A stretch of 64,000 bases of DNA from an uncultured Prevotella sp. Its GTDB lineage: Bacteria > Bacteroidota > Bacteroidia > Bacteroidales > Bacteroidaceae. The number at the start of each line of letters is the position of its first letter. Position 1 is the first letter of the stretch. The notes beneath the pieces were generated by a model. It was given only the letters and a program-made list of their open reading frames with translations, was not told where the DNA came from and made no database searches. Positions 1 through 64,000 of the stretch are shown here, one piece after another. The stretch is from the NCBI GenBank assembly GCA_964487905.1, contig CAZASQ010000001.1, positions 49,613 to 113,612 on the forward strand, read 5' to 3'. The translations under genes were made by a program, and so were the position numbers.

Positions 1-1115
1 TTCAATGCCGTACCGGCATGAAACACCACTGCATCCTCCACAGAATCAAGTCCCGCAATGGGATAGCCCTTGACATACTCTTGAGGATAACCACCGCTGA
101 CAAGCATTACGCAAACCACATTGCGCGGGTCGGACTCCACCTGACACTCATTCAAATTGCCCTGCGCGACGCCTTCCAGCAAGTCTACCAAGTCGCTTTT
201 AAGGCGCAGCATCACGCTCTCCGTTTCGGGGTCGCCCATTCGGCAATTATACTCAATGACCATAGGGTCGCCATTCACATTGGTCAAACCAAAGAATATG
301 AATCCTTTATAGTCTATGCCGTCTTCGCGCAATCCCTCTACCGTGGGACGAACAATGCGTTCCTCAACTTTCTGCATCCACTCTTTCGTGGCAAAAGGCA
401 CAGGAGAAACGCTACCCATACCACCTGTATTCAGACCCGTGTCATGCTCGCCGATACGCTTATAGTCCTTGGCTTCTGGCAAAATCTTATAATGAACACC
501 ATCTGTAAGCGCAAACACCGAGCACTCAATGCCATCCAAATACTGCTCAATGACGACTTTGGCCGAAGCATTGCCAAACATACCACCAAGCATATCGCGC
601 AGTTCCTTCTTGGCCTCATCAAGCGTTGGCACAATGAGCACGCCCTTGCCAGCCGCCAAACCATCCGCTTTCAGCACATAAGGGGGCTGCAGCGTCTCCA
701 AGAAACGAAGCCCATCGTCAAGCGTAGTGCCGTCAAAAGTTCTGTAAGCGGCTGTGGGGATGCCATGTCGCTGCATAAACTGCTTGGCAAAGTCTTTCGA
801 TCCTTCCAGCACTGCGCCTTGTTTTGATGGCCCAATGACCGGAATAGACTTTGTTCGGTCGTCTTCCTTGAATGCGTCATAGATACCACGCACAAGCGGA
901 TCTTCCGGACCAACCACAATCATGTCTACTTTGTGAGCCAACGCAAAATCTTTCAACCCATCAAAGTCATTCACGCCGATAGCCACATTTTCACCAACAA
1001 GTGCAGTACCAGCATTGCCCGGTGCAATATACAGTTTATCGCACTTGGCACTTTGCGCTATCTTCCACGCCAAAGCGTGCTCTCGCCCGCCACTACCTAA
1101 AAGTAAGATTCTCAT
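1..1115 (-). CDS. purD: Phosphoribosylamine--glycine ligase (GAR synthetase). The N-terminal ~371 aa are present and the gene runs off the left edge of the window.
   Basis: Not in the ORF track because it is truncated by the window edge. My translation of the reverse complement from the ATG at 1115 reads [22 protein letters not shown]...YIAPGNAG...[12 protein letters not shown]...[13 protein letters not shown]...NCRMGDPE. This is the canonical PurD ATP-grasp pattern. The + strand ORF 18..827 is its shadow. Confidence 0.9.
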
Positions 1116-1117
1116 AA

Positions 1118-1172
1118 CAAAAAAGATTAGCACCCACCACAACAAGTCTTGCCATGCGGTGGTGGGTGTTTT
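1118..1172. terminator. GC-rich hairpin with A/T runs on both sides. Likely a bidirectional intrinsic terminator downstream of the DPP-IV gene.
   Basis: A perfect 10-bp stem, cacccaccac (1131-1140) pairing with gtggtgggtg (1159-1168). It is flanked by aaaaaa (about 1119-1124) and tttt (1169-1172). Confidence 0.55.
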
Positions 1173-1183
1173 CTGTATATTGA

Positions 1184-3391
1184 TTATTTCAAATAGTCCT
1201 CAAAATATTGTGTAATGCGCTCATGCAGATGCACACTTTGGTGGCCTCGCATATTGTGCGGCTCGCCTGGATAGACGTAAAAGTCGGGCTGCGTACCAGC
1301 CGCGATACAGGCTTTGAGGAACGAATATGCGTGCTGGGGCACCACCGTGGGGTCGTTGAGTCCCGTAATAATCTGCAATTTCCCCTTCAAGTCCTTGGCT
1401 TTCTTGAGAAGTGAGGTCTGCGCATAGCCCTCTGGATTGGCTTGAGGAGTGTCCATATAACGCTCTCCATACATCACCTCATACCACTTCCAATCAATAA
1501 CCGGGCCTCCGGCCACACCTACCTTGAAGACATCGGGATAATTTGTCATCAAAGAAATGGTCATGAAACCGCCAAAAGACCATCCATGCACACCAATGCG
1601 ATCTTGATCAACATAAGGAAGCGACTTCAGATACTCAACACCTTTCATTTGGTCTTTCATCTCTTCCTGTCCAAGGTGACGGAACGTGGCCTGCTCAAAA
1701 TCCCTGCCACGGTTTTCGCTTCCCCGGTTGTCAAGGATGAAGAGCACATAACCTTTCTGCGCCATGTAAGTCTCCCACGAACGAGAGCTGTAATGCCAAC
1801 GCGCATCCACATTATGAGCATGAGGACCACCGTAGACATAAACTACCGTCGGGTATTTCTTTGACGCATCGAAATCAACAGGCTTCACCATACGCCAATA
1901 AAGGTCGGTTGTGCCATCGGCAGCCTTCAATGTTCCACAAGTGTATTCGGGCACTTTATAACCCTCCCATGGGTCTGCGGCCGTGAGCCAATTGACGCGC
2001 TTGCCGTTAGTTTCGATAATATCAATCTTGCGCGGCACATCCGGCTCGGAGTAATTGTCGCAGATGGCCACACCACTTTCGCTAAGCGACGGCCAATGCC
2101 ACCCCTTTCCATTATCAAGCAAAGTACGCTTGCCGTCCTTAACACTTACCATCCATGTGTTACGCTGAATCGGCGAGCACTCATTCGAGGCATAAACAAT
2201 GGCCTTACGCTTCAAATCGAAACCAAGCAACTCCATCACGACCCAGCTTCCTTGCGTGATTTGCTGTGGCTGACCTCCATTTACATCAAAGAGATAGAGG
2301 TGGTTGTAACCGTCTTTCTGACTTTGGAATATAAACTTCGAAGCATCCCAAGGAAGGAACTGTATGGGGTGCTGCGGCTCAACATACTTTTCGTGCTTCT
2401 CCTTATATAATACACACAGCTTATCGCCCGTTGTCGCATCATATTCCACAAGTTCCATGTTGTTTTGATCGCGGTTCAGTTCCTGCATATAGATGCGGTT
2501 GCCGTCTGGAGACCAAGCAACATTGGTGAAATAACGGTCGGTAGGATCGCCCGCCTTCAAATAAACGATACCACCCGTTGCAACATCATAAACGCCCAAA
2601 GTAACCTTGTGCGAAGTCTCACCCGCCATCGGATACTTGATTAAGTCGGCCTTAGCCGCACGCGACTGCCCCTCACCCGGTGTCCAGTCAAGTTCAGGAA
2701 CATCGATGAGCGGATAATCAATCACCATACTTTGATCCATACGGTAGAAAGCAAGGCGATTGCCTTGGGGATTCCAAAAAAGTCCGCCACGAATACCGAA
2801 CTCATCACGGTGAACGCTTTGCCCATAGACAATGCCATGCGAGCCGTCCTGCGTAAGCTGACGCGTATTGCCATCTGCCGTAGTCACATAAAGCTGATCA
2901 CCTTTGACATAAGCCGTTGCATTTGTTCCTGCATTCCACTCCAAGGCTTGCGTTCCTTGCACTCTGCTCCAACGCTTCACCACCTGACGCTTCTTGAAAT
3001 CAACCAAGATATTCTCACGGCCATTCACCACAAGCACCTGCGGCTTACCCGCATAAGGGAAGGTCGCTGAATAGAAATGGCGTATTTTCTCTTCCGATGC
3101 ACTCAGCCCCGCCCACGAATTAATGTCTTCAAGCGAGAACAAGCGCGTTTCCTTGCCATTACGCAAGTTCACTTCAGCGCAATACTCCACCTCAGTTCGC
3201 ACCAAGCGGTCGCCCCACCATGTAGTGTAACGATTCTCGGGAATCATGTTACGGTAGTTTGTCCCACCATAGTTGAGATCTTCAAGCGTAAATTGCTTTT
3301 GAGCCATTGTAGTTGTCGTGTTCAATGGGTTCAGCAAAGCACACCCTACAAGAGTTGCGCAAAGCATTGATCTTAAGGCTTTAATCTTCAT
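1184..3391 (-). CDS. Dipeptidyl-peptidase IV (S9B prolyl dipeptidyl peptidase), secreted
   Basis: 735 aa with an N-terminal signal peptide. The long N-terminal region is consistent with a beta-propeller. The C-terminal alpha/beta hydrolase has the GWSFGGF nucleophile elbow and a conserved Asp/His region (NDPTV...GEPHNM). Confidence 0.88.
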
Positions 3392-4922
3392 AGTCTATCA
3401 AATCATTTCTGTTAGGTTTCTTTTTAAAAGGACTCTCGCCGCGCTTGATGTCCCGCTTGGCGCGATCGCCGCGGTCAGCCCACCGCTTTCCAGGAGCTTT
3501 GCGAGCCGGACGCTTGTCGGCAAAATCCTTTCCAAACGGCTTACGCCCCCGCGCTTCTTTACTTTCTCCACGCTCACTACGGCGGAAAGGCTTCCGCTCC
3601 GAGCGCGAGAAGTGGTGCTCATCGTGTTCAAACTTGTGGAACGTAAAGCTACGAATGTCGCCATCCTCGTTCTCGCTCCTTGCATCCAGCAACTGCTTGA
3701 ACTCACGATTCTTCTTGAAACGGTGCTTTTGCGCCATCTCTGCCTTTTCCTCTTCGGTTTTCACCACTCCGCCCTCATGACGGAAGTCACTCATCTTTCC
3801 ATCGAAGAGCTGATAACGGCGGAACTCACACTCCAAAGAGCCATTATAGAGCGGAATCTTGATGCTGGGCTTGAGACCTATCTGACGGAAGCACTCCTCA
3901 CGGTAGGACAGCACCCACGCCTCATTACCCATGAATTCGTGCTTCAGACGCTCGCCTATCATTTTATAGGTAGCCAGCAGGTTGGGCGTGGAGATACGCT
4001 CACCATAAGGGGGATTCATGATAATAACGCTTTTCTCCTGCGGACGTGTGAAATCCTTGAAATCGCGGCAATCCAGCGTTATATCCTTGGTAAGCCCCGC
4101 AGCCTTGACATTGATACGCACCGTATTGACGGCTTTCATATCCGTGTCGTATCCATAAATATGATGTTCGAACGGACGCTCGCGGCTGTCGTCATTGTAA
4201 ATCATATCGAACAGCTCCGCATCGAAATCGGGCCACTTCTCAAAAGCAAACCCCTTGCGGAACACACCCGGAGAGATGTTGCGGGCAATGAGAGCCGCCT
4301 CGATGGGAATTGTTCCCGAGCCACACATGGGATCAATAAGATCGGTCTCGCCCTTCCAACCTGACATCAGAATCATACCTGCGGCAAGCACTTCATTGAG
4401 GGGAGCCTCAACGCTCTCCTGCCTATACCCGCGCCGATGCAACGACTCTCCACTACTGTCCAAAGACAAAGTTGCATCGTCCTCGGCCACATGAATGTTG
4501 AGCCGGATATCCGGATTGGTCACGGAGATGTTAGGACGCTTGCCCGTTTTCTCGCGGAACTGATCCACGATGGCATCCTTCACCTTGTAAGTGACGAAAC
4601 GCGAATTGCGGAATTCATTGGAATAGACCACGGAGTCAACGGAAAAGGTTTTCCCCTCGCCGATATACTCGCTCCAATCTATCTTGCGCACTTCATCGTA
4701 CATATCTTCGGCCGACTGCGCCTTGAAATGAGCGATAGGCTTGAGGATGCGGATGGCCGTGTGCAACTGAAAATTTGCGCGATACATCATTTCTTTATCG
4801 CCGGTAAACGACACCATACGCCGTCCCGTCTGCACATTGTTGGCTCCTAACTCTGTGAGCTCTTGCGCCAAGACCTGCTCCAGTCCCATGAACGTCTTGG
4901 CTATGAGTTCAAATTCTTTCAT
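3381..4922 (-). CDS. THUMP-domain class I SAM-dependent RNA methyltransferase (COG0116 / RlmL-like) with a ~137-aa basic C-terminal extension
   Basis: The N-terminal ferredoxin-like/THUMP region is followed by a Rossmann methyltransferase with DPMCGSGTI and NPPYGER motifs. The tail is rich in R, K and E (SERKPFRRSERGESKEARGRKPFGKDF...). The gene overlaps the DPP-IV start by 11 nt. Confidence 0.85.
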   Translation of the reverse strand: MKEFELIAKTFMGLEQVLAQELTELGANNVQTGRRMVSFTGDKEMMYRANFQLHTAIRILKPIAHFKAQSAEDMYDEVRKIDWSEYIGEGKTFSVDSVVYSNEFRNSRFVTYKVKDAIVDQFREKTGKRPNISVTNPDIRLNIHVAEDDATLSLDSSGESLHRRGYRQESVEAPLNEVLAAGMILMSGWKGETDLIDPMCGSGTIPIEAALIARNISPGVFRKGFAFEKWPDFDAELFDMIYNDDSRERPFEHHIYGYDTDMKAVNTVRINVKAAGLTKDITLDCRDFKDFTRPQEKSVIIMNPPYGERISTPNLLATYKMIGERLKHEFMGNEAWVLSYREECFRQIGLKPSIKIPLYNGSLECEFRRYQLFDGKMSDFRHEGGVVKTEEEKAEMAQKHRFKKNREFKQLLDARSENEDGDIRSFTFHKFEHDEHHFSRSERKPFRRSERGESKEARGRKPFGKDFADKRPARKAPGKRWADRGDRAKRDIKRGESPFKKKPNRNDLIDYED

Positions 4923-5311
4923 TATGACTTTAAAAATTATCTACCGTGCCCCCACCCGCAGAGCCTGTTCCTCAGACATGACAACGCTTTCGCACTGACG
5001 ACTCAGCACCACAAAACGCATGACTTTTCGGCCACTCTTTGATGACGCACATTAAAAAACAAGGGCAAAATTACGAAGAAAATATGGTTATGCCAAATTT
5101 TTCATTCTTTGTTCCATCATAAGACGGCATTTTATCTTCTTGACAAGCAATCCCATACCCTCTTTCCCACCCAACATCCACACCGCGAACACACAATGCC
5201 GCACGTCTCGCCACACATACCCTACCCGCACGCCCATCCCCCCTTCCACCTCTTCCAAACAGGCTTCTCAGCCCTCCTCCATCCCCACCCATACACATCG
5301 CGCCAGCATTA

Positions 5312-5394
5312 CCATACCTTTTACGCGGCAAAAGCTTACCTTTTGTTCTGCAAAACGTTACCTTTCGCATTCCAAAACCTTACCTATTGCACAC
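5312..5394. repeat. Copy 1 of the dispersed 22-bp-periodic intergenic repeat (4 units)
   Basis: The units are ccatacctttt, caaaagcttacctttt, caaaacgttacctttc and caaaaccttacctatt. The CAAAA starts fall at 5329, 5351 and 5373, spaced exactly 22 bp apart. Confidence 0.8.
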
Positions 5395-5562
5395 GACACG
5401 CACGAAAGCCAAAAACCACACTATATTTAGTGCCACATTTCCCGCACACGAACGCCCAACAGCCCTCATCGAAACTCTACCCCTACTAAGCTATTTCCAG
5501 CGTAATTTATAGGCTTTTTTCAAAAAAACAAGCGATAATTTTGCTAATTAGAAAATTCTCGC

Positions 5563-5570
5563 TACCTTTG
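5563..5570 (+). promoter_or_regulatory. Bacteroidota -7 promoter box (TAnnTTTG)
   Basis: TACCTTTG lies 22 nt upstream of the ATG at 5592. A TTTG sits about 20 nt further upstream (ataattttgc). Confidence 0.55.
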
Positions 5571-5591
5571 TCGAAAAAGGGGAACTATCGC

Positions 5592-6266
5592 ATGATTACA
5601 CAAGATAACTTCAACCAAGAATACTCCGACCCAATCGAAGAACATCAAATCAGACACTTCGTTTGCAAGGAAATGGAGCGGCAAATACACCGCTACATCA
5701 AGGCCATGCATGGCAGCAAAAGCCATATGATTCGCTTCGAAAACCACCTGAAAGACTTTACGCTGGAACAAAAGGAGCAAGCCATTGCACGCTACTTCGA
5801 CTTGAACCGCAAAGCACTGAAAGGCTTGGACTTGAAAATCATCCTTGCAAGAGCCATGGCCAACTATTCCGACACGTTTGCCTACTTGGAAGCACTTGTG
5901 GCTGACAAGAAAAAGATGTCCCGTTATCTGGAAATGATTCGGGAAATATACCTCCAGACACATGAAGTTGTTGAGAAAGATGGGAAATTCGGAATAATCG
6001 ACCACCACGGCCACACTGTCGTCAGCCCACAATACGACTTCCTACGCACTTGCTATGTCTACGTTGACGACCTCATAACCATTCCCGTCATTGCACAAAA
6101 GGGAAGCAAACTCGGACTGCTGTCCCCCGATGGGCGCGACACCATCGTAGCCCCTTTCAAGTATGACGACATCTCTTTACGCGATGAGCCGCCTTACTTT
6201 GAGGCACGCATCGGTGAGCAAACCATCTTGCTTGACACTAACGGGCAAGAGATTCCCACCGCATGA
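5592..6266 (+). CDS. Hypothetical cytoplasmic protein with C-terminal WG-type beta repeats
   Basis: The track ORF 5541..6266 starts at a TTG. I prefer the ATG at 5592, which lies downstream of the -7 box. The C-terminus carries KDGKFGIIDHHGHTVVSPQYDF and GSKLGLLSPDGRDTIVAPFKYDD repeats, resembling the WG-containing repeat family. Confidence 0.6.
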   Translation: MITQDNFNQEYSDPIEEHQIRHFVCKEMERQIHRYIKAMHGSKSHMIRFENHLKDFTLEQKEQAIARYFDLNRKALKGLDLKIILARAMANYSDTFAYLEALVADKKKMSRYLEMIREIYLQTHEVVEKDGKFGIIDHHGHTVVSPQYDFLRTCYVYVDDLITIPVIAQKGSKLGLLSPDGRDTIVAPFKYDDISLRDEPPYFEARIGEQTILLDTNGQEIPTA

Positions 6267-6345
6267 CAACTCGCCAAAAGGAAGAAAAAAACAGGACGAA
6301 AAGAAAAAAGCGGGCGTAAAGTTTGGCATTGTGAAAAAAACACGC

Positions 6346-6353
6346 TAACTTTG
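6346..6353 (+). promoter_or_regulatory. -7 promoter box (TAACTTTG) upstream of tRNA-Pro
   Basis: An exact TAnnTTTG match 36 nt upstream of the tRNA 5' end. Confidence 0.5.
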
Positions 6354-6388
6354 CACCCGCATTTCGAGAAAGAAACGCACCAAACGTT

Positions 6389-6462
6389 CGGGGTGTAGCG
6401 CAGCCCGGTAGCGCTCCTGGTTTGGGACCAGGTGGTCGCAGGTTCGAATCCTGTCGCCCCGA
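6389..6462 (+). tRNA. tRNA-Pro (anticodon TGG)
   Basis: I folded a 74-nt cloverleaf by hand. The acceptor is cggggtg/cgccccg, the D arm gcgc-agcccggta-gcgc, and the anticodon arm cctgg-ttTGGga-ccagg. The T arm contains GTTCGAATC. No CCA is encoded. Confidence 0.93.
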
Positions 6463-6476
6463 CAAAAAAATGAAGT

Positions 6477-6505
6477 CAGGTTGTTTTTTACAATCTGGCT
6501 TTTTT
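6477..6505 (+). terminator. Intrinsic terminator after tRNA-Pro
   Basis: Stem cagguugu/acaaucug (8 bp including one G-U pair), loop ttttt, then gcTTTTTT. Confidence 0.6.
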
Positions 6506-6535
6506 ACTAATTGGACTTTTTAATTTTTTATTACA

Positions 6536-6892
6536 ATGACTACTCTAAGCGAGCTTCTACTCGCCACAACGCTTGGGCAACTAACGGAGACTCTCCGCGC
6601 CATATACCCCAACGACCCTAACAGCGAGGACGAATACCGAATGCTCTACAAAGCATTCCGACAAGCCAAACCCTCTTTCGACCAATACGACAAAAAGATA
6701 TACGTCACCCGTCTTTCCAGCGGAGCACTGGCCGCTGGAAACTTATTCGCAGGCAGCATCAGCGACTTGGTGGGCAACCGAGTGGACAACCGCGCCAATG
6801 CGGACGATGCCACCCTCCTGGCTGTCATACTCCATGACCACATCGTTGGGCACGACAATGGCACAAGCGACTTCAAGCATGCCAACGACTAA
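6536..6892 (+). CDS. Hypothetical protein (118 aa)
   Basis: An intact ORF with an ordinary composition. Its last 14 nt overlap the ATG of the next gene, suggesting translational coupling. I recognise no family. Confidence 0.45.
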   Translation: MTTLSELLLATTLGQLTETLRAIYPNDPNSEDEYRMLYKAFRQAKPSFDQYDKKIYVTRLSSGALAAGNLFAGSISDLVGNRVDNRANADDATLLAVILHDHIVGHDNGTSDFKHAND

Positions 6893-8222
6893 ATTGCTGC
6901 GCAGCTTTTTCCTCCTATTTTTCCTCCTAACCGCAAGTCTGAACGGACAAGCCCACCCAAAAACGGACACCACCTCCACCAAGCCACAGCATGATGGCCA
7001 TGCGCTGTCCGTGGAAGCAGGCTTTGTTCCCAGCCATGTACTTGCGTTGGACAAATATGTGCGCAAATGGCTGAAAAGGAAAAACAGCACTGCTTTTTAT
7101 CTGCAACTAAACCGCTCGGCTATTCCGGGGAGCGGCAACAACTTCGACTCCGATTACAACTATCCTTCATTGTCGGCAGGCATAAGGCTTAGCCTCAACC
7201 ACGGAGTGACCATGCGGCGCGATGCCGACCAGAATTGGGGAGGACACCTTACACCTGTTGACTACACCAGTCGACTTGGAAACGCCATCACCGCCTATGG
7301 CTTGTTCTCCCGCCCAATCGTGCGCACAAAGCGATGGGAAGCAGGATACCAGCTTGGCATGGGCGCGGGATACTTCAACAAAAAATACAATCAGACGGAC
7401 GACATAGACAACGAACTGATAGGAAGCCACCTCAACATCTATTTCACGGCCGGCATTTACTGTCAATACCAAATAACGCAACAATGGGCGGCCAAAGCAG
7501 GAGTAGACTTCGCCCACCACAGCAACGGCGCGCTCCACAGACCCAACAAAGGCGCCAACTATCTGGGGCCTTTTGCCGCATTGGTATTCCGCCCCTACCA
7601 GCCTCATGAGCCAAAAGCGCATAAGCCCAATGCACACACGCCTTTCAAACAATACTGGATAACAGAATTTGCATTAGGATTCGGTGGCAAAACCCTGTTG
7701 GAAGATTGGCAGCGCACCCAATTCCGCACGCCACCCGACTGCCCTGACTACCGCACAAGCCGTTTTCCCGTGTACGGGGCGTTTTCCCTGCAAGCAAGTC
7801 TCCTTTACAGATACGCCCGCCGATGGGCTTCAGGTATCGGATTAGATGTTTTCTACGGCGACTACGCACAAAAAGTAGCTCGGCTGGACAAAGCCGTAGG
7901 CTACACAGATGAGCCGCATAGCCCTTGGTCGGTGGGAATAGCATTAAAGCATGAAGTGTTTTACGGGAATCTGTCGGCACGAATGGGAATTGGATGGTAT
8001 CTTTACAGGCACATGGGCGTGGAAGCAAAAGACATCGAAAGGAAATACTACGAGCGCATCGGCCTCTTCTACACCCCACCATGCCTTGGGGGACTGTCTG
8101 TGGGACTGAGCGTTAACGCCCACGCCACCAAAGCAGACTTCACAGAATTGGTCATTTCCATGCCCATAAAATTAGGTCGCCACGCCTCCCCCACCACGCT
8201 GGCAACAGCTGAAAAGCCGTAG
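6879..8222 (+). CDS. Acyloxyacyl hydrolase / lipid A deacylase (PagL-like) outer-membrane protein
   Basis: I chose the ATG at 6879, which gives a signal peptide (MPTTKLLRSFFLLFFLLTASLNGQA). The sequence is rich in aromatic/Gly beta-strand patterns. The HHSNG motif (DFAHHSNGAL) matches the PagL His-x-Ser-Asn active-site signature. Confidence 0.6.
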   Translation: MPTTKLLRSFFLLFFLLTASLNGQAHPKTDTTSTKPQHDGHALSVEAGFVPSHVLALDKYVRKWLKRKNSTAFYLQLNRSAIPGSGNNFDSDYNYPSLSAGIRLSLNHGVTMRRDADQNWGGHLTPVDYTSRLGNAITAYGLFSRPIVRTKRWEAGYQLGMGAGYFNKKYNQTDDIDNELIGSHLNIYFTAGIYCQYQITQQWAAKAGVDFAHHSNGALHRPNKGANYLGPFAALVFRPYQPHEPKAHKPNAHTPFKQYWITEFALGFGGKTLLEDWQRTQFRTPPDCPDYRTSRFPVYGAFSLQASLLYRYARRWASGIGLDVFYGDYAQKVARLDKAVGYTDEPHSPWSVGIALKHEVFYGNLSARMGIGWYLYRHMGVEAKDIERKYYERIGLFYTPPCLGGLSVGLSVNAHATKADFTELVISMPIKLGRHASPTTLATAEKP

Positions 8223-8551
8223 CCGTTCCGCTTGCCTTCCACCCTGCGCATCAACAAGCAATTGAAGCCCTGCATGCGCCGCAAGGCATCAGAAAGTCTA
8301 CAGTTAAGAGAACTTTGCCTCCGAGGCTCCCCCTCCGCCAAAGGTGACAAAGCTATCCTTGATTTATGCCCCAATAACTTAACGCACCGAGGGCTTTCCT
8401 TCAAGACAACTACCAAGGAGACGCCCTAAAATGAAGTCTGCGACCTTACCAGACTGGTTGAGCCATACGAATTCCAAATGCGCAAGAAGCAAAAGAATAT
8501 TAAATTTGTAATTTTTCCAATTCCTAATTTGGAGATATTACAACTTATACT

Positions 8552-8559
8552 TAATTTTG
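8552..8559 (+). promoter_or_regulatory. -7 promoter box (TAATTTTG) for the Fur-family gene
   Basis: An exact TAnnTTTG match 29 nt upstream of the ATG at 8588. Confidence 0.5.
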
Positions 8560-8587
8560 CAGCCAAAAGAGCTTTACGCGAAAACAA

Positions 8588-9067
8588 ATGATGGAAAAAG
8601 CATACGAGAGATTGAAGCAATGTGGAATAAAGCCGTCCAAACAGCGGGTGGCCATAATGGAGTATCTCCTCACCCACCCCACGCATCCAACGGTGGAGGA
8701 GATCTTCAATAACCTGCTCCCGCAAATAAAGACGCTTTCGCGCACAACGGTCTATAACACACTACGCTTTTTCTCCGAATGCCACGCAGCACAAATGCTG
8801 ACCATCGATGACCATCGCGTTTGCTATGATGGCAACATAACTCCACACGTGCACTTCTTCTGCAAAGAATGCGGAAAGGTGTACGACTTTATGGACGAGC
8901 CGGCTCCAAGCGCATGGCATAAAGGTACACCCAAAGGATTCACCATTCAAGACACCCAACTCTATTACCGCGGTGTCTGCGCAGCGTGCAATGTAAAAAA
9001 GACCGTCTTAACCCCTCATTTAAGAACAATGGAAAAAGACATCATGCCTGAAGCCATGGCTTGCTGA
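8588..9067 (+). CDS. Fur-family transcriptional regulator (PerR-like)
   Basis: 159 aa with a winged-helix N-terminus (KPSKQRVAIMEYL...HPTVEEIF...ISRTTVYNTL). The metal-site motifs are HVHFFCKECG and a C-terminal CAAC. Confidence 0.85.
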   Translation: MMEKAYERLKQCGIKPSKQRVAIMEYLLTHPTHPTVEEIFNNLLPQIKTLSRTTVYNTLRFFSECHAAQMLTIDDHRVCYDGNITPHVHFFCKECGKVYDFMDEPAPSAWHKGTPKGFTIQDTQLYYRGVCAACNVKKTVLTPHLRTMEKDIMPEAMAC

Positions 9068-9108
9068 GGCAAACATTATTCAAAGATTCAAAAACAAGAA
9101 CGATCTTT

Positions 9109-9123
9109 CATTCAATCTGAATG
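9109..9123. promoter_or_regulatory. 6-3-6 palindrome, a candidate operator upstream of the rubrerythrin gene
   Basis: CATTCAatcTGAATG has perfect arms. It lies 36 nt upstream of the ATG at 9159 and directly downstream of the Fur/PerR gene. Confidence 0.25.
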
Positions 9124-9158
9124 GGAGTATATTATTTACTAACAAAAACTCAAACATT

Positions 9159-9719
9159 ATGAAAAAGAAGTTTATTTGCACAGTTTGCGGTTATGTTCAT
9201 GAAGGCGACACCGCCCCCGAGAAGTGCCCCATCTGCAAAGCACCAGCCAGCAAGTTCAAAGAGTTGAGCCCCGAGGACGAAACTGAGTTTGCCACCGTTC
9301 ACGAATTGGGCATCGCTTACAAGGACAAAGTGTCTGACCAACTGATTGAGCATTGCAAGATGACCTTCAACGGCGAATGCGCCGAAGTGGGTATGTACTT
9401 GGCCATGGCTCGTCAAGCCGACCGCGAGGGATACCCCGAAATTGCACGCGCTTTCGAGCACTACGCTTACGAGGAAGCCAATCATGCCAGCCGCTACGCA
9501 GAATTGCTTGGAGAAGTGCTGAAAGATACCAAGAGTAATCTTATGGCACGCATGCAAGCAGAGAAAGATGCTTGCGCTGAGAAGTTCGAAGCTGCCAAGA
9601 TGGCCAAAATGGAAGGCTCTGACGCACTGCATGACACCATTCACGAAATGGCCAAAGACGAGGCACGCCACGCCGCAGGCTTTATCGGCTTGTACGAACG
9701 CTACTTCAACAACAAGTAA
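9159..9719 (+). CDS. rbr: Reverse rubrerythrin (N-terminal rubredoxin domain plus C-terminal ferritin-like diiron domain)
   Basis: The N-terminal Cys4 site is CTVCGYV...CPICKAP. It is followed by diiron ExxH helices (EEANHASRYAE, EMAKDEARHAAG). The domain order is reversed relative to classical rubrerythrin. Confidence 0.88.
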   Translation: MKKKFICTVCGYVHEGDTAPEKCPICKAPASKFKELSPEDETEFATVHELGIAYKDKVSDQLIEHCKMTFNGECAEVGMYLAMARQADREGYPEIARAFEHYAYEEANHASRYAELLGEVLKDTKSNLMARMQAEKDACAEKFEAAKMAKMEGSDALHDTIHEMAKDEARHAAGFIGLYERYFNNK

Positions 9720-9769
9720 ACGTCCTCTTACCAGCCGCAGTGTCTCACTACAATGTTGACAACCATTCT

Positions 9770-9814
9770 ATTGCGCCCTATATCCTTAATATATAGGGCG
9801 CAATATTCTTTTTT
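9770..9814 (+). terminator. Strong intrinsic terminator after rbr
   Basis: A perfect 14-bp stem, attgcgccctatat (9770-9783) pairing with atatagggcgcaat (9791-9804), followed by attcTTTTTT. Confidence 0.85.
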
Positions 9815-9938
9815 AAGCCATCTGCACTCAACCTACTAAAACCCTTTGAGATTTTTCTTCTGTTGGCAGAAACGCCGCCCCAACGTTAATAATCCATAAT
9901 TAAGAAGCCATCTGCGCCAACATTACCTCTAAAAGCAC

Positions 9939-9946
9939 TAACTTTG
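9939..9946 (+). promoter_or_regulatory. -7 promoter box (TAACTTTG) for rnpB
   Basis: An exact TAnnTTTG match about 10 nt upstream of the predicted P1 5' strand of RNase P RNA. Confidence 0.6.
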
Positions 9947-9954
9947 CATCATAA

Positions 9955-10390
9955 GAAGGCAGTGTTCCGGCTCTGTCGCTGGTCTCTATCAAGAGGTCAG
10001 AGGAAAGTCCGGGCAGCGTGAGGGTATCCTGCTTCCGAAAATAGAAGCTGCTGGCAACAGTAGGAGACGCAGAAGAAAATAACCGCCACAACCGTGTTAC
10101 GTATTGTCCTCCAACAAGGAAAAACTAACACATTAGGAGTGGTAAGGGTGAGAAGGTGGCGTAAGAGACCACCAGCCGACGGGTGATCGTTCGGGCTGTG
10201 CTATTCAGGAGCTGCAAATTCATGTAAACCACCGACCGAGGTAACCCACCCAAGTTCTCCTCACGGGGATGCGGTGGAGGGTAGAATGCTCGAGCCGACA
10301 GGTGACTGTCGGCGTAGATAAATGACAGGCACTCCACTATTATCGAAAGGTGAGTGGAGAACAGAACCCGGCTTATAGGGACGCTGCTTT
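9955..10390 (+). ncRNA. rnpB: RNase P RNA, bacterial type A (ends approximate, within about 10 nt)
   Basis: It contains the universally conserved GAGGAAAGTCCGGGC (CR-I, about 10000-10014) and ACAGAACCCGGCTTA (CR-V, about 10361-10375). P1 can pair gcagtgttcc (9959-9968) with gggacgctgc (10378-10387), and a T-run follows. The minus-strand ORFs 9900..10091 and 10125..10337 are spurious. Confidence 0.92.
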
Positions 10391-10490
10391 TTTCTTTTCA
10401 CACCGTTCAAGGCAACAAGCCGTTACAAGTACCTTGCGTTTAATACGCGCTCCACGGAATAGCCTTTGACAAGACACTTTACGAAGAGAC

Positions 10491-10913
10491 ATGAAAGATT
10501 TAGCGGAATACGCAACCAACATCAATGATTTCCAGCATCAGATAGAAGCCAAAATACGCGCTCACCAAGCAGATGCGGGATTTCCAAAGTTGGGCAACCT
10601 CTCCGAGGATGAGTTGAGCGATTATCTTTTCGACTACCAAGCCGCACTTGACAGTACTGGCTCTGAGCAAAAGCGATACACAATTGCTGGCATACTCATC
10701 ATCTTGCCAATACTTGTTACTGCAGCATTCCCTGACGACAAGCTACCATTCGAGCATCCCTTGTGGAATCTGCTCATTGCCGTTGGTATTGGCCTCTGCA
10801 TATTTGGCCTATACCATCTACTCTCCTTATTAATTGTAAAGATACGCCTACACAACACGAACAAGGCTTACCCCGAAGCCAAGCGTTATGTTGACGAGGT
10901 ACAAAAATTCTAA
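10491..10913 (+). CDS. Hypothetical membrane protein (two predicted TM helices)
   Basis: 140 aa with a soluble acidic N-terminus followed by two hydrophobic segments (YTIAGILIILPILVTAAF and LLIAVGIGLCIFGLYHLLSLLIV). I recognise no family. Confidence 0.5.
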   Translation: MKDLAEYATNINDFQHQIEAKIRAHQADAGFPKLGNLSEDELSDYLFDYQAALDSTGSEQKRYTIAGILIILPILVTAAFPDDKLPFEHPLWNLLIAVGIGLCIFGLYHLLSLLIVKIRLHNTNKAYPEAKRYVDEVQKF

Positions 10914-10932
10914 TATTTACCCTATTATTCCC

Positions 10933-11340
10933 ATGCAATTACCCAACTTCGAAGAGTATAAAGACAAATTCTCCCAACAGGGATTCATTGACAAAATATC
11001 CCGCATTGCCAAACGTGCGGGAGCAAAATTGGTATACGCCGCTCTTGTCCTTTATTACACCTTACAGAGCGATCAAGTGTCGCTGAAAGACAAAACTGTC
11101 ATCATTGGAGCCTTAGGATACTTAATCTCCCCCCTTGATGTAATCCCCGATGCCGTCCCCATCGCAGGTCTTACCGATGACCTCACCGTACTTATATACG
11201 TTGTCAACAAAGTATGGAACAACGTTGGAGAAGACGTAAAAACCAAGGCAAGGGAAAAGCTCTCCACGTGGTTTGATGAAAACGAGTTGAAAGCAGCAGA
11301 CGAACTTTTCTCCGATAACCCGATGGACAACCCCGTATAA
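10933..11340 (+). CDS. YkvA/DUF1232 family membrane protein
   Basis: I prefer the ATG at 10933. The motif YLISPLDVIPDAVPIAGLTDDL is the DUF1232 signature. Confidence 0.7.
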   Translation: MQLPNFEEYKDKFSQQGFIDKISRIAKRAGAKLVYAALVLYYTLQSDQVSLKDKTVIIGALGYLISPLDVIPDAVPIAGLTDDLTVLIYVVNKVWNNVGEDVKTKAREKLSTWFDENELKAADELFSDNPMDNPV

Positions 11341-11366
11341 GCCTCTTTCCGTAAAGCCACTCATTA

Positions 11367-11582
11367 ATGATTGAGCATATCATCATCGCAATCGTTCTGC
11401 TTGGCGCAATTTCCTATTTAATATATTGCGCCAAGCGTGCGTTTGCCGCATGGAGAAATCCTTGCAAAGGATGTGCAGGATGCTCATTACGTGACCAATT
11501 CACCCAGCAACAGATACGGAAAGTGCATAAAAAGCGGAATTGCGAGATAAAAAGTCCCCAAAAATTTGGTAGAAACAAATAA
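11367..11582 (+). CDS. Small Cys-rich membrane protein (FeoB-associated Cys-rich type)
   Basis: 71 aa with an N-terminal TM helix (IIIAIVLLGAISYLIY) followed by CKGCAGC. This resembles the FeoB-associated Cys-rich family, but no feoB gene is nearby. Confidence 0.5.
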   Translation: MIEHIIIAIVLLGAISYLIYCAKRAFAAWRNPCKGCAGCSLRDQFTQQQIRKVHKKRNCEIKSPQKFGRNK

Positions 11583-11588
11583 AAGCAG

Positions 11589-11596
11589 TACCTTTG
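11589..11596 (+). promoter_or_regulatory. -7 promoter box (TACCTTTG) for tRNA-Cys
   Basis: An exact TAnnTTTG match 21 nt upstream of the tRNA 5' end. Confidence 0.55.
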
Positions 11597-11616
11597 CATC
11601 GCTTTTAAGAAAACAA

Positions 11617-11687
11617 GGTGCCTGGGCCGGGAGGTTAGGTAACGGTCTGCAAAACCGTGTAGAGCAGTTCGATTCTGCTAGGCACCT
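11617..11687 (+). tRNA. tRNA-Cys (anticodon GCA)
   Basis: A 71-nt cloverleaf. The acceptor is ggtgcct/aggcacc and the anticodon arm is acggt-ctGCAaa-accgt. The T arm is agcag-ttcgatt-ctgct, and the discriminator is U73, as expected for Cys. Confidence 0.9.
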
Positions 11688-11692
11688 CATAC

Positions 11693-11728
11693 CAGCGATG
11701 AATTTTTAAAATTCATCGCTGTTTTTTA
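11693..11728 (+). terminator. Intrinsic terminator after tRNA-Cys
   Basis: Hairpin cagcgatgaattt / aattcatcgctg followed by TTTTTT. Confidence 0.8.
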
Positions 11729-11990
11729 TTCCTAATGCTCAACCAAAAGCAAACTATTTACTGCTTAGCCTATATTCAATCAGAACAGACAAAGAGTTTA
11801 AAACCCATAGAAATGTAGCAAAGATTAATTTCTATTATCTCACGCATAACACTCTATCAAACACTTCTACACTCCCATATCTGCGCAAATTAATGTTAAG
11901 CCGTTCCTTTTTTGCAGACGAACGAAAGACATTAACAGAATCCCAATCTATAAAAAAGTACCGAAAAGATTTGTACGCCACCTTTTTTTC

Positions 11991-11998
11991 TAACTTTG
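11991..11998 (+). promoter_or_regulatory. -7 promoter box (TAACTTTG) for the efflux operon
   Basis: An exact TAnnTTTG match 27 nt upstream of the ATG at 12025. It is preceded by an AT-rich 300-bp spacer. Confidence 0.55.
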
Positions 11999-12024
11999 CA
12001 GCAATATATAATAGCGATTAAGTT

Positions 12025-13362
12025 ATGAATAGACTCAAATTAGCATGCATCATAGCCTTCGGCCTATGGATGACCACTCCCATCCTCGCAGAAACACGCA
12101 AGTGGACATTGCAAGAGTGCATTGACTATGCCCTGCAGCACAACATCAAACTGAAACAGAACATCCTGTCCAAACATTCAGCCCACGAGGATTTACTTTT
12201 ATCAAAGGCCGAACTGTTTCCATCACTTACGGCATCAACATCGCAAAACGTAACATACAATCCCTTTCCCGAAAGCGGACGACAGCAAGTAGCCAATGGC
12301 TATGTGGAAATGTCTACTGACAAGGTTTACTACAACGGCTCATACTCCATCAATTTCAACTGGACTATTTGGAATGGAAACCAAAACAGATTGAAAATCA
12401 AACAAAACAAGTTAGCCGAACAACAAGCTGATTTGGATTCAGCCATCACCGCCAACTCCATCCAAGAACAGATTGCACAAATCTACGTGCAAATTCTCTA
12501 CACGAACGAGGCTATCAAGGTAAACAAGCAAAGTCTCGAATGGAGCAAAGCCAACGAACAACGAGGATCAGAAATGCTCAATGCTGGTGTGTTCAGCAAA
12601 TCCGACCTTGCCCAACTCACAGCACAACGAGCCAATGATGAATACAATGTGGTTGCACAAGAGAGTAACTTGCGCAACTACACACGCCAACTGAAACAGA
12701 TTCTTGAACTAACGGATGACAACGACTTTGAGGTTGCCATTCCCCAAGATGTTTTTGGCAATGCACTTGCCGACATTCCCACCCTCCAAAGTATTTACGA
12801 GAGTGCCCTCACATTCCGTCCAGAATTAGAAGCCCAAAGACTATCCATCCAAAGCAGCGAACTGGACGTGAAAATGGCCAAGGCCCAACGGATGCCTACC
12901 CTTTCCATGCAAGGCGGTGTGGCCACCAACGTCACCACCATGAGCAATGCCGCCTATGGCAACCAACTCAAAAACAACCTCGCAGCGTCAGCCGGCATCA
13001 CCATTAGCGTACCAATTTGGGATCAACGACAAACCCGAACCGCCATCAACAAGGCCAATATTGCAATGGAGAACAGCCGACTTGCCCTGCAACAAGAGCA
13101 AACTACGCTCTACTCCACCATTGAGGATTATTGGATTCAAGCCACCAACAACCAAGCCAAATACAAGAGCGCGATTACCAACACTGAAAGCCAGCTAACA
13201 AGCTACGAACTGCTTTCAGAGCAATTCCGCCTTGGCTTGAAGAACATCACAGAACTGCGTGAGGCCAAACAGAATCTGATTACAGCACAACAAAACGAGC
13301 TGCAGAGTAAATACCTCACCTTATATAATATACAAATGTTGCACTTTTACGAAGGAAAATAA
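12025..13362 (+). CDS. TolC-family outer-membrane efflux protein
   Basis: 445 aa with a signal peptide. It shows the duplicated coiled-coil/beta-barrel OEP architecture (LQECIDYALQHN..., repeated LxxAxxxL heptads). Confidence 0.85.
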   Translation: MNRLKLACIIAFGLWMTTPILAETRKWTLQECIDYALQHNIKLKQNILSKHSAHEDLLLSKAELFPSLTASTSQNVTYNPFPESGRQQVANGYVEMSTDKVYYNGSYSINFNWTIWNGNQNRLKIKQNKLAEQQADLDSAITANSIQEQIAQIYVQILYTNEAIKVNKQSLEWSKANEQRGSEMLNAGVFSKSDLAQLTAQRANDEYNVVAQESNLRNYTRQLKQILELTDDNDFEVAIPQDVFGNALADIPTLQSIYESALTFRPELEAQRLSIQSSELDVKMAKAQRMPTLSMQGGVATNVTTMSNAAYGNQLKNNLAASAGITISVPIWDQRQTRTAINKANIAMENSRLALQQEQTTLYSTIEDYWIQATNNQAKYKSAITNTESQLTSYELLSEQFRLGLKNITELREAKQNLITAQQNELQSKYLTLYNIQMLHFYEGK

Positions 13363-13370
13363 AGAGTCAA

Positions 13371-14693
13371 ATGAATATGAAGAAGATTTCAAAAGTGTGG
13401 TATATCCTTGCCACACTAATAACACTTGCAGTAGTCGCCTACTTCGTGACACGAAAGGACACCACAGAAACGGTTTCCTTTGATACCGCAACCGTTGGCG
13501 AAGCCAACATTCAAAACAGCATTACGGCCACAGGAACCATTGAGCCTGTAACGTCTGTAACCGTGGGTACACAGGTGTCTGGCGTGGTCAGCAAACTCCA
13601 TGTGGACTATAACTCCGTTGTCAAAAAAGGCCAAGTGATTGCTGAGCTGGACAAATCCAACCTCATTGCTTCGCTCAATCAAGCCAAAGCTCAATTGGAA
13701 AGCGCACAAGCACAAGTACGTGGAGCAGAGAGCGATGTGCAAAAAGCGCAAGCCGACTATAACAGCGTAAAGGCAAACGTGAACTATCAGCAAAGCAACT
13801 TCAAACGCTATGAGACGCTCTACAAAAAAGGCCTCATCAGTGCAAACGACTTTGAAAATGCCCGTTTGAGCTATCAGCAGGCACAGCAAAGTCTTGCCGC
13901 AAGTGCCCAAGCCGTGACCACAGCCCGTCAAAATGTATCACAAGCATTGGAGATGGTCAAGCAGCAGCGTGAGCAAGTCAAGCAGGCACAAACCAATTTG
14001 GGCTACGCAACCATCACTTCGCCCATAGATGGCGTTGTTCTCTCAAAGAGCGTTGAGGAAGGGCAGACCGTTGCAGCAAGTTTCTCCACCCCAGAATTAT
14101 TCAAGATTGCAAAAGACCTGACCAACATGCAGGTGGTTGCAGACGTGGATGAGGCCGACATTGGCGAAGTGAAAGCCGGTGAGCGCGTCACTTTCACCGT
14201 TGATGCCTACCCCGATGACACATTCCAAGGCACAGTTACCCAAGTGCGCCAAGAAGCCACAACCACCAACAACGTTGTCACTTACGAAGTTGTTATCAGT
14301 GCGCCCAACGCCGACTTGAAGCTGAAGCCCGGACTTACGGCCAATGTCACCATCTATACGCAAGAGCGCAGCGGCGTGCTGAGCGTGCCAAGCAAGGCTC
14401 TCCGCTTCGAACCGACCGCCGAAACCGTGGGCAAGCAATACAAAATCCAAGATGTCAGCAATGCCAAAAACAAGGTTTGGACTTTGGAAGGCAACATCCT
14501 CAAAGCCCACCGCGTAAGCATTGGCATGACAGACGGCACGCACACCCAAATACTTTCTGGCATAAAGGCCGGGAAAAAGATTATCACTGGCATACAAGTC
14601 ACAACGAACGAGGAAGAGGAAACAGCCGCTAACGAAGAGCGCAGCCCGTTTGCCCCCGGCCCAAGACGTGATAACAAGAAAAGCAAGCCATAA
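13371..14693 (+). CDS. Efflux periplasmic adaptor (HlyD/MacA family)
   Basis: It has an N-terminal TM anchor, a lipoyl-like motif (GTIEPVTSVTVGTQVSGVV...V.KGQVIAELD), a long alpha-hairpin, and ITSPIDGVV. Confidence 0.85.
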   Translation: MNMKKISKVWYILATLITLAVVAYFVTRKDTTETVSFDTATVGEANIQNSITATGTIEPVTSVTVGTQVSGVVSKLHVDYNSVVKKGQVIAELDKSNLIASLNQAKAQLESAQAQVRGAESDVQKAQADYNSVKANVNYQQSNFKRYETLYKKGLISANDFENARLSYQQAQQSLAASAQAVTTARQNVSQALEMVKQQREQVKQAQTNLGYATITSPIDGVVLSKSVEEGQTVAASFSTPELFKIAKDLTNMQVVADVDEADIGEVKAGERVTFTVDAYPDDTFQGTVTQVRQEATTTNNVVTYEVVISAPNADLKLKPGLTANVTIYTQERSGVLSVPSKALRFEPTAETVGKQYKIQDVSNAKNKVWTLEGNILKAHRVSIGMTDGTHTQILSGIKAGKKIITGIQVTTNEEEETAANEERSPFAPGPRRDNKKSKP

Positions 14694-15445
14694 TGGAAGA
14701 GAAGAAAGTAGTTATTGAGCTGAGCGATGTCAAACGCGACTTCCTTGTGGGAGAAGAGACCGTACACGCACTGCGCGGGGTTTCCTTCAAGATTTACGAG
14801 GGCGAGTTTGTCACCATCATGGGCAAATCTGGCTCTGGAAAATCCACGTTGCTCAACCAGTTGGGCTGTCTTGACACCCCAACAAGTGGCAAATACCTCC
14901 TTGATGGCGTAGCCGTGCGCAGCATGACAAAGTCACAACGTGCCATACTGCGTAACCGAAAGATTGGTTTTATCTTCCAAAGCTACAACCTCTTGCCCAA
15001 GACAACAAGCGTGGAAAACGTGGAACTACCCTTGATGTACAATCCCAGCATTAGCGCAGAAGAGCGTTTTGAACGTGCCGTTACCGCGCTCAAAGCCGTA
15101 GGGTTGGGCGAAAGACTCTACCACAAGTCAAACCAAATGTCGGGAGGACAGATGCAACGCGTGGCCATAGCCCGCGCCTTGGTCAACAATCCTGCCGTTA
15201 TCCTTGCCGATGAGGCTACCGGAAATCTGGACACGCGCACCTCTTTCGAGATATTGGTACTCTTCCAAAAACTCCATGCGGAGGGACGCACCATCATTTT
15301 CGTAACCCACAACCCCGACATCGCCCACTACGCAAGCCGCAACATCGAACTGCGCGATGGGCGCATCATCCGCGATGAGGTAAACCAGCATATTCTCAGC
15401 GCGGCAGAGGGACTTTCCGCCTTGCCAGAGAACACGGACGAATAG
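14693..15445 (+). CDS. ABC transporter ATP-binding protein (MacB/LolD type)
   Basis: Walker A GKSGSGKST, signature MSGGQMQRVAIARAL, Walker B ILADEATGNLD. The start overlaps the preceding stop (TAATG). Confidence 0.92.
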   Translation: MEEKKVVIELSDVKRDFLVGEETVHALRGVSFKIYEGEFVTIMGKSGSGKSTLLNQLGCLDTPTSGKYLLDGVAVRSMTKSQRAILRNRKIGFIFQSYNLLPKTTSVENVELPLMYNPSISAEERFERAVTALKAVGLGERLYHKSNQMSGGQMQRVAIARALVNNPAVILADEATGNLDTRTSFEILVLFQKLHAEGRTIIFVTHNPDIAHYASRNIELRDGRIIRDEVNQHILSAAEGLSALPENTDE

Positions 15446-15472
15446 TTTTAAACGCACTAAAAGCAAAGGTAA

Positions 15473-16711
15473 ATGAACATCAGCAACCTTTTCAAAATAG
15501 CCTTGCGCGCCATTGCGGCCAACAAGACACGCTCGTTTCTCACTGCGCTGGGCATCATCATCGGCATTGCGTCCGTGATTACAATGCTTGCCGTGGGACA
15601 AGGAACAAAGAAGAGCATACAAAGCAACATATCGGAAATGGGGTCGAACATGATCATGATTAGCCCCGGAGCCGATATGCGGGGCGGTGTGCGTCAAGAT
15701 GCCTCCTCCATGGAGACGCTGAAACTCACCGACTATCAGTCGCTGAAAGAAGAATGCCACTACATCAAGGCCATCACCCCGCTTGTACAAAGCTCCGGCC
15801 AGTTCATCTATGGCAACAACAACACACCCTCGTCTATCTATGGAGCCAATCAAGACTACCTGAACATACGCCAAGTATCTGTGGCAGAAGGTGAGATGTT
15901 CACCGATGCCGACATTAAGGCAAGCGCAAAGGTATGTCTGCTTGGCCAAACGGTGGTGGACAATCTCTTCCCCGATGGTGCCGACCCCATCGGAAAGGTG
16001 GTTCGCTTCAACTCCATTCCCTTCCGCGTCATCGGAGTAATGAAGAAAAAAGGATACAACTCCATGGGTATGGATCAAGACGACTATGTACTTGCGCCTT
16101 ACACCTCGGTAATGAAGCGAATACTCGCACAAGACTACCTGCACCAAATCATTGCTTCCGCCGTGATAGAGGGGGTTACGGAGCAGGCCACAGCGGAAAT
16201 GACAACGATTCTGCGCCGGACACACAAGCTGAAAGAAGCCACCAATGAGAATACTGGCGATGATGACGACTTCAACATCCGCTCGCAAGAAGAACTGGCC
16301 AACATGATGAACTCCACCACGGGCATGCTCACCGTGCTGCTGGGCTGCGTAGCCGGCATCTCGCTCATCGTTGGTGGCATTGGCATCATGAACATCATGT
16401 ACGTAAGTGTCACGGAGCGCACGCGAGAGATAGGCTTGCGCATGAGCGTTGGAGCGCGCGGCATAGACATTCTCAACCAGTTCCTCATTGAGGCCGTCCT
16501 GCTCAGTGTCACGGGAGGCATCATCGGTGTACTGTTGGGCGTGAGCGCCTCATACGCCGTGAAACTATTGGCCCACTGGCCCATCTCCATCGAACCCTGG
16601 ACCATCATCATGAGTTTCGCCGTCTGTACGCTCACGGGCGTGTTCTTCGGCTGGTATCCTGCAAAGAAAGCCGCCCGTCTCGACCCCATTGAGGCTATCC
16701 GCTACGAATAG
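15473..16711 (+). CDS. ABC transporter permease (MacB-type FtsX fold with a large periplasmic domain)
   Basis: 412 aa with TM1, a periplasmic domain of about 220 aa, and three C-terminal TM helices. The conserved ERTREIG and PAxKAA..DPIEALRYE motifs are present. Confidence 0.9.
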   Translation: MNISNLFKIALRAIAANKTRSFLTALGIIIGIASVITMLAVGQGTKKSIQSNISEMGSNMIMISPGADMRGGVRQDASSMETLKLTDYQSLKEECHYIKAITPLVQSSGQFIYGNNNTPSSIYGANQDYLNIRQVSVAEGEMFTDADIKASAKVCLLGQTVVDNLFPDGADPIGKVVRFNSIPFRVIGVMKKKGYNSMGMDQDDYVLAPYTSVMKRILAQDYLHQIIASAVIEGVTEQATAEMTTILRRTHKLKEATNENTGDDDDFNIRSQEELANMMNSTTGMLTVLLGCVAGISLIVGGIGIMNIMYVSVTERTREIGLRMSVGARGIDILNQFLIEAVLLSVTGGIIGVLLGVSASYAVKLLAHWPISIEPWTIIMSFAVCTLTGVFFGWYPAKKAARLDPIEAIRYE

Positions 16712-16744
16712 GCAAAATCTCAATAGACTAAATATACAAAAAAA

Positions 16745-16808
16745 GAACGCCCGGCAAGCTTGGCGCAGATTCAAGGTTCTGCCTTCGCCTTGTCGGGCGT
16801 TCCTTTTT
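16745..16808 (+). terminator. Putative terminator hairpin after the efflux operon (long loop)
   Basis: Arms gaacgcccggcaag (16745-16758) and cttgtcgggcgttc (16789-16802) form 14 bp with one G-T pair, followed by cTTTTTg. Confidence 0.5.
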
Positions 16809-16901
16809 GCCTTCTCTTTCTTCCCCTCCATCCGTATCTACTTCAATAGACACACTGGGCAACCACACACTTCTTCAACCACTTAATTATCAATGGATTA
16901 A

Positions 16902-16983
16902 GAAAAGGTATGGTTTTATCCTCCAAAACCATACCTTTTGCACGGCAAAAGAGCCGCTATGAGACTGCAAAACGTAACCTTTA
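16902..16983. repeat. Copy 2 of the 22-bp-periodic intergenic repeat (4 units; the first two form a perfect 15-bp hairpin)
   Basis: Unit starts fall at 16902, 16924, 16946 and 16968, exactly 22 bp apart. aaaaggtatggtttt (16903-16917) is the reverse complement of aaaaccatacctttt (16925-16939). The last unit overlaps the stop codon of the HAD gene. Confidence 0.85.
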
Positions 16984-17655
16984 AGGATACAAAATCTCCT
17001 CCGGCCGTTCCACAAAGCACGAAGCACCATGTCCAAGGAGGAAATCCCTATCGCGAAATCCCCACAATACGCTGATACAGGGTATCCCTACGTTGCGCGC
17101 GGTCTGTACATCCACCTCGCTGTCGCCGATGTACACCGCCCCATCTTTTCCCACCCCCATCTGCCGCATAGCCTCCAGCACCGTGTCGGGCGCAGGCTTT
17201 TTGCGAATGTCTTCACGCTCGCCAATAGCTACCTCCACGGTATCGAAAAAGAAATGACGCGCCAACTCCTGCGTGGCCGCATAAAACTTGTTGCTCACGA
17301 TGGCCACCCGCTTGCCCCGACAACGCAATTCGCGAAGCAAAGCCGCAATGCCGGGATAAGGCGATGTGGTGTCAAGGCTGTGTTGCAGATAATGCTCACG
17401 GAACGTGGCAAAGGTTTCCTCAAACTCAGGATTGTCCAATCCTTGGGGAACAGCACGCTCCATGAGTTTCTTCACTCCGTTGCCAACAAACATTCTCACC
17501 TCCTCCGTGGTGCGTTCTGGCAAACCATGCGCGCGCAAAGCGTAATTAGTGCTGGCAGCAAGGTCTGCAAGCGTGTTGAGCAACGTGCCATCCAAATCAA
17601 AAATATATGTCTGATACTCTTTCATTTTCCCTTTATAACAGTATTTATCTTCCAC
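16981..17655 (-). CDS. HAD-superfamily hydrolase (phosphoglycolate phosphatase-like)
   Basis: Motif I is FDLDGTLLNT, followed by VSNK and GDSEVD motifs. The start overlaps the end of the upstream glucanotransferase gene by 11 nt. Confidence 0.8.
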   Translation of the reverse strand: MEDKYCYKGKMKEYQTYIFDLDGTLLNTLADLAASTNYALRAHGLPERTTEEVRMFVGNGVKKLMERAVPQGLDNPEFEETFATFREHYLQHSLDTTSPYPGIAALLRELRCRGKRVAIVSNKFYAATQELARHFFFDTVEVAIGEREDIRKKPAPDTVLEAMRQMGVGKDGAVYIGDSEVDVQTARNVGIPCISVLWGFRDRDFLLGHGASCFVERPEEILYP

Positions 17656-20377
17656 TCCCTTTTATCATTTGTCGTATCTTCTCGTTGAAAGCATCATCTC
17701 CTTGCAACTGATTCAGCGTAAAAGGCATACGATTACTCCAATAATTATCCCCCTCAAGAGTTCTCCCCATGCACGCCGTCCGAATGCCTACGGCATACGA
17801 AGTTCCGCTGATAGCCAGCCAGTCTTGCATATTCAACACGCAAAACATGGATGGGCCATGCAAATGGCGAGCCACTATCTCCTCGGCCAAAGCAGGAGAC
17901 AAGTGGCAGGGAGCAAACATTTCTTTCTGCAAAACGGACATGGCATAACGCTGCGCACGTGGCAAACACTCCTCCCACCACTGCTGCAACGAATCCGAAC
18001 CTAACGCACTGGCTGCCACCAAACTCCGATAAGGATTCTTTTCTAGCTGCCCAAAATCCGCATCTCCACTTTTTGAAGAAACTGAAATGCAGGAAGGGAG
18101 CACACCATGCGCGGCCAACACTTCGTCCCAGCCGCACAAATTCGCCCCATCACCACCAGCAACAACCAGCATACGTGTGCGGCCAACAGCCTCCGCAAAG
18201 AAACGATTGGCACAACAATGCCACAATGCCTCATGCCGATTGCCAAAATAGTGACGATAAACACGGTGATAAGCACGCCTTTCCTCTTCGTTCAACATCC
18301 GAAACGCCGAAGTGTGCAAACCATCAAAGCGGGGATGGAACTCACCCAATCGATGAACATCTTCCACAAACAGCACATTGGCAGCAAGCCGCCGTAGTCC
18401 ATTCTGGACATAAAGGCTACTTTCATCGGTTCTTCCTTCAAAAACGTGCTGCAAACGCGCAGGAGAAGCCACTTCCTCACGCAACCGATAAAAGCCATTG
18501 GAAGAAGGAAGAAGATATTGGCTCTTCACTTTCTCCGCACAAAGCCCAAAGAGTTGACCCACAATTGCATCATCAATCCATGGCCGCGCATACATATCGC
18601 GCGGCCATTTCAAGCCGAACATCGCTAACTCTTCAACTGACAAGGGCAAAGAGGAGCTGTATTGCCCCATAGTGGCACTGACTTGATGACGCGGAACCAC
18701 CCACGCCGAAACACAAGAGATGGCTTGCGGAAGATGAATGGCATCAAAAAAAACAGCCGTTCTCTTCATTCTGCGATGCCACCATGCAGTGAACGCAGCT
18801 TGTTGTTGCCCTGTAACTGGCTTTTTAAACGGTATGAGCGTGGAGATACTGCCTTCCGGAGTTACATTCGATGGCTTCCGTGCCAGCAATACAGCATCAT
18901 CAAACAAATCGGAATACAGCCATCGGTCTACGCAATCGGGACAAACGCCAGCAGGAACGTCTGTCATCAAGACCACACCATGCGAGCGCGCATAGTCGGA
19001 AACGGATTTTAACTGCCGATGCAAATGATACTGGACGTATTCTATCTTATGTATTTCCCGTTCAAGAGATGGAGCAAGGCGCGCTGTTCCCTCTAAAATC
19101 TTTTCACAACAAGCACTCCACTCAGCCCTTTCCACCGCACAGCTTGCAGCCAAGTCCTTATACAGGACACAAAAAACAGCATAAGGGATTAACCAAAAAG
19201 CATTCTTTTGGCGAAACTCCTTGAACGCTTGTGAAGCCAAGACCGTACCTCCTTCTTCCTCAAACCGCCGCCAAGCGTATTCAGACTTCACTCGCCACAC
19301 GGCCTCATCATCTATTTTGCCTAACGCTTCCAGTTCTTTTCGCTTCTCACGGAAACGTCTCATTGCTACCTTATCGGCTATTTCGCCTAACGCAACTAAA
19401 TCTAAATATTGCGGATGGAGGGCACAAGAGGATACAGAATGGTATGGATTATTGTCCCGACTATCTCCTTTCAAAACGGTATCATGCAACGGAGGCAAGT
19501 GAATTATCCGCATCCCGACACTTATTGCCCAATCCACCAGACTGCGTAAGTCACCAAAATCGCCAACGCCACAAGACTGTTCTGAGCGCAATACCGCCAA
19601 TGGCACACTGACACCTGCACCAAGCCATCGCCTTTCGGGTAACCTTACAAGAGAACCAAAAAGCACCAAAGCCTCGCCATCTGCCAACAAATAACTGCCT
19701 GTTGAGCGGTTGTCGCCTTCCTCCCACTGCTTCAGACGGTGGCTTTGCCGGTCTATCACAACGTATTTATACTCCAATGGCAAAGCCACATTGTCAACTC
19801 GCACCGTCATCGTCCACTCCTGCTCCCCCATTCGCCACATACGCACAGCGCAAGAAGGATTCCAATCACCCAAAACTGGATGATTTCCACAAATGGCCAA
19901 CTCTTCGTTGTCTTCCAATTGTGGCGCAAAAACACGGAACAAAATCGTCCGCCGAAACACAGGCAAGCGTGTCTGACACAGCCCTTCATTGTTTTTCTGC
20001 TTACCTTCTCGCCACTGTTGCCGCCAAACTCTGAAAGCCGAGGTGAAAAGAATACACGAGGAGGGTGACTCCTGCCACGAATCGGAAAACACATAATGAA
20101 CAGACGTTTCGAAAACGTAAGCCCGCTCAGCCCCACGCCACTCCCGCCGCTCTACAGAACCATCTCCGTTTTCTACTTGATAGTAATAAGAGAACGAGAC
20201 ATAAGGACGATGCGCACCATCGGGGAGCGTTGTTTCCAACGCCCAACAGTCCCCGCCTTGCGGCATCATCAAAAGATTTTCTGTGCGTTCTCTGCCATCA
20301 CGATAGCAATACGTTATGAGAACATGAAGCGTTTGCCCCCATAATACACCGTAATGTATGGAGAATTTCAGTCTCAT
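17645..20377 (-). CDS. malQ: 4-alpha-glucanotransferase (GH77 amylomaltase) with N-terminal starch-binding (CBM20-like) modules
   Basis: About 910 aa. The track ORF starts at a TTG (20395), but I prefer the ATG at 20377. The N-terminal CBM-like repeats are (M)RLKFSIHYGV.WGQ.L and FRVFAPQL...LAICGNHPVLGDWN. The GH77 core includes GVGDFGDL..LVDWA. Confidence 0.85.
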   Translation of the reverse strand: MRLKFSIHYGVLWGQTLHVLITYCYRDGRERTENLLMMPQGGDCWALETTLPDGAHRPYVSFSYYYQVENGDGSVERREWRGAERAYVFETSVHYVFSDSWQESPSSCILFTSAFRVWRQQWREGKQKNNEGLCQTRLPVFRRTILFRVFAPQLEDNEELAICGNHPVLGDWNPSCAVRMWRMGEQEWTMTVRVDNVALPLEYKYVVIDRQSHRLKQWEEGDNRSTGSYLLADGEALVLFGSLVRLPERRWLGAGVSVPLAVLRSEQSCGVGDFGDLRSLVDWAISVGMRIIHLPPLHDTVLKGDSRDNNPYHSVSSCALHPQYLDLVALGEIADKVAMRRFREKRKELEALGKIDDEAVWRVKSEYAWRRFEEEGGTVLASQAFKEFRQKNAFWLIPYAVFCVLYKDLAASCAVERAEWSACCEKILEGTARLAPSLEREIHKIEYVQYHLHRQLKSVSDYARSHGVVLMTDVPAGVCPDCVDRWLYSDLFDDAVLLARKPSNVTPEGSISTLIPFKKPVTGQQQAAFTAWWHRRMKRTAVFFDAIHLPQAISCVSAWVVPRHQVSATMGQYSSSLPLSVEELAMFGLKWPRDMYARPWIDDAIVGQLFGLCAEKVKSQYLLPSSNGFYRLREEVASPARLQHVFEGRTDESSLYVQNGLRRLAANVLFVEDVHRLGEFHPRFDGLHTSAFRMLNEEERRAYHRVYRHYFGNRHEALWHCCANRFFAEAVGRTRMLVVAGGDGANLCGWDEVLAAHGVLPSCISVSSKSGDADFGQLEKNPYRSLVAASALGSDSLQQWWEECLPRAQRYAMSVLQKEMFAPCHLSPALAEEIVARHLHGPSMFCVLNMQDWLAISGTSYAVGIRTACMGRTLEGDNYWSNRMPFTLNQLQGDDAFNEKIRQMIKGSGR

Positions 20378-20496
20378 GCCATCAATAACCGCCAACGGTT
20401 TCCAAACTGCGCCTCACCATATCGCAATGATGCACACAGCAAACACTTGACCTCTCCACACCCAACATCAGCACACGCCACTCATAAGTTCCCCTA

Positions 20497-22890
20497 TCAG
20501 AACTCAACCGTGATGCGTCCATTGATTTGACGTCCAGTAAGGTAGTTCGGAACGGCATATTGCTGCCCCGTAACGTCAGTGATCCAATAGTAACTGTTAA
20601 CATTGTTGATGCCAAAAAGGTTGAGACAGTCCAACCCAAGCCACACATTGCGGAATATAGACGGCTTTCCGCCATCGTGATTGTCGTAAAGACGATAGCT
20701 CATACCTATGTCTGCGCGCTTGTAAGCGGGCGCACGGAACGTGTTACTTTCCAACTCACGGTGCGGAGCCGAGAAAGGAAGACCGTCAGCATAGGCCAAA
20801 CGCAAGCTCATACGCCAACGCGTGGTACCCGGGAAATAATCCGTGAAATAGAGATTGATGGCATATCGCTGGTCGGTGGGGAGCGGAAGGCTCACCCCGT
20901 TAAGTTTCATACGCGTGCTCATCAAACTGAATGTAAGCCAAGAGGTCGTTTCGGGAACAAACTCACCAAACAACTTCAAGTCAATACCTGCGGCATGACC
21001 CGATGCCTCCTGATCGCCAAAGTACGTAACCTTGACATTATCCACCACATAAGGAGTCAGACGGGAAAGTATCTTATAATACAATTCCGCACTGAACTTA
21101 AACGGCCGTTCCATCATTCGGAAACTATAGTCCATCGCACCTACTATATGGACAGAACTTTGAGCCCGTATATTCCGATTCAGATTGGCATACGTAACTC
21201 CGGAGATGGTGGTTGTGTCGCGCAATTCCTTATAGAACGGAGCTTGATAGTAGAGACCCGTAGCCACACGGAAAGCCAAATTGCGATTCCATCCCGGCAC
21301 CACATTCAGCGAAACGCGCGGAGAGAAGAGGCTCTCCCCATTGAAATTCCAATGAGCAAAGCGTACTCCGTAGCTCAAAGTATAAAGCGTTGGAACACTG
21401 TCGCGGCTTTGGAAACTCCAATTGTCTTGCAAATAGCCCTCAAAGCGATTAGCTCTCAACTCATTGCGAGCACGAAGAGAATAGATCATATTCAAATTCT
21501 CACCCGTGTGCGGAATATTATAGCCGGCCGAATCACGATACTCATACTCCGAAGAATTTTCGCGAATGCGCTCCAACTTATAAATCAATGCACCCTCAAC
21601 ATTATGATGCTGCGTCCGACGGTTCACCATCAGTTTCAGCGCACCAGTCGTTGCCTTTAGGTAATCGCGAGAATGCTGCATATAAGTGCCTACGCCCAGA
21701 TTCTCAGACGTTTCTGTTTGCGTCAGCCAATACTGCCCTTGTATGTCATAACGTTCCTGCTCCTTGGTCGTAAACACCGAGGCCAGCAACGAAACCGACG
21801 TCTTATTGTCCTTCAAGTGATGCGTAAGCCCCAGCGAGCCGAAGAAAGTGCGGAACAGATCCTTCTCCTTGCCATCGAAATAGACTTGGAAATTCTTCAC
21901 ATTCTCCATCGTACCAAAGTTAGTATTACGGTCTTCCGGCTCAAAGTTGTAATGGTTATCCGAAATATTTCCTATGAAATCTATCTGCCAACGCTTGGAG
22001 GGCTGCCACGAGAAGTAAGTCTGATAATCTATAAAATTAGGATTATACTCTCCCTTTGTCTCCAAAGACCCTAACAAATAACGATTGGTCTTATAGCGGA
22101 ATCCATTCGTCCACGTGAATTTCTTCGCCGCCAACCCCACATAAGCACTCGCCCCAAGCAATGAAGCCGTAACTTTGGCCTCGGTGCGGTTCGGACGCTT
22201 GTAAACAATATCAAGAGCCGAACTCATCTTGTCGCCATATTTAGCCTCAAAGCCTCCGCTGGAAAAGCCCACCGACTGCACCATATCGGGATTGATAATG
22301 GAAAGTCCCTCCTGCTGTCCGCTGCGCACGAGGAACGGACGGAACACCTCCACATTGTTAATATAGACAGAATTCTCATCAAATGAGCCACCGCGCACAT
22401 TGTATTGCGATGTCAGCTCCGAGTGAGTGCTCACGCCCGCCTGCGTCTGAATCATCTCCTCTACGGCATTTCCCGTAGCCGAAGGGCCTTGGCGCACATT
22501 ATCAAGGTCGAGCTGCTCCGTAGTTCCCTGACGTTTTTTCTTTCCCTCAACCGTCACCTCGCCCAACTCGTTGTCATCCGAAAGCTGAATGAGAAGCGTT
22601 TGCCGCCCTTTGGGGTTGCGGAGCACGCGGGTCTTCGTCTTATAGCCTACCATAGAGAAGCGTACCGCCACACTATCAGAACTTTGCAGCGTCATATTAA
22701 ACTCGCCCTTGAGGTTGGTCATGGACAGTTTCCCTTGCGACACCACCATCACAGAAGCCAGTTCTATGGGGTTGCCATTTGAGTCAGAGACTTTTCCCTG
22801 AAGCGTAAACGATTGCGCACTCATCCCTGCACTAACCAAAACAAGCGCAAGCAAGGCTATAATGTGTCGGACAAATTTCATATAATTCAT
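20497..22890 (-). CDS. TonB-dependent receptor with an N-terminal carboxypeptidase-regulatory-like domain
   Basis: 797 aa with a signal peptide. The CarbopepD_reg-like region is FTLQGKVSDSNGNPIELASVMV...GEF and the plug is NVRGGSFDENSVYINNVEV. A long barrel ends in an aromatic terminal residue (VEF). Confidence 0.85.
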   Translation of the reverse strand: MNYMKFVRHIIALLALVLVSAGMSAQSFTLQGKVSDSNGNPIELASVMVVSQGKLSMTNLKGEFNMTLQSSDSVAVRFSMVGYKTKTRVLRNPKGRQTLLIQLSDDNELGEVTVEGKKKRQGTTEQLDLDNVRQGPSATGNAVEEMIQTQAGVSTHSELTSQYNVRGGSFDENSVYINNVEVFRPFLVRSGQQEGLSIINPDMVQSVGFSSGGFEAKYGDKMSSALDIVYKRPNRTEAKVTASLLGASAYVGLAAKKFTWTNGFRYKTNRYLLGSLETKGEYNPNFIDYQTYFSWQPSKRWQIDFIGNISDNHYNFEPEDRNTNFGTMENVKNFQVYFDGKEKDLFRTFFGSLGLTHHLKDNKTSVSLLASVFTTKEQERYDIQGQYWLTQTETSENLGVGTYMQHSRDYLKATTGALKLMVNRRTQHHNVEGALIYKLERIRENSSEYEYRDSAGYNIPHTGENLNMIYSLRARNELRANRFEGYLQDNWSFQSRDSVPTLYTLSYGVRFAHWNFNGESLFSPRVSLNVVPGWNRNLAFRVATGLYYQAPFYKELRDTTTISGVTYANLNRNIRAQSSVHIVGAMDYSFRMMERPFKFSAELYYKILSRLTPYVVDNVKVTYFGDQEASGHAAGIDLKLFGEFVPETTSWLTFSLMSTRMKLNGVSLPLPTDQRYAINLYFTDYFPGTTRWRMSLRLAYADGLPFSAPHRELESNTFRAPAYKRADIGMSYRLYDNHDGGKPSIFRNVWLGLDCLNLFGINNVNSYYWITDVTGQQYAVPNYLTGRQINGRITVEF

Positions 22891-23012
22891 ACAAATATAA
22901 CGTCCTTTATCAACTATTATTGCATCGCACTACCAATGCTACACGACAAGGAAAACAAGTTCACAAAGCAAATATTCCTCCAACAAAAACAGCGCAAAGC
23001 GACCTACCTTCT

Positions 23013-23095
23013 CAAACCATTCCCTTTGCCCTCCCAAACCTTACGTTTTGGCGTGCAAAAGGTATGGTTTCGCCACGCTAAAGGTAACCTTTTCC
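23013..23095. repeat. Copy 3 of the 22-bp-periodic intergenic repeat (4 units)
   Basis: The units are caaaccattcccttt, caaaccttacgtttt, caaaaggtatggtttc and ctaaaggtaacctttt. They start at 23013, 23035, 23056 and 23078. Confidence 0.8.
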
Positions 23096-23179
23096 AGACG
23101 ATCAACACAACACAGTCACACCAAACAAAAGCTATTGCCTTTTTTAACACAAAAATCCATGCAGCCATTATAATTTTCT

Positions 23180-23187
23180 TACCTTTG
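23180..23187 (+). promoter_or_regulatory. -7 promoter box (TACCTTTG)
   Basis: An exact TAnnTTTG match 29 nt upstream of the ATG at 23216. Confidence 0.55.
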
Positions 23188-23215
23188 CACGGGAAAAAAG
23201 CAAAACCAAAAGAAG

Positions 23216-23644
23216 ATGAGAAAGAAGATTCTACTTGCCCTCATGGCTCTCATTGCCAGCCTTGCCACACACGCACAAGCAGAGCAAGACAGTACAACTT
23301 TCAAGGGGCACATCGAGAATGCCGAATACCAAGTGTGGATAGACATGGACTTCTATCACAACAACATCGTCACGCCAGGACAAGAAATATTTGGCGCAGT
23401 GCCTGGCTACTTCGGCGCACGCCGAGACACACGCAAATGGATTATAGTTGACGCAGAACTGAAAGGGAAAAGCGCATTGCTGACCATCACCAACGACTAC
23501 GGAAGCGAGGACTTGCGGGCACGCCTAACGCTGGAACACGATGGCACATACACGCTGGAACGCTTGGAAGGCAGCACGATAAAGATTGTTGTCAACCACA
23601 AATGGGTGAAAATTCCCAAGCGGCTGACCCTAATAAAGAAGTAA
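23216..23644 (+). CDS. Hypothetical secreted protein (142 aa)
   Basis: A clear signal peptide (MRKKILLALMALIASLATHAQA). I recognise no family. Confidence 0.6.
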   Translation: MRKKILLALMALIASLATHAQAEQDSTTFKGHIENAEYQVWIDMDFYHNNIVTPGQEIFGAVPGYFGARRDTRKWIIVDAELKGKSALLTITNDYGSEDLRARLTLEHDGTYTLERLEGSTIKIVVNHKWVKIPKRLTLIKK

Positions 23645-23753
23645 GACACTATTCCGCAAAAGCCCGGCGGCACCCTTTTCCGCCATGCGGCCGTCTGTTC
23701 TCGTGGCCAAGTGTACTCTTTCAACTCAAAGAGTATACTTAGCCATGAAAGCA

Positions 23754-24410
23754 TCACTCAGAAACAACCTGCTGCTCAAGCCACGAAAAAGAAGGAATTT
23801 CCGCATAATCGGCCATCACATAATCGCTTAAAGGCGCGATTACATCGGCAGAATTAGTGGTGGAAAGACCTATCACCACCGCACCAGACGCACGCCCACT
23901 CTTCAACCCATTGATACTATCCTCAAAAACAAGGCTTTGGGCAGGAGGCACTCCCATTCTCTCCGCAGCAAGCAGATAGCAATCAGGCGCAGGCTTTGAC
24001 CGCTGGCAATCCTCAGAAGTGAGTATGGCATCAAAATATTCGCGAAACTCAGGATGAGAACGGTATACGCTCGCCATCTTCTTTTGGTTTGAGCTTGTCA
24101 CGATGGCCGTTTTCAATCCCGCCTCGCGCACAAGAGCAACAAATTTCTCAAATCCTTTGATATAAGAAAAATCCAGCTGACGCTCGTAGGCATCCAGTTC
24201 GTCCTCTATAACTCGCTGCCTTTCCTTGTCCCCGGCAAAATAACTGTCAAATATTTGTGTCAGCGTCTGGCCTTTTATCTTACTGGCCAACAGTGCATCT
24301 TCGGGATAATACCTCTGAAAAATCCGCTTCCAGAAGACAGTATATTGAGACTCCGTGTCGAGCACGACCCCATCCAAATCAAAAAGTACAGCCTTAAACA
24401 TTTTATTCAT
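23754..24410 (-). CDS. HAD-superfamily phosphatase (beta-phosphoglucomutase-like subfamily IA)
   Basis: Motif I FDLDGVVLDT, motif II VTSS, and FEDSINGL. Confidence 0.8.
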   Translation of the reverse strand: MNKMFKAVLFDLDGVVLDTESQYTVFWKRIFQRYYPEDALLASKIKGQTLTQIFDSYFAGDKERQRVIEDELDAYERQLDFSYIKGFEKFVALVREAGLKTAIVTSSNQKKMASVYRSHPEFREYFDAILTSEDCQRSKPAPDCYLLAAERMGVPPAQSLVFEDSINGLKSGRASGAVVIGLSTTNSADVIAPLSDYVMADYAEIPSFSWLEQQVVSE

Positions 24411-24449
24411 GAATTTTCATTTGCGTTGCAAAGTTAAAAAAATAATTCG

Positions 24450-24457
24450 TAACTTTG
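24450..24457 (+). promoter_or_regulatory. -7 promoter box (TAACTTTG)
   Basis: An exact match 9 nt upstream of the ATG at 24466, implying a very short leader. Confidence 0.5.
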
Positions 24458-24465
24458 CCACGAAT

Positions 24466-25221
24466 ATGCATCAGAAAACCCTTCAGCTATGTCTGACCAT
24501 CCTTTGGGTAGCCATATCACTCACAGGCTGCGGCCACCAAGGAAAGCCCAAGCCACTGACTACCCCGCTCGACAGCATCACGGTTGACACAACAGCCGTG
24601 CTTGAACATGGCGACTTATGCAAAGTACACTTGAAAATGTTCTTTTTCAAAGGAAGCAACGCCGCCACACTCAACGACTCACTGTTGCGCATGGGGATTC
24701 TTCAGCCCGATTATATGGCCACCAGCTACGAGCAGCTCAACCCACGCACGGCATTACCCACCTATGTGCGCCGCTTGATAGAAGAGCAAGCGGACGTTTT
24801 TCGCGGTATTCGCCGCTGCGAGCCTAACACAGCCCAGCTACGCTTTGAACTAAGCGTAGACACGGAGGTTCTTGCAGGAGCTGACGATGCCATAATCTAC
24901 GCGGCACACACGCGCACAACCACCAATGACAACTCTTTGGCGTGGACCGTTGTACGCAACATGACACCTAAGGGCAAATGGATTCGGCTTTCTGATGCTT
25001 TCAGCGAAGATGAACTAAAAGAACTGCCAAGCCAAATCATAAGCCAAATGGCGGAAAAACTCAATTTGGACGACACAGCTTCTGTAAGGAAGCAAGGCTA
25101 TTTCTGCGGTATTGATGCCTACGCGACCGACAATTTCATGCTCTTTGATGACAGTGTGAAATTCATCTATGCCCCTGGCGAGATTAGCCTTGCCCCCATT
25201 TCCGTAACATTAAACAGATAA
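24466..25221 (+). CDS. Lipoprotein, possibly of the DUF3298/DUF4163 (RsiV/PdaC-like) type
   Basis: I prefer the ATG at 24466, which gives the lipobox VAISLTGC. The C-terminal FIYAPGEISLAPISVTL resembles the end of the DUF3298 domain. The upstream part of track ORF 24355.. overlaps the divergent HAD gene. Confidence 0.55.
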   Translation: MHQKTLQLCLTILWVAISLTGCGHQGKPKPLTTPLDSITVDTTAVLEHGDLCKVHLKMFFFKGSNAATLNDSLLRMGILQPDYMATSYEQLNPRTALPTYVRRLIEEQADVFRGIRRCEPNTAQLRFELSVDTEVLAGADDAIIYAAHTRTTTNDNSLAWTVVRNMTPKGKWIRLSDAFSEDELKELPSQIISQMAEKLNLDDTASVRKQGYFCGIDAYATDNFMLFDDSVKFIYAPGEISLAPISVTLNR

Positions 25222-25223
25222 TC

Positions 25224-25844
25224 ATGAAAGAAATTCTAAAATATTTCAAGGCACTCAGCGAGCAACAAATCCATCAACTGGAACAGCTTGGGGCACTCTA
25301 TCGGGATTGGAACAGCAAAATCAACGTCATATCGCGCAAGGACATCGACAATCTCTATGAGCACCACATACTCCACTCACTTGCCATTGCGCAAATGACA
25401 CGTTTCCGTCCGGGAACAAGCATTCTTGATTTTGGCACAGGAGGCGGCTTTCCGGGTATTCCCCTCGCCATCATGTTTCCCGAAGTGACGTTCAAACTCA
25501 TTGACCGAACCGCGAAAAAGATTCACGTAGCCAATGAGGTGGCCAAAGCCATCGGCCTTAAAAACGTATGCGCCGTGCAGAAAAGCGGCGAGGAAGAGAA
25601 AGGCAAGTTCGACTTTATCGTGTCAAGGGCGGTTATGCCTCTCCCCGACTTGGTACGCATCGTCCGCAAGAATGTCAGCAAAGAGCAACACAATGCTTTG
25701 CCCAACGGCCTCATTGTCTTGAAAGGGGGAGACCTTAACGCAGAAATTCAGCCTTTTCACAAGACTGCTGAGAAAGAAGCTATTAGTCAATGGTTTGAAG
25801 AGGAATGGTTCAAGGAAAAGTTCCTTGTTTATCTTCCTCTATAA
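25224..25844 (+). CDS. rsmG: 16S rRNA (guanine527-N7)-methyltransferase
   Basis: The pattern LYRDWNSKINVIS....I..LYEHHILHSL is present with the SAM motif DFGTGGGFPGIPLAI. 206 aa. Confidence 0.88.
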   Translation: MKEILKYFKALSEQQIHQLEQLGALYRDWNSKINVISRKDIDNLYEHHILHSLAIAQMTRFRPGTSILDFGTGGGFPGIPLAIMFPEVTFKLIDRTAKKIHVANEVAKAIGLKNVCAVQKSGEEEKGKFDFIVSRAVMPLPDLVRIVRKNVSKEQHNALPNGLIVLKGGDLNAEIQPFHKTAEKEAISQWFEEEWFKEKFLVYLPL

Positions 25845-25892
25845 AAGCAGACTTCAAGGACGGGATATATAAACACTCAACGCTAAGAAATC

Positions 25893-26564
25893 ATGGAAAA
25901 AAGCAACAATACGAAAAGCGGCATAACCATTAGGTGCTTCGAATTCAACATGCTTCGTGAGAACTGCTACGTGGTTTTCGACGAGACAAAAGAATGTGTT
26001 GTGATCGACTGCGGTGCTTATTGGGAAGATGAGCGGGAAGCACTATTGGAATACATCCAAAAGAACGAGTTGCGCCCAGTGAGACTTCTCGCAACACATG
26101 GCCACTTAGACCATCACTTCGGAGACAACACCGTGTCTGAGGCTTTTGGAATTTACCCAGAGGTTTCTGCAGAGGACGAGTTTATCATCAAAACACTTCA
26201 TCACCAAGCAGAGCAACTGTTCCACATACGTCTGGACTATACGTTCCCGCCCGTGAAACACTTCCTTGGCGACTACGAGAAAATCCGCTTTGGAAATCAC
26301 CAATTCACCGTACTCCCCACCCCAGGCCACACTTATGGCTCTGTAACTTTCTATTGCGAGGAGGAGAGTGTGGCCTTTACTGGCGATACTCTTTTCAAAG
26401 GAAGCATCGGCCGCACCGATTTGGATGGGGGAAGTATGTTCCAAATGATTAACAGCTTGCGTGAACTGGCTCAATTACCCGATGATACGCGTATTATGCC
26501 CGGACATGGTACACCGACAACCATTGGATACGAAGTAGCACATAACCCGTACTTGGATCGCTGA
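25893..26564 (+). CDS. MBL-fold metallo-hydrolase (glyoxalase II-like)
   Basis: THGHLDH (HxHxDH), PGHTYGS, and GDTLF.GSIGRTD motifs. Confidence 0.85.
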   Translation: MEKSNNTKSGITIRCFEFNMLRENCYVVFDETKECVVIDCGAYWEDEREALLEYIQKNELRPVRLLATHGHLDHHFGDNTVSEAFGIYPEVSAEDEFIIKTLHHQAEQLFHIRLDYTFPPVKHFLGDYEKIRFGNHQFTVLPTPGHTYGSVTFYCEEESVAFTGDTLFKGSIGRTDLDGGSMFQMINSLRELAQLPDDTRIMPGHGTPTTIGYEVAHNPYLDR

Positions 26565-27127
26565 TGGGCGAGAAAATCATCCTCGGAATAGATCCTGGCA
26601 CCAACGTCATGGGCTATGGAGTACTGAAGGTGACAGGCAACAAAGCACAACCTGTGGTCATGGGTGTCATTGATATGCGGAACGAGCCGGATGTGTATCT
26701 CCGGCTGGGGCAAATCTATGAGCGGATAACCAGAGTTATCGACACTTACCTGCCAGACGAGATGGCCATAGAGGCTCCTTTCTTTGGCAAGAACGTGCAG
26801 TCAATGCTGAAACTCGGAAGAGCGCAAGGCGTAGCCATCGCCGCAGCTGTCCGTCACGATGTGCCCATACACGAGTATGCCCCCTTAAAGATAAAAATGG
26901 CCATCACGGGCAACGGAAGCGCATCAAAAGAGCAAGTTGCCGGTATGCTGAAACGACTGCTGGGACTGCGCAATGACGAGATGCCGCACCTCATGGATGC
27001 AACTGATGCGCTTGCTGCTGCCTATTGCCATTTCCTGCAAATGGGGCGTCCCGAAACGGGAGCAAAACATTACAGCTCATGGAAAGAGTTTGCACTAAAG
27101 AATCAACGCCGCGTCAGCGGGAAATAA
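26564..27127 (+). CDS. ruvC: Crossover junction endodeoxyribonuclease RuvC
   Basis: ILGIDPGTNVMGYGVL (catalytic Asp), EAPFFGKNVQS, and DATDALAAAYCH. The start overlaps the preceding stop by 1 nt. Confidence 0.9.
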   Translation: MGEKIILGIDPGTNVMGYGVLKVTGNKAQPVVMGVIDMRNEPDVYLRLGQIYERITRVIDTYLPDEMAIEAPFFGKNVQSMLKLGRAQGVAIAAAVRHDVPIHEYAPLKIKMAITGNGSASKEQVAGMLKRLLGLRNDEMPHLMDATDALAAAYCHFLQMGRPETGAKHYSSWKEFALKNQRRVSGK

Positions 27128-27162
27128 AACGAATTTGAACACAAAATTACATCAATTTAATT

Positions 27163-27672
27163 ATGAGAAGCTTTATTATCTTCGCACTCATGGTTTTGTC
27201 CGTGAACACTTTGCAGGCACAACGCGTATACAAGCAAATCTACGATGCCGCCTACAAAATCGCAAGCGATCCAAAGGAAGATCCTACCGTCAGAAAGGTA
27301 GAGTCGTTCAAGGTAGATGCCATCACCTACCTCAACACAAAAACACTTACGCAGCTTACTGAGGAAAGCGACAAGCTAACTCCCCAGCAAGTGGCAAGCC
27401 TTAACAACCGTCTCGACTCCATGGCGTACTATATGTACGATTATGTGAACCTCTTCACCAAAGAATATGCCAAGGCGAAGAACGAGAAACAACGCGAGAA
27501 GGTGATGGAGTTTTTCCGTATTGCAAGCTACAACACGCCACTGTATTATGACCCTGACAAGGAATTAGTGTTGGCGTATTACAATCGTGAAGATTATCTG
27601 ACACGTTTCTCACTCGACACTGACTGGATTGTAGCCAATAGGATTGTACGCCAAATGCTGAAAAACAATTAA
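27163..27672 (+). CDS. Hypothetical secreted protein (169 aa)
   Basis: Signal peptide MRSFIIFALMVLSVNTLQAQ. The rest is predicted helical and I recognise no family. Confidence 0.55.
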   Translation: MRSFIIFALMVLSVNTLQAQRVYKQIYDAAYKIASDPKEDPTVRKVESFKVDAITYLNTKTLTQLTEESDKLTPQQVASLNNRLDSMAYYMYDYVNLFTKEYAKAKNEKQREKVMEFFRIASYNTPLYYDPDKELVLAYYNREDYLTRFSLDTDWIVANRIVRQMLKNN

Positions 27673-27807
27673 AGCAACGATTTTACATTCCCCTAAACAC
27701 CCCACATCCCTTTCAACATCAAGGTGGCCCAACCTGCTGGGCTTAACGAGACAAGGCCCAAACATTCCACACACCGTTCCATTTCAAGAGGAAAGAACAC
27801 GATTGAA

Positions 27808-27851
27808 GCGAAGTGATTGCTGAAAGACAAGGCCATCACTTCGCCTTTTTT
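27808..27851 (+). terminator. Intrinsic terminator 136 nt downstream of the 27163..27672 gene
   Basis: Stem gcgaagtgat (27808-27817) / atcacttcgc (27835-27844) followed by cTTTTTT. Confidence 0.6.
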
Positions 27852-27957
27852 ATTCACTAACAAACAATATGGGGATGAAATCAAATGATCTCAACCCCAT
27901 ATTGCACCTTGCTTTCTACATGAAAGAAAGCTCAAAGCACTTAAATATCCCCTTACT

Positions 27958-29145
27958 TTAAAGGATTCCTTGATCCTTGAATATCTTCTTAAGGATTTGC
28001 ACGCCCTGCTCCACCTGCTCTTCCGTGTGTGTGGCCATAAGCGCAAAACGCACCAACGTATCTTGCGGAGCACAAGCCGGAGGAATAACAGGATTGATGA
28101 ACACACCCGCATCATACGCCAGCTTTGTGATATAGAACGTCTTATCAACGTCATGCACATACAAAGGAATAATGGGGCTTTCGGTATCGCCTATCTCAAA
28201 TCCTTCCTCACGGAAACGGCGCAAAGCATAGTTGGTCACTTTCCACAGATTCTCAATGCGCTCTGGCTCTTGCTGAAGGATGTGAAGCGTTTCCAACGCA
28301 GCAGCTGTTGCCGCAGGCGTATTAGACGCACTGAAAATGTAAGAGCGGGTCGCATGACGAAGATAATTGATTGTATCTGCATCAGAGGTAATAAAGCCAC
28401 CAATAGAGGCAAGGCTCTTGGAGAACGTACCCATAATAAGGTCTACCTCATCTGTCACTCCAAAGTGATCACAAACACCGCGTCCCTCTTTGCCAAACAC
28501 ACCCAAACCATGTGCCTCGTCCACCATAAGCGAACAATTGTACTTATGCTTCAGTTCCACGATTTCGGGCAACTTCGCCAAATCACCTTCCATGGAGAAA
28601 ACACCGTCAACCACTATCAGCTTTATAGCCTCTTGCGGAAGTTTCTGCAACACACGTTCCAAGTCCTCCATGTCATTATGCTTGTAATGGAGCTGGGTGG
28701 CGAAGCTGAGACGACGACCATCCACGATGCTGGCATGGTCACGATCATCGCAAATGATATAATCTCCACGACCTACAACTGCCGGAATCACACCCGAATT
28801 GACCGAAAAGCCTGTTGAAAAACAAAGCGCATCCTCCTTGTTCTCAAAGGCAGCCAGCTCTTTCTCCAACTGAACATGCAAGTCAAGCGTACCATTGAGA
28901 AACCGACTACCAGCACATCCCGTTCCATACTTCTCAAGAGCATCTCTCGAAGCAGCTATAACACGCGGATCGCTGGGAAGCCCCGTATAGGCATTCGAGC
29001 CAAACATAAGGATTTTATGGCCATCAATATCGGTTACTTCCGTACCCTGCATACTCGTTATCTCACGAAAATAGGGGTACACTCCAGCCTTCATATACTT
29101 CTGAGGCTCACGGTAGTTTTTGAACTTTTCTTGTAACTGTCCCAT
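27958..29145 (-). CDS. spt: Alpha-oxoamine synthase family PLP enzyme, most likely serine palmitoyltransferase (the alternative is 8-amino-7-oxononanoate synthase)
   Basis: 395 aa with the PLP-lysine motif GTFSKSL, DEAHGLG, and a GSNAYTGL N-terminal motif. The size and the lack of bio-gene neighbours favour the Bacteroidota SPT over BioF. Confidence 0.7.
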   Translation of the reverse strand: MGQLQEKFKNYREPQKYMKAGVYPYFREITSMQGTEVTDIDGHKILMFGSNAYTGLPSDPRVIAASRDALEKYGTGCAGSRFLNGTLDLHVQLEKELAAFENKEDALCFSTGFSVNSGVIPAVVGRGDYIICDDRDHASIVDGRRLSFATQLHYKHNDMEDLERVLQKLPQEAIKLIVVDGVFSMEGDLAKLPEIVELKHKYNCSLMVDEAHGLGVFGKEGRGVCDHFGVTDEVDLIMGTFSKSLASIGGFITSDADTINYLRHATRSYIFSASNTPAATAAALETLHILQQEPERIENLWKVTNYALRRFREEGFEIGDTESPIIPLYVHDVDKTFYITKLAYDAGVFINPVIPPACAPQDTLVRFALMATHTEEQVEQGVQILKKIFKDQGIL

Positions 29146-29189
29146 TATTTATTAGGCGTAGCCGGAACTACTTCTTTTTAATTAGGCTG

Positions 29190-29197
29190 CAAAGATA
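29190..29197 (-). promoter_or_regulatory. -7 promoter box (TATCTTTG on the minus strand) for the spt-like gene
   Basis: The reverse complement of caaagata, 45 nt upstream of the ATG at 29145. Confidence 0.45.
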
Positions 29198-29292
29198 CGA
29201 AAAAACTGCCATAACTCACACATTTTCAAAAGAAATCTTTCCTTTATCTCTTTTTTAACGAAATACCGCGACCATATTTCACTATATTTTCG

Positions 29293-29300
29293 TAATTTTG
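29293..29300 (+). promoter_or_regulatory. -7 promoter box (TAATTTTG) for the lipid kinase gene
   Basis: An exact match 46 nt upstream of the ATG at 29346. Confidence 0.45.
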
Positions 29301-29345
29301 TGCCGCAAAGCTATGTAACAAGTACGTCACCAATTCGTAGGAGAA

Positions 29346-30374
29346 ATGAAACACGTCGTCTTCATCACCAATCCCATTTCTGGCACTATTAGCAAAGCCC
29401 GTATACCAGAACTGGTGGAAGCGCATCTTGACCATGAACGCTTCAGCTATGAATTTGTGCAAACGCAATACGCCGGCCATGCCACCGTACTGGCACAAGA
29501 AGCCGTTGAAAGGAAATCCGACATCGTGTGTGCCATTGGCGGAGACGGAACTGTCAATGAGGTTGGCCGCGCCCTCGTTGGCACATCATCGGCCATGGCC
29601 ATTCTCCCGTGCGGTTCCGGAAACGGTCTGGCTCGCCACTTGATGTTGCCGATGGACTTGAAGCGTTGCATCGACATCATCAACAAAGACAAGGTGGAAC
29701 GGCTCGACTCTGGGCTTATCAACGGACATCCATTCTTCTGCACTTGCGGAATGGGCTTTGATGCATTCATCTCCCTCAAGTTTGCCGAAGCGGGCAAGCG
29801 AGGACTAATCACGTATGTGGAGAATGTGCTGCGCGAAGCTCTGTCCTATAAGCCCGAGACCTACGAAATTGAGGACGAGATGGGGTCGAAGCACTACAAA
29901 GCATTGCTCATCAGCGTAGCCAATGCCTCGCAATATGGAAACAACGCCTACATTGCGCCACAGGCATCCATGAGCGATGGGCTGCTCGATGTCATCATTA
30001 TGCAGCCTTTCAGCATCATCGAAGCCCCCCAAGTTGCTTTGGAGCTACTCAACAAGACGCTCAACAAGAACATGAACATCCAGTCTTTTCAGGCTCGCCA
30101 CATACACATACACCGCAAGCAGCCCGGTTTGATTCACTACGATGGAGACCCGCTTATGTCGGAGGCCGACGTTGACATCTCCATCAATCCCAAAAGCATA
30201 TCCTTGGTTGTCAACCCAGAAGGCAGCAAAGCATCAAGACAACCCAACGTTATGCAGAATGCCGCATCGGAAATGTTCTACAACATGGACAGAATACGAA
30301 CGCAAATTGCCAAGCGAAGCCGTAACTTGCAAGCCGTCAACCTCAAACTGCTGCGCAAGTTGAACCGACAATAA
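29346..30374 (+). CDS. Diacylglycerol-kinase-catalytic-domain lipid kinase (YegS/BmrU family)
   Basis: NP.SG, the AIGGDGTVNEV (GGDG) motif, and GSGNGLAR. 342 aa. Confidence 0.82.
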   Translation: MKHVVFITNPISGTISKARIPELVEAHLDHERFSYEFVQTQYAGHATVLAQEAVERKSDIVCAIGGDGTVNEVGRALVGTSSAMAILPCGSGNGLARHLMLPMDLKRCIDIINKDKVERLDSGLINGHPFFCTCGMGFDAFISLKFAEAGKRGLITYVENVLREALSYKPETYEIEDEMGSKHYKALLISVANASQYGNNAYIAPQASMSDGLLDVIIMQPFSIIEAPQVALELLNKTLNKNMNIQSFQARHIHIHRKQPGLIHYDGDPLMSEADVDISINPKSISLVVNPEGSKASRQPNVMQNAASEMFYNMDRIRTQIAKRSRNLQAVNLKLLRKLNRQ

Positions 30375-30499
30375 CGCACATATTGGCGCACAGGGCAACG
30401 GAGAACGCCCCTTGCGCCACCACTTTTGCATAGAAAACTATTTACGTCTTCTCCCCCCACCAGCCAATTCATTTCCCATCCAACACAGCCCTTCGCCTA

Positions 30500-31192
30500 A
30501 TGCCGTCCCATTCATTCTCTTTCAAACAGTTTACCATACAGCAAGACCATTGCGCCATGAAAGTTGGAACCGATGGCGTTCTGTTAGGAGCATGGGCAAA
30601 GGGCGGGCAACGCATCCTTGACATTGGCACAGGAACCGGGCTTATAGCACTGATGATGGCTCAACGCTTCCCCGAAGCACACATTGACGGCATTGAGATT
30701 GTGGCCGAAGCTGCCGCGCAAGCAAACGAGAACGCATCCCGCAGTCCTTTCGCCGAAAGAGTGTCCATCTTCAACGTCTCCTTGCAGCAATACCACGCAG
30801 ACGCATATGATGCCATAGTGGCCAACCCGCCCTACTTCCCGCACGCCTTGAAAAGCCAAGACAAGGCGAGAGCCACTGCAAGGCAGACCGATTCTCTCAG
30901 TTTTCGCGATCTAAGCAAGCACAGCGCACGATTGCTGACCGCCGAGGGCACACTAAGCATCATTCTCCCCACAGACCAAACACCCGAAATGGAGGCAGAA
31001 GCGGCCTTTGCCGGACTATGCCTAAACCACCGCATCATGGTAAGCACATCAGAAAAAAAGCCACCCAAACGCTGCCTGCTCGCATTTGGCAAGCGCAACT
31101 CACCTTGTTTCTCTGAAGAAAAAGAATGTATAGTCATCAACGGGCAACCATCAGCATGGTATGAGGACTTGGTCTCGTCATTCTACTTATAA
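30500..31192 (+). CDS. tRNA1(Val) (adenine37-N6)-methyltransferase (TrmN6/YfiC-like)
   Basis: The FKQF.I.QD.CAMKVGTDGVLLGAWA N-terminal signature, the SAM motif DIGTGTGLIAL, and catalytic NPPYF. Confidence 0.85.
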   Translation: MPSHSFSFKQFTIQQDHCAMKVGTDGVLLGAWAKGGQRILDIGTGTGLIALMMAQRFPEAHIDGIEIVAEAAAQANENASRSPFAERVSIFNVSLQQYHADAYDAIVANPPYFPHALKSQDKARATARQTDSLSFRDLSKHSARLLTAEGTLSIILPTDQTPEMEAEAAFAGLCLNHRIMVSTSEKKPPKRCLLAFGKRNSPCFSEEKECIVINGQPSAWYEDLVSSFYL

Positions 31193-31290
31193 GGCAAGTT
31201 CCACGGGAGGTACACACCTTCCTGTCCATACGTCCCCCAGCACACCTGCACACTCAACCTTCCGCAGCCACCTTATAATAAAGCACTTAG

Positions 31291-31397
31291 CAAAACATTA
31301 CATTTCACCTTACCAAACGTTACGTTTTACCACGCAATATGTATGGTTCCACTTTGCGAAACCATACATATTGCGACTGCAAGGCTTATCTATTTGC
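31291..31397. repeat. Copy 4 of the 22-bp-periodic intergenic repeat (5 degenerate units, with an internal 15-bp hairpin)
   Basis: Units start at 31291, 31314, 31335, 31357 and 31380. gcaatatgtatggtt (31335-31349) is the reverse complement of aaccatacatattgc (31360-31374). Confidence 0.75.
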
Positions 31398-31580
31398 TCA
31401 CCACAAAACTTATACTACAAATGCAAACAAAACCGTTTGGAACAAACTTCTATCCAAACAGACGGTCAGCCTCATTCCAAACGGCCGACAAACGGACGTA
31501 ATCAAAGTTTCCTTACACTCTCATCCCCTCTTGCATCCACGCCCTTTTGCGCTCTACAAGCTCCGCTTTACGCAAACGGC

Positions 31581-32873
31581 TCAAAGGAAAGGCGAGAGCA
31601 AATGCCCAGCCCAGCCCACAAACTTTTTCCACGGCGTGCGCCATTGCTTCCATGTTTCAGGCGTAAGCAAAAAAGACTCTTTCTTTTCCCGCTCAAAGAG
31701 GTTGTCAAGCTGTCGCGTTACATGAGGGTCTATAATGACGGCATTCTCCTCACGGTCCCATCTTAGCGAGCGAGCATTGAGATTGGCCGATCCCACCGTG
31801 CAGACCTGCCCATCCACCATTATTACTTTCGTGTGATGAAACCCCGGCTCATAGAGCCAAATCTGGCATCCTTTCTTCATCAGTTTGTGGGCATTGTAGA
31901 AACCAACATCGGGAGTAATCGGAATATCGCTCTTTACGCTGAGCATAATCTCTACCTTCACGCCCCGCTTCACGGCATCGGCCAAGGCGCGCTTCAAGCG
32001 GCGCGTAAGCGTAAAGTAGGGATTAATCAGCTTAATACTGTCTTTCGCAGCATTGATGGCATTGAGATAGAAATAACGGATAATATCTCGCGTGACCTGC
32101 GGTTCACGATTGATGATTCCCACCATCTGATGCCCCGCCGTAGAGGTGGTGTCGGGCTTCAAGCCAGTCATATAATCGGCATTGCTTACCCCACGGTAAT
32201 ACTTTGCCCCATGCACATCTTGCCCCGAGACCAGCTTCCACATTCGCAAAAAAATGCGTTGCAGCGTGTTCACTTCATCGCCCTCTATGCGGCAGTGCAT
32301 ATCATGCCAGCTCCCCACGACCTCCGTGCCATTGATATAATAGTCAGCCACGTTCATCCCACCTGTATAAGCCACCTTGCCATCAATAATAACTATCTTG
32401 CGATGGTCGCGATTGAACGCGTCATGCAGCCAAGGGAACTGCATCGGCTTGAACTCATAGATTTCAATGCCCTTTGAGCGTATGGCCTCAACATCGCTCT
32501 TGCGCATAGGCTGATTATTGCTCGCGTTGCCAAAGCCATCGAAGATGGCCCGCACCTCCACGCCCTCGGCAACCTTGCGCTCCAAGCGCAACATCAGTTC
32601 ACGATTGATGGAGTCGTTGCGGAAATTAAAGTATTCGAGATGAATGCTTGAACGCGCTTGCTCAATGGCCTTGAACAAGTCTTCGAACTTTTCTTTGCCA
32701 TTGACAAGCAACGTAACGGAATTATTGTGGGAAAAAGTTATGCCCTTTTCCCTAAGCCGCTGAACAATCACGCTGTCGGCACGCTGCGCCAGCACGCTGG
32801 AAGCGCAAAATACCAAGAGCAAGAGTATGACTTTAAGTCGTCTCAACCTTCTTATCTGCTTTTCTTTATCCAA
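31581..32873 (-). CDS. cls: Cardiolipin synthase (PLD superfamily, two HKD motifs)
   Basis: HRKIVIIDGKVAYTGGMN and HHTKVIMVDGQVCTVGSANLN, with an N-terminal membrane anchor. Confidence 0.85.
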   Translation of the reverse strand: MDKEKQIRRLRRLKVILLLLVFCASSVLAQRADSVIVQRLREKGITFSHNNSVTLLVNGKEKFEDLFKAIEQARSSIHLEYFNFRNDSINRELMLRLERKVAEGVEVRAIFDGFGNASNNQPMRKSDVEAIRSKGIEIYEFKPMQFPWLHDAFNRDHRKIVIIDGKVAYTGGMNVADYYINGTEVVGSWHDMHCRIEGDEVNTLQRIFLRMWKLVSGQDVHGAKYYRGVSNADYMTGLKPDTTSTAGHQMVGIINREPQVTRDIIRYFYLNAINAAKDSIKLINPYFTLTRRLKRALADAVKRGVKVEIMLSVKSDIPITPDVGFYNAHKLMKKGCQIWLYEPGFHHTKVIMVDGQVCTVGSANLNARSLRWDREENAVIIDPHVTRQLDNLFEREKKESFLLTPETWKQWRTPWKKFVGWAGHLLSPFL

Positions 32874-32885
32874 TGGAACAGCGGA

Positions 32886-33869
32886 TTACAGCATACAACT
32901 GTAATGATCCACCACACCCAAAAACTGTCTGTCCTTGTCGGTAACAAGCACCGTGTGAATCTTATACTGATTCATGGTGCGCTGAATCTCCGTCACCTTC
33001 GTTTCGGGAGCAACCGTCTTGGGATTGGTTGTCATAATATCACTCACCGTATGGTCAAAGAACTCAGCCTGCCAACGCTCCATGGCACGGCGGATGTCGC
33101 CATCAGTAATCAGTCCTATCACCTTGCCATCCTGCAAAGACACGCCTAAGCCCAATTTGCCTTTGCTAACATGGATAATGGCCTCACCCAAATGCATCTC
33201 CTTGTCTATAATGGGCAAGTTATCGCTTCGCATCACATCGCGCGCAGTGGTAAGCAAGCGTTTTCCCAGTTCGCCTCCCGGATGGAATTGGGCAAAGTCG
33301 GTAGGCTTGAAGTTGCGCACTTCCATCAATGCCACAGCCAACGCATCGCCCATGACAAGGGCAGCCGTCGTAGAGCTGGTGGGTGCCAAGTTGAGCGGGC
33401 AAGCCTCTTTCTCCACTTTCACTTGAAGATGAACGGAAGCATATTTGGCCAGCAACGAATTGGGATTGCCACTTATTCCTATAATGGGCACCTGCATGTG
33501 GAGAACCATCGGAATGAAGCGCAACAATTCGTCCGTCTGTCCCGAATTAGACAATGCAAGCACTACATCGTCCTTGGTCATCACACCAAGATCTCCATGA
33601 TAGACATCCAGCGGATTGATAAAGAAAGACGGCGTTCCCGTAGAGGAGAGTGTTGCGGCTATCTTTGCGCCAATATTTCCGCTTTTGCCAACTCCTGTAA
33701 CGATTACCTTGCCTTTGCAATGATACATCATCTCCACCGCACGATCAAAGTTCTCGTCAAGCTGGTCTATGAGTTTCATTGTAGCATCACACTCGTCCTT
33801 GATGCACTGAACGGCATACTTCCTAACGCCTTTCAACCGCTCTTCCGCTTGCGTATTCATGTTTTCCAT
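32886..33869 (-). CDS. kdsD: Arabinose-5-phosphate isomerase (KpsF/GutQ family; SIS plus tandem CBS domains)
   Basis: SIS motif VTGVGKSG, LSNSGQT, and C-terminal CBS pairs. Confidence 0.88.
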   Translation of the reverse strand: MENMNTQAEERLKGVRKYAVQCIKDECDATMKLIDQLDENFDRAVEMMYHCKGKVIVTGVGKSGNIGAKIAATLSSTGTPSFFINPLDVYHGDLGVMTKDDVVLALSNSGQTDELLRFIPMVLHMQVPIIGISGNPNSLLAKYASVHLQVKVEKEACPLNLAPTSSTTAALVMGDALAVALMEVRNFKPTDFAQFHPGGELGKRLLTTARDVMRSDNLPIIDKEMHLGEAIIHVSKGKLGLGVSLQDGKVIGLITDGDIRRAMERWQAEFFDHTVSDIMTTNPKTVAPETKVTEIQRTMNQYKIHTVLVTDKDRQFLGVVDHYSCML

Positions 33870-33881
33870 CGCTCTATTAAA

Positions 33882-34664
33882 TTATTTGAGAAGTTCTCCT
33901 ATCAACGCTCCAAGTTGACTAAGCTCCAGCATATTGGCTGCATCCGACAAGCCACGGTCGGGATCTGGATGCACTTCAAAGAAGTAGCCTGTTGCCCCAA
34001 AGGCTTTGGCGGCAAGTGCCATAGAGGGCACAAAGCGGCGATCGCCCGTTGTCTTGCCATCACCAGCACTCGGTCGCTGCACGGAATGCGTACAATCCAT
34101 GATGACTGTGGGCGACAATTGGAGCATATCGGGAATATTGCGGAAGTCGACCACTAAATTATTATAGCCGAAACAGTTGCCACGCTCCGTCAACCACACG
34201 TCTACCGCACCGCTCTCACGACACTTCTGCAAAGGATAGCGCATATCCGCCCCCGAAAGGAATTGCGCTTTCTTGATGTTAACAGTCTTTCCCGTATGCG
34301 CCGCAGCAACAAGCAAGTCGGTTTGACGGCAAAGGAATGCCGGAATCTGCAACACATCAGCCACCTCTGCTACGGGCTTGGCCTGCCACGCCTCATGTAT
34401 GTCGGTCAGAATGCGCAGTCCATACCGTTCCTTAATATCGGCAAGCATCTGCAACCCTTTCTCCAATCCCGGCCCACGATAAGAAGAAAGGCTCGTTCGA
34501 TTGGCCTTGTCAAAAGACGCTTTGAAAATAATGTCGATACCATATTGCTGATTGATGCGCACCAACTCCTGCGCAACGGTATCAAGAAGTTCCGCGGTCT
34601 CTATCACGCATGGACCTGCGACAAATATTGGTTGATTCATTTTCTTTAATTTATTTCTTGTCAA
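33882..34664 (-). CDS. kdsA: 3-deoxy-8-phosphooctulonate (KDO-8-P) synthase
   Basis: GPCVIE, FKASFDKANRTS, IPAFLCRQTDL, and TERG motifs. Confidence 0.92.
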   Translation of the reverse strand: MTRNKLKKMNQPIFVAGPCVIETAELLDTVAQELVRINQQYGIDIIFKASFDKANRTSLSSYRGPGLEKGLQMLADIKERYGLRILTDIHEAWQAKPVAEVADVLQIPAFLCRQTDLLVAAAHTGKTVNIKKAQFLSGADMRYPLQKCRESGAVDVWLTERGNCFGYNNLVVDFRNIPDMLQLSPTVIMDCTHSVQRPSAGDGKTTGDRRFVPSMALAAKAFGATGYFFEVHPDPDRGLSDAANMLELSQLGALIGELLK

Positions 34665-37098
34665 CGAAGCCGTCTTTACCGACAGACGAGCTTTTTTCGG
34701 AGTGCATATCCGACTGCATCACCCGCTCGGTTTTCAGCTCACTAATGTTTTTCAACGTCACCTCACGCTGTGGGAACGGTATTTCTATGTTGTTTTGGTT
34801 GAGCGTATTATAGATGCACTCCATAATCTCTCCCTCGGCAGAGAAACGTTCCAACACATTCACCCACATCAATATCTTCAATGTCACACAGCTGTCATCG
34901 AAACTCTTCAACCTTACGGCCACTTTACGTTCTTGATAAACGCAATCCAACTGCGAGATGGCATCCGTCAAGAGCTGGCAGCACAACTTCAAATCAGTGC
35001 CATAAGCCACTCCTACCTCCAAAGTGTCAAGTTCATAGCCATGATTCTTGGTAAGATTCTTATAGTTCTTGGTGAAAAGCTGTGAGTTTTGGAATGCGAT
35101 TACCGACCCATCGGTAGCTTCAAGCATCGTAGAAGTGTAACTAATGCTCATCACCCGTCCGCGAATACCATCACACACCACATAGTCGCCTATCTTGATA
35201 CGACCCGCCATCAGCGAGATACCATAATAAATATTCTCCAGAATATCCTTCATGGCAAATCCGACACCTGTGGAGAGACCTCCCGAAACCACCACCAGCC
35301 ATGTGTTGTTGACTCTGAAAATGGCCAAAGCAACAAGCAGCCATGTGCCCCAAACTACCGTTTGCGTTACATTCACAAACATGACAGAACGAGTGGCAGC
35401 CGTGGTCGGGTCGCGACGCTGCAAGCAAAAGTGCGTAAGGTCTTTCGCCGTATGGTTGATATAATTGAACAAGAACCACAAGATGACAACCTGCGCTATG
35501 CCCAGAATGCTCATCTTGAAGTTGGCCGTGTCTATAAATGACGCGCTAAACACCTCCCACGTAAGTTCACTGAGGTTGAACATATCTGCCGCCCAATAGA
35601 TGGCAAGCAAGAACGACAACACCAAACAGGCCGGTAATACCACAAAATAGACAAAGCGGAAGAACCAAGCCTTATTGATTGGCTTATTATAAAGCTGGTG
35701 CTTCTCACGGTAACGGCGCAGATAATCGTGGGCACAAGTTATTGTCAGGATGCAAGCGAGCTGCATCATCCACCAAATGATAATCTGAACGGAAAGCATG
35801 GTGTATCCCATCCAAGAGCTAAGCGTTGTCACAACGAAGACGCTCAACGTGGCATAGCCCAAGTAGCCATCGCTCCGCATCATCCGCTGCCGATATTTCC
35901 TGATAATACGCGCTTGCCACAACGTGCTAACCAGCATAAGCAAGGGAAGCAAGAAGTTGACAAACACACTGGGAACGAGTATGATTCGGAAACAGATGAT
36001 TATGAATCCGACCAATATGACAGGATAATAGCTCCGATAAGTGATCTGAACCTGCTTACCATCCACGCGCAGCATGAGCGATGTCAGAATGACAGCCAGC
36101 AACCACGTGAACTCAAGCAGGATGCCCGTGGCCATAAACACGAAGTTGGACGGCGAGGCATAGCGGATAATAAGTAACGCCACGCCAAAGGTAATAACCG
36201 TTCCATTCATGATGATACACGTTCGCTTGGCCAAAAACGAGTTTGTATCCACATGAAAACGGTCGGCCTTGACCCATCGGGTCACGAGGAAACGAACGCT
36301 AAGATAATTGAGCAATATGGCAAAGACACCATAGAATACTATCATCGACAGCAACAGAATGAGCCAACGCGCGTCCCACTGCGAACGAACCTTGTGCTGC
36401 GGCACATACTTGTCGCTGACCGCCGCGCCCATGCGCATCAGATAAATTTGAGGATGAGCCAACACCGAGAAATAATTCTCATTGGCGTTCTGCAACAAAC
36501 TCCCCTGTATTTCCTGATAACGCTTCTGCGCATAGTCGTTTAAAGCCTTCAGCTGTCTGCGGCTGTAATTGTAATGCTGTATGTAGTCTTGAAAACTTTG
36601 GCTGTTCTCAACCAACATACGCCGTATGCTCACCGACAGCGTGAGGCAAACGTTGCGATCCGTCTTTTCACGCTCGGTCATCCCATCGGTGTACATCGTA
36701 CTCAAAGCATTGATGAGCGAGTCATAGCGCGCTATGTCCTGCTGTGCACGAGAGATGAGGCTGCTGAACGGCCGTGTCTTCTCCTCAAACTCACGATAGA
36801 GTTGCGTGGCCTCATGACAAGCATAGGTAACATCGAAAATATACTCCGAATTCTGGGAATAGAGCATCAGCGACACCTGCGCCGACCGCTGTGTGATGCT
36901 TTGCAGCTGCGAAGTGATGCGACTGTTCCACTGTTTCGTGCGGTTCATCTGCTCATTGAGCTGATAGTGGCTCGTAATTAGCTCATGGCGCAACACGGCC
37001 AATGAGTTCTTGAGCGAGTCCTCCTGCAACACAGCCCTTGAGGGGAGCGCATGCAGCAAGACGACTACCAGCAGCAGAAGTATGCGAAGTTGCTTCAT
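34651..37098 (-). CDS. Large mechanosensitive channel of the MscS family (MscK/KefA-like)
   Basis: 815 aa with a signal peptide, a periplasmic coiled-coil region and about 10 TM helices. The C-terminal MscS beta-domain reads GDYVVCDGIRGRVMSISYTSTMLEATDGSVIAFQNSQL. Confidence 0.82.
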   Translation of the reverse strand: MKQLRILLLLVVVLLHALPSRAVLQEDSLKNSLAVLRHELITSHYQLNEQMNRTKQWNSRITSQLQSITQRSAQVSLMLYSQNSEYIFDVTYACHEATQLYREFEEKTRPFSSLISRAQQDIARYDSLINALSTMYTDGMTEREKTDRNVCLTLSVSIRRMLVENSQSFQDYIQHYNYSRRQLKALNDYAQKRYQEIQGSLLQNANENYFSVLAHPQIYLMRMGAAVSDKYVPQHKVRSQWDARWLILLLSMIVFYGVFAILLNYLSVRFLVTRWVKADRFHVDTNSFLAKRTCIIMNGTVITFGVALLIIRYASPSNFVFMATGILLEFTWLLAVILTSLMLRVDGKQVQITYRSYYPVILVGFIIICFRIILVPSVFVNFLLPLLMLVSTLWQARIIRKYRQRMMRSDGYLGYATLSVFVVTTLSSWMGYTMLSVQIIIWWMMQLACILTITCAHDYLRRYREKHQLYNKPINKAWFFRFVYFVVLPACLVLSFLLAIYWAADMFNLSELTWEVFSASFIDTANFKMSILGIAQVVILWFLFNYINHTAKDLTHFCLQRRDPTTAATRSVMFVNVTQTVVWGTWLLVALAIFRVNNTWLVVVSGGLSTGVGFAMKDILENIYYGISLMAGRIKIGDYVVCDGIRGRVMSISYTSTMLEATDGSVIAFQNSQLFTKNYKNLTKNHGYELDTLEVGVAYGTDLKLCCQLLTDAISQLDCVYQERKVAVRLKSFDDSCVTLKILMWVNVLERFSAEGEIMECIYNTLNQNNIEIPFPQREVTLKNISELKTERVMQSDMHSEKSSSVGKDGFVDKK

Positions 37099-37354
37099 TT
37101 TGCCTATATATTCATTGCTTAGGGGCTACGCCAAACGGTGCGGAAAGTCGCCCTACATTCCCCCCACTGTTCAGAGGTATTTGCCATATCTCCCCACACG
37201 TATCGGCATCAGCCAACATTTTTGCTTGCAAAATTACCAAAAAACTCTGGGAAATCAGAATAAAGCAAGACAAAACTCTTCGCAATGTTCGCACATCAGC
37301 ACGCTTTGAAACACAGACAACGACTTCTTGCGATTGGAAGCACGCTGAAATAGT

Positions 37355-37903
37355 TTAAAAATAAAAGAAATGGCTATAATTAAAATCGGCTATCGGCGTG
37401 TAGGCATCATTCAAATCCTCCATTCGCTCAGGAATCTCATGAAGCGGGAGTCCTTCGTCCAACAGTCCTCGCAACTTACCGAACATCACATCATTTTCTT
37501 TATTTATAATACATTGCGATGTATTGATTCCGTATTCCTCCGCCTCCTCCGCTTCGGAAATAATCATACCGGAAAACAGACCATGCAACCCCTCTTTACG
37601 CGCAAACTCATCAGCATGACACCATATCCCAATGAGATTGCCACCATGCTTACGCAGATGATAGGCGTGAGGATGCCCCACTATAATCCCATCAAACTCC
37701 TTGCAACTATCGTCCTCACGGAAGAACAGACCATTCTCCGTGCCATGTCCAAGCAACATGATGCGTTCTTGCGAGGAGACATGATGCAATAACCGCCCTA
37801 TCTCTTTTGTGGCACGGTTGTCCCCTATCACCGTTGCACCCAATCCTGCATACAGAACAGATAGCATCGCTGTGGTCCTGTCCGTGGGATGTATCACTAG
37901 CAT
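37355..37903 (-). CDS. Orphan hypothetical protein (182 aa), last gene of the Nudix/macro-like cluster
   Basis: An intact ORF with no signal peptide and no TM helix. I recognise no family. It shows an alternating beta/alpha-like pattern with conserved-looking LLGHGTENGL and GIWCHADEF segments. Confidence 0.6.
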   Translation of the reverse strand: MLVIHPTDRTTAMLSVLYAGLGATVIGDNRATKEIGRLLHHVSSQERIMLLGHGTENGLFFREDDSCKEFDGIIVGHPHAYHLRKHGGNLIGIWCHADEFARKEGLHGLFSGMIISEAEEAEEYGINTSQCIINKENDVMFGKLRGLLDEGLPLHEIPERMEDLNDAYTPIADFNYSHFFYF

Positions 37904-37983
37904 AACAACTCCCTCCCTTAATTTATTATCCTATCGCTTTCCATTTTGGAGATTTGGATTCCAACTCTTTACTTACAGCACAC

Positions 37984-38805
37984 TTATATATGGCTGATTA
38001 GCTCCAAGGTTCTCCCATCCGTCTCGCCATTATAGAAAGCATCCAATACTTTGCGAAAGATGTCGCGGGGAGACACTGCATCAAAAAGTGTCATGCACGA
38101 ACACACTTTTTGGGCATCAACTTCCCCCAAGATATCCCCCGCCGACAAGCCATCATGCGCCAGCAAGGTCTTGCTCACCTCTCGCAGCCTTGCCCCAAGT
38201 ACGGAATGACGGAGATAGGCTTCGGCTTCCTCACGCCCGCTGACACCATAGTATCGGCCATTGTCAGTTCTTCCAAGAGCAGCCAATTGAGGGAAAACGA
38301 ACCAGATCCAATGCGTTTGCTTCTTTCCCTCACCCAACTCCTGCAACACACGCGCATAATTAAACTTGTGGGCAAACAAGAAGCGCCCCAAATTATACTT
38401 GCTTTCCTCCAAAGAACGAAGAGTTTCCACAAACTCCTTGGGCAACAAGACGTTCTCCACCAGCAAAGCTTTCTCAAACAAAGGGGCTATCTCCTCGTCA
38501 CGAAATCCTGCTATTCCACAACCTATCCTTGTTACAAGGAAAGTCAAATCCTCATGTTCACGGGCAAACCGTATAAACTCATCCACGTAAGGCTTAATGG
38601 TCTCCACCCCTCCTTGCATTGTCGGGATGGCATAGCTTTGCCCTTGCAGCCCCACACCATTGCCCCACTTTGCGCCAAAGCGAAGAAAAGCCATGCACGC
38701 AGCCCCGCCACCATGCGCACCGGCAAGATTGCTTCCAAACACAAATATCTCGTTCTTCTCAAGATGAGTAATCTTCTCTGGAGTGTATTTTCTGCTGTAC
38801 GTCAT
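37984..38805 (-). CDS. Two-domain fusion: an N-terminal A1S_2505-type (macro-like) domain and a C-terminal DUF1810 domain
   Basis: The N-terminal segment is EIFVFGSNLAGAHGGGAA...GLQGQSYAIPT...FLVTRIGCGIAGF, a pattern I know from the A1S_2505 phage non-structural family. The C-terminal segment HWIWFVFPQLAALGRTDNGRYYG..EAEAYLRHSVLGARL...KVCSCMTLF matches the DUF1810 signature. Confidence 0.7.
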   Translation of the reverse strand: MTYSRKYTPEKITHLEKNEIFVFGSNLAGAHGGGAACMAFLRFGAKWGNGVGLQGQSYAIPTMQGGVETIKPYVDEFIRFAREHEDLTFLVTRIGCGIAGFRDEEIAPLFEKALLVENVLLPKEFVETLRSLEESKYNLGRFLFAHKFNYARVLQELGEGKKQTHWIWFVFPQLAALGRTDNGRYYGVSGREEAEAYLRHSVLGARLREVSKTLLAHDGLSAGDILGEVDAQKVCSCMTLFDAVSPRDIFRKVLDAFYNGETDGRTLELISHI

Positions 38806-38818
38806 CAGTTATGCCTAA

Positions 38819-39520
38819 TCAAAAATCCAACTTGATTCCCTTTTGCTTCAACTCTTCGTATTTCTGCTTATTAAACCGAAACAAACGCGCCTTTTTCTTA
38901 TTTGTGGGGTTCACCGCGTTCTCCGTCTGCTCCAGAATCTCCAGCCGCTTCATCTTATTATAGAAATTTCGGCGATCAAAACGCACATCAAGTATTGCCT
39001 CATACAGACTCTGAAGTTCCTTGATAGTAAACTGATTAGGAAGCAATTCAAAGCCAATAGGCTCAAAGTAAATTTGCTGACGCAACGCCTGTTCTGCCTT
39101 GCGCAAAATCTGGTCATGATCAAATGCCAGCTGAGGTACTTCGGTGAGCGCAAACCAACGCGCATCGGCTGCATCATCACCACTTTTCACATCCTGCATC
39201 CTCACCAAGGCATAATAGGCAATGGTTATAACCCGTTCGCGGGGGTCACGCTGAGGAGCAGTAAAGGTATGAAACTGGCGGACGGACGCCCCACGCACCC
39301 CCGTTTCTTCCTGCAACTCACGCAACGCACCCTCCTCCGCGCTCTCCTCCATTTCCAAGAAACCGCCGGGAAAAGCCCACCGCCCCTTATATGGATCCAT
39401 ACCTCGCTGTATGAGCAACACCATCAACCTTGCCCCATCAAATCCGAATATCACACAATCGGTTGTCACACTCGGATGGGGATATTTATAGCAATACCTT
39501 GCCGTCTCGCCTGTCTTCAT
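38819..39520 (-). CDS. NrtR-like protein: a Nudix hydrolase domain with a C-terminal winged-helix DNA-binding domain
   Basis: The Nudix box is GGFLEMEESAEEGALRELQEETGV. A C-terminal domain of about 80 aa (FTIKELQSLYEAILDVRFDRRNFYNKM...) is typical of NrtR-family regulators. Confidence 0.78.
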   Translation of the reverse strand: MKTGETARYCYKYPHPSVTTDCVIFGFDGARLMVLLIQRGMDPYKGRWAFPGGFLEMEESAEEGALRELQEETGVRGASVRQFHTFTAPQRDPRERVITIAYYALVRMQDVKSGDDAADARWFALTEVPQLAFDHDQILRKAEQALRQQIYFEPIGFELLPNQFTIKELQSLYEAILDVRFDRRNFYNKMKRLEILEQTENAVNPTNKKKARLFRFNKQKYEELKQKGIKLDF

Positions 39521-39557
39521 CTGTGTTTTTACTTGCAGTTATGTCAATATTACACTA

Positions 39558-39565
39558 CAAAGATA
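39558..39565 (-). promoter_or_regulatory. -7 promoter box (TATCTTTG on the minus strand) for the Nudix/macro-like cluster
   Basis: The reverse complement of caaagata, 38 nt upstream of the ATG at 39520. An imperfect palindrome, tgtcAATATTaca (39542-39554), lies between the box and the start codon. Confidence 0.5.
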
Positions 39566-39656
39566 ACGTGTTTCTCTCAAAAAGCCAAACGCTCCTGCAT
39601 AAGGCCTACACAAGCAAAGCCTTTTCCTCTATTTTGTCTCCCCAGAAGCCACATTT

Positions 39657-40508
39657 TCAAACGCGATGATACTCGACAAGACCCTCTATCGGACTTTTAA
39701 TGATTCGGGTAACAGCGAACTGATGGCGCGCAGCCACCTCGCGGAAGATAGGCCCAAGATGGGCGGCCACGCCACCCACGCAAGCCATATTGCGAAGTGT
39801 GGTGTCATAGCGGAGGATATTGTAGCGGAAGAAATCCTCAAAGTTGTCTGCCACAAGCTGTCGAATGCCCGCGTCATCGATGTGGCGGACTATAAACGGA
39901 GCTATGGAGGCCAAATACCTGTTGGCCATTGGCTCTTGATAAACGCGGCGGATAACATCCTCATAAGTTTGCTGCGTTTCTGCCAAGAATGCGTCCTTCA
40001 CGGCTGCAGACAGCCAACCTTTGAAAATGCCATTGAGGAAACGCCGCCCCAACGCGGCACCGCTCCCTTCATCGCCAAGGATATAGCCCAAGGGGGGGAC
40101 ATGCTGCGTGATGCGCGCCCCATCGTAAAGACAACTGTTAGCCCCCGTACCCAGTATGCAGGCGATGCCCGCATTGCGTCCCAATACGGCGCGGGCAGCC
40201 CCAAGCAAGTCACTGTCGGCACTCACTTCCGCCTTGGGGAACACCTCGGAAAGCAACGCGGCCATCTGTGGCGCAACAGACGGCGTACATCCCGCCCCAT
40301 AGAAGAACACGCCCGCCACTTCTTCCGCAGCCACCTGCGCCGCAGTTATCTGCGGGAGCTGTTCTTCTTGCAAAATAGAAGTGACTTGCGCCGCACGCTG
40401 ATGAAAAAGATTAATGCCCTGCGTATGGAATCGCAATGGTTCTGGAAGGACACCGCCCGTCAGTGCCCAATCGGTTTTCGTGCTTCCACTGTCTGCTATC
40501 AGTATCAT
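39657..40508 (-). CDS. BadF/BadG/BcrA/BcrD-type ATPase (N-acetylglucosamine kinase-like)
   Basis: N-terminal ILIADSGSTKTDWAL, GTGANS, and ILGDEGSGA motifs of the ASKHA sugar-kinase fold. Confidence 0.75.
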   Translation of the reverse strand: MILIADSGSTKTDWALTGGVLPEPLRFHTQGINLFHQRAAQVTSILQEEQLPQITAAQVAAEEVAGVFFYGAGCTPSVAPQMAALLSEVFPKAEVSADSDLLGAARAVLGRNAGIACILGTGANSCLYDGARITQHVPPLGYILGDEGSGAALGRRFLNGIFKGWLSAAVKDAFLAETQQTYEDVIRRVYQEPMANRYLASIAPFIVRHIDDAGIRQLVADNFEDFFRYNILRYDTTLRNMACVGGVAAHLGPIFREVAARHQFAVTRIIKSPIEGLVEYHRV

Positions 40509-40528
40509 GAGTTTACGTTTTTTCGCTC

Positions 40529-40536
40529 CAAAGGTA
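40529..40536 (-). promoter_or_regulatory. -7 promoter box (TACCTTTG on the minus strand)
   Basis: The reverse complement of caaaggta, 21 nt upstream of the ATG at 40508. Confidence 0.5.
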
Positions 40537-40612
40537 TGAAAAAATGGTGTAACATCGGCAACCGGCCGATGTTTTTATGCAACCATTGCCCGCTTTAAAG
40601 AACAAGGCTACA

Positions 40613-40698
40613 GCAAAAGGTCACCTAACGCATAGCAAAACGTTACGTTTGAGACGGCAAAAGGTATGGTTTTGCAGCATCAAACCATACCTTTCGCC
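40613..40698. repeat. Copy 5 of the 22-bp-periodic intergenic repeat (4 units; the last two form a hairpin)
   Basis: Units start at 40613, 40635, 40657 and 40681. aaaggtatggttt pairs with aaaccataccttt across a 9-nt loop. Confidence 0.85.
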
Positions 40699-40730
40699 AA
40701 GCATACAAAAAACATACTTTCAACGCGCAC

Positions 40731-40782
40731 AAAAAAAGCAAAATACCGTTGATGGATTCTACTTTCACCAACGGTATTTTGC
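40731..40782 (-). terminator. Intrinsic terminator of the helicase gene (minus strand)
   Basis: A perfect 14-bp stem, gcaaaataccgttg (40738-40751) / caacggtattttgc (40769-40782), abuts the stop codon. On the minus strand it is followed by TTTTTTT (the A-run at 40731-40737). Confidence 0.85.
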
Positions 40783-42954
40783 TCATGCCTCATTGCTTGC
40801 AGCCAGCTCGGCCATAACGGCACGCACATCATCGAAAGTGACTTCGGGCGGACAAAGATTCTTAACTGGCGTGGCGGCTTCCACCGTCCCTATCTTGTCT
40901 ATAACCTTCATAATGGTGGCATACTTCTCTGCCCCCACCAAGCTGACAGCCTTTATCTTTCCCTTCCGGACATAGTCCAACAGATGTCCAAACACCGTTG
41001 ACACAGCCAAACCACGCTCCCGGGCGATGCTCTCAACATCCTCGCCCTTGACAAAGGCTTGATACGTAAGTTCCTGACTGTAGCCTTTCGGCTTCTTCTT
41101 AGACTCAGCGCGCTTCTTCTTCACCTTTCCCCCACTCTTCTCCCCTCCATCCTGCACATTGAGCAAAGCCACCTGCTTGGCATGGAGATAGCTGCCCACA
41201 GAGAAACCTTGGTCGGCAACAACGGCCAGCACTGCCTCCTTCACCTCCACAGCCTCAACCAATTCAGAGGCTACTGTGTCGAAGCGGCGCATAAGCGTTT
41301 TGTTTGTCAGCCCTATGCGGCGCATGGCCGGGAGCAAATCGCTGAAAATGGCAACAAGTTGCTGATGAAAATAGTCTGCACTACGCCCCACGCGCTCCAA
41401 GAACTGCTCCTCATGCAATTGCTCAAAAGGCATTGATGCAATACATCGTGTCCACTTGTCGGCCACAACAAGCATTTCCCGCAACTGACTGTCCACTGTT
41501 TGCAAAAGCTGCTTGAGCGTTTCTTGCGTGAACAGATGCTCCACGATCAACCGCTGCATACGCTGCTCGCATTGCAATAGCTGCCAAAAGCCAAACAACT
41601 CCAACAGCTGCTGACGCTCATATTCCTGCTTCAGCTGAGGCAATTTGCGCACCGCGCCCATCGCTTTCTCTTCCTGCCCCTCCATATAGCTGCTCACCCG
41701 GCCATCGTTCATGATGGCATGGCGCGAGACCGGAGTGCTCAAGACAAGTCCTTCGAGCGTCTTGCAACGGCTGAGAGCCACATAAACCTGTCCCGGGGCA
41801 AAGGACTGGGCAGCATCGATGACTACGTGCTCAAACGTAAGACCTTGGCTCTTGTGAATAGTTATGGCCCACGCCAGTCGCAAAGGATACTGGGCAAACA
41901 CGCCCTGCACCTCGGCCTCAATCTCCCGCGTTGTTTCATTAAGCGTGTAGCGCATATTCTCCCATTCGCCACGCACCACGTCTATGGGCAACGCATCGCC
42001 CGGACAGAGCACCCGAATGGTCTTTGAGTCAAGGTAAACCACGTGCCCGATGCGCCCATTATAGTATCTTCCTTCGGCATCATTCTTAACAAACATCACC
42101 TGCGCGCCCTCTTTGAGCACCAGCCGTTGGTCTGTTGGGAAGTTATAGGCAGGGAACTCGCCCTCCACTGTGGCTTCATAGGTGAACGATGCACCCCGCA
42201 GCGAAGCCAACTGCGACTGATTGTGGTTGTCTGCCATACGGTTGTGGGTGGTCAGACGGATATAGCCCGCCTCGGCATGAGGACTAAACGTGGGCAGATG
42301 GCGAGCGTTGAGTTGTTGCAAGTCCTCTTCGGTCAGATTATTGCAACGCACGGCATTAAGAAGACGGATGAAAGACGCATCCTGCTGTCGATAGACACGA
42401 CTCAATGTGATGGTAACGTAGTCCACCTGCCGCAAAGCCATCGAACTGAAGAAATAAGGCGTGTCGTAACAATCGTGCAACACCGCCTCATCCTCGGGGG
42501 TAACCACTGGAGTAAGCTGCTGCAAATCGCCTATCAAGAGCAACTGCACGCCGCCAAATGGCTTGTCGTGCTCACGAAAGCGGCGCAAAACGGAGTCAAT
42601 GGCATCAAGAAGGTCGCTCCGCACCATAGACACCTCATCGATGACAAGCACATCAAGCGTTCGGATTATCCTACGCTTGTCCTTGCTGAAGTTGAACCGA
42701 TGCCGCATCTGCGACCCGGGAAGATAGGGCGAGAATGGCAACTGAAAGAAAGAATGAATGGTAACGCCGCCCGCATTGACGGCCGCCACACCCGTGGGAG
42801 CCACCACCACAAGCCGCTTTCCACTCTTCTCCTTGAGCATTTTGAGGAATGTGGTTTTTCCCGTACCGGCCTTGCCCGTCAGGAACACACTCTTCCCCGT
42901 ATGCTCCACAAACTCCCACGCGGCACGCAATTCGCTATTTTGCTCCATCGGCAC
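40783..42954 (-). CDS. Pif1/RecD-family SF1B DNA helicase with a C-terminal helix-turn-helix domain
   Basis: Walker A GKAGTGKTT, Walker B LVIDEVSMV, and Pif1-type motifs (LIGDLQQLTPV, HKSQGLTF, YVALSRC). A C-terminal HTH-like region covers the last ~90 aa. Confidence 0.85.
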   Translation of the reverse strand: MPMEQNSELRAAWEFVEHTGKSVFLTGKAGTGKTTFLKMLKEKSGKRLVVVAPTGVAAVNAGGVTIHSFFQLPFSPYLPGSQMRHRFNFSKDKRRIIRTLDVLVIDEVSMVRSDLLDAIDSVLRRFREHDKPFGGVQLLLIGDLQQLTPVVTPEDEAVLHDCYDTPYFFSSMALRQVDYVTITLSRVYRQQDASFIRLLNAVRCNNLTEEDLQQLNARHLPTFSPHAEAGYIRLTTHNRMADNHNQSQLASLRGASFTYEATVEGEFPAYNFPTDQRLVLKEGAQVMFVKNDAEGRYYNGRIGHVVYLDSKTIRVLCPGDALPIDVVRGEWENMRYTLNETTREIEAEVQGVFAQYPLRLAWAITIHKSQGLTFEHVVIDAAQSFAPGQVYVALSRCKTLEGLVLSTPVSRHAIMNDGRVSSYMEGQEEKAMGAVRKLPQLKQEYERQQLLELFGFWQLLQCEQRMQRLIVEHLFTQETLKQLLQTVDSQLREMLVVADKWTRCIASMPFEQLHEEQFLERVGRSADYFHQQLVAIFSDLLPAMRRIGLTNKTLMRRFDTVASELVEAVEVKEAVLAVVADQGFSVGSYLHAKQVALLNVQDGGEKSGGKVKKKRAESKKKPKGYSQELTYQAFVKGEDVESIARERGLAVSTVFGHLLDYVRKGKIKAVSLVGAEKYATIMKVIDKIGTVEAATPVKNLCPPEVTFDDVRAVMAELAASNEA

Positions 42955-43580
42955 TACCGTTGAGGAACCAGACCCTCAATATACCGGCAAAGGATGTCGA
43001 TGCCCTGTCGGTTTTCACCACCTTGCGGGATAATCAAGTCGGCATACCGCTTGGTAGGCTCTATGAATTGGTCGTGCATGGGCTTAAGCACCTTCAAGTA
43101 GCGATCTACCACCATCGACACAGTACGGCCACGATCAATCGTGTCGCGCTGAATATTACGTATCAGCCGCTCATCGGAATCCGTGTCCACATATATCTTC
43201 AAAGTCATCATGTCGCGCAGTTTCTTGTTGAGCAGCGTCATGATTCCTTCTATAATAATGACAGGTTTCGGCTCTACATGGATAGTTTCGGGCAGTCGGT
43301 TGCTCAATATATAGGAATAGGTGGGCTGCTCCACGGCCTTTCCATTGCGCAAATCGTCTACTTGCTTGATAAGGAGTTTCCAGTCGAAAGCATCGGGATG
43401 ATCGAAGTTGATGGCCTTTCGCTCCTCATCGCTCATACCCGTTGTGTCGTTATAATAAGAATCCAAAGGCACAACATCCACGAAATCGGGGGGCAACGCC
43501 TCCACGATTTTCTTTACAACGGTGGTCTTGCCCGAGCCTGTACCACCAGCGATTCCAATAATTGTTACTTGATTGTCCAT
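42954..43580 (-). CDS. udk: Uridine kinase
   Basis: IIGIAGGTGSGKTT P-loop, FDHPDAFD, and DTD.D.RL.R...RD motifs. Its stop overlaps the helicase start by 1 nt. Confidence 0.9.
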   Translation of the reverse strand: MDNQVTIIGIAGGTGSGKTTVVKKIVEALPPDFVDVVPLDSYYNDTTGMSDEERKAINFDHPDAFDWKLLIKQVDDLRNGKAVEQPTYSYILSNRLPETIHVEPKPVIIIEGIMTLLNKKLRDMMTLKIYVDTDSDERLIRNIQRDTIDRGRTVSMVVDRYLKVLKPMHDQFIEPTKRYADLIIPQGGENRQGIDILCRYIEGLVPQR

Positions 43581-43662
43581 TATATTAATAATGATGATGT
43601 TTCATAAAAATCATTTGCGCCTATCGCCTGTTTGCCGTCCTACGGCACAAAGGCCACCTGTG

Positions 43663-44259
43663 TCAAGCCAAATGAATATCCTCAAGCATCTGGCGATAGT
43701 ATTCCGCCTTCTGCTCTATCCTCATCGGATAAGCACGGCTACTGCTTGGCATCCGATAAAGCCGAAGCCTGCGCCCCTCAAACTCAAACTCCCGATAATC
43801 GCCCATCTGCATTTTCCCCATATCAATGCCATAATGACGAACAAAAAGCGTTGTGGCCAACTGCCCGGCAGTAACTACCGCGCAGCATTCTGGAAGAGAA
43901 CGGAGCAGCCCGTCAAGGTCTGCAGCCTCTATTACTTCCAAATCCTTATCGGAAGCCGTCCCTGTGGTACGATGAATGCGCAGGCAAGTGTCGAACAAGG
44001 CAACACCTTTCTCTTGCAAAAAGTCTTTTAACTCAGGCAAACGATAGGTCTTACGCGCCTCATCCACGAAATGCAACTTGTCCGAATAATAGATATGACC
44101 AAATATACGCCACATATCATTCGTGAAATTGGGATAATACCACTCCATGCACCAACGTTTGGGAGCAGGAGGGAATGTTCCAAGCATCAGCAATCGCGCA
44201 TTCTTGGGAATGAAAGGCTCAAAGGGGTGTGTCTCTATCTTGCTTTCGTGCATTTTCAC
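43663..44259 (-). CDS. Uracil-DNA glycosylase superfamily protein (DNA-deoxyinosine glycosylase-like)
   Basis: HPFEPFIPKNARLLMLGTFPP followed by YYPNFTNDMW resembles the G(S/T)FP-type UDG family. 198 aa. Confidence 0.55.
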   Translation of the reverse strand: MKMHESKIETHPFEPFIPKNARLLMLGTFPPAPKRWCMEWYYPNFTNDMWRIFGHIYYSDKLHFVDEARKTYRLPELKDFLQEKGVALFDTCLRIHRTTGTASDKDLEVIEAADLDGLLRSLPECCAVVTAGQLATTLFVRHYGIDMGKMQMGDYREFEFEGRRLRLYRMPSSSRAYPMRIEQKAEYYRQMLEDIHLA

Positions 44260-44314
44260 CGTAAAAAAGACAAGTGCCCAAGCGCGAGATCGGCACGCTT
44301 GGGCTATGATTTTA

Positions 44315-45355
44315 TTATTTTTGCTCTTTCATTAAATAAACCACTACGGGCAGGTGATCGCTGTAACCATCAAGCCACACTCCACCCGACGTTGTACGCT
44401 TGGGAGAGCCTTTATACTTTCCCTCGGTCTGGAACAAGTAATCGCGACGGAAAATCTGACTCTTCCAATACTTCAACGTGCTGAAATCTTTTGCTCCATG
44501 CTGATTGAGCAGATTGGGAGTCAAGACTATTTGGTCGAAAAGATTCCATGCACCACGATAGGTAAGCGTTCCCACACCTTTCTTCACCAAGAGATTGTAC
44601 CAAGGATTGTACATATCGCCAGCCCCCACTTCGTCAACCTCTGCTTTTGCGCCAAGCACTTCATACATGGAACGGTTGGTGGGGTCGTCATTCATATCTC
44701 CCATCACCAATATCTTGCGGCTTGAGTCGTCAGCGAGCAAAGAGTCCTTGACTACTTTCATCTGCTTGGCCGCCAGCTCACGATAGTAAGCTCCCGCGCC
44801 ACGGCTTGGCCAATGGCACACTATCACCGTGACAAACTCGCCAGCCAGAGTTCCATCCACAATAAGGAAACCACGCGTCTTGCGGGCAGAGTCCGATGGC
44901 TGCTCATAGAAATAAGGACGCAATTTGGTGTCACGCACTTGAAAAAGCGCGGGATTATAGATAAGGGCACAATCAACGCCGCGAGCATCAGGCCCTTCTA
45001 TATGCACAAACTGATACCCACGCTGCTTAAGCGGCTCTTGCGCCACCAAGTCTGTCATGACATGATTGTTTTCCACCTCGCTCACACCTATCAGTGCACA
45101 TCCAGCCTGTGGCAAAACGTCCGTTCCCATCTCCGAGAGCACACGCGACATATTGCGCAGCTTGCTCTCGTACTTCATCTTATTCCATTTGTAACTACCT
45201 TCTGGCAGAAACTCATAGTCCCTTTTCCCCTCGTCATGCGTGTAATCAAATAAGTTCTCCAAATTGTAAAATCCCACTGCATAAACAGAAAATTTCTTTT
45301 GTGCTTGAGCTACAACTGCCAAAAACAGCAGAATAATCAATGAAAGCTTTCTCAT
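44315..45355 (-). CDS. Secreted endonuclease/exonuclease/phosphatase (EEP) family protein
   Basis: Signal peptide MRKLSLIILLFLAVVAQAQ. EEP motifs are present: FYNLENLFD, VSEVEN, MGDMND and the C-terminal SDHLPV. Confidence 0.8.
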   Translation of the reverse strand: MRKLSLIILLFLAVVAQAQKKFSVYAVGFYNLENLFDYTHDEGKRDYEFLPEGSYKWNKMKYESKLRNMSRVLSEMGTDVLPQAGCALIGVSEVENNHVMTDLVAQEPLKQRGYQFVHIEGPDARGVDCALIYNPALFQVRDTKLRPYFYEQPSDSARKTRGFLIVDGTLAGEFVTVIVCHWPSRGAGAYYRELAAKQMKVVKDSLLADDSSRKILVMGDMNDDPTNRSMYEVLGAKAEVDEVGAGDMYNPWYNLLVKKGVGTLTYRGAWNLFDQIVLTPNLLNQHGAKDFSTLKYWKSQIFRRDYLFQTEGKYKGSPKRTTSGGVWLDGYSDHLPVVVYLMKEQK

Positions 45356-45588
45356 ATCATTTAATATTTGTTACGTCAAATTCAACTTTTTCCGCAAAAA
45401 GCCCCAGCTTCCGCGAACGTTCGAGCAAGCATCACAACATCCCACGCCGCCAAACTATTGTGCAAATATCGGCAATTATTTCCGAAATAAAGAGCCTTTA
45501 ACCGAATTTTATCTGAAAAGTTTCCCTTGTTTAAAATCTTTTTCGTTACTTTGCACCAAAATAACGTTTTCTTTAATTGAACTCAACT

Positions 45589-48150
45589 ATGCAAAAAAAG
45601 CTGAAACTAGTCGTGGTAGCACTTTGCAGCACGAGCATGGTGGTAGCGCAGAACACGCATACCAACAGCAATGCGCAAGAGCAAACGACCAACACGATGG
45701 ACGAATCGGCGTTCACGTTCACCGAGGCGCAGTTGGGCGAGGACGATGACATGAGCAGTAACGTCACTATCCTCAACTCCAACAGCAATGTTTATGCATC
45801 CGAGGTGGGCTACCTTTATTCGCCGTTGCGTTTCCGCTACAGGGCCCTCAACCAAAAGTACAACGACGTTTACATTAACGGCGCACCAATGAATGACATG
45901 GAGTCGGGCCAATTCCGCTATTCTTTGGTGGGTGGCCTGAACCAGCAAACGCGCAACGTTGACTATTCGCTGCCCTTTGAAGAGAGTTCGTTTGCCATGA
46001 CAGGACTTTCGGGAAGCAACAATTACAATTTCCGTGCGGGCTCTATGGCTGCAGGCCAGCGTATCACGCTTTCTGCTGCCAACCGCAATTACACCCTACG
46101 TGGCATGTACACATACGCCAGCGGCTTCAACAGCAAGGGATGGGCTATTGCGGCAAACCTCACTTACCGTTGGGCAAACCGCGGATATGTGGAGGGAACA
46201 TTCTATAACGCCCTGTCTTATTACTTCGGAGTACAGAAGAAATGGAACAACGGACATTCCGTGTCCTTTGCCACTTGGGGAAATCCAACAGAGCGCGCAT
46301 CACAAGGAGCTTCTACCGATGAGGCTTATTGGCTGGCCAATGACTATCAGTACAACCCTTACTGGGGATACCAAAACGGACACAAGCGCAACTCGCGCGT
46401 TGTGAACGACTTTGCTCCCTCAGCCATCCTCACTTGGGACTGGGACATCAACAGCCGTTCCAAGCTCACAACGAGCCTTTTCGGCAAATACTCGATGTAC
46501 AAGAGCACCAAGCTGAATTACAACAACGCCGACAATCCTCAGCCCGATTATTGGAAAAACCTGCCAAGCAGCTACTATGACGTATGGGACGAGGGCGACA
46601 CTCGCTACCGCACACCGCAAGCTCTTGCCGACTGGTCTTCCGCCGTGCAATGGTGGCAAAGCAAGGAGAACCGCCAAATCCAATGGGATCGTCTCTATTA
46701 CGCCAACAAGCAAGCCGCACTAAACGGGCAGGATGCTGTCTATTACGTACAGGCACGCCACAATGACAACTTGATGTTGACCATGGCCTCTACGCTGAAC
46801 ACCCAACTCACGAAAGACAGCCGACTGAACGCAGGCATCATGTTAGGACAGAACGTTGGCCGCCATTACCAAACAATGGAGGACTTGCTGGGCGCCAGCA
46901 GCTTCCACAATATCAACACCTACGCGCTCGGCGCTTATGAGCTTACCGACCCGCGTATGCAATACGACCTCAACACCATGGGGACACAAGGTAAAGGCCG
47001 TCTCGTCTATGAGGACGACAAGTTTGGTTATGACTATAACCTCACTGTAAGACGTGGAACCGTTTGGACAAGCTACAGCGAGAACTTTGGCATTCTCCAT
47101 TACACGCTGGCAGGAAAGCTGGCATACGACAATATGTTCCGTAAAGGCCATATGCGCAACGGTATGTTCGCCGACAATTCTTTCGGAAAAAGCAAGAAAG
47201 CCGAGTTCCTTTCTGGTGGCATGAAGTTTAACGGAATCCTCAGCCAGAACGGACATACGCTGTCCCTTGGATTAGGCTACGAGCACCGCGCACCACAAGC
47301 CAACGCTGCTTTCGTTTCGCCCGAAATGAATAACGACTTCGTGGACAACTTGCGCAATGAGCGCGTTTTCTCGTCAGAGTTGAGCTACCAGTACATGGGA
47401 TCATGGCTTCACGCCAATGTCACTGGATTCTATAACCGGATGACGAATGTCACCGAATGGCAAAATTATTACTTTGACGACATCAACAGCTTCTCGTATG
47501 TTTCCATGACCAACATCAAGAAGCACTACTACGGCGTAGAAGTTGGACTGGACTTCAAGATTACCAGCTTCCTCAATTTCAAGGCTTTGGGACACTGGAC
47601 GGAAGCCGAGAACATCAACAACGCCAACGTGCGCTATTTGAACTCTACCAAAGCCACTTACACCGATGATATCGTTTACAATAAAGATATGCGCGAGAGC
47701 GGAACTCCGTTGTCCGCTTACAGCGGTGTAATTGACTTCCACATGGGCGGATGGTTCATTGACTTGAGCGGCAATTACTACGACCGCATCTATTTGGGCT
47801 ACGCACCCAGCCGCCGTTACGGCCAAACGCTTGTCAATATGAGCAGTGTCGACAATGAGGGCAACTACGTCATCCCCGCACAAGCCGAGGGCAAGGGCGG
47901 ATTCATGCTTGATGGTTCTATCGGTCGCAACATCCGCTTGCGTCATGGCAGCATCTCCGTCAATCTTACCGTAACGAACATACTCAACAACCGCAAGATT
48001 GTGACGGGTGGCTACGAGCAAAGCCGAAGCGACTACACGCTCAGCAACGATGGCACACGCAGCGACCGCGCCTACAAGTTCTCGCTCAATCCCAAGAAAT
48101 ACTACGTCAACGGCATCAACGGAATGCTCAACGTGGCTTACAAATTCTAA
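45589..48150 (+). CDS. TonB-dependent-receptor-like outer-membrane beta-barrel (reduced plug, no SusC N-terminal extension)
   Basis: I prefer the ATG at 45589, which gives a signal peptide. The plug-like segment is FRYRALNQKYNDVYINGAPMND. About 750 aa of alternating beta-strand pattern follows, ending in NVAYKF with a terminal Phe. Confidence 0.65.
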   Translation: MQKKLKLVVVALCSTSMVVAQNTHTNSNAQEQTTNTMDESAFTFTEAQLGEDDDMSSNVTILNSNSNVYASEVGYLYSPLRFRYRALNQKYNDVYINGAPMNDMESGQFRYSLVGGLNQQTRNVDYSLPFEESSFAMTGLSGSNNYNFRAGSMAAGQRITLSAANRNYTLRGMYTYASGFNSKGWAIAANLTYRWANRGYVEGTFYNALSYYFGVQKKWNNGHSVSFATWGNPTERASQGASTDEAYWLANDYQYNPYWGYQNGHKRNSRVVNDFAPSAILTWDWDINSRSKLTTSLFGKYSMYKSTKLNYNNADNPQPDYWKNLPSSYYDVWDEGDTRYRTPQALADWSSAVQWWQSKENRQIQWDRLYYANKQAALNGQDAVYYVQARHNDNLMLTMASTLNTQLTKDSRLNAGIMLGQNVGRHYQTMEDLLGASSFHNINTYALGAYELTDPRMQYDLNTMGTQGKGRLVYEDDKFGYDYNLTVRRGTVWTSYSENFGILHYTLAGKLAYDNMFRKGHMRNGMFADNSFGKSKKAEFLSGGMKFNGILSQNGHTLSLGLGYEHRAPQANAAFVSPEMNNDFVDNLRNERVFSSELSYQYMGSWLHANVTGFYNRMTNVTEWQNYYFDDINSFSYVSMTNIKKHYYGVEVGLDFKITSFLNFKALGHWTEAENINNANVRYLNSTKATYTDDIVYNKDMRESGTPLSAYSGVIDFHMGGWFIDLSGNYYDRIYLGYAPSRRYGQTLVNMSSVDNEGNYVIPAQAEGKGGFMLDGSIGRNIRLRHGSISVNLTVTNILNNRKIVTGGYEQSRSDYTLSNDGTRSDRAYKFSLNPKKYYVNGINGMLNVAYKF

Positions 48151-48168
48151 TTTCACAGTTTTATCGAC

Positions 48169-49464
48169 ATGAAACAAATTCAGTATATCATCCTTTTGGC
48201 CATCTGCACCATCCTCGCTTCCTGCATGGGACAGGATTACGCAGAAGCCAACTACGATGAAGTCCCGTATGGCAACAATGCCATCAGCGAAACCAATGTC
48301 GTCAGCATCCAGCAGCTCAAGGAGCTGTTCAGCGAGGAGATTGCCACAAGCTACGCCTACCGGCAAGTAACCGAGGACTTGCAAATCAAGGGCATTGTGA
48401 CAAGCAGCGATGCAGAGGGGAACATCTATAATGAGCTGGCACTGCAAGACTCCACGGGTGCCATCATCATCTCCATCGCCCAAGGCGGTCTCTACAGTTT
48501 CCTGCCCGCGGGTACGGAAATCCTTGTAGACTTGAAAGGACTCTACGTGGGCAACTATGGCCTTCAAGCCGAAATAGGAGTGCCAACAATGAACTCGCGC
48601 GGACAAACCTCCATCGGACGAATGAGCCGCGCCACATGGGACAACCACTTCAAGATACTTGGCAAGAAGGATGTTCCCGAGCCAGAACTGTTTGCCGATG
48701 GAAGCAACAAGACCACTTGGGACTTGACGAAAGACGGTGGCAAACTGGGCATCATCAAGAATGTCTCATTCCGTTTCTGGAGCGTTGACTCCACCTATGC
48801 CAACTCCAACGGCGACGCAGGTTCTATTGAGTGGCAGTTGAACGAGCAAGACGCATCTGTCATTGTTTACAACAGCAATTACTCCGACTTTGCCAACACG
48901 AAAGTGCCGACAGGCAAAGTAAACATCACGGGTATTTTCAAGCGTTACAACAACAAGTGGGAAATCATCATCCGCTCCATTGACGATGTGGAAGTTCTCC
49001 CCGAAGCTGTGTTTCAGGAGAGCTTCGGCGATGGAACACTTGGCGACTTCACTGTTGAGAACATCATTCTTCCCGAAGGTTTAGACTATGTTTGGGCTGG
49101 CTCTACGAGCTACGGCGCAAAAGCTTCGGCTTATGTCAACGGAGTATACTATGCCGTCCACAGCCGCATCGTCTCCCCCGCCATCAACATGAAGGATGCC
49201 AAACTGAACCTGCTCACCTTCGACCAGGCTGGCAGATTCTTCACCGATGTCAAGAAAGAGTGCCGCGCGCTCGTCTCCACCGACAAGACCACATGGTCCG
49301 AGCTTCCCCTTTCCACCTATCTTGACGGAAGCAGCTGGGACTTCGTAACCACCACCTGCGACCTCAGCAGCTACGCTGGCAAGACCATCTACATTGCTTT
49401 CGATTATCAGAGTACGGATCAAAGCGCAGCCACTTGGGAAATCAAGAACGTCAAAGTGGAATAA
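48169..49464 (+). CDS. Surface lipoprotein: an N-terminal OB-fold-like (DUF5689-type) domain and a C-terminal choice-of-anchor-J/MAM-like domain
   Basis: Lipobox ILASC. The OB-like pattern is IKGIVTSSDAEGNIYNELALQDSTGAIIISI...VDLKGLYVGNYGLQAEIG. The C-terminal domain ends in IAFDYQSTDQSAATWEIKNVKVE. Confidence 0.6.
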   Translation: MKQIQYIILLAICTILASCMGQDYAEANYDEVPYGNNAISETNVVSIQQLKELFSEEIATSYAYRQVTEDLQIKGIVTSSDAEGNIYNELALQDSTGAIIISIAQGGLYSFLPAGTEILVDLKGLYVGNYGLQAEIGVPTMNSRGQTSIGRMSRATWDNHFKILGKKDVPEPELFADGSNKTTWDLTKDGGKLGIIKNVSFRFWSVDSTYANSNGDAGSIEWQLNEQDASVIVYNSNYSDFANTKVPTGKVNITGIFKRYNNKWEIIIRSIDDVEVLPEAVFQESFGDGTLGDFTVENIILPEGLDYVWAGSTSYGAKASAYVNGVYYAVHSRIVSPAINMKDAKLNLLTFDQAGRFFTDVKKECRALVSTDKTTWSELPLSTYLDGSSWDFVTTTCDLSSYAGKTIYIAFDYQSTDQSAATWEIKNVKVE

Positions 49465-49504
49465 ACACCCAACTAACAAGAAACAAAACAAAAAAGTATA
49501 AACA

Positions 49505-50860
49505 ATGAAAAAGCTATTAGTATCACTTTCCGCCCTGGCTCTCACAGTCATCGGGCTTACCGGATGCGAAGATGTACCACAGCCTTACGATACACCTACG
49601 GCCGATGACAGCCAAGAAGTCGTGATTGAGCCAAAGGGAACTGGCACACAGAACGACCCCTTCAACGTTATTGGAGCACTCAACTTCATTGACGAGGGAG
49701 AGAACCTCGACCAAGCTGTCTACGTAAGCGGATACGTGGTGAAGATTGACAATATCGACACCAGCTTCGGAAACGCCACATACTACATCTCCGATGACTC
49801 CACTTCCACCACAACCACGCTTGAGGTGTACCGTGGACGCTATCTTGACGGCGAGAGCTTCACCTCCACCGACCAGTTGAAGGTTGGCGACAAAGTAGTT
49901 GTCTGCGGACAGGTCGTCAACTATGAGGGCACAAAGGAGTTTACCTCCGGCAACTACATCTACTCGCTCAACAACGAGACCGCCGGAGGCAGCGGCGATG
50001 ACGAAAGCGATGCACAGCCCGAGGGCAACGGCACACAGGCTTCTCCCTACAACGTGGCTGCCGCGCTGAACATTGTCACCGCACTCGCTGCTGGTGAGGA
50101 GACCAGCGAGCCGATATACGTCAAGGGAAAGATTGTGGAAATCCGCCAAGTGGAGACCGCTATCTATGGCAATGCCAACTACTACATCTCCGATGACGGC
50201 AAAAACCGCATCTACATCTTCCAAAGCTTCTACCTCGGTGGCGAGAAGTTTACATCGGAAGACCAAATCAAGGTTGGCGATGAGGTCGTTGTCTATGGCA
50301 AATTCACCAACTATATGGGCAACACGCCCGAGACAGTGGGCAAGGGACAGACCCATATTGTTTCCCTCAACGGCAAGCAAGACGCAAGTGATGAGCCAGC
50401 CGGGCTGAGCGCAGACTTCAGCAAGGGCGACAATGGCTTCACTATCAAGAACATCTCGCTGCCCGAGGGACTCAGCTTTATTTGGAATTACGACAGCGAG
50501 AACGGCTACTTCAAGGCCAACGCCTACGCTTCCCGTAAGAACTATGCCAGCCAAAGCCGCCTTGTTTCTCCGGCATTCAACTTGAAAGGTCTCTCCAAAG
50601 CTACGCTGACTTTCAACCACATGGCACGTTTCTTCAAGGATGCAGCCTCTGAACTGAAAGTACAGGTGTCTACCGATGGCACCAACTGGACCGACTTGAC
50701 CGTTTCCGCCTATCCTTCCGGAGAGAATTGGGACGTAACCACCTCCACTTGCGACCTCAGCAGCGTGGCTGGATCAAAGAAAGTCTACATCGGCTTCCTT
50801 TACACCAGCACCACCGAGGCTGCTGCCACTTGGGAAGTAACCAGCGTGGAAGTAAAGTAA
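49505..50860 (+). CDS. Surface lipoprotein: two tandem OB-fold-like modules and a C-terminal choice-of-anchor-J/MAM-like domain (a paralog of the preceding gene's C-terminus)
   Basis: Lipobox GLTGC. There is an internal duplication: NDPFNVIGALNF...VYVSGYVVKI...GNATYYISDD...KVGDKVVVCG versus ASPYNVAAALNI...IYVKGKIVEI...GNANYYISDD...KVGDEVVVYG. The C-terminus is IGFLYTSTTEAAATWEVTSVEVK. Confidence 0.6.
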   Translation: MKKLLVSLSALALTVIGLTGCEDVPQPYDTPTADDSQEVVIEPKGTGTQNDPFNVIGALNFIDEGENLDQAVYVSGYVVKIDNIDTSFGNATYYISDDSTSTTTTLEVYRGRYLDGESFTSTDQLKVGDKVVVCGQVVNYEGTKEFTSGNYIYSLNNETAGGSGDDESDAQPEGNGTQASPYNVAAALNIVTALAAGEETSEPIYVKGKIVEIRQVETAIYGNANYYISDDGKNRIYIFQSFYLGGEKFTSEDQIKVGDEVVVYGKFTNYMGNTPETVGKGQTHIVSLNGKQDASDEPAGLSADFSKGDNGFTIKNISLPEGLSFIWNYDSENGYFKANAYASRKNYASQSRLVSPAFNLKGLSKATLTFNHMARFFKDAASELKVQVSTDGTNWTDLTVSAYPSGENWDVTTSTCDLSSVAGSKKVYIGFLYTSTTEAAATWEVTSVEVK

Positions 50861-50946
50861 CAAGCAGAGAACCATCCCTTATCGCACCAAACGGCGCGAA
50901 AGGATAACTCTCGAATGGAACTAAAGTTTCCTTAAAGGGAAACATC

Positions 50947-50992
50947 AAGCATATCGGATTTTCTGTAAAAAGAGAGTCCGATATGCTTTTTT
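50947..50992 (+). terminator. Intrinsic terminator after the lipoprotein operon
   Basis: A 12-bp stem, aagcatatcgga (50947-50958) / tccgatatgctt (50977-50988), followed by TTTT. Confidence 0.8.
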
Positions 50993-51019
50993 ATGGCCAA
51001 GGCTCTTCTCGCCTTATAA

Positions 51020-51106
51020 CGAAACGTATGCTTTCGGGCAACAAAACCATATGTTTGACAGCCTAAAACGTTACGTATGACACGGCAAAACGTATGGTTT
51101 CATGCA
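51020..51106. repeat. Copy 6 of the 22-bp-periodic intergenic repeat (4 units)
   Basis: The units are cgaaacgtatgctttc, caaaaccatatgtttg, ctaaaacgttacgtatg and caaaacgtatggtttc. They start at 51020, 51042, 51063 and 51086. Confidence 0.75.
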
Positions 51107-51220
51107 GGTACGATAATAAGCTGAACAGCAAGATATTATAAAACGAGGTAGAAACACATCCCTACCCCGTTCCATGACTGCTCAAGCCATTGTAGCTCTG
51201 TATAATCCAGAAAGAGAATT

Positions 51221-53230
51221 CTATAACTTAGGCGGATTACGCTTGTCGCCCTCCGTTAGGAAACCATGCCTATACGCATAAAGCAACTCCTGCAAATCAG
51301 AGATTTGCTTGCGCAACTCCTCTCCCTTGTCCGTATCGGCAACGCGCAAGCGACGATAGTTCATCTCCACTATCTGCGTGGTGCCACGAATGTCGGTACC
51401 CCTCTTGATGGCATCCTCAGTAGAAGTGAACGGATCATGCTGCACAAGCTGGAAACCACGGCTGTGGAACACGAGCGTATATCCGGCTATGCCTGTCTCC
51501 TTGTGATAAGCTTGCGCAAAGCCACCATCTATCACCATCAACTTGCCATTGGCCTTAATGGGGCTTTCGCCCTTGGAGACGTGTACGGGAACATGGCCAT
51601 TGATAATATGACGGTTAGCCCCCTTCACCTCAAATTCATCGAGAATACAGTCAGCGGTCTTCTCATCATCACGCAACTCATAATAGTGCCCCTTCTTTTC
51701 CTTGTGCGTTTCTTTCTCCGTGAGGAAGTAACGCTCAAAGGTAGCCATCTTTGCCTTATCAAAAAGTGGACTGTCTGGGCCACACCACAGATAGCAGAAA
51801 TAGTCTATGGCCTCCTGACGGCTTTGAGACTCACAATCTTGCTGGAAAGCCGCACGAATAAGCATTCCCGTATGATAGAGCAAAGCGCGGCCGGAAAAAC
51901 GTTTGCCCGGCAATACCTCTACCTCCTTGAACGTACCATCGGCATTAAGAGGGATTGAAGCATGATAGAGAAGGTTGCCATTGATTTTCTTGAACATACA
52001 GCCATGACGCAACATAATACGAATGTGGCGATGGAGTTTCTCGCTGATGACAAACGAGTGGTGTAGCTTGCCCACCAGCTGCTGTTCCTCGGGCGTTAGC
52101 TTGTTGGGATGTTCTGGGTCGATGGTCGGGAAATGGCATGAAATCATCTTGTAGACCTTGCCATCCACCTTGCACGTACCGTTCTTATAGTCTATCGCCT
52201 CAAGCAACTTGCGGTTTTCCATCTTCCACAACGGATGCTTGTCTATAAGCTGTGCCTCTAATTTGAACTGTATCACACTGATGGCCTTGTGCATCCGCGC
52301 TATAAGAAGACGGCTCTTATCATCAATGGCCACATCTTTCGACACCTTGGGCAAGAATTCCTGACAAGGATCATTACCATAAACATCCATCGCAAAGGTG
52401 GCCAAATTAACCAAATTGATTCCGTAGCCATCCTCCAAGGTGAGCATATTGTCGTAACGCAAGGCAATTCGTATGACATTGCAGATGCAAACATCATTGC
52501 CTGCACACGCTCCCATCCACAGCACATCATGATTGCCCCATGTGATGTCCCAGTCATGATAGCCGGAGAGGATGTCTATGACGGTGTGCGCGCCCGGCCC
52601 GCGGTCGTAAACATCGCCAAGAATATGGAGTTGGTCGATGACAAGACGCTGAATCACATTGCAAATGGCAATGATAAACTGGTCGGCACGGCCTATTTCT
52701 ATAATCGTGGAGATAATTGAGCCTACATAGTCGGTCTTGTCCTTGTCATCGGCATGCTCGTGGAGCAACTCCTGAATGATGTAAGAGAAGTCTGTGGGCA
52801 ATGCCTTTCTCACTTTTGAGCGCGTATACTTGCTTGACACGTCACGACAAACAATAACAAGCCGATGAATGGTGATGCGATACCAATTGTCTATGTTCTT
52901 CTCCTCCTGCTTGACTAAGCGGAGTTTGCGCTCCGGATAATAGATAAGCGTGCACAGATTGCGTATTTCGTAATCGCGCAACGTGTCTGAAAAAAGGTCA
53001 TTCAACTTGCGGCGGATATTGCCAGAGGCATTCTTCAGCACGTGTTGAAAAGCTTCGTTCTCGCCATGAATATCGGCAAGGAAGTGCTCAGTGCCCTTAG
53101 GAAGGTTGAGAATCGCCTCCAAATTGATGATTTCCGTACTCGCATCGGCAATGGTGGGAAACTGCTTGGCAAGCAATTCCAAGTAGCGGCGGTCGCCGCC
53201 AAGGTCGTAAACTGGTTTATTAGTTTCCAT
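51221..53230 (-). CDS. fbp: Fructose-1,6-bisphosphatase, class 3
   Basis: 669 aa. The N-terminus YLELLAKQFPT...EIINLEAILNLPKGTEHFLADIHGE and the metallophosphoesterase motifs (GDVYDRG, GNHD) are typical of class III FBPase. Confidence 0.9.
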   Translation of the reverse strand: METNKPVYDLGGDRRYLELLAKQFPTIADASTEIINLEAILNLPKGTEHFLADIHGENEAFQHVLKNASGNIRRKLNDLFSDTLRDYEIRNLCTLIYYPERKLRLVKQEEKNIDNWYRITIHRLVIVCRDVSSKYTRSKVRKALPTDFSYIIQELLHEHADDKDKTDYVGSIISTIIEIGRADQFIIAICNVIQRLVIDQLHILGDVYDRGPGAHTVIDILSGYHDWDITWGNHDVLWMGACAGNDVCICNVIRIALRYDNMLTLEDGYGINLVNLATFAMDVYGNDPCQEFLPKVSKDVAIDDKSRLLIARMHKAISVIQFKLEAQLIDKHPLWKMENRKLLEAIDYKNGTCKVDGKVYKMISCHFPTIDPEHPNKLTPEEQQLVGKLHHSFVISEKLHRHIRIMLRHGCMFKKINGNLLYHASIPLNADGTFKEVEVLPGKRFSGRALLYHTGMLIRAAFQQDCESQSRQEAIDYFCYLWCGPDSPLFDKAKMATFERYFLTEKETHKEKKGHYYELRDDEKTADCILDEFEVKGANRHIINGHVPVHVSKGESPIKANGKLMVIDGGFAQAYHKETGIAGYTLVFHSRGFQLVQHDPFTSTEDAIKRGTDIRGTTQIVEMNYRRLRVADTDKGEELRKQISDLQELLYAYRHGFLTEGDKRNPPKL

Positions 53231-53241
53231 AATTGATTGGT

Positions 53242-54387
53242 TTAGGTGGTTTTCATCATAGAACTGGCACGATGGCCATACTTGGGAGGCAATGGCATGA
53301 AGCCCTCGCCGAGCATCAACCGGCTGCCTAATGTGGCAATTACACCCCGCGCATATCCCACAGCAGAGAAGCGGGACAGCAAATGGCGCAAACGGTCTTC
53401 ATCATAATCTCGATACTTTATGGCCGTATAAAGGTCACAAAGATGACGCATGGAAAGATCTCCTTTCCGCTGTAAGAAACGAAAGTTGAGAATAAGCGTG
53501 ACCACACCGCGCAATTCGGCATCCTCCTTCTCAAGCACCTCACCCCATTTTTCTTTTTTCAAATCACTATCCGTGAGCAATTTGTCGGTTGGCAAAGCCT
53601 CTTTTGACTTTGGATGCTTGGATGGATAGCGGGCTATGGCCGCCGTATCAACGGGGCCGACGCTGAGCGAGAGTGTTTCAATCGCGTCTTTGACAAGCGA
53701 AAGTACGCCCTCATCTGCCGCAAACAAGAACATACGCCGCCAAGAAGTAGCATCCAAGTCATGGAACACTTCCATTTTTTCCTTGGGAAGACGTCCATCG
53801 GGAGTTGTGTCAATTGCTGTATGAAGCAACACGCCCACAGCCTCATGCTCCGCAGCGGTCATGTAATGGATATAGCGCGTGTCAATTACCTTTCCGTAAA
53901 GTCGAAGAGACAAAGCCGCCATATCCGCAGACGTAATCCTCGAAGTGAGTAAACAGTTTGACACAACATCTATGTAAGCGTTCCACGACAGTTTTCGCAG
54001 TCGGTCAGCCTCCCCATCCGAAGTGGCCATCAATGCATCAACATGAGTCACCATCCTACGCTGGTAAGCCCATTTCTTCTGCACCTTGCCCCATCGGTGC
54101 TCATAGCGGTAACGAAATGCATCCAGTTGCCCATGCGGAGAAAGCACTACGCCACAGTTTTTACGCAAAGATTGTTGAGCGACTATCGCCACATGAATAT
54201 CCCACATAGAATGTATGTGGACTACATCTGGACGAAACTCCTTCAATTTGGCTTTGAAATTGTCTCTTCGGGTAACCACAGAGACAACCGCACCCAAACG
54301 ACTTTGGGCGGCAGCAAGCGTGGAGAGATAGCTGGAAAGCAAATCTCCCTTCCTCACATTGTTAATATAATGCAGGACACGCATCAA
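53242..54387 (-). CDS. Hypothetical protein whose N-terminus resembles a GT4-type glycosyltransferase N-domain
   Basis: 381 aa. The first ~150 aa (MRVLHYIN...VVHIHSMWD...SPHGQLD) resemble the N-terminal Rossmann half of a GT-B enzyme. I do not recognise the C-terminal half. The start overlaps the upstream gene by 4 nt. Confidence 0.45.
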   Translation of the reverse strand: MMRVLHYINNVRKGDLLSSYLSTLAAAQSRLGAVVSVVTRRDNFKAKLKEFRPDVVHIHSMWDIHVAIVAQQSLRKNCGVVLSPHGQLDAFRYRYEHRWGKVQKKWAYQRRMVTHVDALMATSDGEADRLRKLSWNAYIDVVSNCLLTSRITSADMAALSLRLYGKVIDTRYIHYMTAAEHEAVGVLLHTAIDTTPDGRLPKEKMEVFHDLDATSWRRMFLFAADEGVLSLVKDAIETLSLSVGPVDTAAIARYPSKHPKSKEALPTDKLLTDSDLKKEKWGEVLEKEDAELRGVVTLILNFRFLQRKGDLSMRHLCDLYTAIKYRDYDEDRLRHLLSRFSAVGYARGVIATLGSRLMLGEGFMPLPPKYGHRASSMMKTT

Positions 54388-55610
54388 ATCTTATGGGTTA
54401 TAAAATCATCTTTATTGGAACGCCAATAACGTATCTTGAAGCCAAAGTTGTGCCATAGCAGCCACAATTCATAAGGGAAAATGCGCCAAGCGGGCAATGC
54501 CTCACCCAGACAAGCCAATGCCCGATGCCCCAACCACGACCGAAGAAGCACCGTGGACAAGATTAAGCATCCCGCCAAAGCAACAAGCACCCACCGTTGG
54601 GTCATTATGCCATACGCAAAAGACAGCAACATCGTCAAGAAACTGGCATGCAAGGCCACTTGCCCTACGTTATGCCGCCAACGATGAGCCGCAGAGCGAA
54701 GCATATGGCGACGGTCTTCAAGATAATAGAGCTGCTTATTGCGCCACTCCTTATCGGTTGGGCACTGCTCCACCAGCACACCTTCGGGCGAGTTTTCAAT
54801 TATTGCGGAGTCCTTGTCACGCCGGGCATAATCATTGACGATAAAGTCATACTCTCCGCGCAAATATTTCAGATTGCTTCTGAAACCATCTTGACGCTCA
54901 AATTCCGACCGGCGAAACATCAAGGCATTACCTTCACAACGATAAGCGGTGCCCCGACGCATCTCATGCATAAGATAAAGGCTTGCATAAGAGCGGACAA
55001 ACCGGCGGAAAGACGGTGTATCGTCATCATAACGAGTGTGTCCCAACACCAAATTAACCTCTTTGCCCGCATGACGCGCCATCGCCCGCAACCATTGGTT
55101 GCTTTGCGGGCGGCACGTTATGTCGGTTATGAGCAGCCATTCTGTCTCCGCCGCTTTCTCACCTACGGTTATCGCAAGTTTCTTTCTGCTCATATAGCGG
55201 GAAGACTCAGGAATATAAGTGGAATAGAGATGTGGATTGGATGCGTACTTCTTCAGCACATCATCCGTATCAGACTCCCCTTTCCAAAACACAACGATAA
55301 CTTTGAACGGAGCCGGATAGTCCTGCTCCAAGAAAGCGGGAAGATTCTGTTCCAGCTCCATGGCATTGTCGTGGGGCGTTATGATAATGCTCACGGGCGG
55401 TAATTCCTCTGCCCCATCCTCTGCCCCAACGCTTTGCGTCTCCGTAGCATTGTCTTCATCCTCCGACAAGGCCTCACCTGCATCCCCAATGCGGGGATTT
55501 TCGTTCACGACAGGCCTACGCAGGAAAACATCCGTCAACATGGCGACAACAAAAAGCACCACCATGACGATGCCTAACACTATTGTTATATTGTCAATAA
55601 CAACACTCAT
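54384..55610 (-). CDS. Membrane-bound family-2 glycosyltransferase
   Basis: An N-terminal TM helix and an acidic linker precede the GT-A core (VSIIITPHDNAMELEQNLPAFLEQDYP...VIVV...ITDITC). C-terminal TM helices follow. Confidence 0.65.
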   Translation of the reverse strand: MSVVIDNITIVLGIVMVVLFVVAMLTDVFLRRPVVNENPRIGDAGEALSEDEDNATETQSVGAEDGAEELPPVSIIITPHDNAMELEQNLPAFLEQDYPAPFKVIVVFWKGESDTDDVLKKYASNPHLYSTYIPESSRYMSRKKLAITVGEKAAETEWLLITDITCRPQSNQWLRAMARHAGKEVNLVLGHTRYDDDTPSFRRFVRSYASLYLMHEMRRGTAYRCEGNALMFRRSEFERQDGFRSNLKYLRGEYDFIVNDYARRDKDSAIIENSPEGVLVEQCPTDKEWRNKQLYYLEDRRHMLRSAAHRWRHNVGQVALHASFLTMLLSFAYGIMTQRWVLVALAGCLILSTVLLRSWLGHRALACLGEALPAWRIFPYELWLLWHNFGFKIRYWRSNKDDFITHKI

Positions 55611-55630
55611 CTTCTATCTGCATCAAGACC

Positions 55631-56956
55631 TTACCCCTCACAAGCGAACAGTCTGTCGCTCAGACTTTGCAACGCACGTTGCTTATCTTCCCCGCGAATG
55701 AGGAAAGAGATGTTATAATTACTGCCACCATAACAAATCATACGCACAGGAACGCTTTTCAAGGCATCAATGGCCAAGTCTTCAAAGCCAAGATTATTCC
55801 AATCCAAGTCGCCCACAACGCATATAATGCACATTCCCTCATCTACCGTGACCGTGCCATAGTTCTTCAACTCACTCACTATCTCGGCCAAATGAGCAGC
55901 ATTGTCTATGGTCATTGAAACTCCAACCTCGCTTGTCGCAATCATGTCAATGGATGTTTGATAACTCTCAAACACCTCAAACACCTTGCGCAAAAAGCCC
56001 GAAGCCCCCAGCATACGGCTCGACTTAACCTTTATGGCTACGATATTGTCCTTGGCGGCTACGGCCTTGAGTTTGCCACGTATCAGTTCATTATTGATTA
56101 TAGTCCCCTCCGCATCTGGTTCTATTGTATTCTTCAAGCGCACAGGAATCCCCGCATATTTCGCAGGCTGCACACAGGTGGGATGAAGTATCTTTGCACC
56201 AAAATAAGCCAGCTCCGAAGCCTCCTCAAAGTTAAGCTGCCGCACGGCCTCGGTATGATCCACCACACGGGGATCATTATTATGGATACCATCGATGTCG
56301 GTCCATATCTGTATCTCATCCGCATCCAATGCCACACCAATGAGAGAAGCCGTATAGTCACTGCCTCCCCGCTGAAGGTTATCCACCTCGCCAAAGGCAT
56401 TGCGGCAAATAAAGCCCTGCGTGAGATAGACCTCACTGTCGGGGTGTTCCTTCAAGATTGCCGCCAAATGCTCGCGAATATACCGCGCGTCAGGCTCTCC
56501 ATTCTTGTCCGTGCGCATGAAATCAAGCGCGGAGAGCAAAGACACTTTCACGCCTTTTTCCTCCATATAATTGGCCATCATGGTAGTACTGAGCACCTCG
56601 CCCTGCGCCACGACCTGCTTCTCCTCAAAACTGGTGAAGAGTTCCTTGGTGAAAGACCGCAAAAAGGCAAACTCTTCTTTCAAGAATGCCCGTGTACGCT
56701 GCTTGATTGCCTCCGTCTCATAAAGCACTTCAACGTGCTCCATATACTTCCTTTCCAAGCCATTGATCACCTCATTGGCACTTTCCGGATTCTTCTTGTA
56801 CAAGTATCCCGATATTTCAACAAGCGAATTGGTCGTACCACTCATAGCAGAGAGAACCACAAACGTAGGCTCACCATCACGAGTAACCAAATTTGCCACC
56901 GACTTCATTCTGTCGGGTGTTCCAACAGATGTACCGCCAAACTTCCTTACTATCAT
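55631..56956 (-). CDS. lysC: Aspartate kinase
   Basis: MIVRKFGGTSVG, VVLSAMSGTTN, and C-terminal ACT domains. 441 aa. Confidence 0.9.
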   Translation of the reverse strand: MIVRKFGGTSVGTPDRMKSVANLVTRDGEPTFVVLSAMSGTTNSLVEISGYLYKKNPESANEVINGLERKYMEHVEVLYETEAIKQRTRAFLKEEFAFLRSFTKELFTSFEEKQVVAQGEVLSTTMMANYMEEKGVKVSLLSALDFMRTDKNGEPDARYIREHLAAILKEHPDSEVYLTQGFICRNAFGEVDNLQRGGSDYTASLIGVALDADEIQIWTDIDGIHNNDPRVVDHTEAVRQLNFEEASELAYFGAKILHPTCVQPAKYAGIPVRLKNTIEPDAEGTIINNELIRGKLKAVAAKDNIVAIKVKSSRMLGASGFLRKVFEVFESYQTSIDMIATSEVGVSMTIDNAAHLAEIVSELKNYGTVTVDEGMCIICVVGDLDWNNLGFEDLAIDALKSVPVRMICYGGSNYNISFLIRGEDKQRALQSLSDRLFACEG

Positions 56957-56971
56957 TTTCCCCTCCCAATT

Positions 56972-57712
56972 TTAATGATTACGGTTGGCCAAATCTTGCG
57001 CCTCAGCATCCTCCTCAGCCATCTCTCTCTGCCGCTCGCCATCATCAATAAGGCTGAACGCCTTCTGCTTGCAGCGATACACCTTGCCAGGGAACTGATC
57101 GATGAGGTGAATATTGTGAGTGGACATTATCACGGCCGTGCCCTCACGGCTCGCTTTCTGCAACAGCGACACGATGCTGGCCGCCGTTTCAGGGTCAAGA
57201 TTACCCGTTGGCTCATCGGCTATAATCATTTTGGGCTTGTTCAGCAGGGCACGCGCTATGGCTATGCGCTGCTGCTCACCGCCCGAAAGCTCGCTGGGCA
57301 TTTTATCACGCTTATCGCTCATGCCTACCTCTGCCAACACATCGTCAATGCGGCGGTCAATATTCTCCCGCTCTGTCCATCCCGTGGCTTTCAGAACAAA
57401 ATACAGATTGCGATATACCGTGCGATCGTGAAGCAACTGAAAGTCTTGGAAAATAACGCCCATCTGCTTCCGCAAAGCCGGAACGCGACTACGGCGTATG
57501 CCTAAAAGGCTCTCGCCAAGCACATTGGCACGAATAGCATCTGACGGATCAATATCTAATTCACAATAAACGGTCTTCAGCAATGAGCTTTTACCCGACC
57601 CAACACGGCCGATAATATAAATAAACTCACCCTCTTCCACTTGGAAGTCAACCTCTTTCAGAACGAGTTTCTCATCCTGATATATATTCGCCTTTTGATA
57701 GTCGATTAGCAT
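56972..57712 (-). CDS. ftsE: Cell-division ABC ATPase FtsE
   Basis: Walker A GRVGSGKSS, signature LSGGEQQRIAIARAL, Walker B IIADEPTGNLD. The size (246 aa) is FtsE-like. Confidence 0.8.
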   Translation of the reverse strand: MLIDYQKANIYQDEKLVLKEVDFQVEEGEFIYIIGRVGSGKSSLLKTVYCELDIDPSDAIRANVLGESLLGIRRSRVPALRKQMGVIFQDFQLLHDRTVYRNLYFVLKATGWTERENIDRRIDDVLAEVGMSDKRDKMPSELSGGEQQRIAIARALLNKPKMIIADEPTGNLDPETAASIVSLLQKASREGTAVIMSTHNIHLIDQFPGKVYRCKQKAFSLIDDGERQREMAEEDAEAQDLANRNH

Positions 57713-57829
57713 TTTCTCTTTCTAAGTTCTGATGTTCGGCAAAGTTAAGCATTTTTCTTCAAAAAGAAAGGTGGCAAATAACGGAAAAATAACCACTTTC
57801 TTGTTTTTTCGCCTACAATGACAAACGCT

Positions 57830-58306
57830 TCAATAATTTTCAATGATCCACTTGTGCTTTTTCCGTTGCTTACCACTCAATCTCTGACGCACGAACAGTT
57901 GGAAGAAATCAAAAGAGATTCCTGCCGCAGGAGCATTAAACATGGGATAGCCCGGAGCTGGTTTCACCGCATTCTTGTCTATCTGCCGCGACTTCCCCCA
58001 TACCTCCACCTCATCGAGAGTGTTAAACTTGGGAAGCAATGCCACCGTGTCCGTCAGCTGCGACCGCTCCATAGACAGGGAGACGAAGCCCGAGTGCGTC
58101 AGCGTAAGACTGCGAAAAGGGCGCATGAGTTGATACTGCCCAAGATAGTTGGTCTTCACTTGTTCGCCCATATTGGTCATTACCAACACATCACGCATGG
58201 GGACGCCCGTCTCCATATTAACAACAACGCCCCTACGCTGAGCAACAACGCGTGGGAAAACACAACATACGATTACAAGAAGCAACACTCTGTTCATTCT
58301 GCGCAC
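57830..58306 (-). CDS. Small secreted protein with a carboxypeptidase-regulatory-like fold
   Basis: It has a signal peptide, then RGVVVNMETGVPMRDVLVMTN...TNYLGQYQL, resembling the CarboxypepD_reg motif. Confidence 0.45.
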   Translation of the reverse strand: MRRMNRVLLLVIVCCVFPRVVAQRRGVVVNMETGVPMRDVLVMTNMGEQVKTNYLGQYQLMRPFRSLTLTHSGFVSLSMERSQLTDTVALLPKFNTLDEVEVWGKSRQIDKNAVKPAPGYPMFNAPAAGISFDFFQLFVRQRLSGKQRKKHKWIIENY

Positions 58307-58653
58307 ATCTATTTTTCAACAAAAGTAAGCGTTTTGTTTCTACTCCGCAAAATCTTGCTTCAAAATTAAGTACATTTAAACCATCCTCTCCCAAGCAAGC
58401 CTAACCATTTGGTTAAATTCACATAACATAACGTGAGTTCAACGATACATTGTCGCTGATGGCAGCATTAGGCAAACAGCCACACAGAAAAAGTCCTCAC
58501 ACAGGCTGACGACAACAGTGAAGCATTAATCGTTAAAAAAGACTAAAAACACAAAGCTTTTAACGGGCTTTCTGATTATTATAACTAATTTTATCATCAA
58601 GAACATTCTTCAACATAAGAACCGAATTATTAACTTTAATGTTATTTGTCTTT

Positions 58654-61600
58654 ATGAAGAAAACTTTAATTGTAATCACGATGCTGGCATCGGCTTTATT
58701 GCCATCATCAAAAGGCATGTCGCAAACTGCGCGGCCACTGCCAAAGCCCGGCGTGCGGCAATCGCTTCCATTGCTACAAAAGATTCAGCCAAAAGGGAAA
58801 GTAATCAACAAAAAGCAGTTCAAGGGGCTTCAAGCTGTTGACGCATCGACAACACTGTGGGTCAATGCTAAAGGCGGTGGTGAAACTGGATACTTCTCTT
58901 TTCACCCCACAAGCCCACTGACCCTTACCAAGTTCACAGACACCGACAGCTATATTGCCCGTAATGGCGTCCAGATAGCCGATGGCCATCTGTACGGAGT
59001 TTATTTCCAACGCTATGGAGTTGGCTACGGTGAGTTGACACTCTATGACTACGACCTCTCCACATGGACAGGCAGTGGAACAAGCTACGACCGCTTTGAC
59101 TTGGCCGCGCTGGAGACCGCACAAGCTGCTGATGGCACGGTTTATGGAGAGTTCTACAATGCCACAGCAAGCAACACGGAATATGAACTGGGGACAGTTG
59201 ACTACCGCACAAGAACCCGCACTACATTCGGAAAAACATCGCGCCGCTATGTGGCAATGGGAATAACGAGCGACAACCTGCTCTACGGCATCGCTTCTGA
59301 TGGCAACTTGTATCAAATTGACAAGACAAACGGAGCGGAATCTCTTATAGGCTCCACAGGCCTGACCCTTACCGATGATTGGGGCGGACCGTATGAGCAG
59401 ACGGGAGAAATTGACCAAAAGGACAACATATTCTATTGGTATGCGCAAGACTGCGACTATAACACCGCACTCTATACTGTTGACTTGTCGACTGGCGCAG
59501 CAACAAAGATTGCCGAATCAAACATGACTATGGTCGGTATGACCCTCGCCGCTGCCACTACATCCACCGATGTTCCTGCAACCGTGAGCAATCTCAACGT
59601 GAAGTTTGACGGCACAGCTCTGACTGGTAAGGTTTCGTTCTCCATGCCAACTCACACTGCTGGAGGTATGTCAATCAGCGATCCTCTGACATATACCATA
59701 ACGGCCAACAATTCCCAAATGGCTACAGGAACGGCATTGCCTGGCAAAACTGTTGAGGCAGACATATCCCTCCCCCATAGCGGGCAATATAACTTTGACG
59801 TAACTGTTACCAACAACTCTGGCACATCGGCCAAATCGTCAATCAGCAAATGGGTGGGCTATGAGGCACCAGAGCCTGTAGGCAACTTAAAAGCATCTGT
59901 TTCAAACGGGATTGTAACAATCTCATGGTCCGCGCCGACAATTGGAGTAAATGGTGGTGCTCTGTCATCGCTTACTTATGACATTTACCAGCTGAAAGGC
60001 AGAGACACCACACTGGTTGCAAAGGGAATAAACAGCACCTCATACGTTGATAATGTCTCAGAGGTACAACTATCCAACTACGTCTATGCCGTGAGAGCTG
60101 TCAATGGCGATGCTGCCGGAGCTTTTGCCAATACCGCTTCAATTATTGCTGGTCAAGCTATAGAACCAAACTGGAGCTATGAGTTTCAAGGCGCAAACGC
60201 CCTTTCGTTATTCAAAGTTATCGATGGTAACGGCGATGGTAACACTTGGTGGTGTAACGGAGTAACCGGATACGGTGCCATGAGCAATCAGGGACGCGCA
60301 ACTTTGGCCAGTGACGAATGGCTTGTGACCCCGCCAGTACACCTTTCATCCGACCGTATTTATACCATTGCCTTCCGCGTAAGGAATATGATGGACTCAC
60401 CGCGCAACACGCTGGAAGTGAAGTATGGGACGGAAGCCACCCCTGATGGCCTCAGCAAAACCGCCTTGGAGACATTTAGCCCAGACTATGCCGAGACCAA
60501 CGGAGATTGGCAAGTGTGCCATGCAGACATCATCCCCGATGCTGACGGCTATTTCTATTTTGGTTTCCACGATAATACAGAAGCAGCAGACAAATACCAA
60601 CTTGCTGTGGACAGCATAACCATTACCAAGGGAGGATTCTCAAGTGCTCCGGACTCTGTGACCAACCTCAGCATGACTGTCGCAGAAGAAGGTAAACTGG
60701 AAGCCACGCTGAAATTCACCGCAGCAACACGAACCATAAATGGGAAAACTATCTCCTACGTTGAAAAGTTCGAAATCCTACGCGATGGAACACTTTTAGC
60801 CACCATCCCCCAAACAGTTGGAGGGAACATGGTTACATATACCGACTACAATGTGCCGACCAATGGCTACCACACCTATGAGATTGTACCATATTTAGAT
60901 GGAAACCCTGGTCGCGCGTCTTCGATACGAGCCTATATCGGTCTTGACTTACCAACTATTCCAAAGGGAGTTACCTTCGCCGATGAAGACAAAAGCCTAA
61001 AAGCAAGCTGGAATGCCTTTGGAACAAAAGGAATACACGGTGGCTACATTGCCCCCGAAGAGGTCAGCGTGTCATTCTACACCTTGGAGGTGGGCGATTA
61101 CGGTTATGAAGTTGGCGATTCGCTCACAACAAGCACACAGGGCAGCATAACCGTGTCGGTACCTTTCGATGCAAGCATCACCACGATGCCCGATGGAAAA
61201 ACGCAGACATTGGCATACTTCACCGTAAGGGCTAACAACAGAATAGGTCATAGCGACTACACTTCTGTTCGCGGCGTTGTCGTAGGTCCGAGCATACCCC
61301 TGCCTTTTAGCGAGAGTTTCCGCGGTGGTAATCTGGACAATGGATTCGCTTCACTGTTGGGCAACGACCAATATAACGCTCGCTTTACCGCAGCCTCTTG
61401 GCAAGTCGTTACCGACACCTCTTCGGACAGCGATGGCGGAAGCCTTAGATGGTCGGCTTATAGTCAGGACAATTATGGCAGCGAAGTTGTATATACCATC
61501 CAGCCCGGCGATGAGACATCTGTAAATATGCCGAAGGTGGCATTAGCTGGTGTCGACAATCCACGCCTCAGCTTCGATCTGTACTCTGTACACAGCAATG

Positions 61601-63186
61601 AGGCACACCTGCAAGTATTGGTGCAAACTCCCGATGGAATCGATCACAAGATTGCCGATTATGACCTTACTCAGACTTCGGCTAACGGATGGACGAATTA
61701 CCAAGTAGACCTAACTCCATATACTGACGAACGCTACGTAATTGTAAAATTCAACGGTGTGGCCATCGGTTCTAATATCAACATAGGCATTGACAATATC
61801 GATATCCTCGACCAGGTTGAGCACAACATGACTGTCAAGGACATCACCACTCCCGAGAGTGTCGTTGCAGGCAAGAGCGGTAAGGTAATTGCCAAGGTCC
61901 GCAACATAGGTGCACAATTAGAAAATGGCTACAGCGTTGTGCTCTATGCCAACAATGAGGCTTGCGACACCGTCACAACAGATAAACAGTTACGGTCAAT
62001 GGAAATCGATTCTGTTGAACTTGCTCTGCCAGTGCGTATAAACGAAAGTGCCGAAGTGCTCAACGTGAAAGCAGAGGTCGTGTTGGACAACGACATACTT
62101 GCCGAAGACAACATTTCTGCATCTAAAAAAGTAAAAGTCGTGCAGTCACCTTATGGACGCATAAACGACTTGAACGCAAAAGCTGCCGATGGCGGACGCG
62201 CATCACTTTCTTGGGGCAACCCAGTGCTGCCTGAACCAGAGACGGTTACTGACGGCTTCGAAAGTTACTCTCCTTTCTCAAAGCAATTAGGGCTGTGGAC
62301 CCTCATTGATGGCGACAAGGGTAATACAGGTGCTTTGCAGCCCTCTTCCACCTATCCTGGACAAGGAGAGCCAGCCGCTTTCATTGCATTCAACCCAGAC
62401 TGGTGGATTGAGGACATGACGTGGGTAAACCCAGGCTTGTCTCCATACGATGGCGGACAGTACGCTGCAGCAATCTATGCCCTTGACAGTAACAACAAGT
62501 TAGTAAATCAAGACAACTGGATCATCTCACCGAAACTGTCAGGCAGACGACAGGTGGTGTCGTTCTACGTTATGAATATCGCAGCCGCAGATGGCGATAC
62601 AAGCTATACAGAGAACTTCGATGTGCTCTACTCCACTACTGATACCGACACCACTTCCTTTGTAAAGCTGGAGAGCAACAAGGCCGATGGCACAATTGGA
62701 TTCAGTACTGGCGCAAACTGGAAGTACATCTCTATGGAATTGCCCGAGGGGGCACGCTATTTTGCCATCCATCATAACACGTTGGGACGCAATTCCTACA
62801 TCTTTGGTGTTGACGATGTCAATTATGAGCAGCTTGCTACTGGTGCAGACGACAATATTACTGGGTTTATTGTCTACTGCGATGGCAAGGCTATTGGTAG
62901 TGTTGATGGCGACAGCCGCTCATTTGTTTATGACGGTGCAGAAGGCGACCATACCTACAATGTTACGGTATTGTACACGGCCGATGATGGTTCTGTCAAC
63001 GAGTCTGGTTTCTCCAACGATGCCTCACTCACCGTTACAGGCATCCAAGGTGTTGCTGCCAATGCAGAAGGAATGTATAATGTTTACACTGTCGATGGCA
63101 AAGCCATAATGATTGATGCCAAGAGCCTCAAAGAATTGAAGCCTGGTGTTTATATCATTAACGACAAGAAATACATTATTAAATAA
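58654..63186 (+). CDS. Very large T9SS-secreted surface protein (about 1510 aa) with cleaved-adhesin/choice-of-anchor-J-like and Ig/Fn3-like modules and a C-terminal T9SS sorting domain
   Basis: I prefer the ATG at 58654, which gives a signal peptide. Repeated modules contain SDEWLVTPPVHL...YQLAVDSITI and NQDNWIISPKL...YFAIHHN...FGVDDVNY. The C-terminal ~70 aa (NVYTVDGKAIM...LKPGVYIINDKKYIIK) look like a type-A T9SS CTD. Confidence 0.75.
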   Translation: MKKTLIVITMLASALLPSSKGMSQTARPLPKPGVRQSLPLLQKIQPKGKVINKKQFKGLQAVDASTTLWVNAKGGGETGYFSFHPTSPLTLTKFTDTDSYIARNGVQIADGHLYGVYFQRYGVGYGELTLYDYDLSTWTGSGTSYDRFDLAALETAQAADGTVYGEFYNATASNTEYELGTVDYRTRTRTTFGKTSRRYVAMGITSDNLLYGIASDGNLYQIDKTNGAESLIGSTGLTLTDDWGGPYEQTGEIDQKDNIFYWYAQDCDYNTALYTVDLSTGAATKIAESNMTMVGMTLAAATTSTDVPATVSNLNVKFDGTALTGKVSFSMPTHTAGGMSISDPLTYTITANNSQMATGTALPGKTVEADISLPHSGQYNFDVTVTNNSGTSAKSSISKWVGYEAPEPVGNLKASVSNGIVTISWSAPTIGVNGGALSSLTYDIYQLKGRDTTLVAKGINSTSYVDNVSEVQLSNYVYAVRAVNGDAAGAFANTASIIAGQAIEPNWSYEFQGANALSLFKVIDGNGDGNTWWCNGVTGYGAMSNQGRATLASDEWLVTPPVHLSSDRIYTIAFRVRNMMDSPRNTLEVKYGTEATPDGLSKTALETFSPDYAETNGDWQVCHADIIPDADGYFYFGFHDNTEAADKYQLAVDSITITKGGFSSAPDSVTNLSMTVAEEGKLEATLKFTAATRTINGKTISYVEKFEILRDGTLLATIPQTVGGNMVTYTDYNVPTNGYHTYEIVPYLDGNPGRASSIRAYIGLDLPTIPKGVTFADEDKSLKASWNAFGTKGIHGGYIAPEEVSVSFYTLEVGDYGYEVGDSLTTSTQGSITVSVPFDASITTMPDGKTQTLAYFTVRANNRIGHSDYTSVRGVVVGPSIPLPFSESFRGGNLDNGFASLLGNDQYNARFTAASWQVVTDTSSDSDGGSLRWSAYSQDNYGSEVVYTIQPGDETSVNMPKVALAGVDNPRLSFDLYSVHSNEAHLQVLVQTPDGIDHKIADYDLTQTSANGWTNYQVDLTPYTDERYVIVKFNGVAIGSNINIGIDNIDILDQVEHNMTVKDITTPESVVAGKSGKVIAKVRNIGAQLENGYSVVLYANNEACDTVTTDKQLRSMEIDSVELALPVRINESAEVLNVKAEVVLDNDILAEDNISASKKVKVVQSPYGRINDLNAKAADGGRASLSWGNPVLPEPETVTDGFESYSPFSKQLGLWTLIDGDKGNTGALQPSSTYPGQGEPAAFIAFNPDWWIEDMTWVNPGLSPYDGGQYAAAIYALDSNNKLVNQDNWIISPKLSGRRQVVSFYVMNIAAADGDTSYTENFDVLYSTTDTDTTSFVKLESNKADGTIGFSTGANWKYISMELPEGARYFAIHHNTLGRNSYIFGVDDVNYEQLATGADDNITGFIVYCDGKAIGSVDGDSRSFVYDGAEGDHTYNVTVLYTADDGSVNESGFSNDASLTVTGIQGVAANAEGMYNVYTVDGKAIMIDAKSLKELKPGVYIINDKKYIIK

Positions 63187-63388
63187 ATCATTATCCCCTG
63201 TCAAGGCGGTCTTATGACTGTCCTTGCCAGGGGATGATTACTTAATGAGTAGAAGTTAAAGACTTACTAACAAGCAGCCACATTAACCCTATTTCCCTTA
63301 CCTTTATCATGCAAAATATGCAGGCAACGCTACTGGTCAAGCTTCAACAAAAAAGCGGTAAATCACGCTGCGCACATGCCATATAAAA

Positions 63389-63433
63389 AATAAAGGGCAA
63401 AACGCCGTGCCACAACGATTTTAACCCTTTATT
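63389..63433 (-). terminator. Putative terminator of the 63435.. gene (minus strand)
   Basis: A 9-bp stem, aataaaggg (63389-63397) / ccctttatt (63425-63433), followed on the minus strand by a T-run (the A-run at 63384-63390). The loop is long (27 nt). Confidence 0.4.
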
Positions 63434-63434
63434 C

Positions 63435-64000
63435 TTATTTCAGTTTCTTACTTAGTTGGCCTTTGCTGTTGATACGCAGTTCTATAACATAGGTGGTAAA
63501 AGCATCGGGCAAGCCGATACTTACATCGTAATAGAGGGCATCACCAGTCGCGTGGGAGAATGCTATACCACGCAAAATACACCGAGTCAGGAACTCTGCA
63601 GGAACAAATTGAGCAAATTCCGCTTTGCGAAAGTCATGGCTATACACAAGTTCGCCGTGATTATACGTTGTTATGCGCGCCACATTGTCCAAATACATAT
63701 TGTCCACCTCTATGCCTTGATCGTTGTAAGTGGATCGGACAACCTGATCCGAGGTCGTTTCCACGTGTATACGGGTATCGAAATACCCCATGTCATTACT
63801 TACGACTGTGTCGGCATCGTACGTACGGAAAGTATTTAGCGCGTAAGGGCGCGGACGTTCAAACTCCGTTTCCAACACATGGCTGGTGCTTTTCACGAAT
63901 CGCACCTCATCGCCCGATGGATTTGCGAGTTTGAGCTGATGGGCAGACTGAGACGTTATCTTGTAATGATTGGTATGATTCCCTTGCAAATAAATAGAAT
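63435..64000 (-). CDS. Hypothetical protein, probably truncated by the right window edge
   Basis: The track ORF 63435..63989 begins at a TTG, but there is no in-frame stop between it and the window end, so the true start may lie outside. I recognise no family. Confidence 0.5.
   Translation of the reverse strand, partial: SIYLQGNHTNHYKITSQSAHQLKLANPSGDEVRFVKSTSHVLETEFERPRPYALNTFRTYDADTVVSNDMGYFDTRIHVETTSDQVVRSTYNDQGIEVDNMYLDNVARITTYNHGELVYSHDFRKAEFAQFVPAEFLTRCILRGIAFSHATGDALYYDVSIGLPDAFTTYVIELRINSKGQLSKKLK

Follow-up and report, generated by a model that had tools for sequence, protein, structure and literature searches.

Helically phased quasi-palindrome arrays between genes of a Prevotella sp., candidate docking sites for HU-HIG proteins

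The question raised by the 64,000-nucleotide stretch of DNA analyzed here (hereafter the window; uncultured Prevotella sp., assembly GCA_964487905.1, contig CAZASQ010000001.1, positions 49,613 to 113,612, forward strand) is why six of its intergenic regions carry short rows of near-palindromic sites on a fixed 22-bp lattice, and what, if anything, reads them. In a first-pass annotation made from the sequence alone, these loci were described as one dispersed family of strictly 22-bp-periodic, A4/T4-flanked units, for which a REP/MITE-like element, an array of binding sites for a nucleoid or regulatory protein, decoy promoters and RNA stability elements were offered as possible roles.

Anatomy and phasing of the arrays

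The observation itself was confirmed, as all six loci are as described. By scanning the window for the core AAAASSWTAYSTTTT with up to two mismatches, we found 28 hits, 24 of which lie in the six loci, while dinucleotide shuffles gave 3.1 +/- 1.9 (maximum 8). A two-unit pattern at 22-bp spacing gave seven hits against 0 expected. All 25 units, four or five per locus, fall on an exact x, x+22, x+44, x+66 register within their arrays. Each unit consists of C-AAAA, a 7-nt core, TTT(T/C/G) and a 6-nt linker, or in generalized form YAAAA, a core of the type SS-WWW-SS with a TA step, TTTT and a linker that is free in sequence, so that A4 and T4 tracts alternate every 11 bp. The features are listed in Table 1.

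Other details of the first-pass annotation also hold. Neighboring units are reverse complements in arrays 2, 4 and 5, and arrays 2-5 fold far better than shuffles (z = -3.1 to -5.1), although arrays 1 and 6 do not fold significantly. The peptide strings QKVWF (nt 23056 and 40658) and QYVWF (nt 31335), seen in spurious reading frames across different copies, are translations of CAAAAGGTATGGTTT and CAATATGTATGGTTC. The condition named beforehand as one that would refute the description, i.e. that the 22-bp phasing disappears when more copies are aligned, was examined with 127 arrays from other genomes, and the phasing became sharper, with 309, 201, 110 and 35 pairs at 22, 44, 66 and 88 bp against at most 10 at neighboring distances. 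One correction concerns array 2, which lies between convergent genes and whose last unit contains the TAA stop (16981-16983, minus strand) of a HAD hydrolase gene.

Table 1. Arrays and array heads in the window, with flanking genes. Fold z, folding relative to shuffles; curvature, percentile of the window in a wedge model.
Feature	Position	Strand	Structure	Flanking genes	Further evidence
Array 1	5308..5394	.	Four units, all cores in one orientation (CCATACC, GCTTACC, CGTTACC, CCTTACC); 13-mer cores at 5309, 5331, 5353, 5375	Divergent: THUMP methyltransferase 3381-4922(-) and WG-repeat gene starting at 5541(+) (Pfam)	Fold z = -0.85
Head of array 2	16885..16900	+	Palindrome TAATTATCA and perfect IHF-type consensus TATCAATGGATTA (16888-16900), in phase with the units (palindrome center 22 bp before center of first core)		Nearly invariant in four lineages
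Array 2	16902..16983	.	Four units; units 1 and 2 an inverted pair (15-bp stem); unit 3 with a non-consensus but conserved core; unit 4 overlaps the HAD stop	Convergent: FtsX/MacB 15473-16711(+) and HAD 16981-17625(-)	Pairwise divergence 1.8% in the array against 28.5% in the 80 nt to its left; fold z = -5.1; curvature 99th percentile
Array 3	23013..23095	.	Four units; unit-2 core inverted in place between lineages (AAACCTTACGTTT against AAACGTAAGGTTT)	Divergent: TonB-dependent receptor 20497-22890(-) and ORF at 23216(+)	Curvature 98th percentile
Head of array 4	31278..31290	+	Degenerate, AATAAAGCACTTA, one mismatch to WATCARNNNNTTR, at the same offset as the head of array 2		Conserved in four lineages
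Array 4	31291..31397	.	Five units, partly degenerate; units 3 and 4 an inverted pair sharing non-consensus AATA/TATT arms	Convergent: methyltransferase 30500-31192(+) and PLD gene 31581-32873(-)	Fold z = -3.8
Array 5	40613..40698	.	Four units; loop between inverted units 3 and 4 inverted between lineages (TGCAGCATC against GATGCTGCA)	Tandem, minus strand: helicase 40783-42954 and 283-aa gene 39657-40508	Fold z = -4.1; curvature 99.7th percentile
Array 6	51020..51106	.	Four units, about 30 bp beyond a strong terminator hairpin at 50947-50988	Convergent: 49505-50860(+) and 51221-53230(-)	Fold z = -1.8; curvature 96th percentile

Distribution, conservation and the IHF-type head

The family is widespread in Prevotellaceae, as 127 arrays of 2-7 units were found in 109 sampled loci, with distances peaking only at 22, 44, 66 and 88 bp. 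Of 125 arrays, 112 lie outside ORFs of at least 100 aa, and of 86 classified arrays 26 lie between divergent genes, a context distribution like that of all intergenic gaps. Hence the earlier claims of a dispersed, strictly phased family that is neither simply a terminator nor simply a promoter hold. Information content in the linkers is only about 0.05-0.2 bit, and each genome has its own favorite core. In Rfam searches at the gathering score only RNase P RNA and one tRNA matched in the window, while permissive scans of arrays 2 and 5 gave only generic hairpin hits far below threshold, and no published description of the family was found in the searched literature.

Orthologous sites were compared in three to four related lineages (GH77 protein 82-89% identical), which were reached through Logan/ENA contigs, a search of JGI metagenomes with the GH77 protein having found nothing. 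Arrays 2-4 are present in all four lineages and array 5 in all three compared, without gain or loss, and no extra arrays occur in about 30 kb of aligned DNA. Over arrays 2-4, pairwise divergence is 0.067 for the A4/T4 tracts, 0.067 for the SS arms, 0.115 for the center and 0.235 for the linkers, with flanking intergenic DNA at 0.15-0.37, i.e. cores diverge 3-4 times more slowly than linkers. Only one gap column was found in 272 array columns. The arrays are therefore maintained, and not recently mobile. The fixed length of linkers without fixed sequence points to a helical-phase constraint on DNA. Base pairing, on the other hand, is not conserved: only 38% of 553 units are self-complementary at both SS pairs, against 23% expected, and adjacent asymmetric units are in the same orientation 45 times, inverted 30 times and other 90 times. 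This argues for reading as double-stranded DNA.

About one third of the arrays carry, at one end and in phase, a palindromic head matching the IHF consensus WATCARNNNNTTR. The exact consensus occurs about 45-50 times in the 60-nt array flanks, in 43 of 126 arrays, whereas background density predicts 2.6 and shuffles give 1.8 +/- 1.4, an enrichment of about 20-fold. The offsets step by 11 bp, and the head palindrome is found at one end in 42 arrays and at both ends in none of the 127. Both the consensus and a role of A-tracts in IHF sites are described in the literature. A wedge model, with parameters entered from general knowledge rather than from a source, predicts 67-99 degrees of curvature over 120 bp for arrays 2, 3, 5 and 6.

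Association with HU-HIG genes

Arrays of the same kind lie directly upstream of many genes for HU-HIG proteins (PF18291), whose profile matches HU and IHF structures. Four-unit arrays of CAAAAGCATAGCTTTC at 22 bp are located at -117 to -39 of an HU-HIG gene in L128/L129 (L numbers are our labels for sampled sequences), and arrays also lie before its homologs in Prevotella dentalis (DSM 3688, with its AAAAGCTATGCT array), Prevotella sp. HUN102 and metagenome contigs. Out of 26 HU-HIG clusters (80% identity), at least 10 have a 22-bp array within 300 nt upstream, against 4-8% of control genes, and with the family core 23 of 71 loci have one upstream and 6 of 74 downstream. The palindrome differs by cluster, namely AAAGCATAGCTTT, GAAACCGTGCCTTTC, AGTGAGGCCATCTCACT, AAATGGGCATTT and GAGCAGTGCTC. 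Only part of the clusters have arrays, one distant member has none, and the loci are phylogenetically non-independent. Furthermore, no HU-HIG gene lies in the window or in about 45 kb of its relatives, and no HU-type gene was found beyond chance next to the dispersed arrays in the 109 loci. The association thus concerns genomes other than the window's own, without a cognate HU-HIG gene having been shown for CCATACC/CGTTACG-type sites in this lineage.

The arrays in front of HU-HIG genes, which were not found in the literature, share with the dispersed ones the unit (CAAAAGCATAGCTTTC plus a 6-nt linker), the 22-bp period and the typical number of four units. They are, however, tied to one gene, ending about 40 bp before its start or lying between its promoter and start, while the six window arrays are not next to any HU-HIG gene and have cores (CCATACC, CGTTACG, GGTAACC) that differ from those seen before HU-HIG genes so far.

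Interpretation

The explanation we favor, with no more than moderate confidence, is that the arrays are selection-maintained docking platforms on double-stranded DNA for HU-HIG proteins. In this view, each 15-bp quasi-palindrome, A4-SS-(TA-containing triplet)-SS-T4, would be a site for one dimer of a DNA-bending protein of the HU/IHF fold, most likely a paralog of the Bacteroidota-specific, fast-evolving HU-HIG clade. With the sites locked two helical turns apart, 3-5 dimers would sit on one face of DNA that phased A/T tracts already curve, together forming a compact wrapped particle of about 90-110 bp, and in about one third of copies the terminal, in-phase palindrome, carrying the IHF-type consensus WATCAR-N4-TTR on both strands, may act as a nucleation or high-affinity site. 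In spacers between transcription units, close to gene 3' ends and usually 90-400 bp from gene starts, the arrays would act as architectural or insulating elements, functionally analogous to the IHF- and gyrase-binding BIME/RIP elements of E. coli, while the same kind of array in front of HU-HIG genes would give autoregulation. What our analysis demonstrates is the anatomy, the phasing, the family distribution, the conservation at orthologous sites with core-specific constraint, the enrichment of the IHF consensus and the association with HU-HIG genes together with co-variation of the cores, whereas protein binding itself, the identity of the reader, the wrapping and the insulating role are inferred.

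HU-HIG proteins are described as lineage-specifically expanded, fast-diverging and of unknown function (PMC5499826), which fits the genome-specific cores. On the other hand, Burroughs et al. argued that they are unlikely to be sequence-specific transcription factors (PMC5499826), and an array before a gene could be the operator of some other regulator. The interpretation given in the first-pass annotation was partly supported: of its options, the binding-site array is the one favored by the evidence, i.e. purifying selection on the cores, linkers free in sequence but of fixed length, the IHF-consensus head and the link to HU-HIG genes, while RNA-level roles are not excluded.

A more far-reaching reading, which appears possible but remains tentative, is that these arrays, together with sister families with other palindromes on the same 22-23-bp lattice in other Prevotellaceae, are the chromosomal docking lattice of the HU-HIG proteins. 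Each fast-evolving paralog would then be a sequence-specific architectural protein with its own private palindrome, controlling its own gene through an upstream array and assembling nucleosome-like wrapped particles at roughly a hundred or more intergenic arrays, which would partition transcription units, and phages would copy the same lattice in their replication origins. This would be a sequence-programmed, chromatin-like system in Bacteroidota whose protein-DNA code diversifies lineage by lineage.

Prevotellaceae are dominant gut, rumen and oral bacteria, and if this window is typical, about one intergenic region in ten carries such an array. The arrays are a clean natural example of selection on helical phase, and give a concrete, testable DNA target for the HU-HIG proteins, a large Bacteroidota-specific radiation whose function has been an open question since it was defined in 2017. 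They also link chromosomal repeats, putatively autoregulated histone-like genes and phage replication origins through one shared site architecture. Practically, they break assemblies and spawn spurious ORFs (the QKVWF-type hypothetical proteins), and should be masked or annotated in Prevotella genomes.

Alternative explanations

The alternative that survives best, although we consider it unlikely, is that the arrays are read by another protein, e.g. as iteron-like sites for a winged-helix, initiator-type or other lineage-specific DNA-binding protein, or by none, acting purely as intrinsically curved DNA (phased A-tract clusters) that shapes the nucleoid or local supercoiling. A variant is that chromosomal arrays titrate phage replication initiators. 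The same 13-bp core at the same 22-bp spacing forms three-unit arrays followed by AT-rich repeats, inside or beside DUF6291/Phg_2220_C initiator-like genes next to DnaB-type helicase, Erf and RusA genes in six viral contigs, which is the lambda-O/ori layout. A different protein family can thus evidently use such sites. In L123, an array is flanked by inverted DnaA-box-like words. Predicted curvature is also high for four of the six window arrays, and A4 and T4 alternate every 11 bp. However, the chromosomal arrays lack the AT-rich unwinding block and any adjacent initiator gene, their flanking genes being housekeeping, and curvature alone does not explain the conserved SS-WWW-SS core with a TA step, the genome-specific cores or the IHF-consensus head. 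Sister arrays in front of HU-HIG genes include palindromes without A-tracts, for example AGTGAGGCCATCTCACT, and a trans-acting decoy role would put only weak selection on each single array, yet the cores are strongly constrained.

Somewhat less likely is action as a single strand, i.e. as hairpin clusters in transcripts (bidirectional terminators, 3'-end protectors against exonucleases or targets of an RNA-binding protein, as described for E. coli REP sequences) or as cruciforms or hairpins in DNA. Four of the six arrays have strong foldback potential, and an inverted unit pair has the A4-stem-loop-stem-T4 form of a bidirectional intrinsic terminator. This layout fits array 2 on the minus strand, where it starts at the stop codon of the HAD gene, which has no other terminator, while arrays 1 and 3 lie between divergent genes and arrays 5 and 6 lie beyond separate terminators. 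Some arrays are whole palindromes (e.g. in L028), the two in-place inversions of a loop or core show that the arms do interact in vivo, and arrays lie 0-170 bp from gene 3' ends. No RNA run was found to hold the window's organism, but RNA contigs of P. bivia span an array between co-directional genes, although they give no ends. Against this reading, pairing is not conserved and adjacent asymmetric units are more often direct than inverted, G-to-A changes in the alignment of array 4 break both pairs of a unit without compensation, 26 of 86 classified arrays lie between divergent genes, and an exact 22-nt spacing with free linker sequence has no obvious RNA rationale.

The least likely of the three is that the arrays are selfish or neutral relics of a REP/MITE-like or minisatellite element, which spread in the past, persist because they are harmless and are kept similar by gene conversion among the many copies rather than by a host function. 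Copy number is high, with six arrays in 64 kb and contig depth over units 1-2 about 20 times the single-copy depth, the genome-specific cores could reflect lineage-specific bursts or homogenization, copy number varies in some arrays (L136) and units are 97% identical in L165-167. Arrays also avoid promoters and sit near 3' ends, like tolerated insertions, and BrickBuilt of Porphyromonas gingivalis is a precedent in the same order. This is opposed by the absence of gain or loss at four loci, by the invariant non-consensus unit 3 of array 2, which conversion from consensus copies would erase, by the core-specific constraint, and by the lack of terminal inverted repeats, the head occurring at one end only. 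The array ends are not sharply defined, and no empty site was available for comparison. The MITE reading and membership of the REP family were not supported. Decoy promoters have no support beyond a near-miss to the Bacteroidota -7 box pointed out in the first-pass annotation, the spacing of which is wrong on both strands.

Comparison with related systems

REP/BIME elements of E. coli and other enterobacteria, including the IHF-binding RIP/RIB type, likewise comprise hundreds of short palindromic units dispersed in intergenic DNA and clustered in small arrays in direct or alternating orientation. They occur between convergent, tandem and divergent genes, often close to 3' ends, a subset carries a site with the IHF consensus, and architectural, topological and mRNA-end roles have been proposed. 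In contrast, the units here are 15-bp quasi-palindromes on a rigid 22-bp lattice, while REP spacing is not known to be helically locked. Moreover, the GTAG/GTGG tag is present in the 6 nt before the A-tract in only 3 of 557 units, hairpin pairing is not conserved, and the phylum differs.

BrickBuilt (Klein et al. 2015, PMC4596501) is found in Bacteroidales as tandem units of 22-23 nt without spacers, always intergenic, with predicted stem-loops, no Rfam match and often beside Rho-independent terminators. It has 1-22.8 direct repeats between a leader and a tail of about 300 nt each, with IS5-like terminal inverted repeats, and 19 copies per genome, and is restricted to P. gingivalis and P. gulae. 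The present arrays have no leader or tail, span Prevotellaceae and are stable at orthologous positions, and IS5-like inverted repeats of the BrickBuilt type are not enriched within 400 nt (11 of 127 arrays against about 8 expected).

Iteron arrays of replication origins, e.g. lambda ori within gene O, the 22-bp iterons of plasmid R6K and the DUF6291-type phage origins seen here (L119-L126), share three to five dyad-symmetric sites about two helical turns apart and intrinsic curvature from phased A-tracts, and the identical 13-bp core AAACCATAGGTTT at 22 bp occurs both in the phage arrays and in chromosomal arrays. The chromosomal arrays, however, have no AT-rich unwinding element, DnaA boxes or initiator gene next to them, these features being present only in the viral contigs, and number about one per 10 kb.

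Additional observations

A link to the Fur regulator was considered, since TGATAATCA equals the center of the E. coli Fur box and a Fur gene lies at 8588-9067, but no supporting evidence was found, including in a literature search. A role of the head as promoter or operator of the neighboring gene was not supported either, as the head-side gene points away in 23 of 37 cases, which is not significant, at distances of 90-650 bp with no fixed offset. A conserved 118-nt leader upstream of the head in six rumen MAG loci is specific to that locus and not part of the element. Lastly, all six window arrays show the better-kept CAAAA end on the plus strand, and the window has a strong uniform GC skew (-0.08 to -0.16); an orientation tied to replication was considered. 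In other genomes, however, head-defined orientation does not follow the skew (25 against 15; 9 against 7 among strongly skewed loci), and one locus holds two opposite arrays, so the asymmetry is probably mutational.

Unit structure and extent of the family

Reading the six loci in a 22-nt register showed the same unit throughout, i.e. C-AAAA, a 7-nt core of the form SS-WWW-SS, TTT(T/C/G), and then a 6-nt linker with no conserved sequence, so that A4 and T4 tracts alternate every 11 bp. The core pattern, allowing up to two mismatches, was found 28 times in the window, against 3.1 +/- 1.9 in shuffled sequences, and 24 of these hits lie in the six loci. A two-unit pattern at 22 bp was found 7 times, against 0 expected, and all 25 units lie on an exact 22-bp lattice within their arrays. 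The observation made in the first-pass annotation was thereby borne out. The peptide strings that it had found to be shared between spurious ORFs are simply translations of the unit. Array 2 lies between convergent genes, and its last unit contains the stop codon of a HAD hydrolase gene on the minus strand. In Rfam, nothing was found for the arrays, the only matches in the window being an RNase P RNA and a tRNA elsewhere. A strong and uniform strand asymmetry runs through the whole window, with a GC skew of -0.08 to -0.16 and a positive AT skew whatever the gene orientation. In all six arrays the CAAAA end is better kept than the TTTTG end on the + strand, which is probably a mutational consequence of this skew.

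By scanning representative prokaryote genomes with a two-unit pattern, we found at least 109 stretches, nearly all of them from Prevotellaceae, namely Prevotella, Hoylesella, Xylanibacter and Palleniella, including P. bivia and P. brunnea, and often with many stretches per genome. In these loci together with the window, 127 arrays of 2-7 units were delimited, with a mode of 4. Distances between cores peak at 22, 44, 66 and 88 bp (309, 201, 110 and 35 pairs, respectively), with at most 10 pairs at neighboring distances; the loss of phasing with more copies, which the first-pass annotation had named as grounds for rejection, was consequently not seen. The consensus unit is YAAAA-SS-WWW-SS-TTTT-R, where the center is TAT, ATA, TTA or TAA and hence always holds a TA step. 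Each genome has favorite cores, e.g. GCTATGC, CCATAGG, GGTAAGC or GGTAACC. Out of 125 arrays, 112 are intergenic, and they occur in divergent, convergent and tandem contexts (26, 20 and 40, respectively), much like all gaps of 80 bp or more (87, 55 and 181). They sit 0-170 bp from gene 3' ends, but mostly 90-400 bp from gene starts.

About one third of the arrays carry a head, i.e. a palindrome, TGAT(A/T)ATCA, flanked by TAA-N5 and N5-TTA, which is found at exactly one end and never at both. Its offsets are 18, 29/30, 33 or 40/41 nt, which places it on the 11-bp grid of the array. Read on either strand, the head is WATCAR-N4-TTR, the IHF consensus given in the literature. The exact consensus occurs about 45-50 times in the 60-nt flanks, in 43 of 126 arrays, whereas background density predicts 2.6 occurrences and shuffled sequences give 1.8 +/- 1.4. 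Array 2 has a perfect copy, and array 4 a copy with one mismatch at the same offset. The head core TGATAATCA is also the center of the E. coli Fur box, and a Fur-family regulator gene lies in the window, but no link between the two was shown. In six loci from rumen Prevotella MAGs (L018, L038, L044, L069, L077 and L079), a 118-nt conserved non-coding leader precedes the head and a five- to six-unit array, which is followed by a clear intrinsic terminator. The upstream genes differ between these loci. This may be a small transcription unit or sRNA that contains an array.

Features with coordinates in the window and in other loci
Sequence	Position	Feature
Window	6389-6462	tRNA gene
Window	8588-9067	Fur-family regulator gene (seen as PF01475 in the syntenic locus L113)
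Window	9959-10391	RNase P RNA (class A, 188 bits)
Window	16745-16815	Long hairpin terminator after the FtsX/MacB permease gene
Window	16888-16900	Perfect IHF-type consensus at array 2
Window	23036-23048 and 40672-40684	In-place inversions against the loci L111/L112 and L117/L118 of close lineages
Window	31430-31510	Conserved stretch just after array 4
L123 (viral contig)	9443-9540	Three-unit array bracketed by DnaA-box-like words
L136 (metagenome contig)	2100-2360	Expanded run of the 22-bp unit upstream of the P. dentalis-type HU-HIG gene

Conservation at orthologous sites

The window comes from a gut-metagenome organism, whose GH77 protein has relatives at 82-89% identity, after which identity drops to 41%. 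Syntenic contigs of three such lineages were compared with the window. Arrays 2, 3 and 4 are present in all four lineages, and array 5 in all three compared, with no array gained or lost over about 30 kb. Array 2 with its head is almost invariant (1.8% pairwise divergence), while the 80 nt next to it are 28.5% diverged. Beyond this fast-evolving sequence of about 80 nt, the terminator of the FtsX/MacB permease gene is conserved in the four lineages with compensatory changes. Over arrays 2-4, divergence is 0.067 in the A/T tracts, 0.067 in the SS arms, 0.115 in the center and 0.235 in the linkers, with one gap column in 272. The cores are therefore under purifying selection, and the linkers drift in sequence but not in length. 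The stretch just after array 4 is more conserved than the array itself (CAAACAAAACCGTTTGG ... CCAAACGG ... CAAACGG), with possible long-range pairing CCGTTTGG/CCAAACGG.

Two of the changes between close lineages are in-place inversions, one of the 13-bp unit-2 core of array 3 and the other of the 9-nt loop between the inverted units 3 and 4 of array 5, as in the hairpin-loop flip-flops of plastid DNA. The inverted arms do interact during replication or recombination. Arrays 2-5 have strong foldback potential, but arrays 1 and 6 do not. Across 553 units, only 38% are self-complementary at both SS pairs (23% expected), neighboring asymmetric units are more often direct than inverted, and substitutions break pairs without compensation. 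Taken together with the fixed spacing of unconserved linkers and the presence in divergent spacers, this favors reading as duplex DNA, while RNA data were uninformative. A wedge model, run with provisional parameters, predicts 67-99 degrees of curvature for arrays 2, 3, 5 and 6, i.e. the 96th-99.7th percentile of the window.

Putative readers of the arrays

The same pattern was found in 11 viral contigs. In six of these (the IMG/VR contigs L119, L121, L122, L124, L125 and L126), three AAACCATAGGTTT units at 22 bp plus AATGTAAATG-type AT-rich repeats lie inside or beside a DUF6291/Phg_2220_C initiator-like gene, which sits next to DnaB-type helicase, Erf and RusA genes. This is the lambda-type layout with the origin inside the initiator gene. 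Because 22 is not a multiple of 3, the three units of these origin-like arrays are read in all three frames (KKPLVS / KTIGF / KNHRF). In the viral contig L123, a three-unit array is bracketed by inverted DnaA-box-like words (GTTATTATCCGCC ... GGTGGATAATAAC).

In two of the 11 viral contigs, a four-unit array lies at -117 to -39 of an HU-HIG gene. Homologs of that gene in P. dentalis, Prevotella sp. HUN102 and related contigs all have such arrays, with variable unit number, while a 45%-identical member has none. The much expanded run in L136 is interrupted by an assembly gap of Ns, and unit number is therefore strain-variable there. In 80 metagenome loci, at least 10 of 26 HU-HIG clusters have a 22-bp array within 300 nt upstream, against 4-8% of control genes, and with the family core 23 of 71 loci have an array upstream and 6 of 74 downstream. 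The palindrome differs by cluster, and in one cluster the array lies between the promoter and the gene. The proteins match HU and IHF structures, and HU-HIG is a fast-evolving Bacteroidota radiation of unknown function.

The arrays are thus a real, widespread, selection-maintained and apparently undescribed repeat family. They would work like REP/BIME elements, but fail defining features of REP, MITE and BrickBuilt. The best-supported mechanism is phased docking of an HU/IHF-fold protein, where the sequence family and its maintenance by selection are shown by the analysis, whereas the binding itself is inferred, the HU-HIG loci being from outside the window's own genome. The interpretation in the first-pass annotation, which had offered a binding-site array alongside e.g. 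a REP/MITE-like element, is hence supported in part. In two HU-HIG clusters (loci L130, L133, L135, L140 and L153-L162), an exact IHF-type consensus (AATCAANNNNTTA) ends at the start codon (position -12), and it is absent from the other clusters.

Follow-up and report, generated by a model that had tools for sequence, protein, structure and literature searches.

Transferase-less systems centred on ARG, regulated by Nudix-HTH or WYL proteins and coupled to phosphatases, were described by Iyer, Burroughs, Anantharaman and Aravind in 2022 and predicted to counter foreign ADP-ribosylation (PMC9503650, section 3.8). Regulators of the NrtR family bind operators with the core GT-N7-AC; their regulons classically cover NAD salvage, and pentose genes are controlled by NrtR homologues of Bacteroidetes (PMC2330246). 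For DUF1810, a crystal structure of the prototype Rv1873 (2JEK, 1.38 Å) has been available since 2007, and no functional study on DUF1810, PF08837 or Rv1873 was found in the open literature. Here we present a gene in which a macro-like domain is fused to DUF1810, together with its regulator and its neighbourhood. With a probability of about 0.6 we read the product as a two-domain enzyme of ADP-ribose (ADPr) metabolism, which would act in an inducible de-ADP-ribosylation or detoxification module under an NrtR-type repressor and without a cognate transferase.

The fusion gene (P0001) is located at 37984-38805 on the minus strand of the window, which is the whole stretch of 64,000 nucleotides analysed, and was delimited from the list of open reading frames and its translation. 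It starts with ATG and comprises 273 codons with no internal stop or frame break. Every motif quoted in the preliminary description is present in the translation: IFVFGSNLAGAHGGGAA, GQSYAIPT and VTRIGCGIAGF in the N-terminal half, and HWIWFVFPQ, EAEAYLRH..LGARL and SCMTLF in the DUF1810 half. The assignment of the two halves to A1S_2505 and DUF1810 also stands, with curated profiles scoring far above their cut-offs. Two open reading frames joined by a sequencing frameshift are excluded by the intact frame and by the relatives: the same architecture recurs in many clusters, and an orthologue of 90% identity keeps the same gene order on no fewer than 24 independent contigs. The single reading frame of 273 aa is a genuine covalent fusion, as had been claimed. 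The AF2 model of the protein has a pLDDT of 88.8 and a pTM of 0.57, the latter leaving the inter-domain geometry uncertain.

Residues 1-133 (38407-38805, minus strand) are assigned to a divergent macrodomain of the A1S_2505_Nterm/phrog_2072 type on the basis of profiles and the AF2 model. NCBIfam NF049995 (A1S_2505_Nterm, a family of phage non-structural proteins) matches residues 20-125 over model positions 1-109 of 109 (E 8.8e-44, 148.2 bits, cut-off 45) and phrog_2072 matches with E 8.5e-38. Pfam Macro profiles gave no match at E<=0.01, and a profile of 20 family members searched against PDB sequences delivered marginal matches alone, to the macro-like BT1257/2AFC (E about 0.6-0.7). Macrodomains make up about 30 of the 35 highest-ranking VIA matches of the AF2 model for residues 1-135, with 117-135 residues aligned at Z 7-10, where values of 8-10 obtained with a predicted model lie just moderately over background. 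They include the alphavirus macro domain 4gua (Z 10.0), DarG 5m3i (Z 9.8), TARG1 2lgr (Z 8.9) and DarTG 7omu (Z 8.8), as well as Af1521, MacroD1/2, PARP9/14 and Poa1p. Foldseek returned TARG1 (probability 0.98) and SCO6735 (probability 0.94) for the same domain, and an independent I-TASSER model of A1S_2505 likewise gave TARG1 (PMC6978653). The predicted macro fold of residues 1-135 holds, in agreement with the macro-like character proposed earlier.

Two glycine-rich loops are prominent in the domain, FVFGSN26-LAGA-H31GGGAA and IG95CG97IAGF, in which N26, H31, G34, G95 and G97 are conserved at 99-100% across 139 homologues from cells and viruses, of which viruses account for 74. By their pattern these may correspond to the macrodomain diphosphate-binding loops 1 and 2 together with the ribose-contacting Asn. 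Macrodomains of the MacroD and viral types that have hydrolase activity carry the arrangement Asn-x4-His-Gly-Gly-Gly as well. The viral-contig matches show that phages, jumbo phages included, very often encode the macro-like domain, with stand-alone proteins of 124 aa among them.

The DUF1810 domain (residues 137-270; 37996-38397, minus strand) has the all-alpha fold of Rv1873, as judged from Pfam and the structure match. Pfam PF08837 covers it with model positions 2-136 of 136 (E 2.2e-49, 167.3 bits, cut-off 25). M. tuberculosis Rv1873 (2JEK) was matched at the sequence level with E 1e-27, and the predicted model superimposes on 2JEK with Z 26.1, an rmsd of 0.9 over 139 residues and a TM score of 0.95. 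Invariant polar residues are R141, E156, H165, Q173, E193, Y197, H200, R206, D230 and K233. A protein-atlas search with this half, DUF1810 clusters excluded, delivered no usable match. Stand-alone DUF1810 genes are the norm, widespread and located outside islands; in 14 other Bacteroidota genomes no NAD or ADPr genes were observed beside them. Their recurrent neighbours are genes for an AlkB-type oxygenase, EEP, RNase_T+GIY-YIG and an amino-acid permease, all from one genus and a single synteny block.

The fusion was termed unusual in the preliminary description, which is correct in so far as it is clade-restricted and was found in only 1 of 401 sampled Bacteroidota genomes, whereas it ranks as a standard architecture, and an abundant one, among Bacteroidales of gut and rumen. 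Full-length relatives number in the thousands in metagenomes from these sources, and more than 120 of the listed 90%-identity clusters (7924 matches) share the architecture at 97-100% coverage. The distribution is patchy even inside the genus, and the top 80 viral-contig matches contain single domains only and no fusion. Of the two domains said normally to stand alone, DUF1810 does so as a rule; A1S_2505-type domains do not occur as single proteins only, and in the same genus are also joined to sigma-70/HTH-like regions and, at one locus (L006), to an ADP-ribosylglycohydrolase (ARH). Further fusions end in DUF1810: PTP+macro-like+DUF1810, ARH+macro-like+DUF1810, ARH+PTP+macro-like+DUF1810 and ARH+PTP+ARH+macro-like+DUF1810, in addition to an ARH+PTP+DUF1810 protein that has no macro-like domain. 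The expectation that the fusion would be informative on two orphan families has been borne out.

Upstream of the fusion and co-directional with it, at 38819-39520 on the minus strand, lies a gene for a Nudix-wHTH transcription factor of 233 aa from the NrtR/AraR family (Pfam NUDIX, NrtR_WHD and AraR_C), whose stop codon precedes the start codon of the fusion by 13 nt; no terminator was found. PF00293 scores 82.6 bits and PF21906 71.5 bits. Because the NCBIfam equivalog NF050029 reaches 139 bits at a cut-off of 400, the protein is classified as a member of the NrtR family and not as a proven orthologue. Its closest solved structures are AraR 5BS6, EF2700 and Shewanella NrtR 3GZ5, with AraR the nearest. 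The Nudix box is intact in the translation (GFLEMEESAEEGALRELQEETGV), which argues for a nucleotide-diphosphate as the probable ligand of the regulator.

Two operator-like palindromes precede the regulator gene. Site A (39539-39557; minus-strand TAGTGT-N7-ACATAA) is located directly 3' of a Bacteroidetes-type -7 box, TATCTTTG, at 39558-39565, and site B (39595-39613; minus-strand TTGTGT-N7-ATGCAG) lies 56 bp from site A. Both deviate at two positions from TKGYGT-N7-ACRCMA, a 19 bp consensus with the core GT-N7-AC. Exact copies of it precede NrtR-macro-like operons of relatives at no fewer than 9 loci, paired exact sites being spaced by 52-56 bp. Sites A and B are supported by position and spacing only, as the pattern at two mismatches shows no enrichment across the window (22 found versus 30 expected).

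Downstream of the fusion, and also co-directional, a gene at 37355-37903 on the minus strand encodes a small protein of 182 aa, for which a caspase fold (clan CD-like) is predicted from its AF2 model and its homologues. Profiles of Pfam, NCBIfam and PHROG gave no match to it. The model (pLDDT 86) matches CHAT, separase, legumain, metacaspase and caspase structures over its full length at Z 7-9.9, and His53-Gly and Cys95 are invariant. Homologues are encoded near macro-like genes in the related loci L198 (63%), L019 (55%), L105 and L038. Pfam-less genes for proteins of 186 aa in L012 and L014 were also considered as homologues and show no similarity.

The window neighbours of the fusion comprise the NrtR-like regulator, the caspase-fold protein and a BadF-like protein, and no DarT, ARH or phosphatase was detected by Pfam in the operon. 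Apart from NrtR the local context is thin, because the genome carries no NADAR match and a single, distant ARH match on another contig. In related loci the neighbourhoods of the fusion are enriched for ARH, NADAR, NrtR, DarT, Sir2 and Tpt1: 100 same-strand neighbours in 16 loci include 12 ARH, 12 NADAR, 6-7 NrtR-type Nudix, 3 DarT and 3 DSP-PTPase genes, besides genes for SIR2, Tpt1, RtcB and PARG. CCA-adding enzyme and NMNAT-like (CTP_transf_like)+NADAR genes were also noted, and a gene of the T4 gp30.3/AdfN family adjoins in L198. In L027, L028 and L030 only, a paralogue of 413-418 aa (52% identity) is encoded by the second gene downstream of one for a DarT-domain protein. The adjacent regulator, the fusions with ARH, PTP and DUF1810 and the ADPr-gene neighbourhoods constitute the strongest evidence at hand, and none of them was part of the preliminary description.

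The fusion partners, the neighbours and the Nudix-type regulator suggest that ADP-ribose tags are removed or processed, and the same context backs the relevance that had been attributed to ligands of the NAD and ADPR type. The divergent, compact macrodomain would bind an ADP-ribosyl moiety via its two phosphate loops and most likely hydrolyse an ADP-ribosyl group conjugated to a protein, nucleic acid or small molecule. DUF1810 may be an accessory for the same pathway, either in the recognition of the modified substrate or in a subsequent step on the ADPr-derived product once it is released. The fusion would be co-transcribed with the repressor, which may bind the paired palindromic operators at the promoter, and the operon would probably be off until an ADPr-type ligand is present and induces it. 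The functional link between the two domains is stronger than that proposed from the covalent fusion alone, and the data point to a shared pathway and not to a shared ligand pocket; that both domains act on the same substrate, as had been suggested, is an inference.

Among the alternatives, a role as DarG-like antitoxin or orphan immunity enzyme is possible yet unlikely, and would be a narrower form of the two-domain ADPr enzyme preferred here: the macro-like domain would clear bases or ends of DNA or RNA of the ADPr attached by a phage or competitor transferase, with DUF1810 as the counterpart of the second domain of DarG, binding toxin or nucleic acid. The macrodomain of DarG ranks near the top of the structural matches (Z 9.8), the longer paralogues lie near DarT-domain proteins at three loci, and NADAR, Tpt1, RtcB, CCA-adding enzyme and gp30.3/AdfN-family genes are neighbours; the macro-like domain is abundant in phages, as are orphan antitoxin-like NADARs (PMC11825919), and stand-alone DUF1810 occurs beside AlkB, EEP and exonuclease-GIY-YIG genes. 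However, DarT is missing among the immediate neighbours in the window, the genes near DarT belong to a paralogous class and are separated from it by another gene, the synteny with repair genes comes from a single genus, and the ARH and DSP-PTPase partners equally indicate protein-linked ADPr. Less probable again is a housekeeping function in the turnover of soluble metabolites derived from NAD, for instance as an O-acetyl-ADPr deacetylase or ADPr-1''-phosphate phosphatase, which would have no role in conflicts and would supply the Nudix domain with ADPr in an NrtR-controlled regulon of NAD salvage or ribose recycling. Such a function would fit the classical content of NrtR regulons (PMC2330246), the NMNAT-like+NADAR and SIR2 genes in the same operons, the structural matches to Poa1p and to the TARG1/OAADPr-deacylase class (PMC6978653) and the wide occurrence of stand-alone DUF1810 outside islands, but not the patchy distribution of the fusion within the genus, nor the variable, mosaic islands, which combine phage-type genes with DarT, PARG and caspase-like proteins in a manner typical of conflict systems.

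A non-catalytic reader of ADPr or a related nucleotide, in which the macro-like domain binds and allosterically controls DUF1810 as effector, or the reverse, appears doubtful. Many macrodomains bind only, the invariant polar residues of DUF1810 suggest a pocket of its own, and a structure-based survey lists Rv1873 among proteins with a possible ATP site (PMC5624866). The stand-alone phage proteins of 124 aa would nevertheless need an activity of their own, and the conserved Asn-x4-His-Gly-Gly-Gly arrangement recalls active macrodomains of the MacroD and viral types. Least probable is a function unrelated to ADP-ribose, with the regulator as an AraR-like pentose sensor and the macro-like fold binding another sugar-nucleotide or phosphosugar: among solved structures AraR is indeed nearest to the regulator, and Pfam Macro does not match, but neither the operon nor any of the related loci carries pentose-utilisation genes, the Nudix box is fully intact, and ADPr enzymes dominate overwhelmingly among neighbours and fusion partners.

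Building on the reading as an inducible two-domain ADPr enzyme, we tentatively extend it, in a form that may well prove too far-reaching: DUF1810 could be a hitherto unrecognised component of ADP-ribose biochemistry, either as a new enzyme for ADPr or a product derived from it, or as a domain that reads ADP-ribosylation on macromolecules; the NrtR-type regulator, the macro-like::DUF1810 protein and the mini-caspase could constitute a new inducible de-ADP-ribosylation module of defence or immunity in gut Bacteroidales, of which the stand-alone macro-like proteins of phages would be the counter-defence mirror. The A1S_2505/phrog_2072 family ranks among the commoner phage genes of unknown function, and the repeated fusions of A1S_2505, DUF1810, ARH and DSP-phosphatase, together with the Nudix-regulated islands of DarT, NADAR, Sir2 and Tpt1, provide a concrete hypothesis for two orphan families and the first testable function offered for DUF1810. 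Transferase-less systems that sense ADPr and reverse ADP-ribosylation, a class proposed previously, would gain members in abundant Bacteroidales of the human and animal gut, with relevance for phage-host and inter-bacterial conflict in this habitat and possibly as a lead for mycobacterial Rv1873.

In comparison with individual proteins, the fusion resembles DarG, the DarTG2 antitoxin composed of a macrodomain DNA ADP-ribosylglycohydrolase and a C-terminal DarT-binding domain, in that an N-terminal macro fold is followed by a second domain and that paralogues are located near DarT genes; it differs by the absence of an adjacent DarT in the window, by DUF1810 as the second domain, which is widespread on its own, and by a sequence similarity undetectable by HMM. 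TARG1/C6orf130 and SCO6735, which are ALC1-like macrodomain hydrolases, are similar in size and fold, whereas identity is 12-16% and the N-terminal domain is shorter (about 125 aa); its N-x4-H-GGG loop is presumably closer to the MacroD and viral type than to the Lys/Asp type of TARG1. Rv1873 shares with the DUF1810 half an essentially identical fold, 40-41% identity and the motif set HWxWFxFPQ, EAxAYLxHxxLGxRL and MTLF, but is a stand-alone protein of 145 aa with no known ADPr context. The orphan antitoxin-like AdfN NADAR proteins of phages (PMC11825919) are a parallel case of ADPr-removing domains that occur in phages and bacteria without a transferase, with a NADAR instead of a macro fold and with the activity of the A1S_2505 family being putative.

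At the level of the whole system, the locus has its conceptual precedent in the ARG systems (PMC9503650), with which it shares an ADPr-deconjugating enzyme without a cognate transferase, a one-component Nudix-HTH repressor, frequent coupling to phosphatases of the rhodanese/PTP superfamily, variable Macro and NADAR extras and a mosaic island structure. In contrast to them, the core enzyme is a divergent macro-like protein and not an ARH, the operon in the window contains neither ARH nor phosphatase, and DUF1810 and the 182-aa caspase-fold protein are absent from the main text of PMC9503650. The lineage differs as well, being Bacteroidales here, whereas actinobacteria, planctomycetes and proteobacteria are named there.

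The minus-strand ORF at 37984..38805 runs for 273 codons from its ATG with no internal stop, according to both the ORF list and the translation. A fusion of an A1S_2505-type domain with DUF1810 had been proposed for it in a preliminary description. Every motif quoted there is present in the translation, and both domain assignments score above the curated cut-offs: A1S_2505_Nterm (NCBIfam NF049995) matches residues 20-125 with 148 bits (cut-off 45) and DUF1810 (Pfam) residues 137-270 with 167 bits (cut-off 25). Residues 2-131 also match the function-unassigned family PHROG 2072. The sole solved relative by sequence is Rv1873 of M. tuberculosis (2JEK), which is matched by the C-terminal half only (E 1e-27). 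The protein has 7924 significant homologues; nearly all of the 120 listed are 265-283 aa long with 97-100% query coverage, and the 90%-identical orthologue is found in the same gene order on at least 24 contigs. A frameshift artefact, already doubted in view of the intact frame, is ruled out by these full-length homologues and by the orthologue synteny.

The fusion is clade-restricted yet abundant. Of 401 evenly sampled Bacteroidota genomes, only that of the window has the fused form; about 22 have stand-alone DUF1810 (frames of about 140-217 aa, with one partial match in a 93-aa frame) and a few the N-terminal domain alone. Matches in 41 close relatives comprise the fusion (n=3), the N-terminal domain only (n=13) and DUF1810 only (n=3). 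In species-representative genomes all full-length fusion matches belong to Bacteroidales, the hosts being Phocaeicola plebeius, Bacteroidaceae, Muribaculaceae and Prevotella MAGs from gut and rumen. On viral contigs, some of them over 200 kb, the N-terminal domain alone is very common and stand-alone DUF1810 occasional; the fusion is absent from the best 80 viral matches. The earlier term unusual thus holds in the sense of lineage-specific, but not of rare, and the description of both domains as mostly stand-alone proteins fits DUF1810, whereas the N-terminal domain also occurs in several fusions.

An AF2 model of the fusion protein, for which 39 homologues were used, is confident (mean pLDDT 88.8), but with a pTM of 0.57 it does not reliably place the two domains relative to each other. 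The modelled DUF1810 half superimposes on Rv1873 with a VIA Z of 26.1 and an rmsd of 0.9 Å over 139 residues (Foldseek TM 0.95). For residues 1-135, macrodomains account for about 30 of the 35 next VIA matches after Rv1873, among them alphavirus nsP3 macro (Z 10.0), DarG (9.8), CHIKV macro (9.2), TARG1/C6orf130 (8.9), DarTG (8.8), the PARP9 and PARP14 macrodomains, Af1521, MacroD1/2 and Poa1p. Foldseek, independent of VIA, returned TARG1 (prob 0.98) and SCO6735 (prob 0.94) for this domain, and a 2020 study modelled residues 1-120 of the A1S_2505 protein on TARG1 (PMC6978653). The predicted fold therefore supports the macro-like nature of the N-terminal domain named in the preliminary description, with the caveats that Pfam Macro profiles do not match it and that its family profile matched macro-like proteins among PDB sequences marginally at best. 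Across 139 homologues (74 from viral contigs), F21-V-F-G-S-N26-L, G29, H31, G34, A36, G95, G97, N118 and P122 are 99-100% conserved and C96 98%. At the pattern level, N-x4-H-G-G-G...G-x-G resembles hydrolytic macrodomains and may correspond to their two phosphate-binding loops and to the Asn that contacts the ribose. Invariant polar residues of DUF1810 are R141, E156, H165, Q173, E193, Y197, H200, R206, D230 and K233.

In the genus of the window the macro-like domain has a 124-aa stand-alone form. In fetched loci (L-numbers) of this genus it also follows the C-terminal part of an ADP-ribosylglycohydrolase (ARH; L006) or is joined to DUF1810, in some cases together with extra regions (L002, L003). 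In same-genus loci L005, L008, L009 and L010 it stands behind a 130-270-aa sigma-70 region-4/HTH-like region (Pfam matches weak, below curated thresholds), an architecture that suggests an ADP-ribose-sensing or ADP-ribose-reversing transcription factor. DUF1810 is the C-terminal module throughout a series with phosphatase (PTP) and ARH domains: PTP + macro-like + DUF1810 (about 450 aa, P0063), ARH + macro-like + DUF1810 (656-670 aa, P0128, P0122), ARH + PTP + macro-like + DUF1810 (720 aa, P0127) and ARH + PTP + ARH + macro-like + DUF1810 (1109 aa, P0125). As ARH + PTP + DUF1810 also exists with the macro-like domain absent (586-589 aa, P0140), the tie of DUF1810 to ADP-ribose-removing enzymes is independent of that domain. 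Two proteins of 666-669 aa (P0137, P0138) join a flippase-like Polysacc_synt membrane protein to DUF1810, an architecture that may stem from a gene-call fusion or may be genuine, with DUF1810 anchored in the membrane.

Among 100 same-strand neighbours of fusion genes at 16 loci, ADP_ribosyl_GH and NADAR were found 12 times each, NUDIX 7, NrtR_WHD 6, CTP_transf_like (NMNAT-like) 4, DarT, DSP-PTPase and DUF6939 3 each and Tpt1/KptA once. Single loci add SIR2, bacterial PARG, RtcB, a CCA-adding enzyme, further phosphatases and a gene of the T4 gp30.3 family, the NADAR class reported to reverse DarT1 DNA ADP-ribosylation (PMC11825919). At L027 (3089-7224), L028 and L030 a conserved block consists of DUF6939, a 484-aa DarT-domain protein, an unassigned gene of about 260 aa and, two genes downstream of the DarT-domain protein, a longer fusion paralogue of 413-418 aa (52% identity), extended at its C-terminus by about 140 aa; this block may represent a DarTG-like system whose antitoxin is non-canonical. 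An NrtR-led island (L198:2916-10783) carries ARH+PTP, ARH+macro-like+DUF1810, a T4 gp30.3/AdfN-family (NADAR-type) gene, an M54-like peptidase, a homologue of the window's 182-aa protein with predicted caspase fold, PTP-NADK and a low-molecular-weight phosphatase. Where DUF1810 stands alone, as examined in 14 other Bacteroidota genomes, its gene has none of the ADP-ribose-related neighbours of the fusion; the sole recurrent neighbours, an AlkB-type oxygenase, EEP and exonuclease-GIY-YIG, come from a single genus. In that lineage (genus g26; L181, L182, L185, L186) the conserved block of DUF1810, AlkB-type 2OG-Fe(II) oxygenase, EEP-family nuclease/phosphatase and RNase_T+GIY-YIG protein hints at nucleic-acid repair.

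A 233-aa Nudix plus NrtR-type winged-helix regulator (38819-39520, minus strand; Pfam/NCBIfam profiles) ends 13 nt before the fusion start, and a search for terminator-like sites between the two genes gave none. In translation the regulator retains a complete Nudix box (G-x5-E-x7-REUxEExGU); its closest solved relative is the arabinose-responsive AraR (5BS6), the ADPR-responsive Shewanella NrtR being more distant. The 136-bp gap upstream contains a Bacteroidetes-type -7 box, TATCTTTG (39558-39565), directly followed by the candidate operator TAGTGT-N7-ACATAA (39539-39557), with a second candidate, TTGTGT-N7-ATGCAG (39595-39613), 56 bp from the first. The exact consensus TKGYGT-N7-ACRCMA, typically TTGCGTAAAATTTACGCAA, is present in 13 of 194 fetched loci, and the 19-bp palindrome TTGYGTAAAWWTTACRCAA, whose GT-N7-AC core agrees with that reported for operators of the NrtR family (PMC2330246), is frequently paired with 52-56 bp between copies. 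In at least nine loci (L011, L016, L022, L024, L025, L031, L045, L064, L076) the exact palindrome lies just upstream of a Nudix-box regulator gene with a macro-like or macro-like::DUF1810 gene immediately next. The two sites of the window deviate from the consensus by two mismatches each, a level at which the window shows no enrichment of the pattern (22 matches against 30 expected), so that the two sites are supported by position and spacing only. The 283-aa gene upstream of the regulator (39657-40508, minus strand) has no Pfam match at E<=0.01, and its 90% orthologue matches BcrAD_BadFG (ATPase/sugar-kinase-like) faintly; it is syntenic in close relatives, and no copy was found in the wider islands.

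The 182-aa gene downstream of the fusion (37355-37903, minus strand) has no family match in Pfam, NCBIfam or PHROG. Its model (pLDDT 86, pTM 0.84) gives full-length matches to clan-CD caspase-like proteases at Z 7-9.9, including SAVED-CHAT (9.9), separase (9.4), legumain (8.4-8.7), metacaspase, MALT1, clostripain, gingipain and caspases, and a caspase-like clan-CD fold is predicted; the His53-Gly and Cys95 positions do not vary and follow the canonical order. Homologues occur at L198 (63%), L019 (55%), L038 and the viral L105 (37-38% for these two), in every case close to macro-like genes, and with this recurrence all three genes of the cluster belong to one recurrent network.

The best-supported reading of the cluster is an inducible module that removes or processes ADP-ribose. 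The divergent macrodomain of the fusion would act as ADP-ribose hydrolase or binder with DUF1810 as accessory domain, under an autoregulated NrtR-type Nudix sensor-repressor and probably without a cognate transferase. More specific candidate versions are a DarG-like or orphan-immunity enzyme for nucleic-acid ADP-ribosylation, the housekeeping of soluble NAD metabolites, and a non-catalytic reader. Within the ADP-ribose-processing module, the invariant polar residues of DUF1810 and its independent existence in many bacteria suggest that it would provide a pocket for a small ADP-ribose-derived ligand, or catalyse a step, rather than serve as an adaptor for one particular partner.

Iyer et al. 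(PMC9503650, section 3.8) proposed that hosts counter foreign ADP-ribosylation with ARG-centred, Nudix-HTH-regulated and phosphatase-coupled systems. By analogy the module of the window may work like these, but its operon has neither ARH nor phosphatase and therefore lies outside that set as defined. Already known are the two catalogued domain families, the proposal of a macro-like A1S_2505 and the concept of NrtR-linked ADP-ribose systems. Against the searched literature, it appears to be new that several independent fusions systematically tie DUF1810 to enzymes of ADP-ribose; the Bacteroidales operon of NrtR and macro-like genes, its conserved operator and the mini-caspase associated with it also appear to be new. 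Two long-standing orphan families, A1S_2505-type and DUF1810, are now directly testable.
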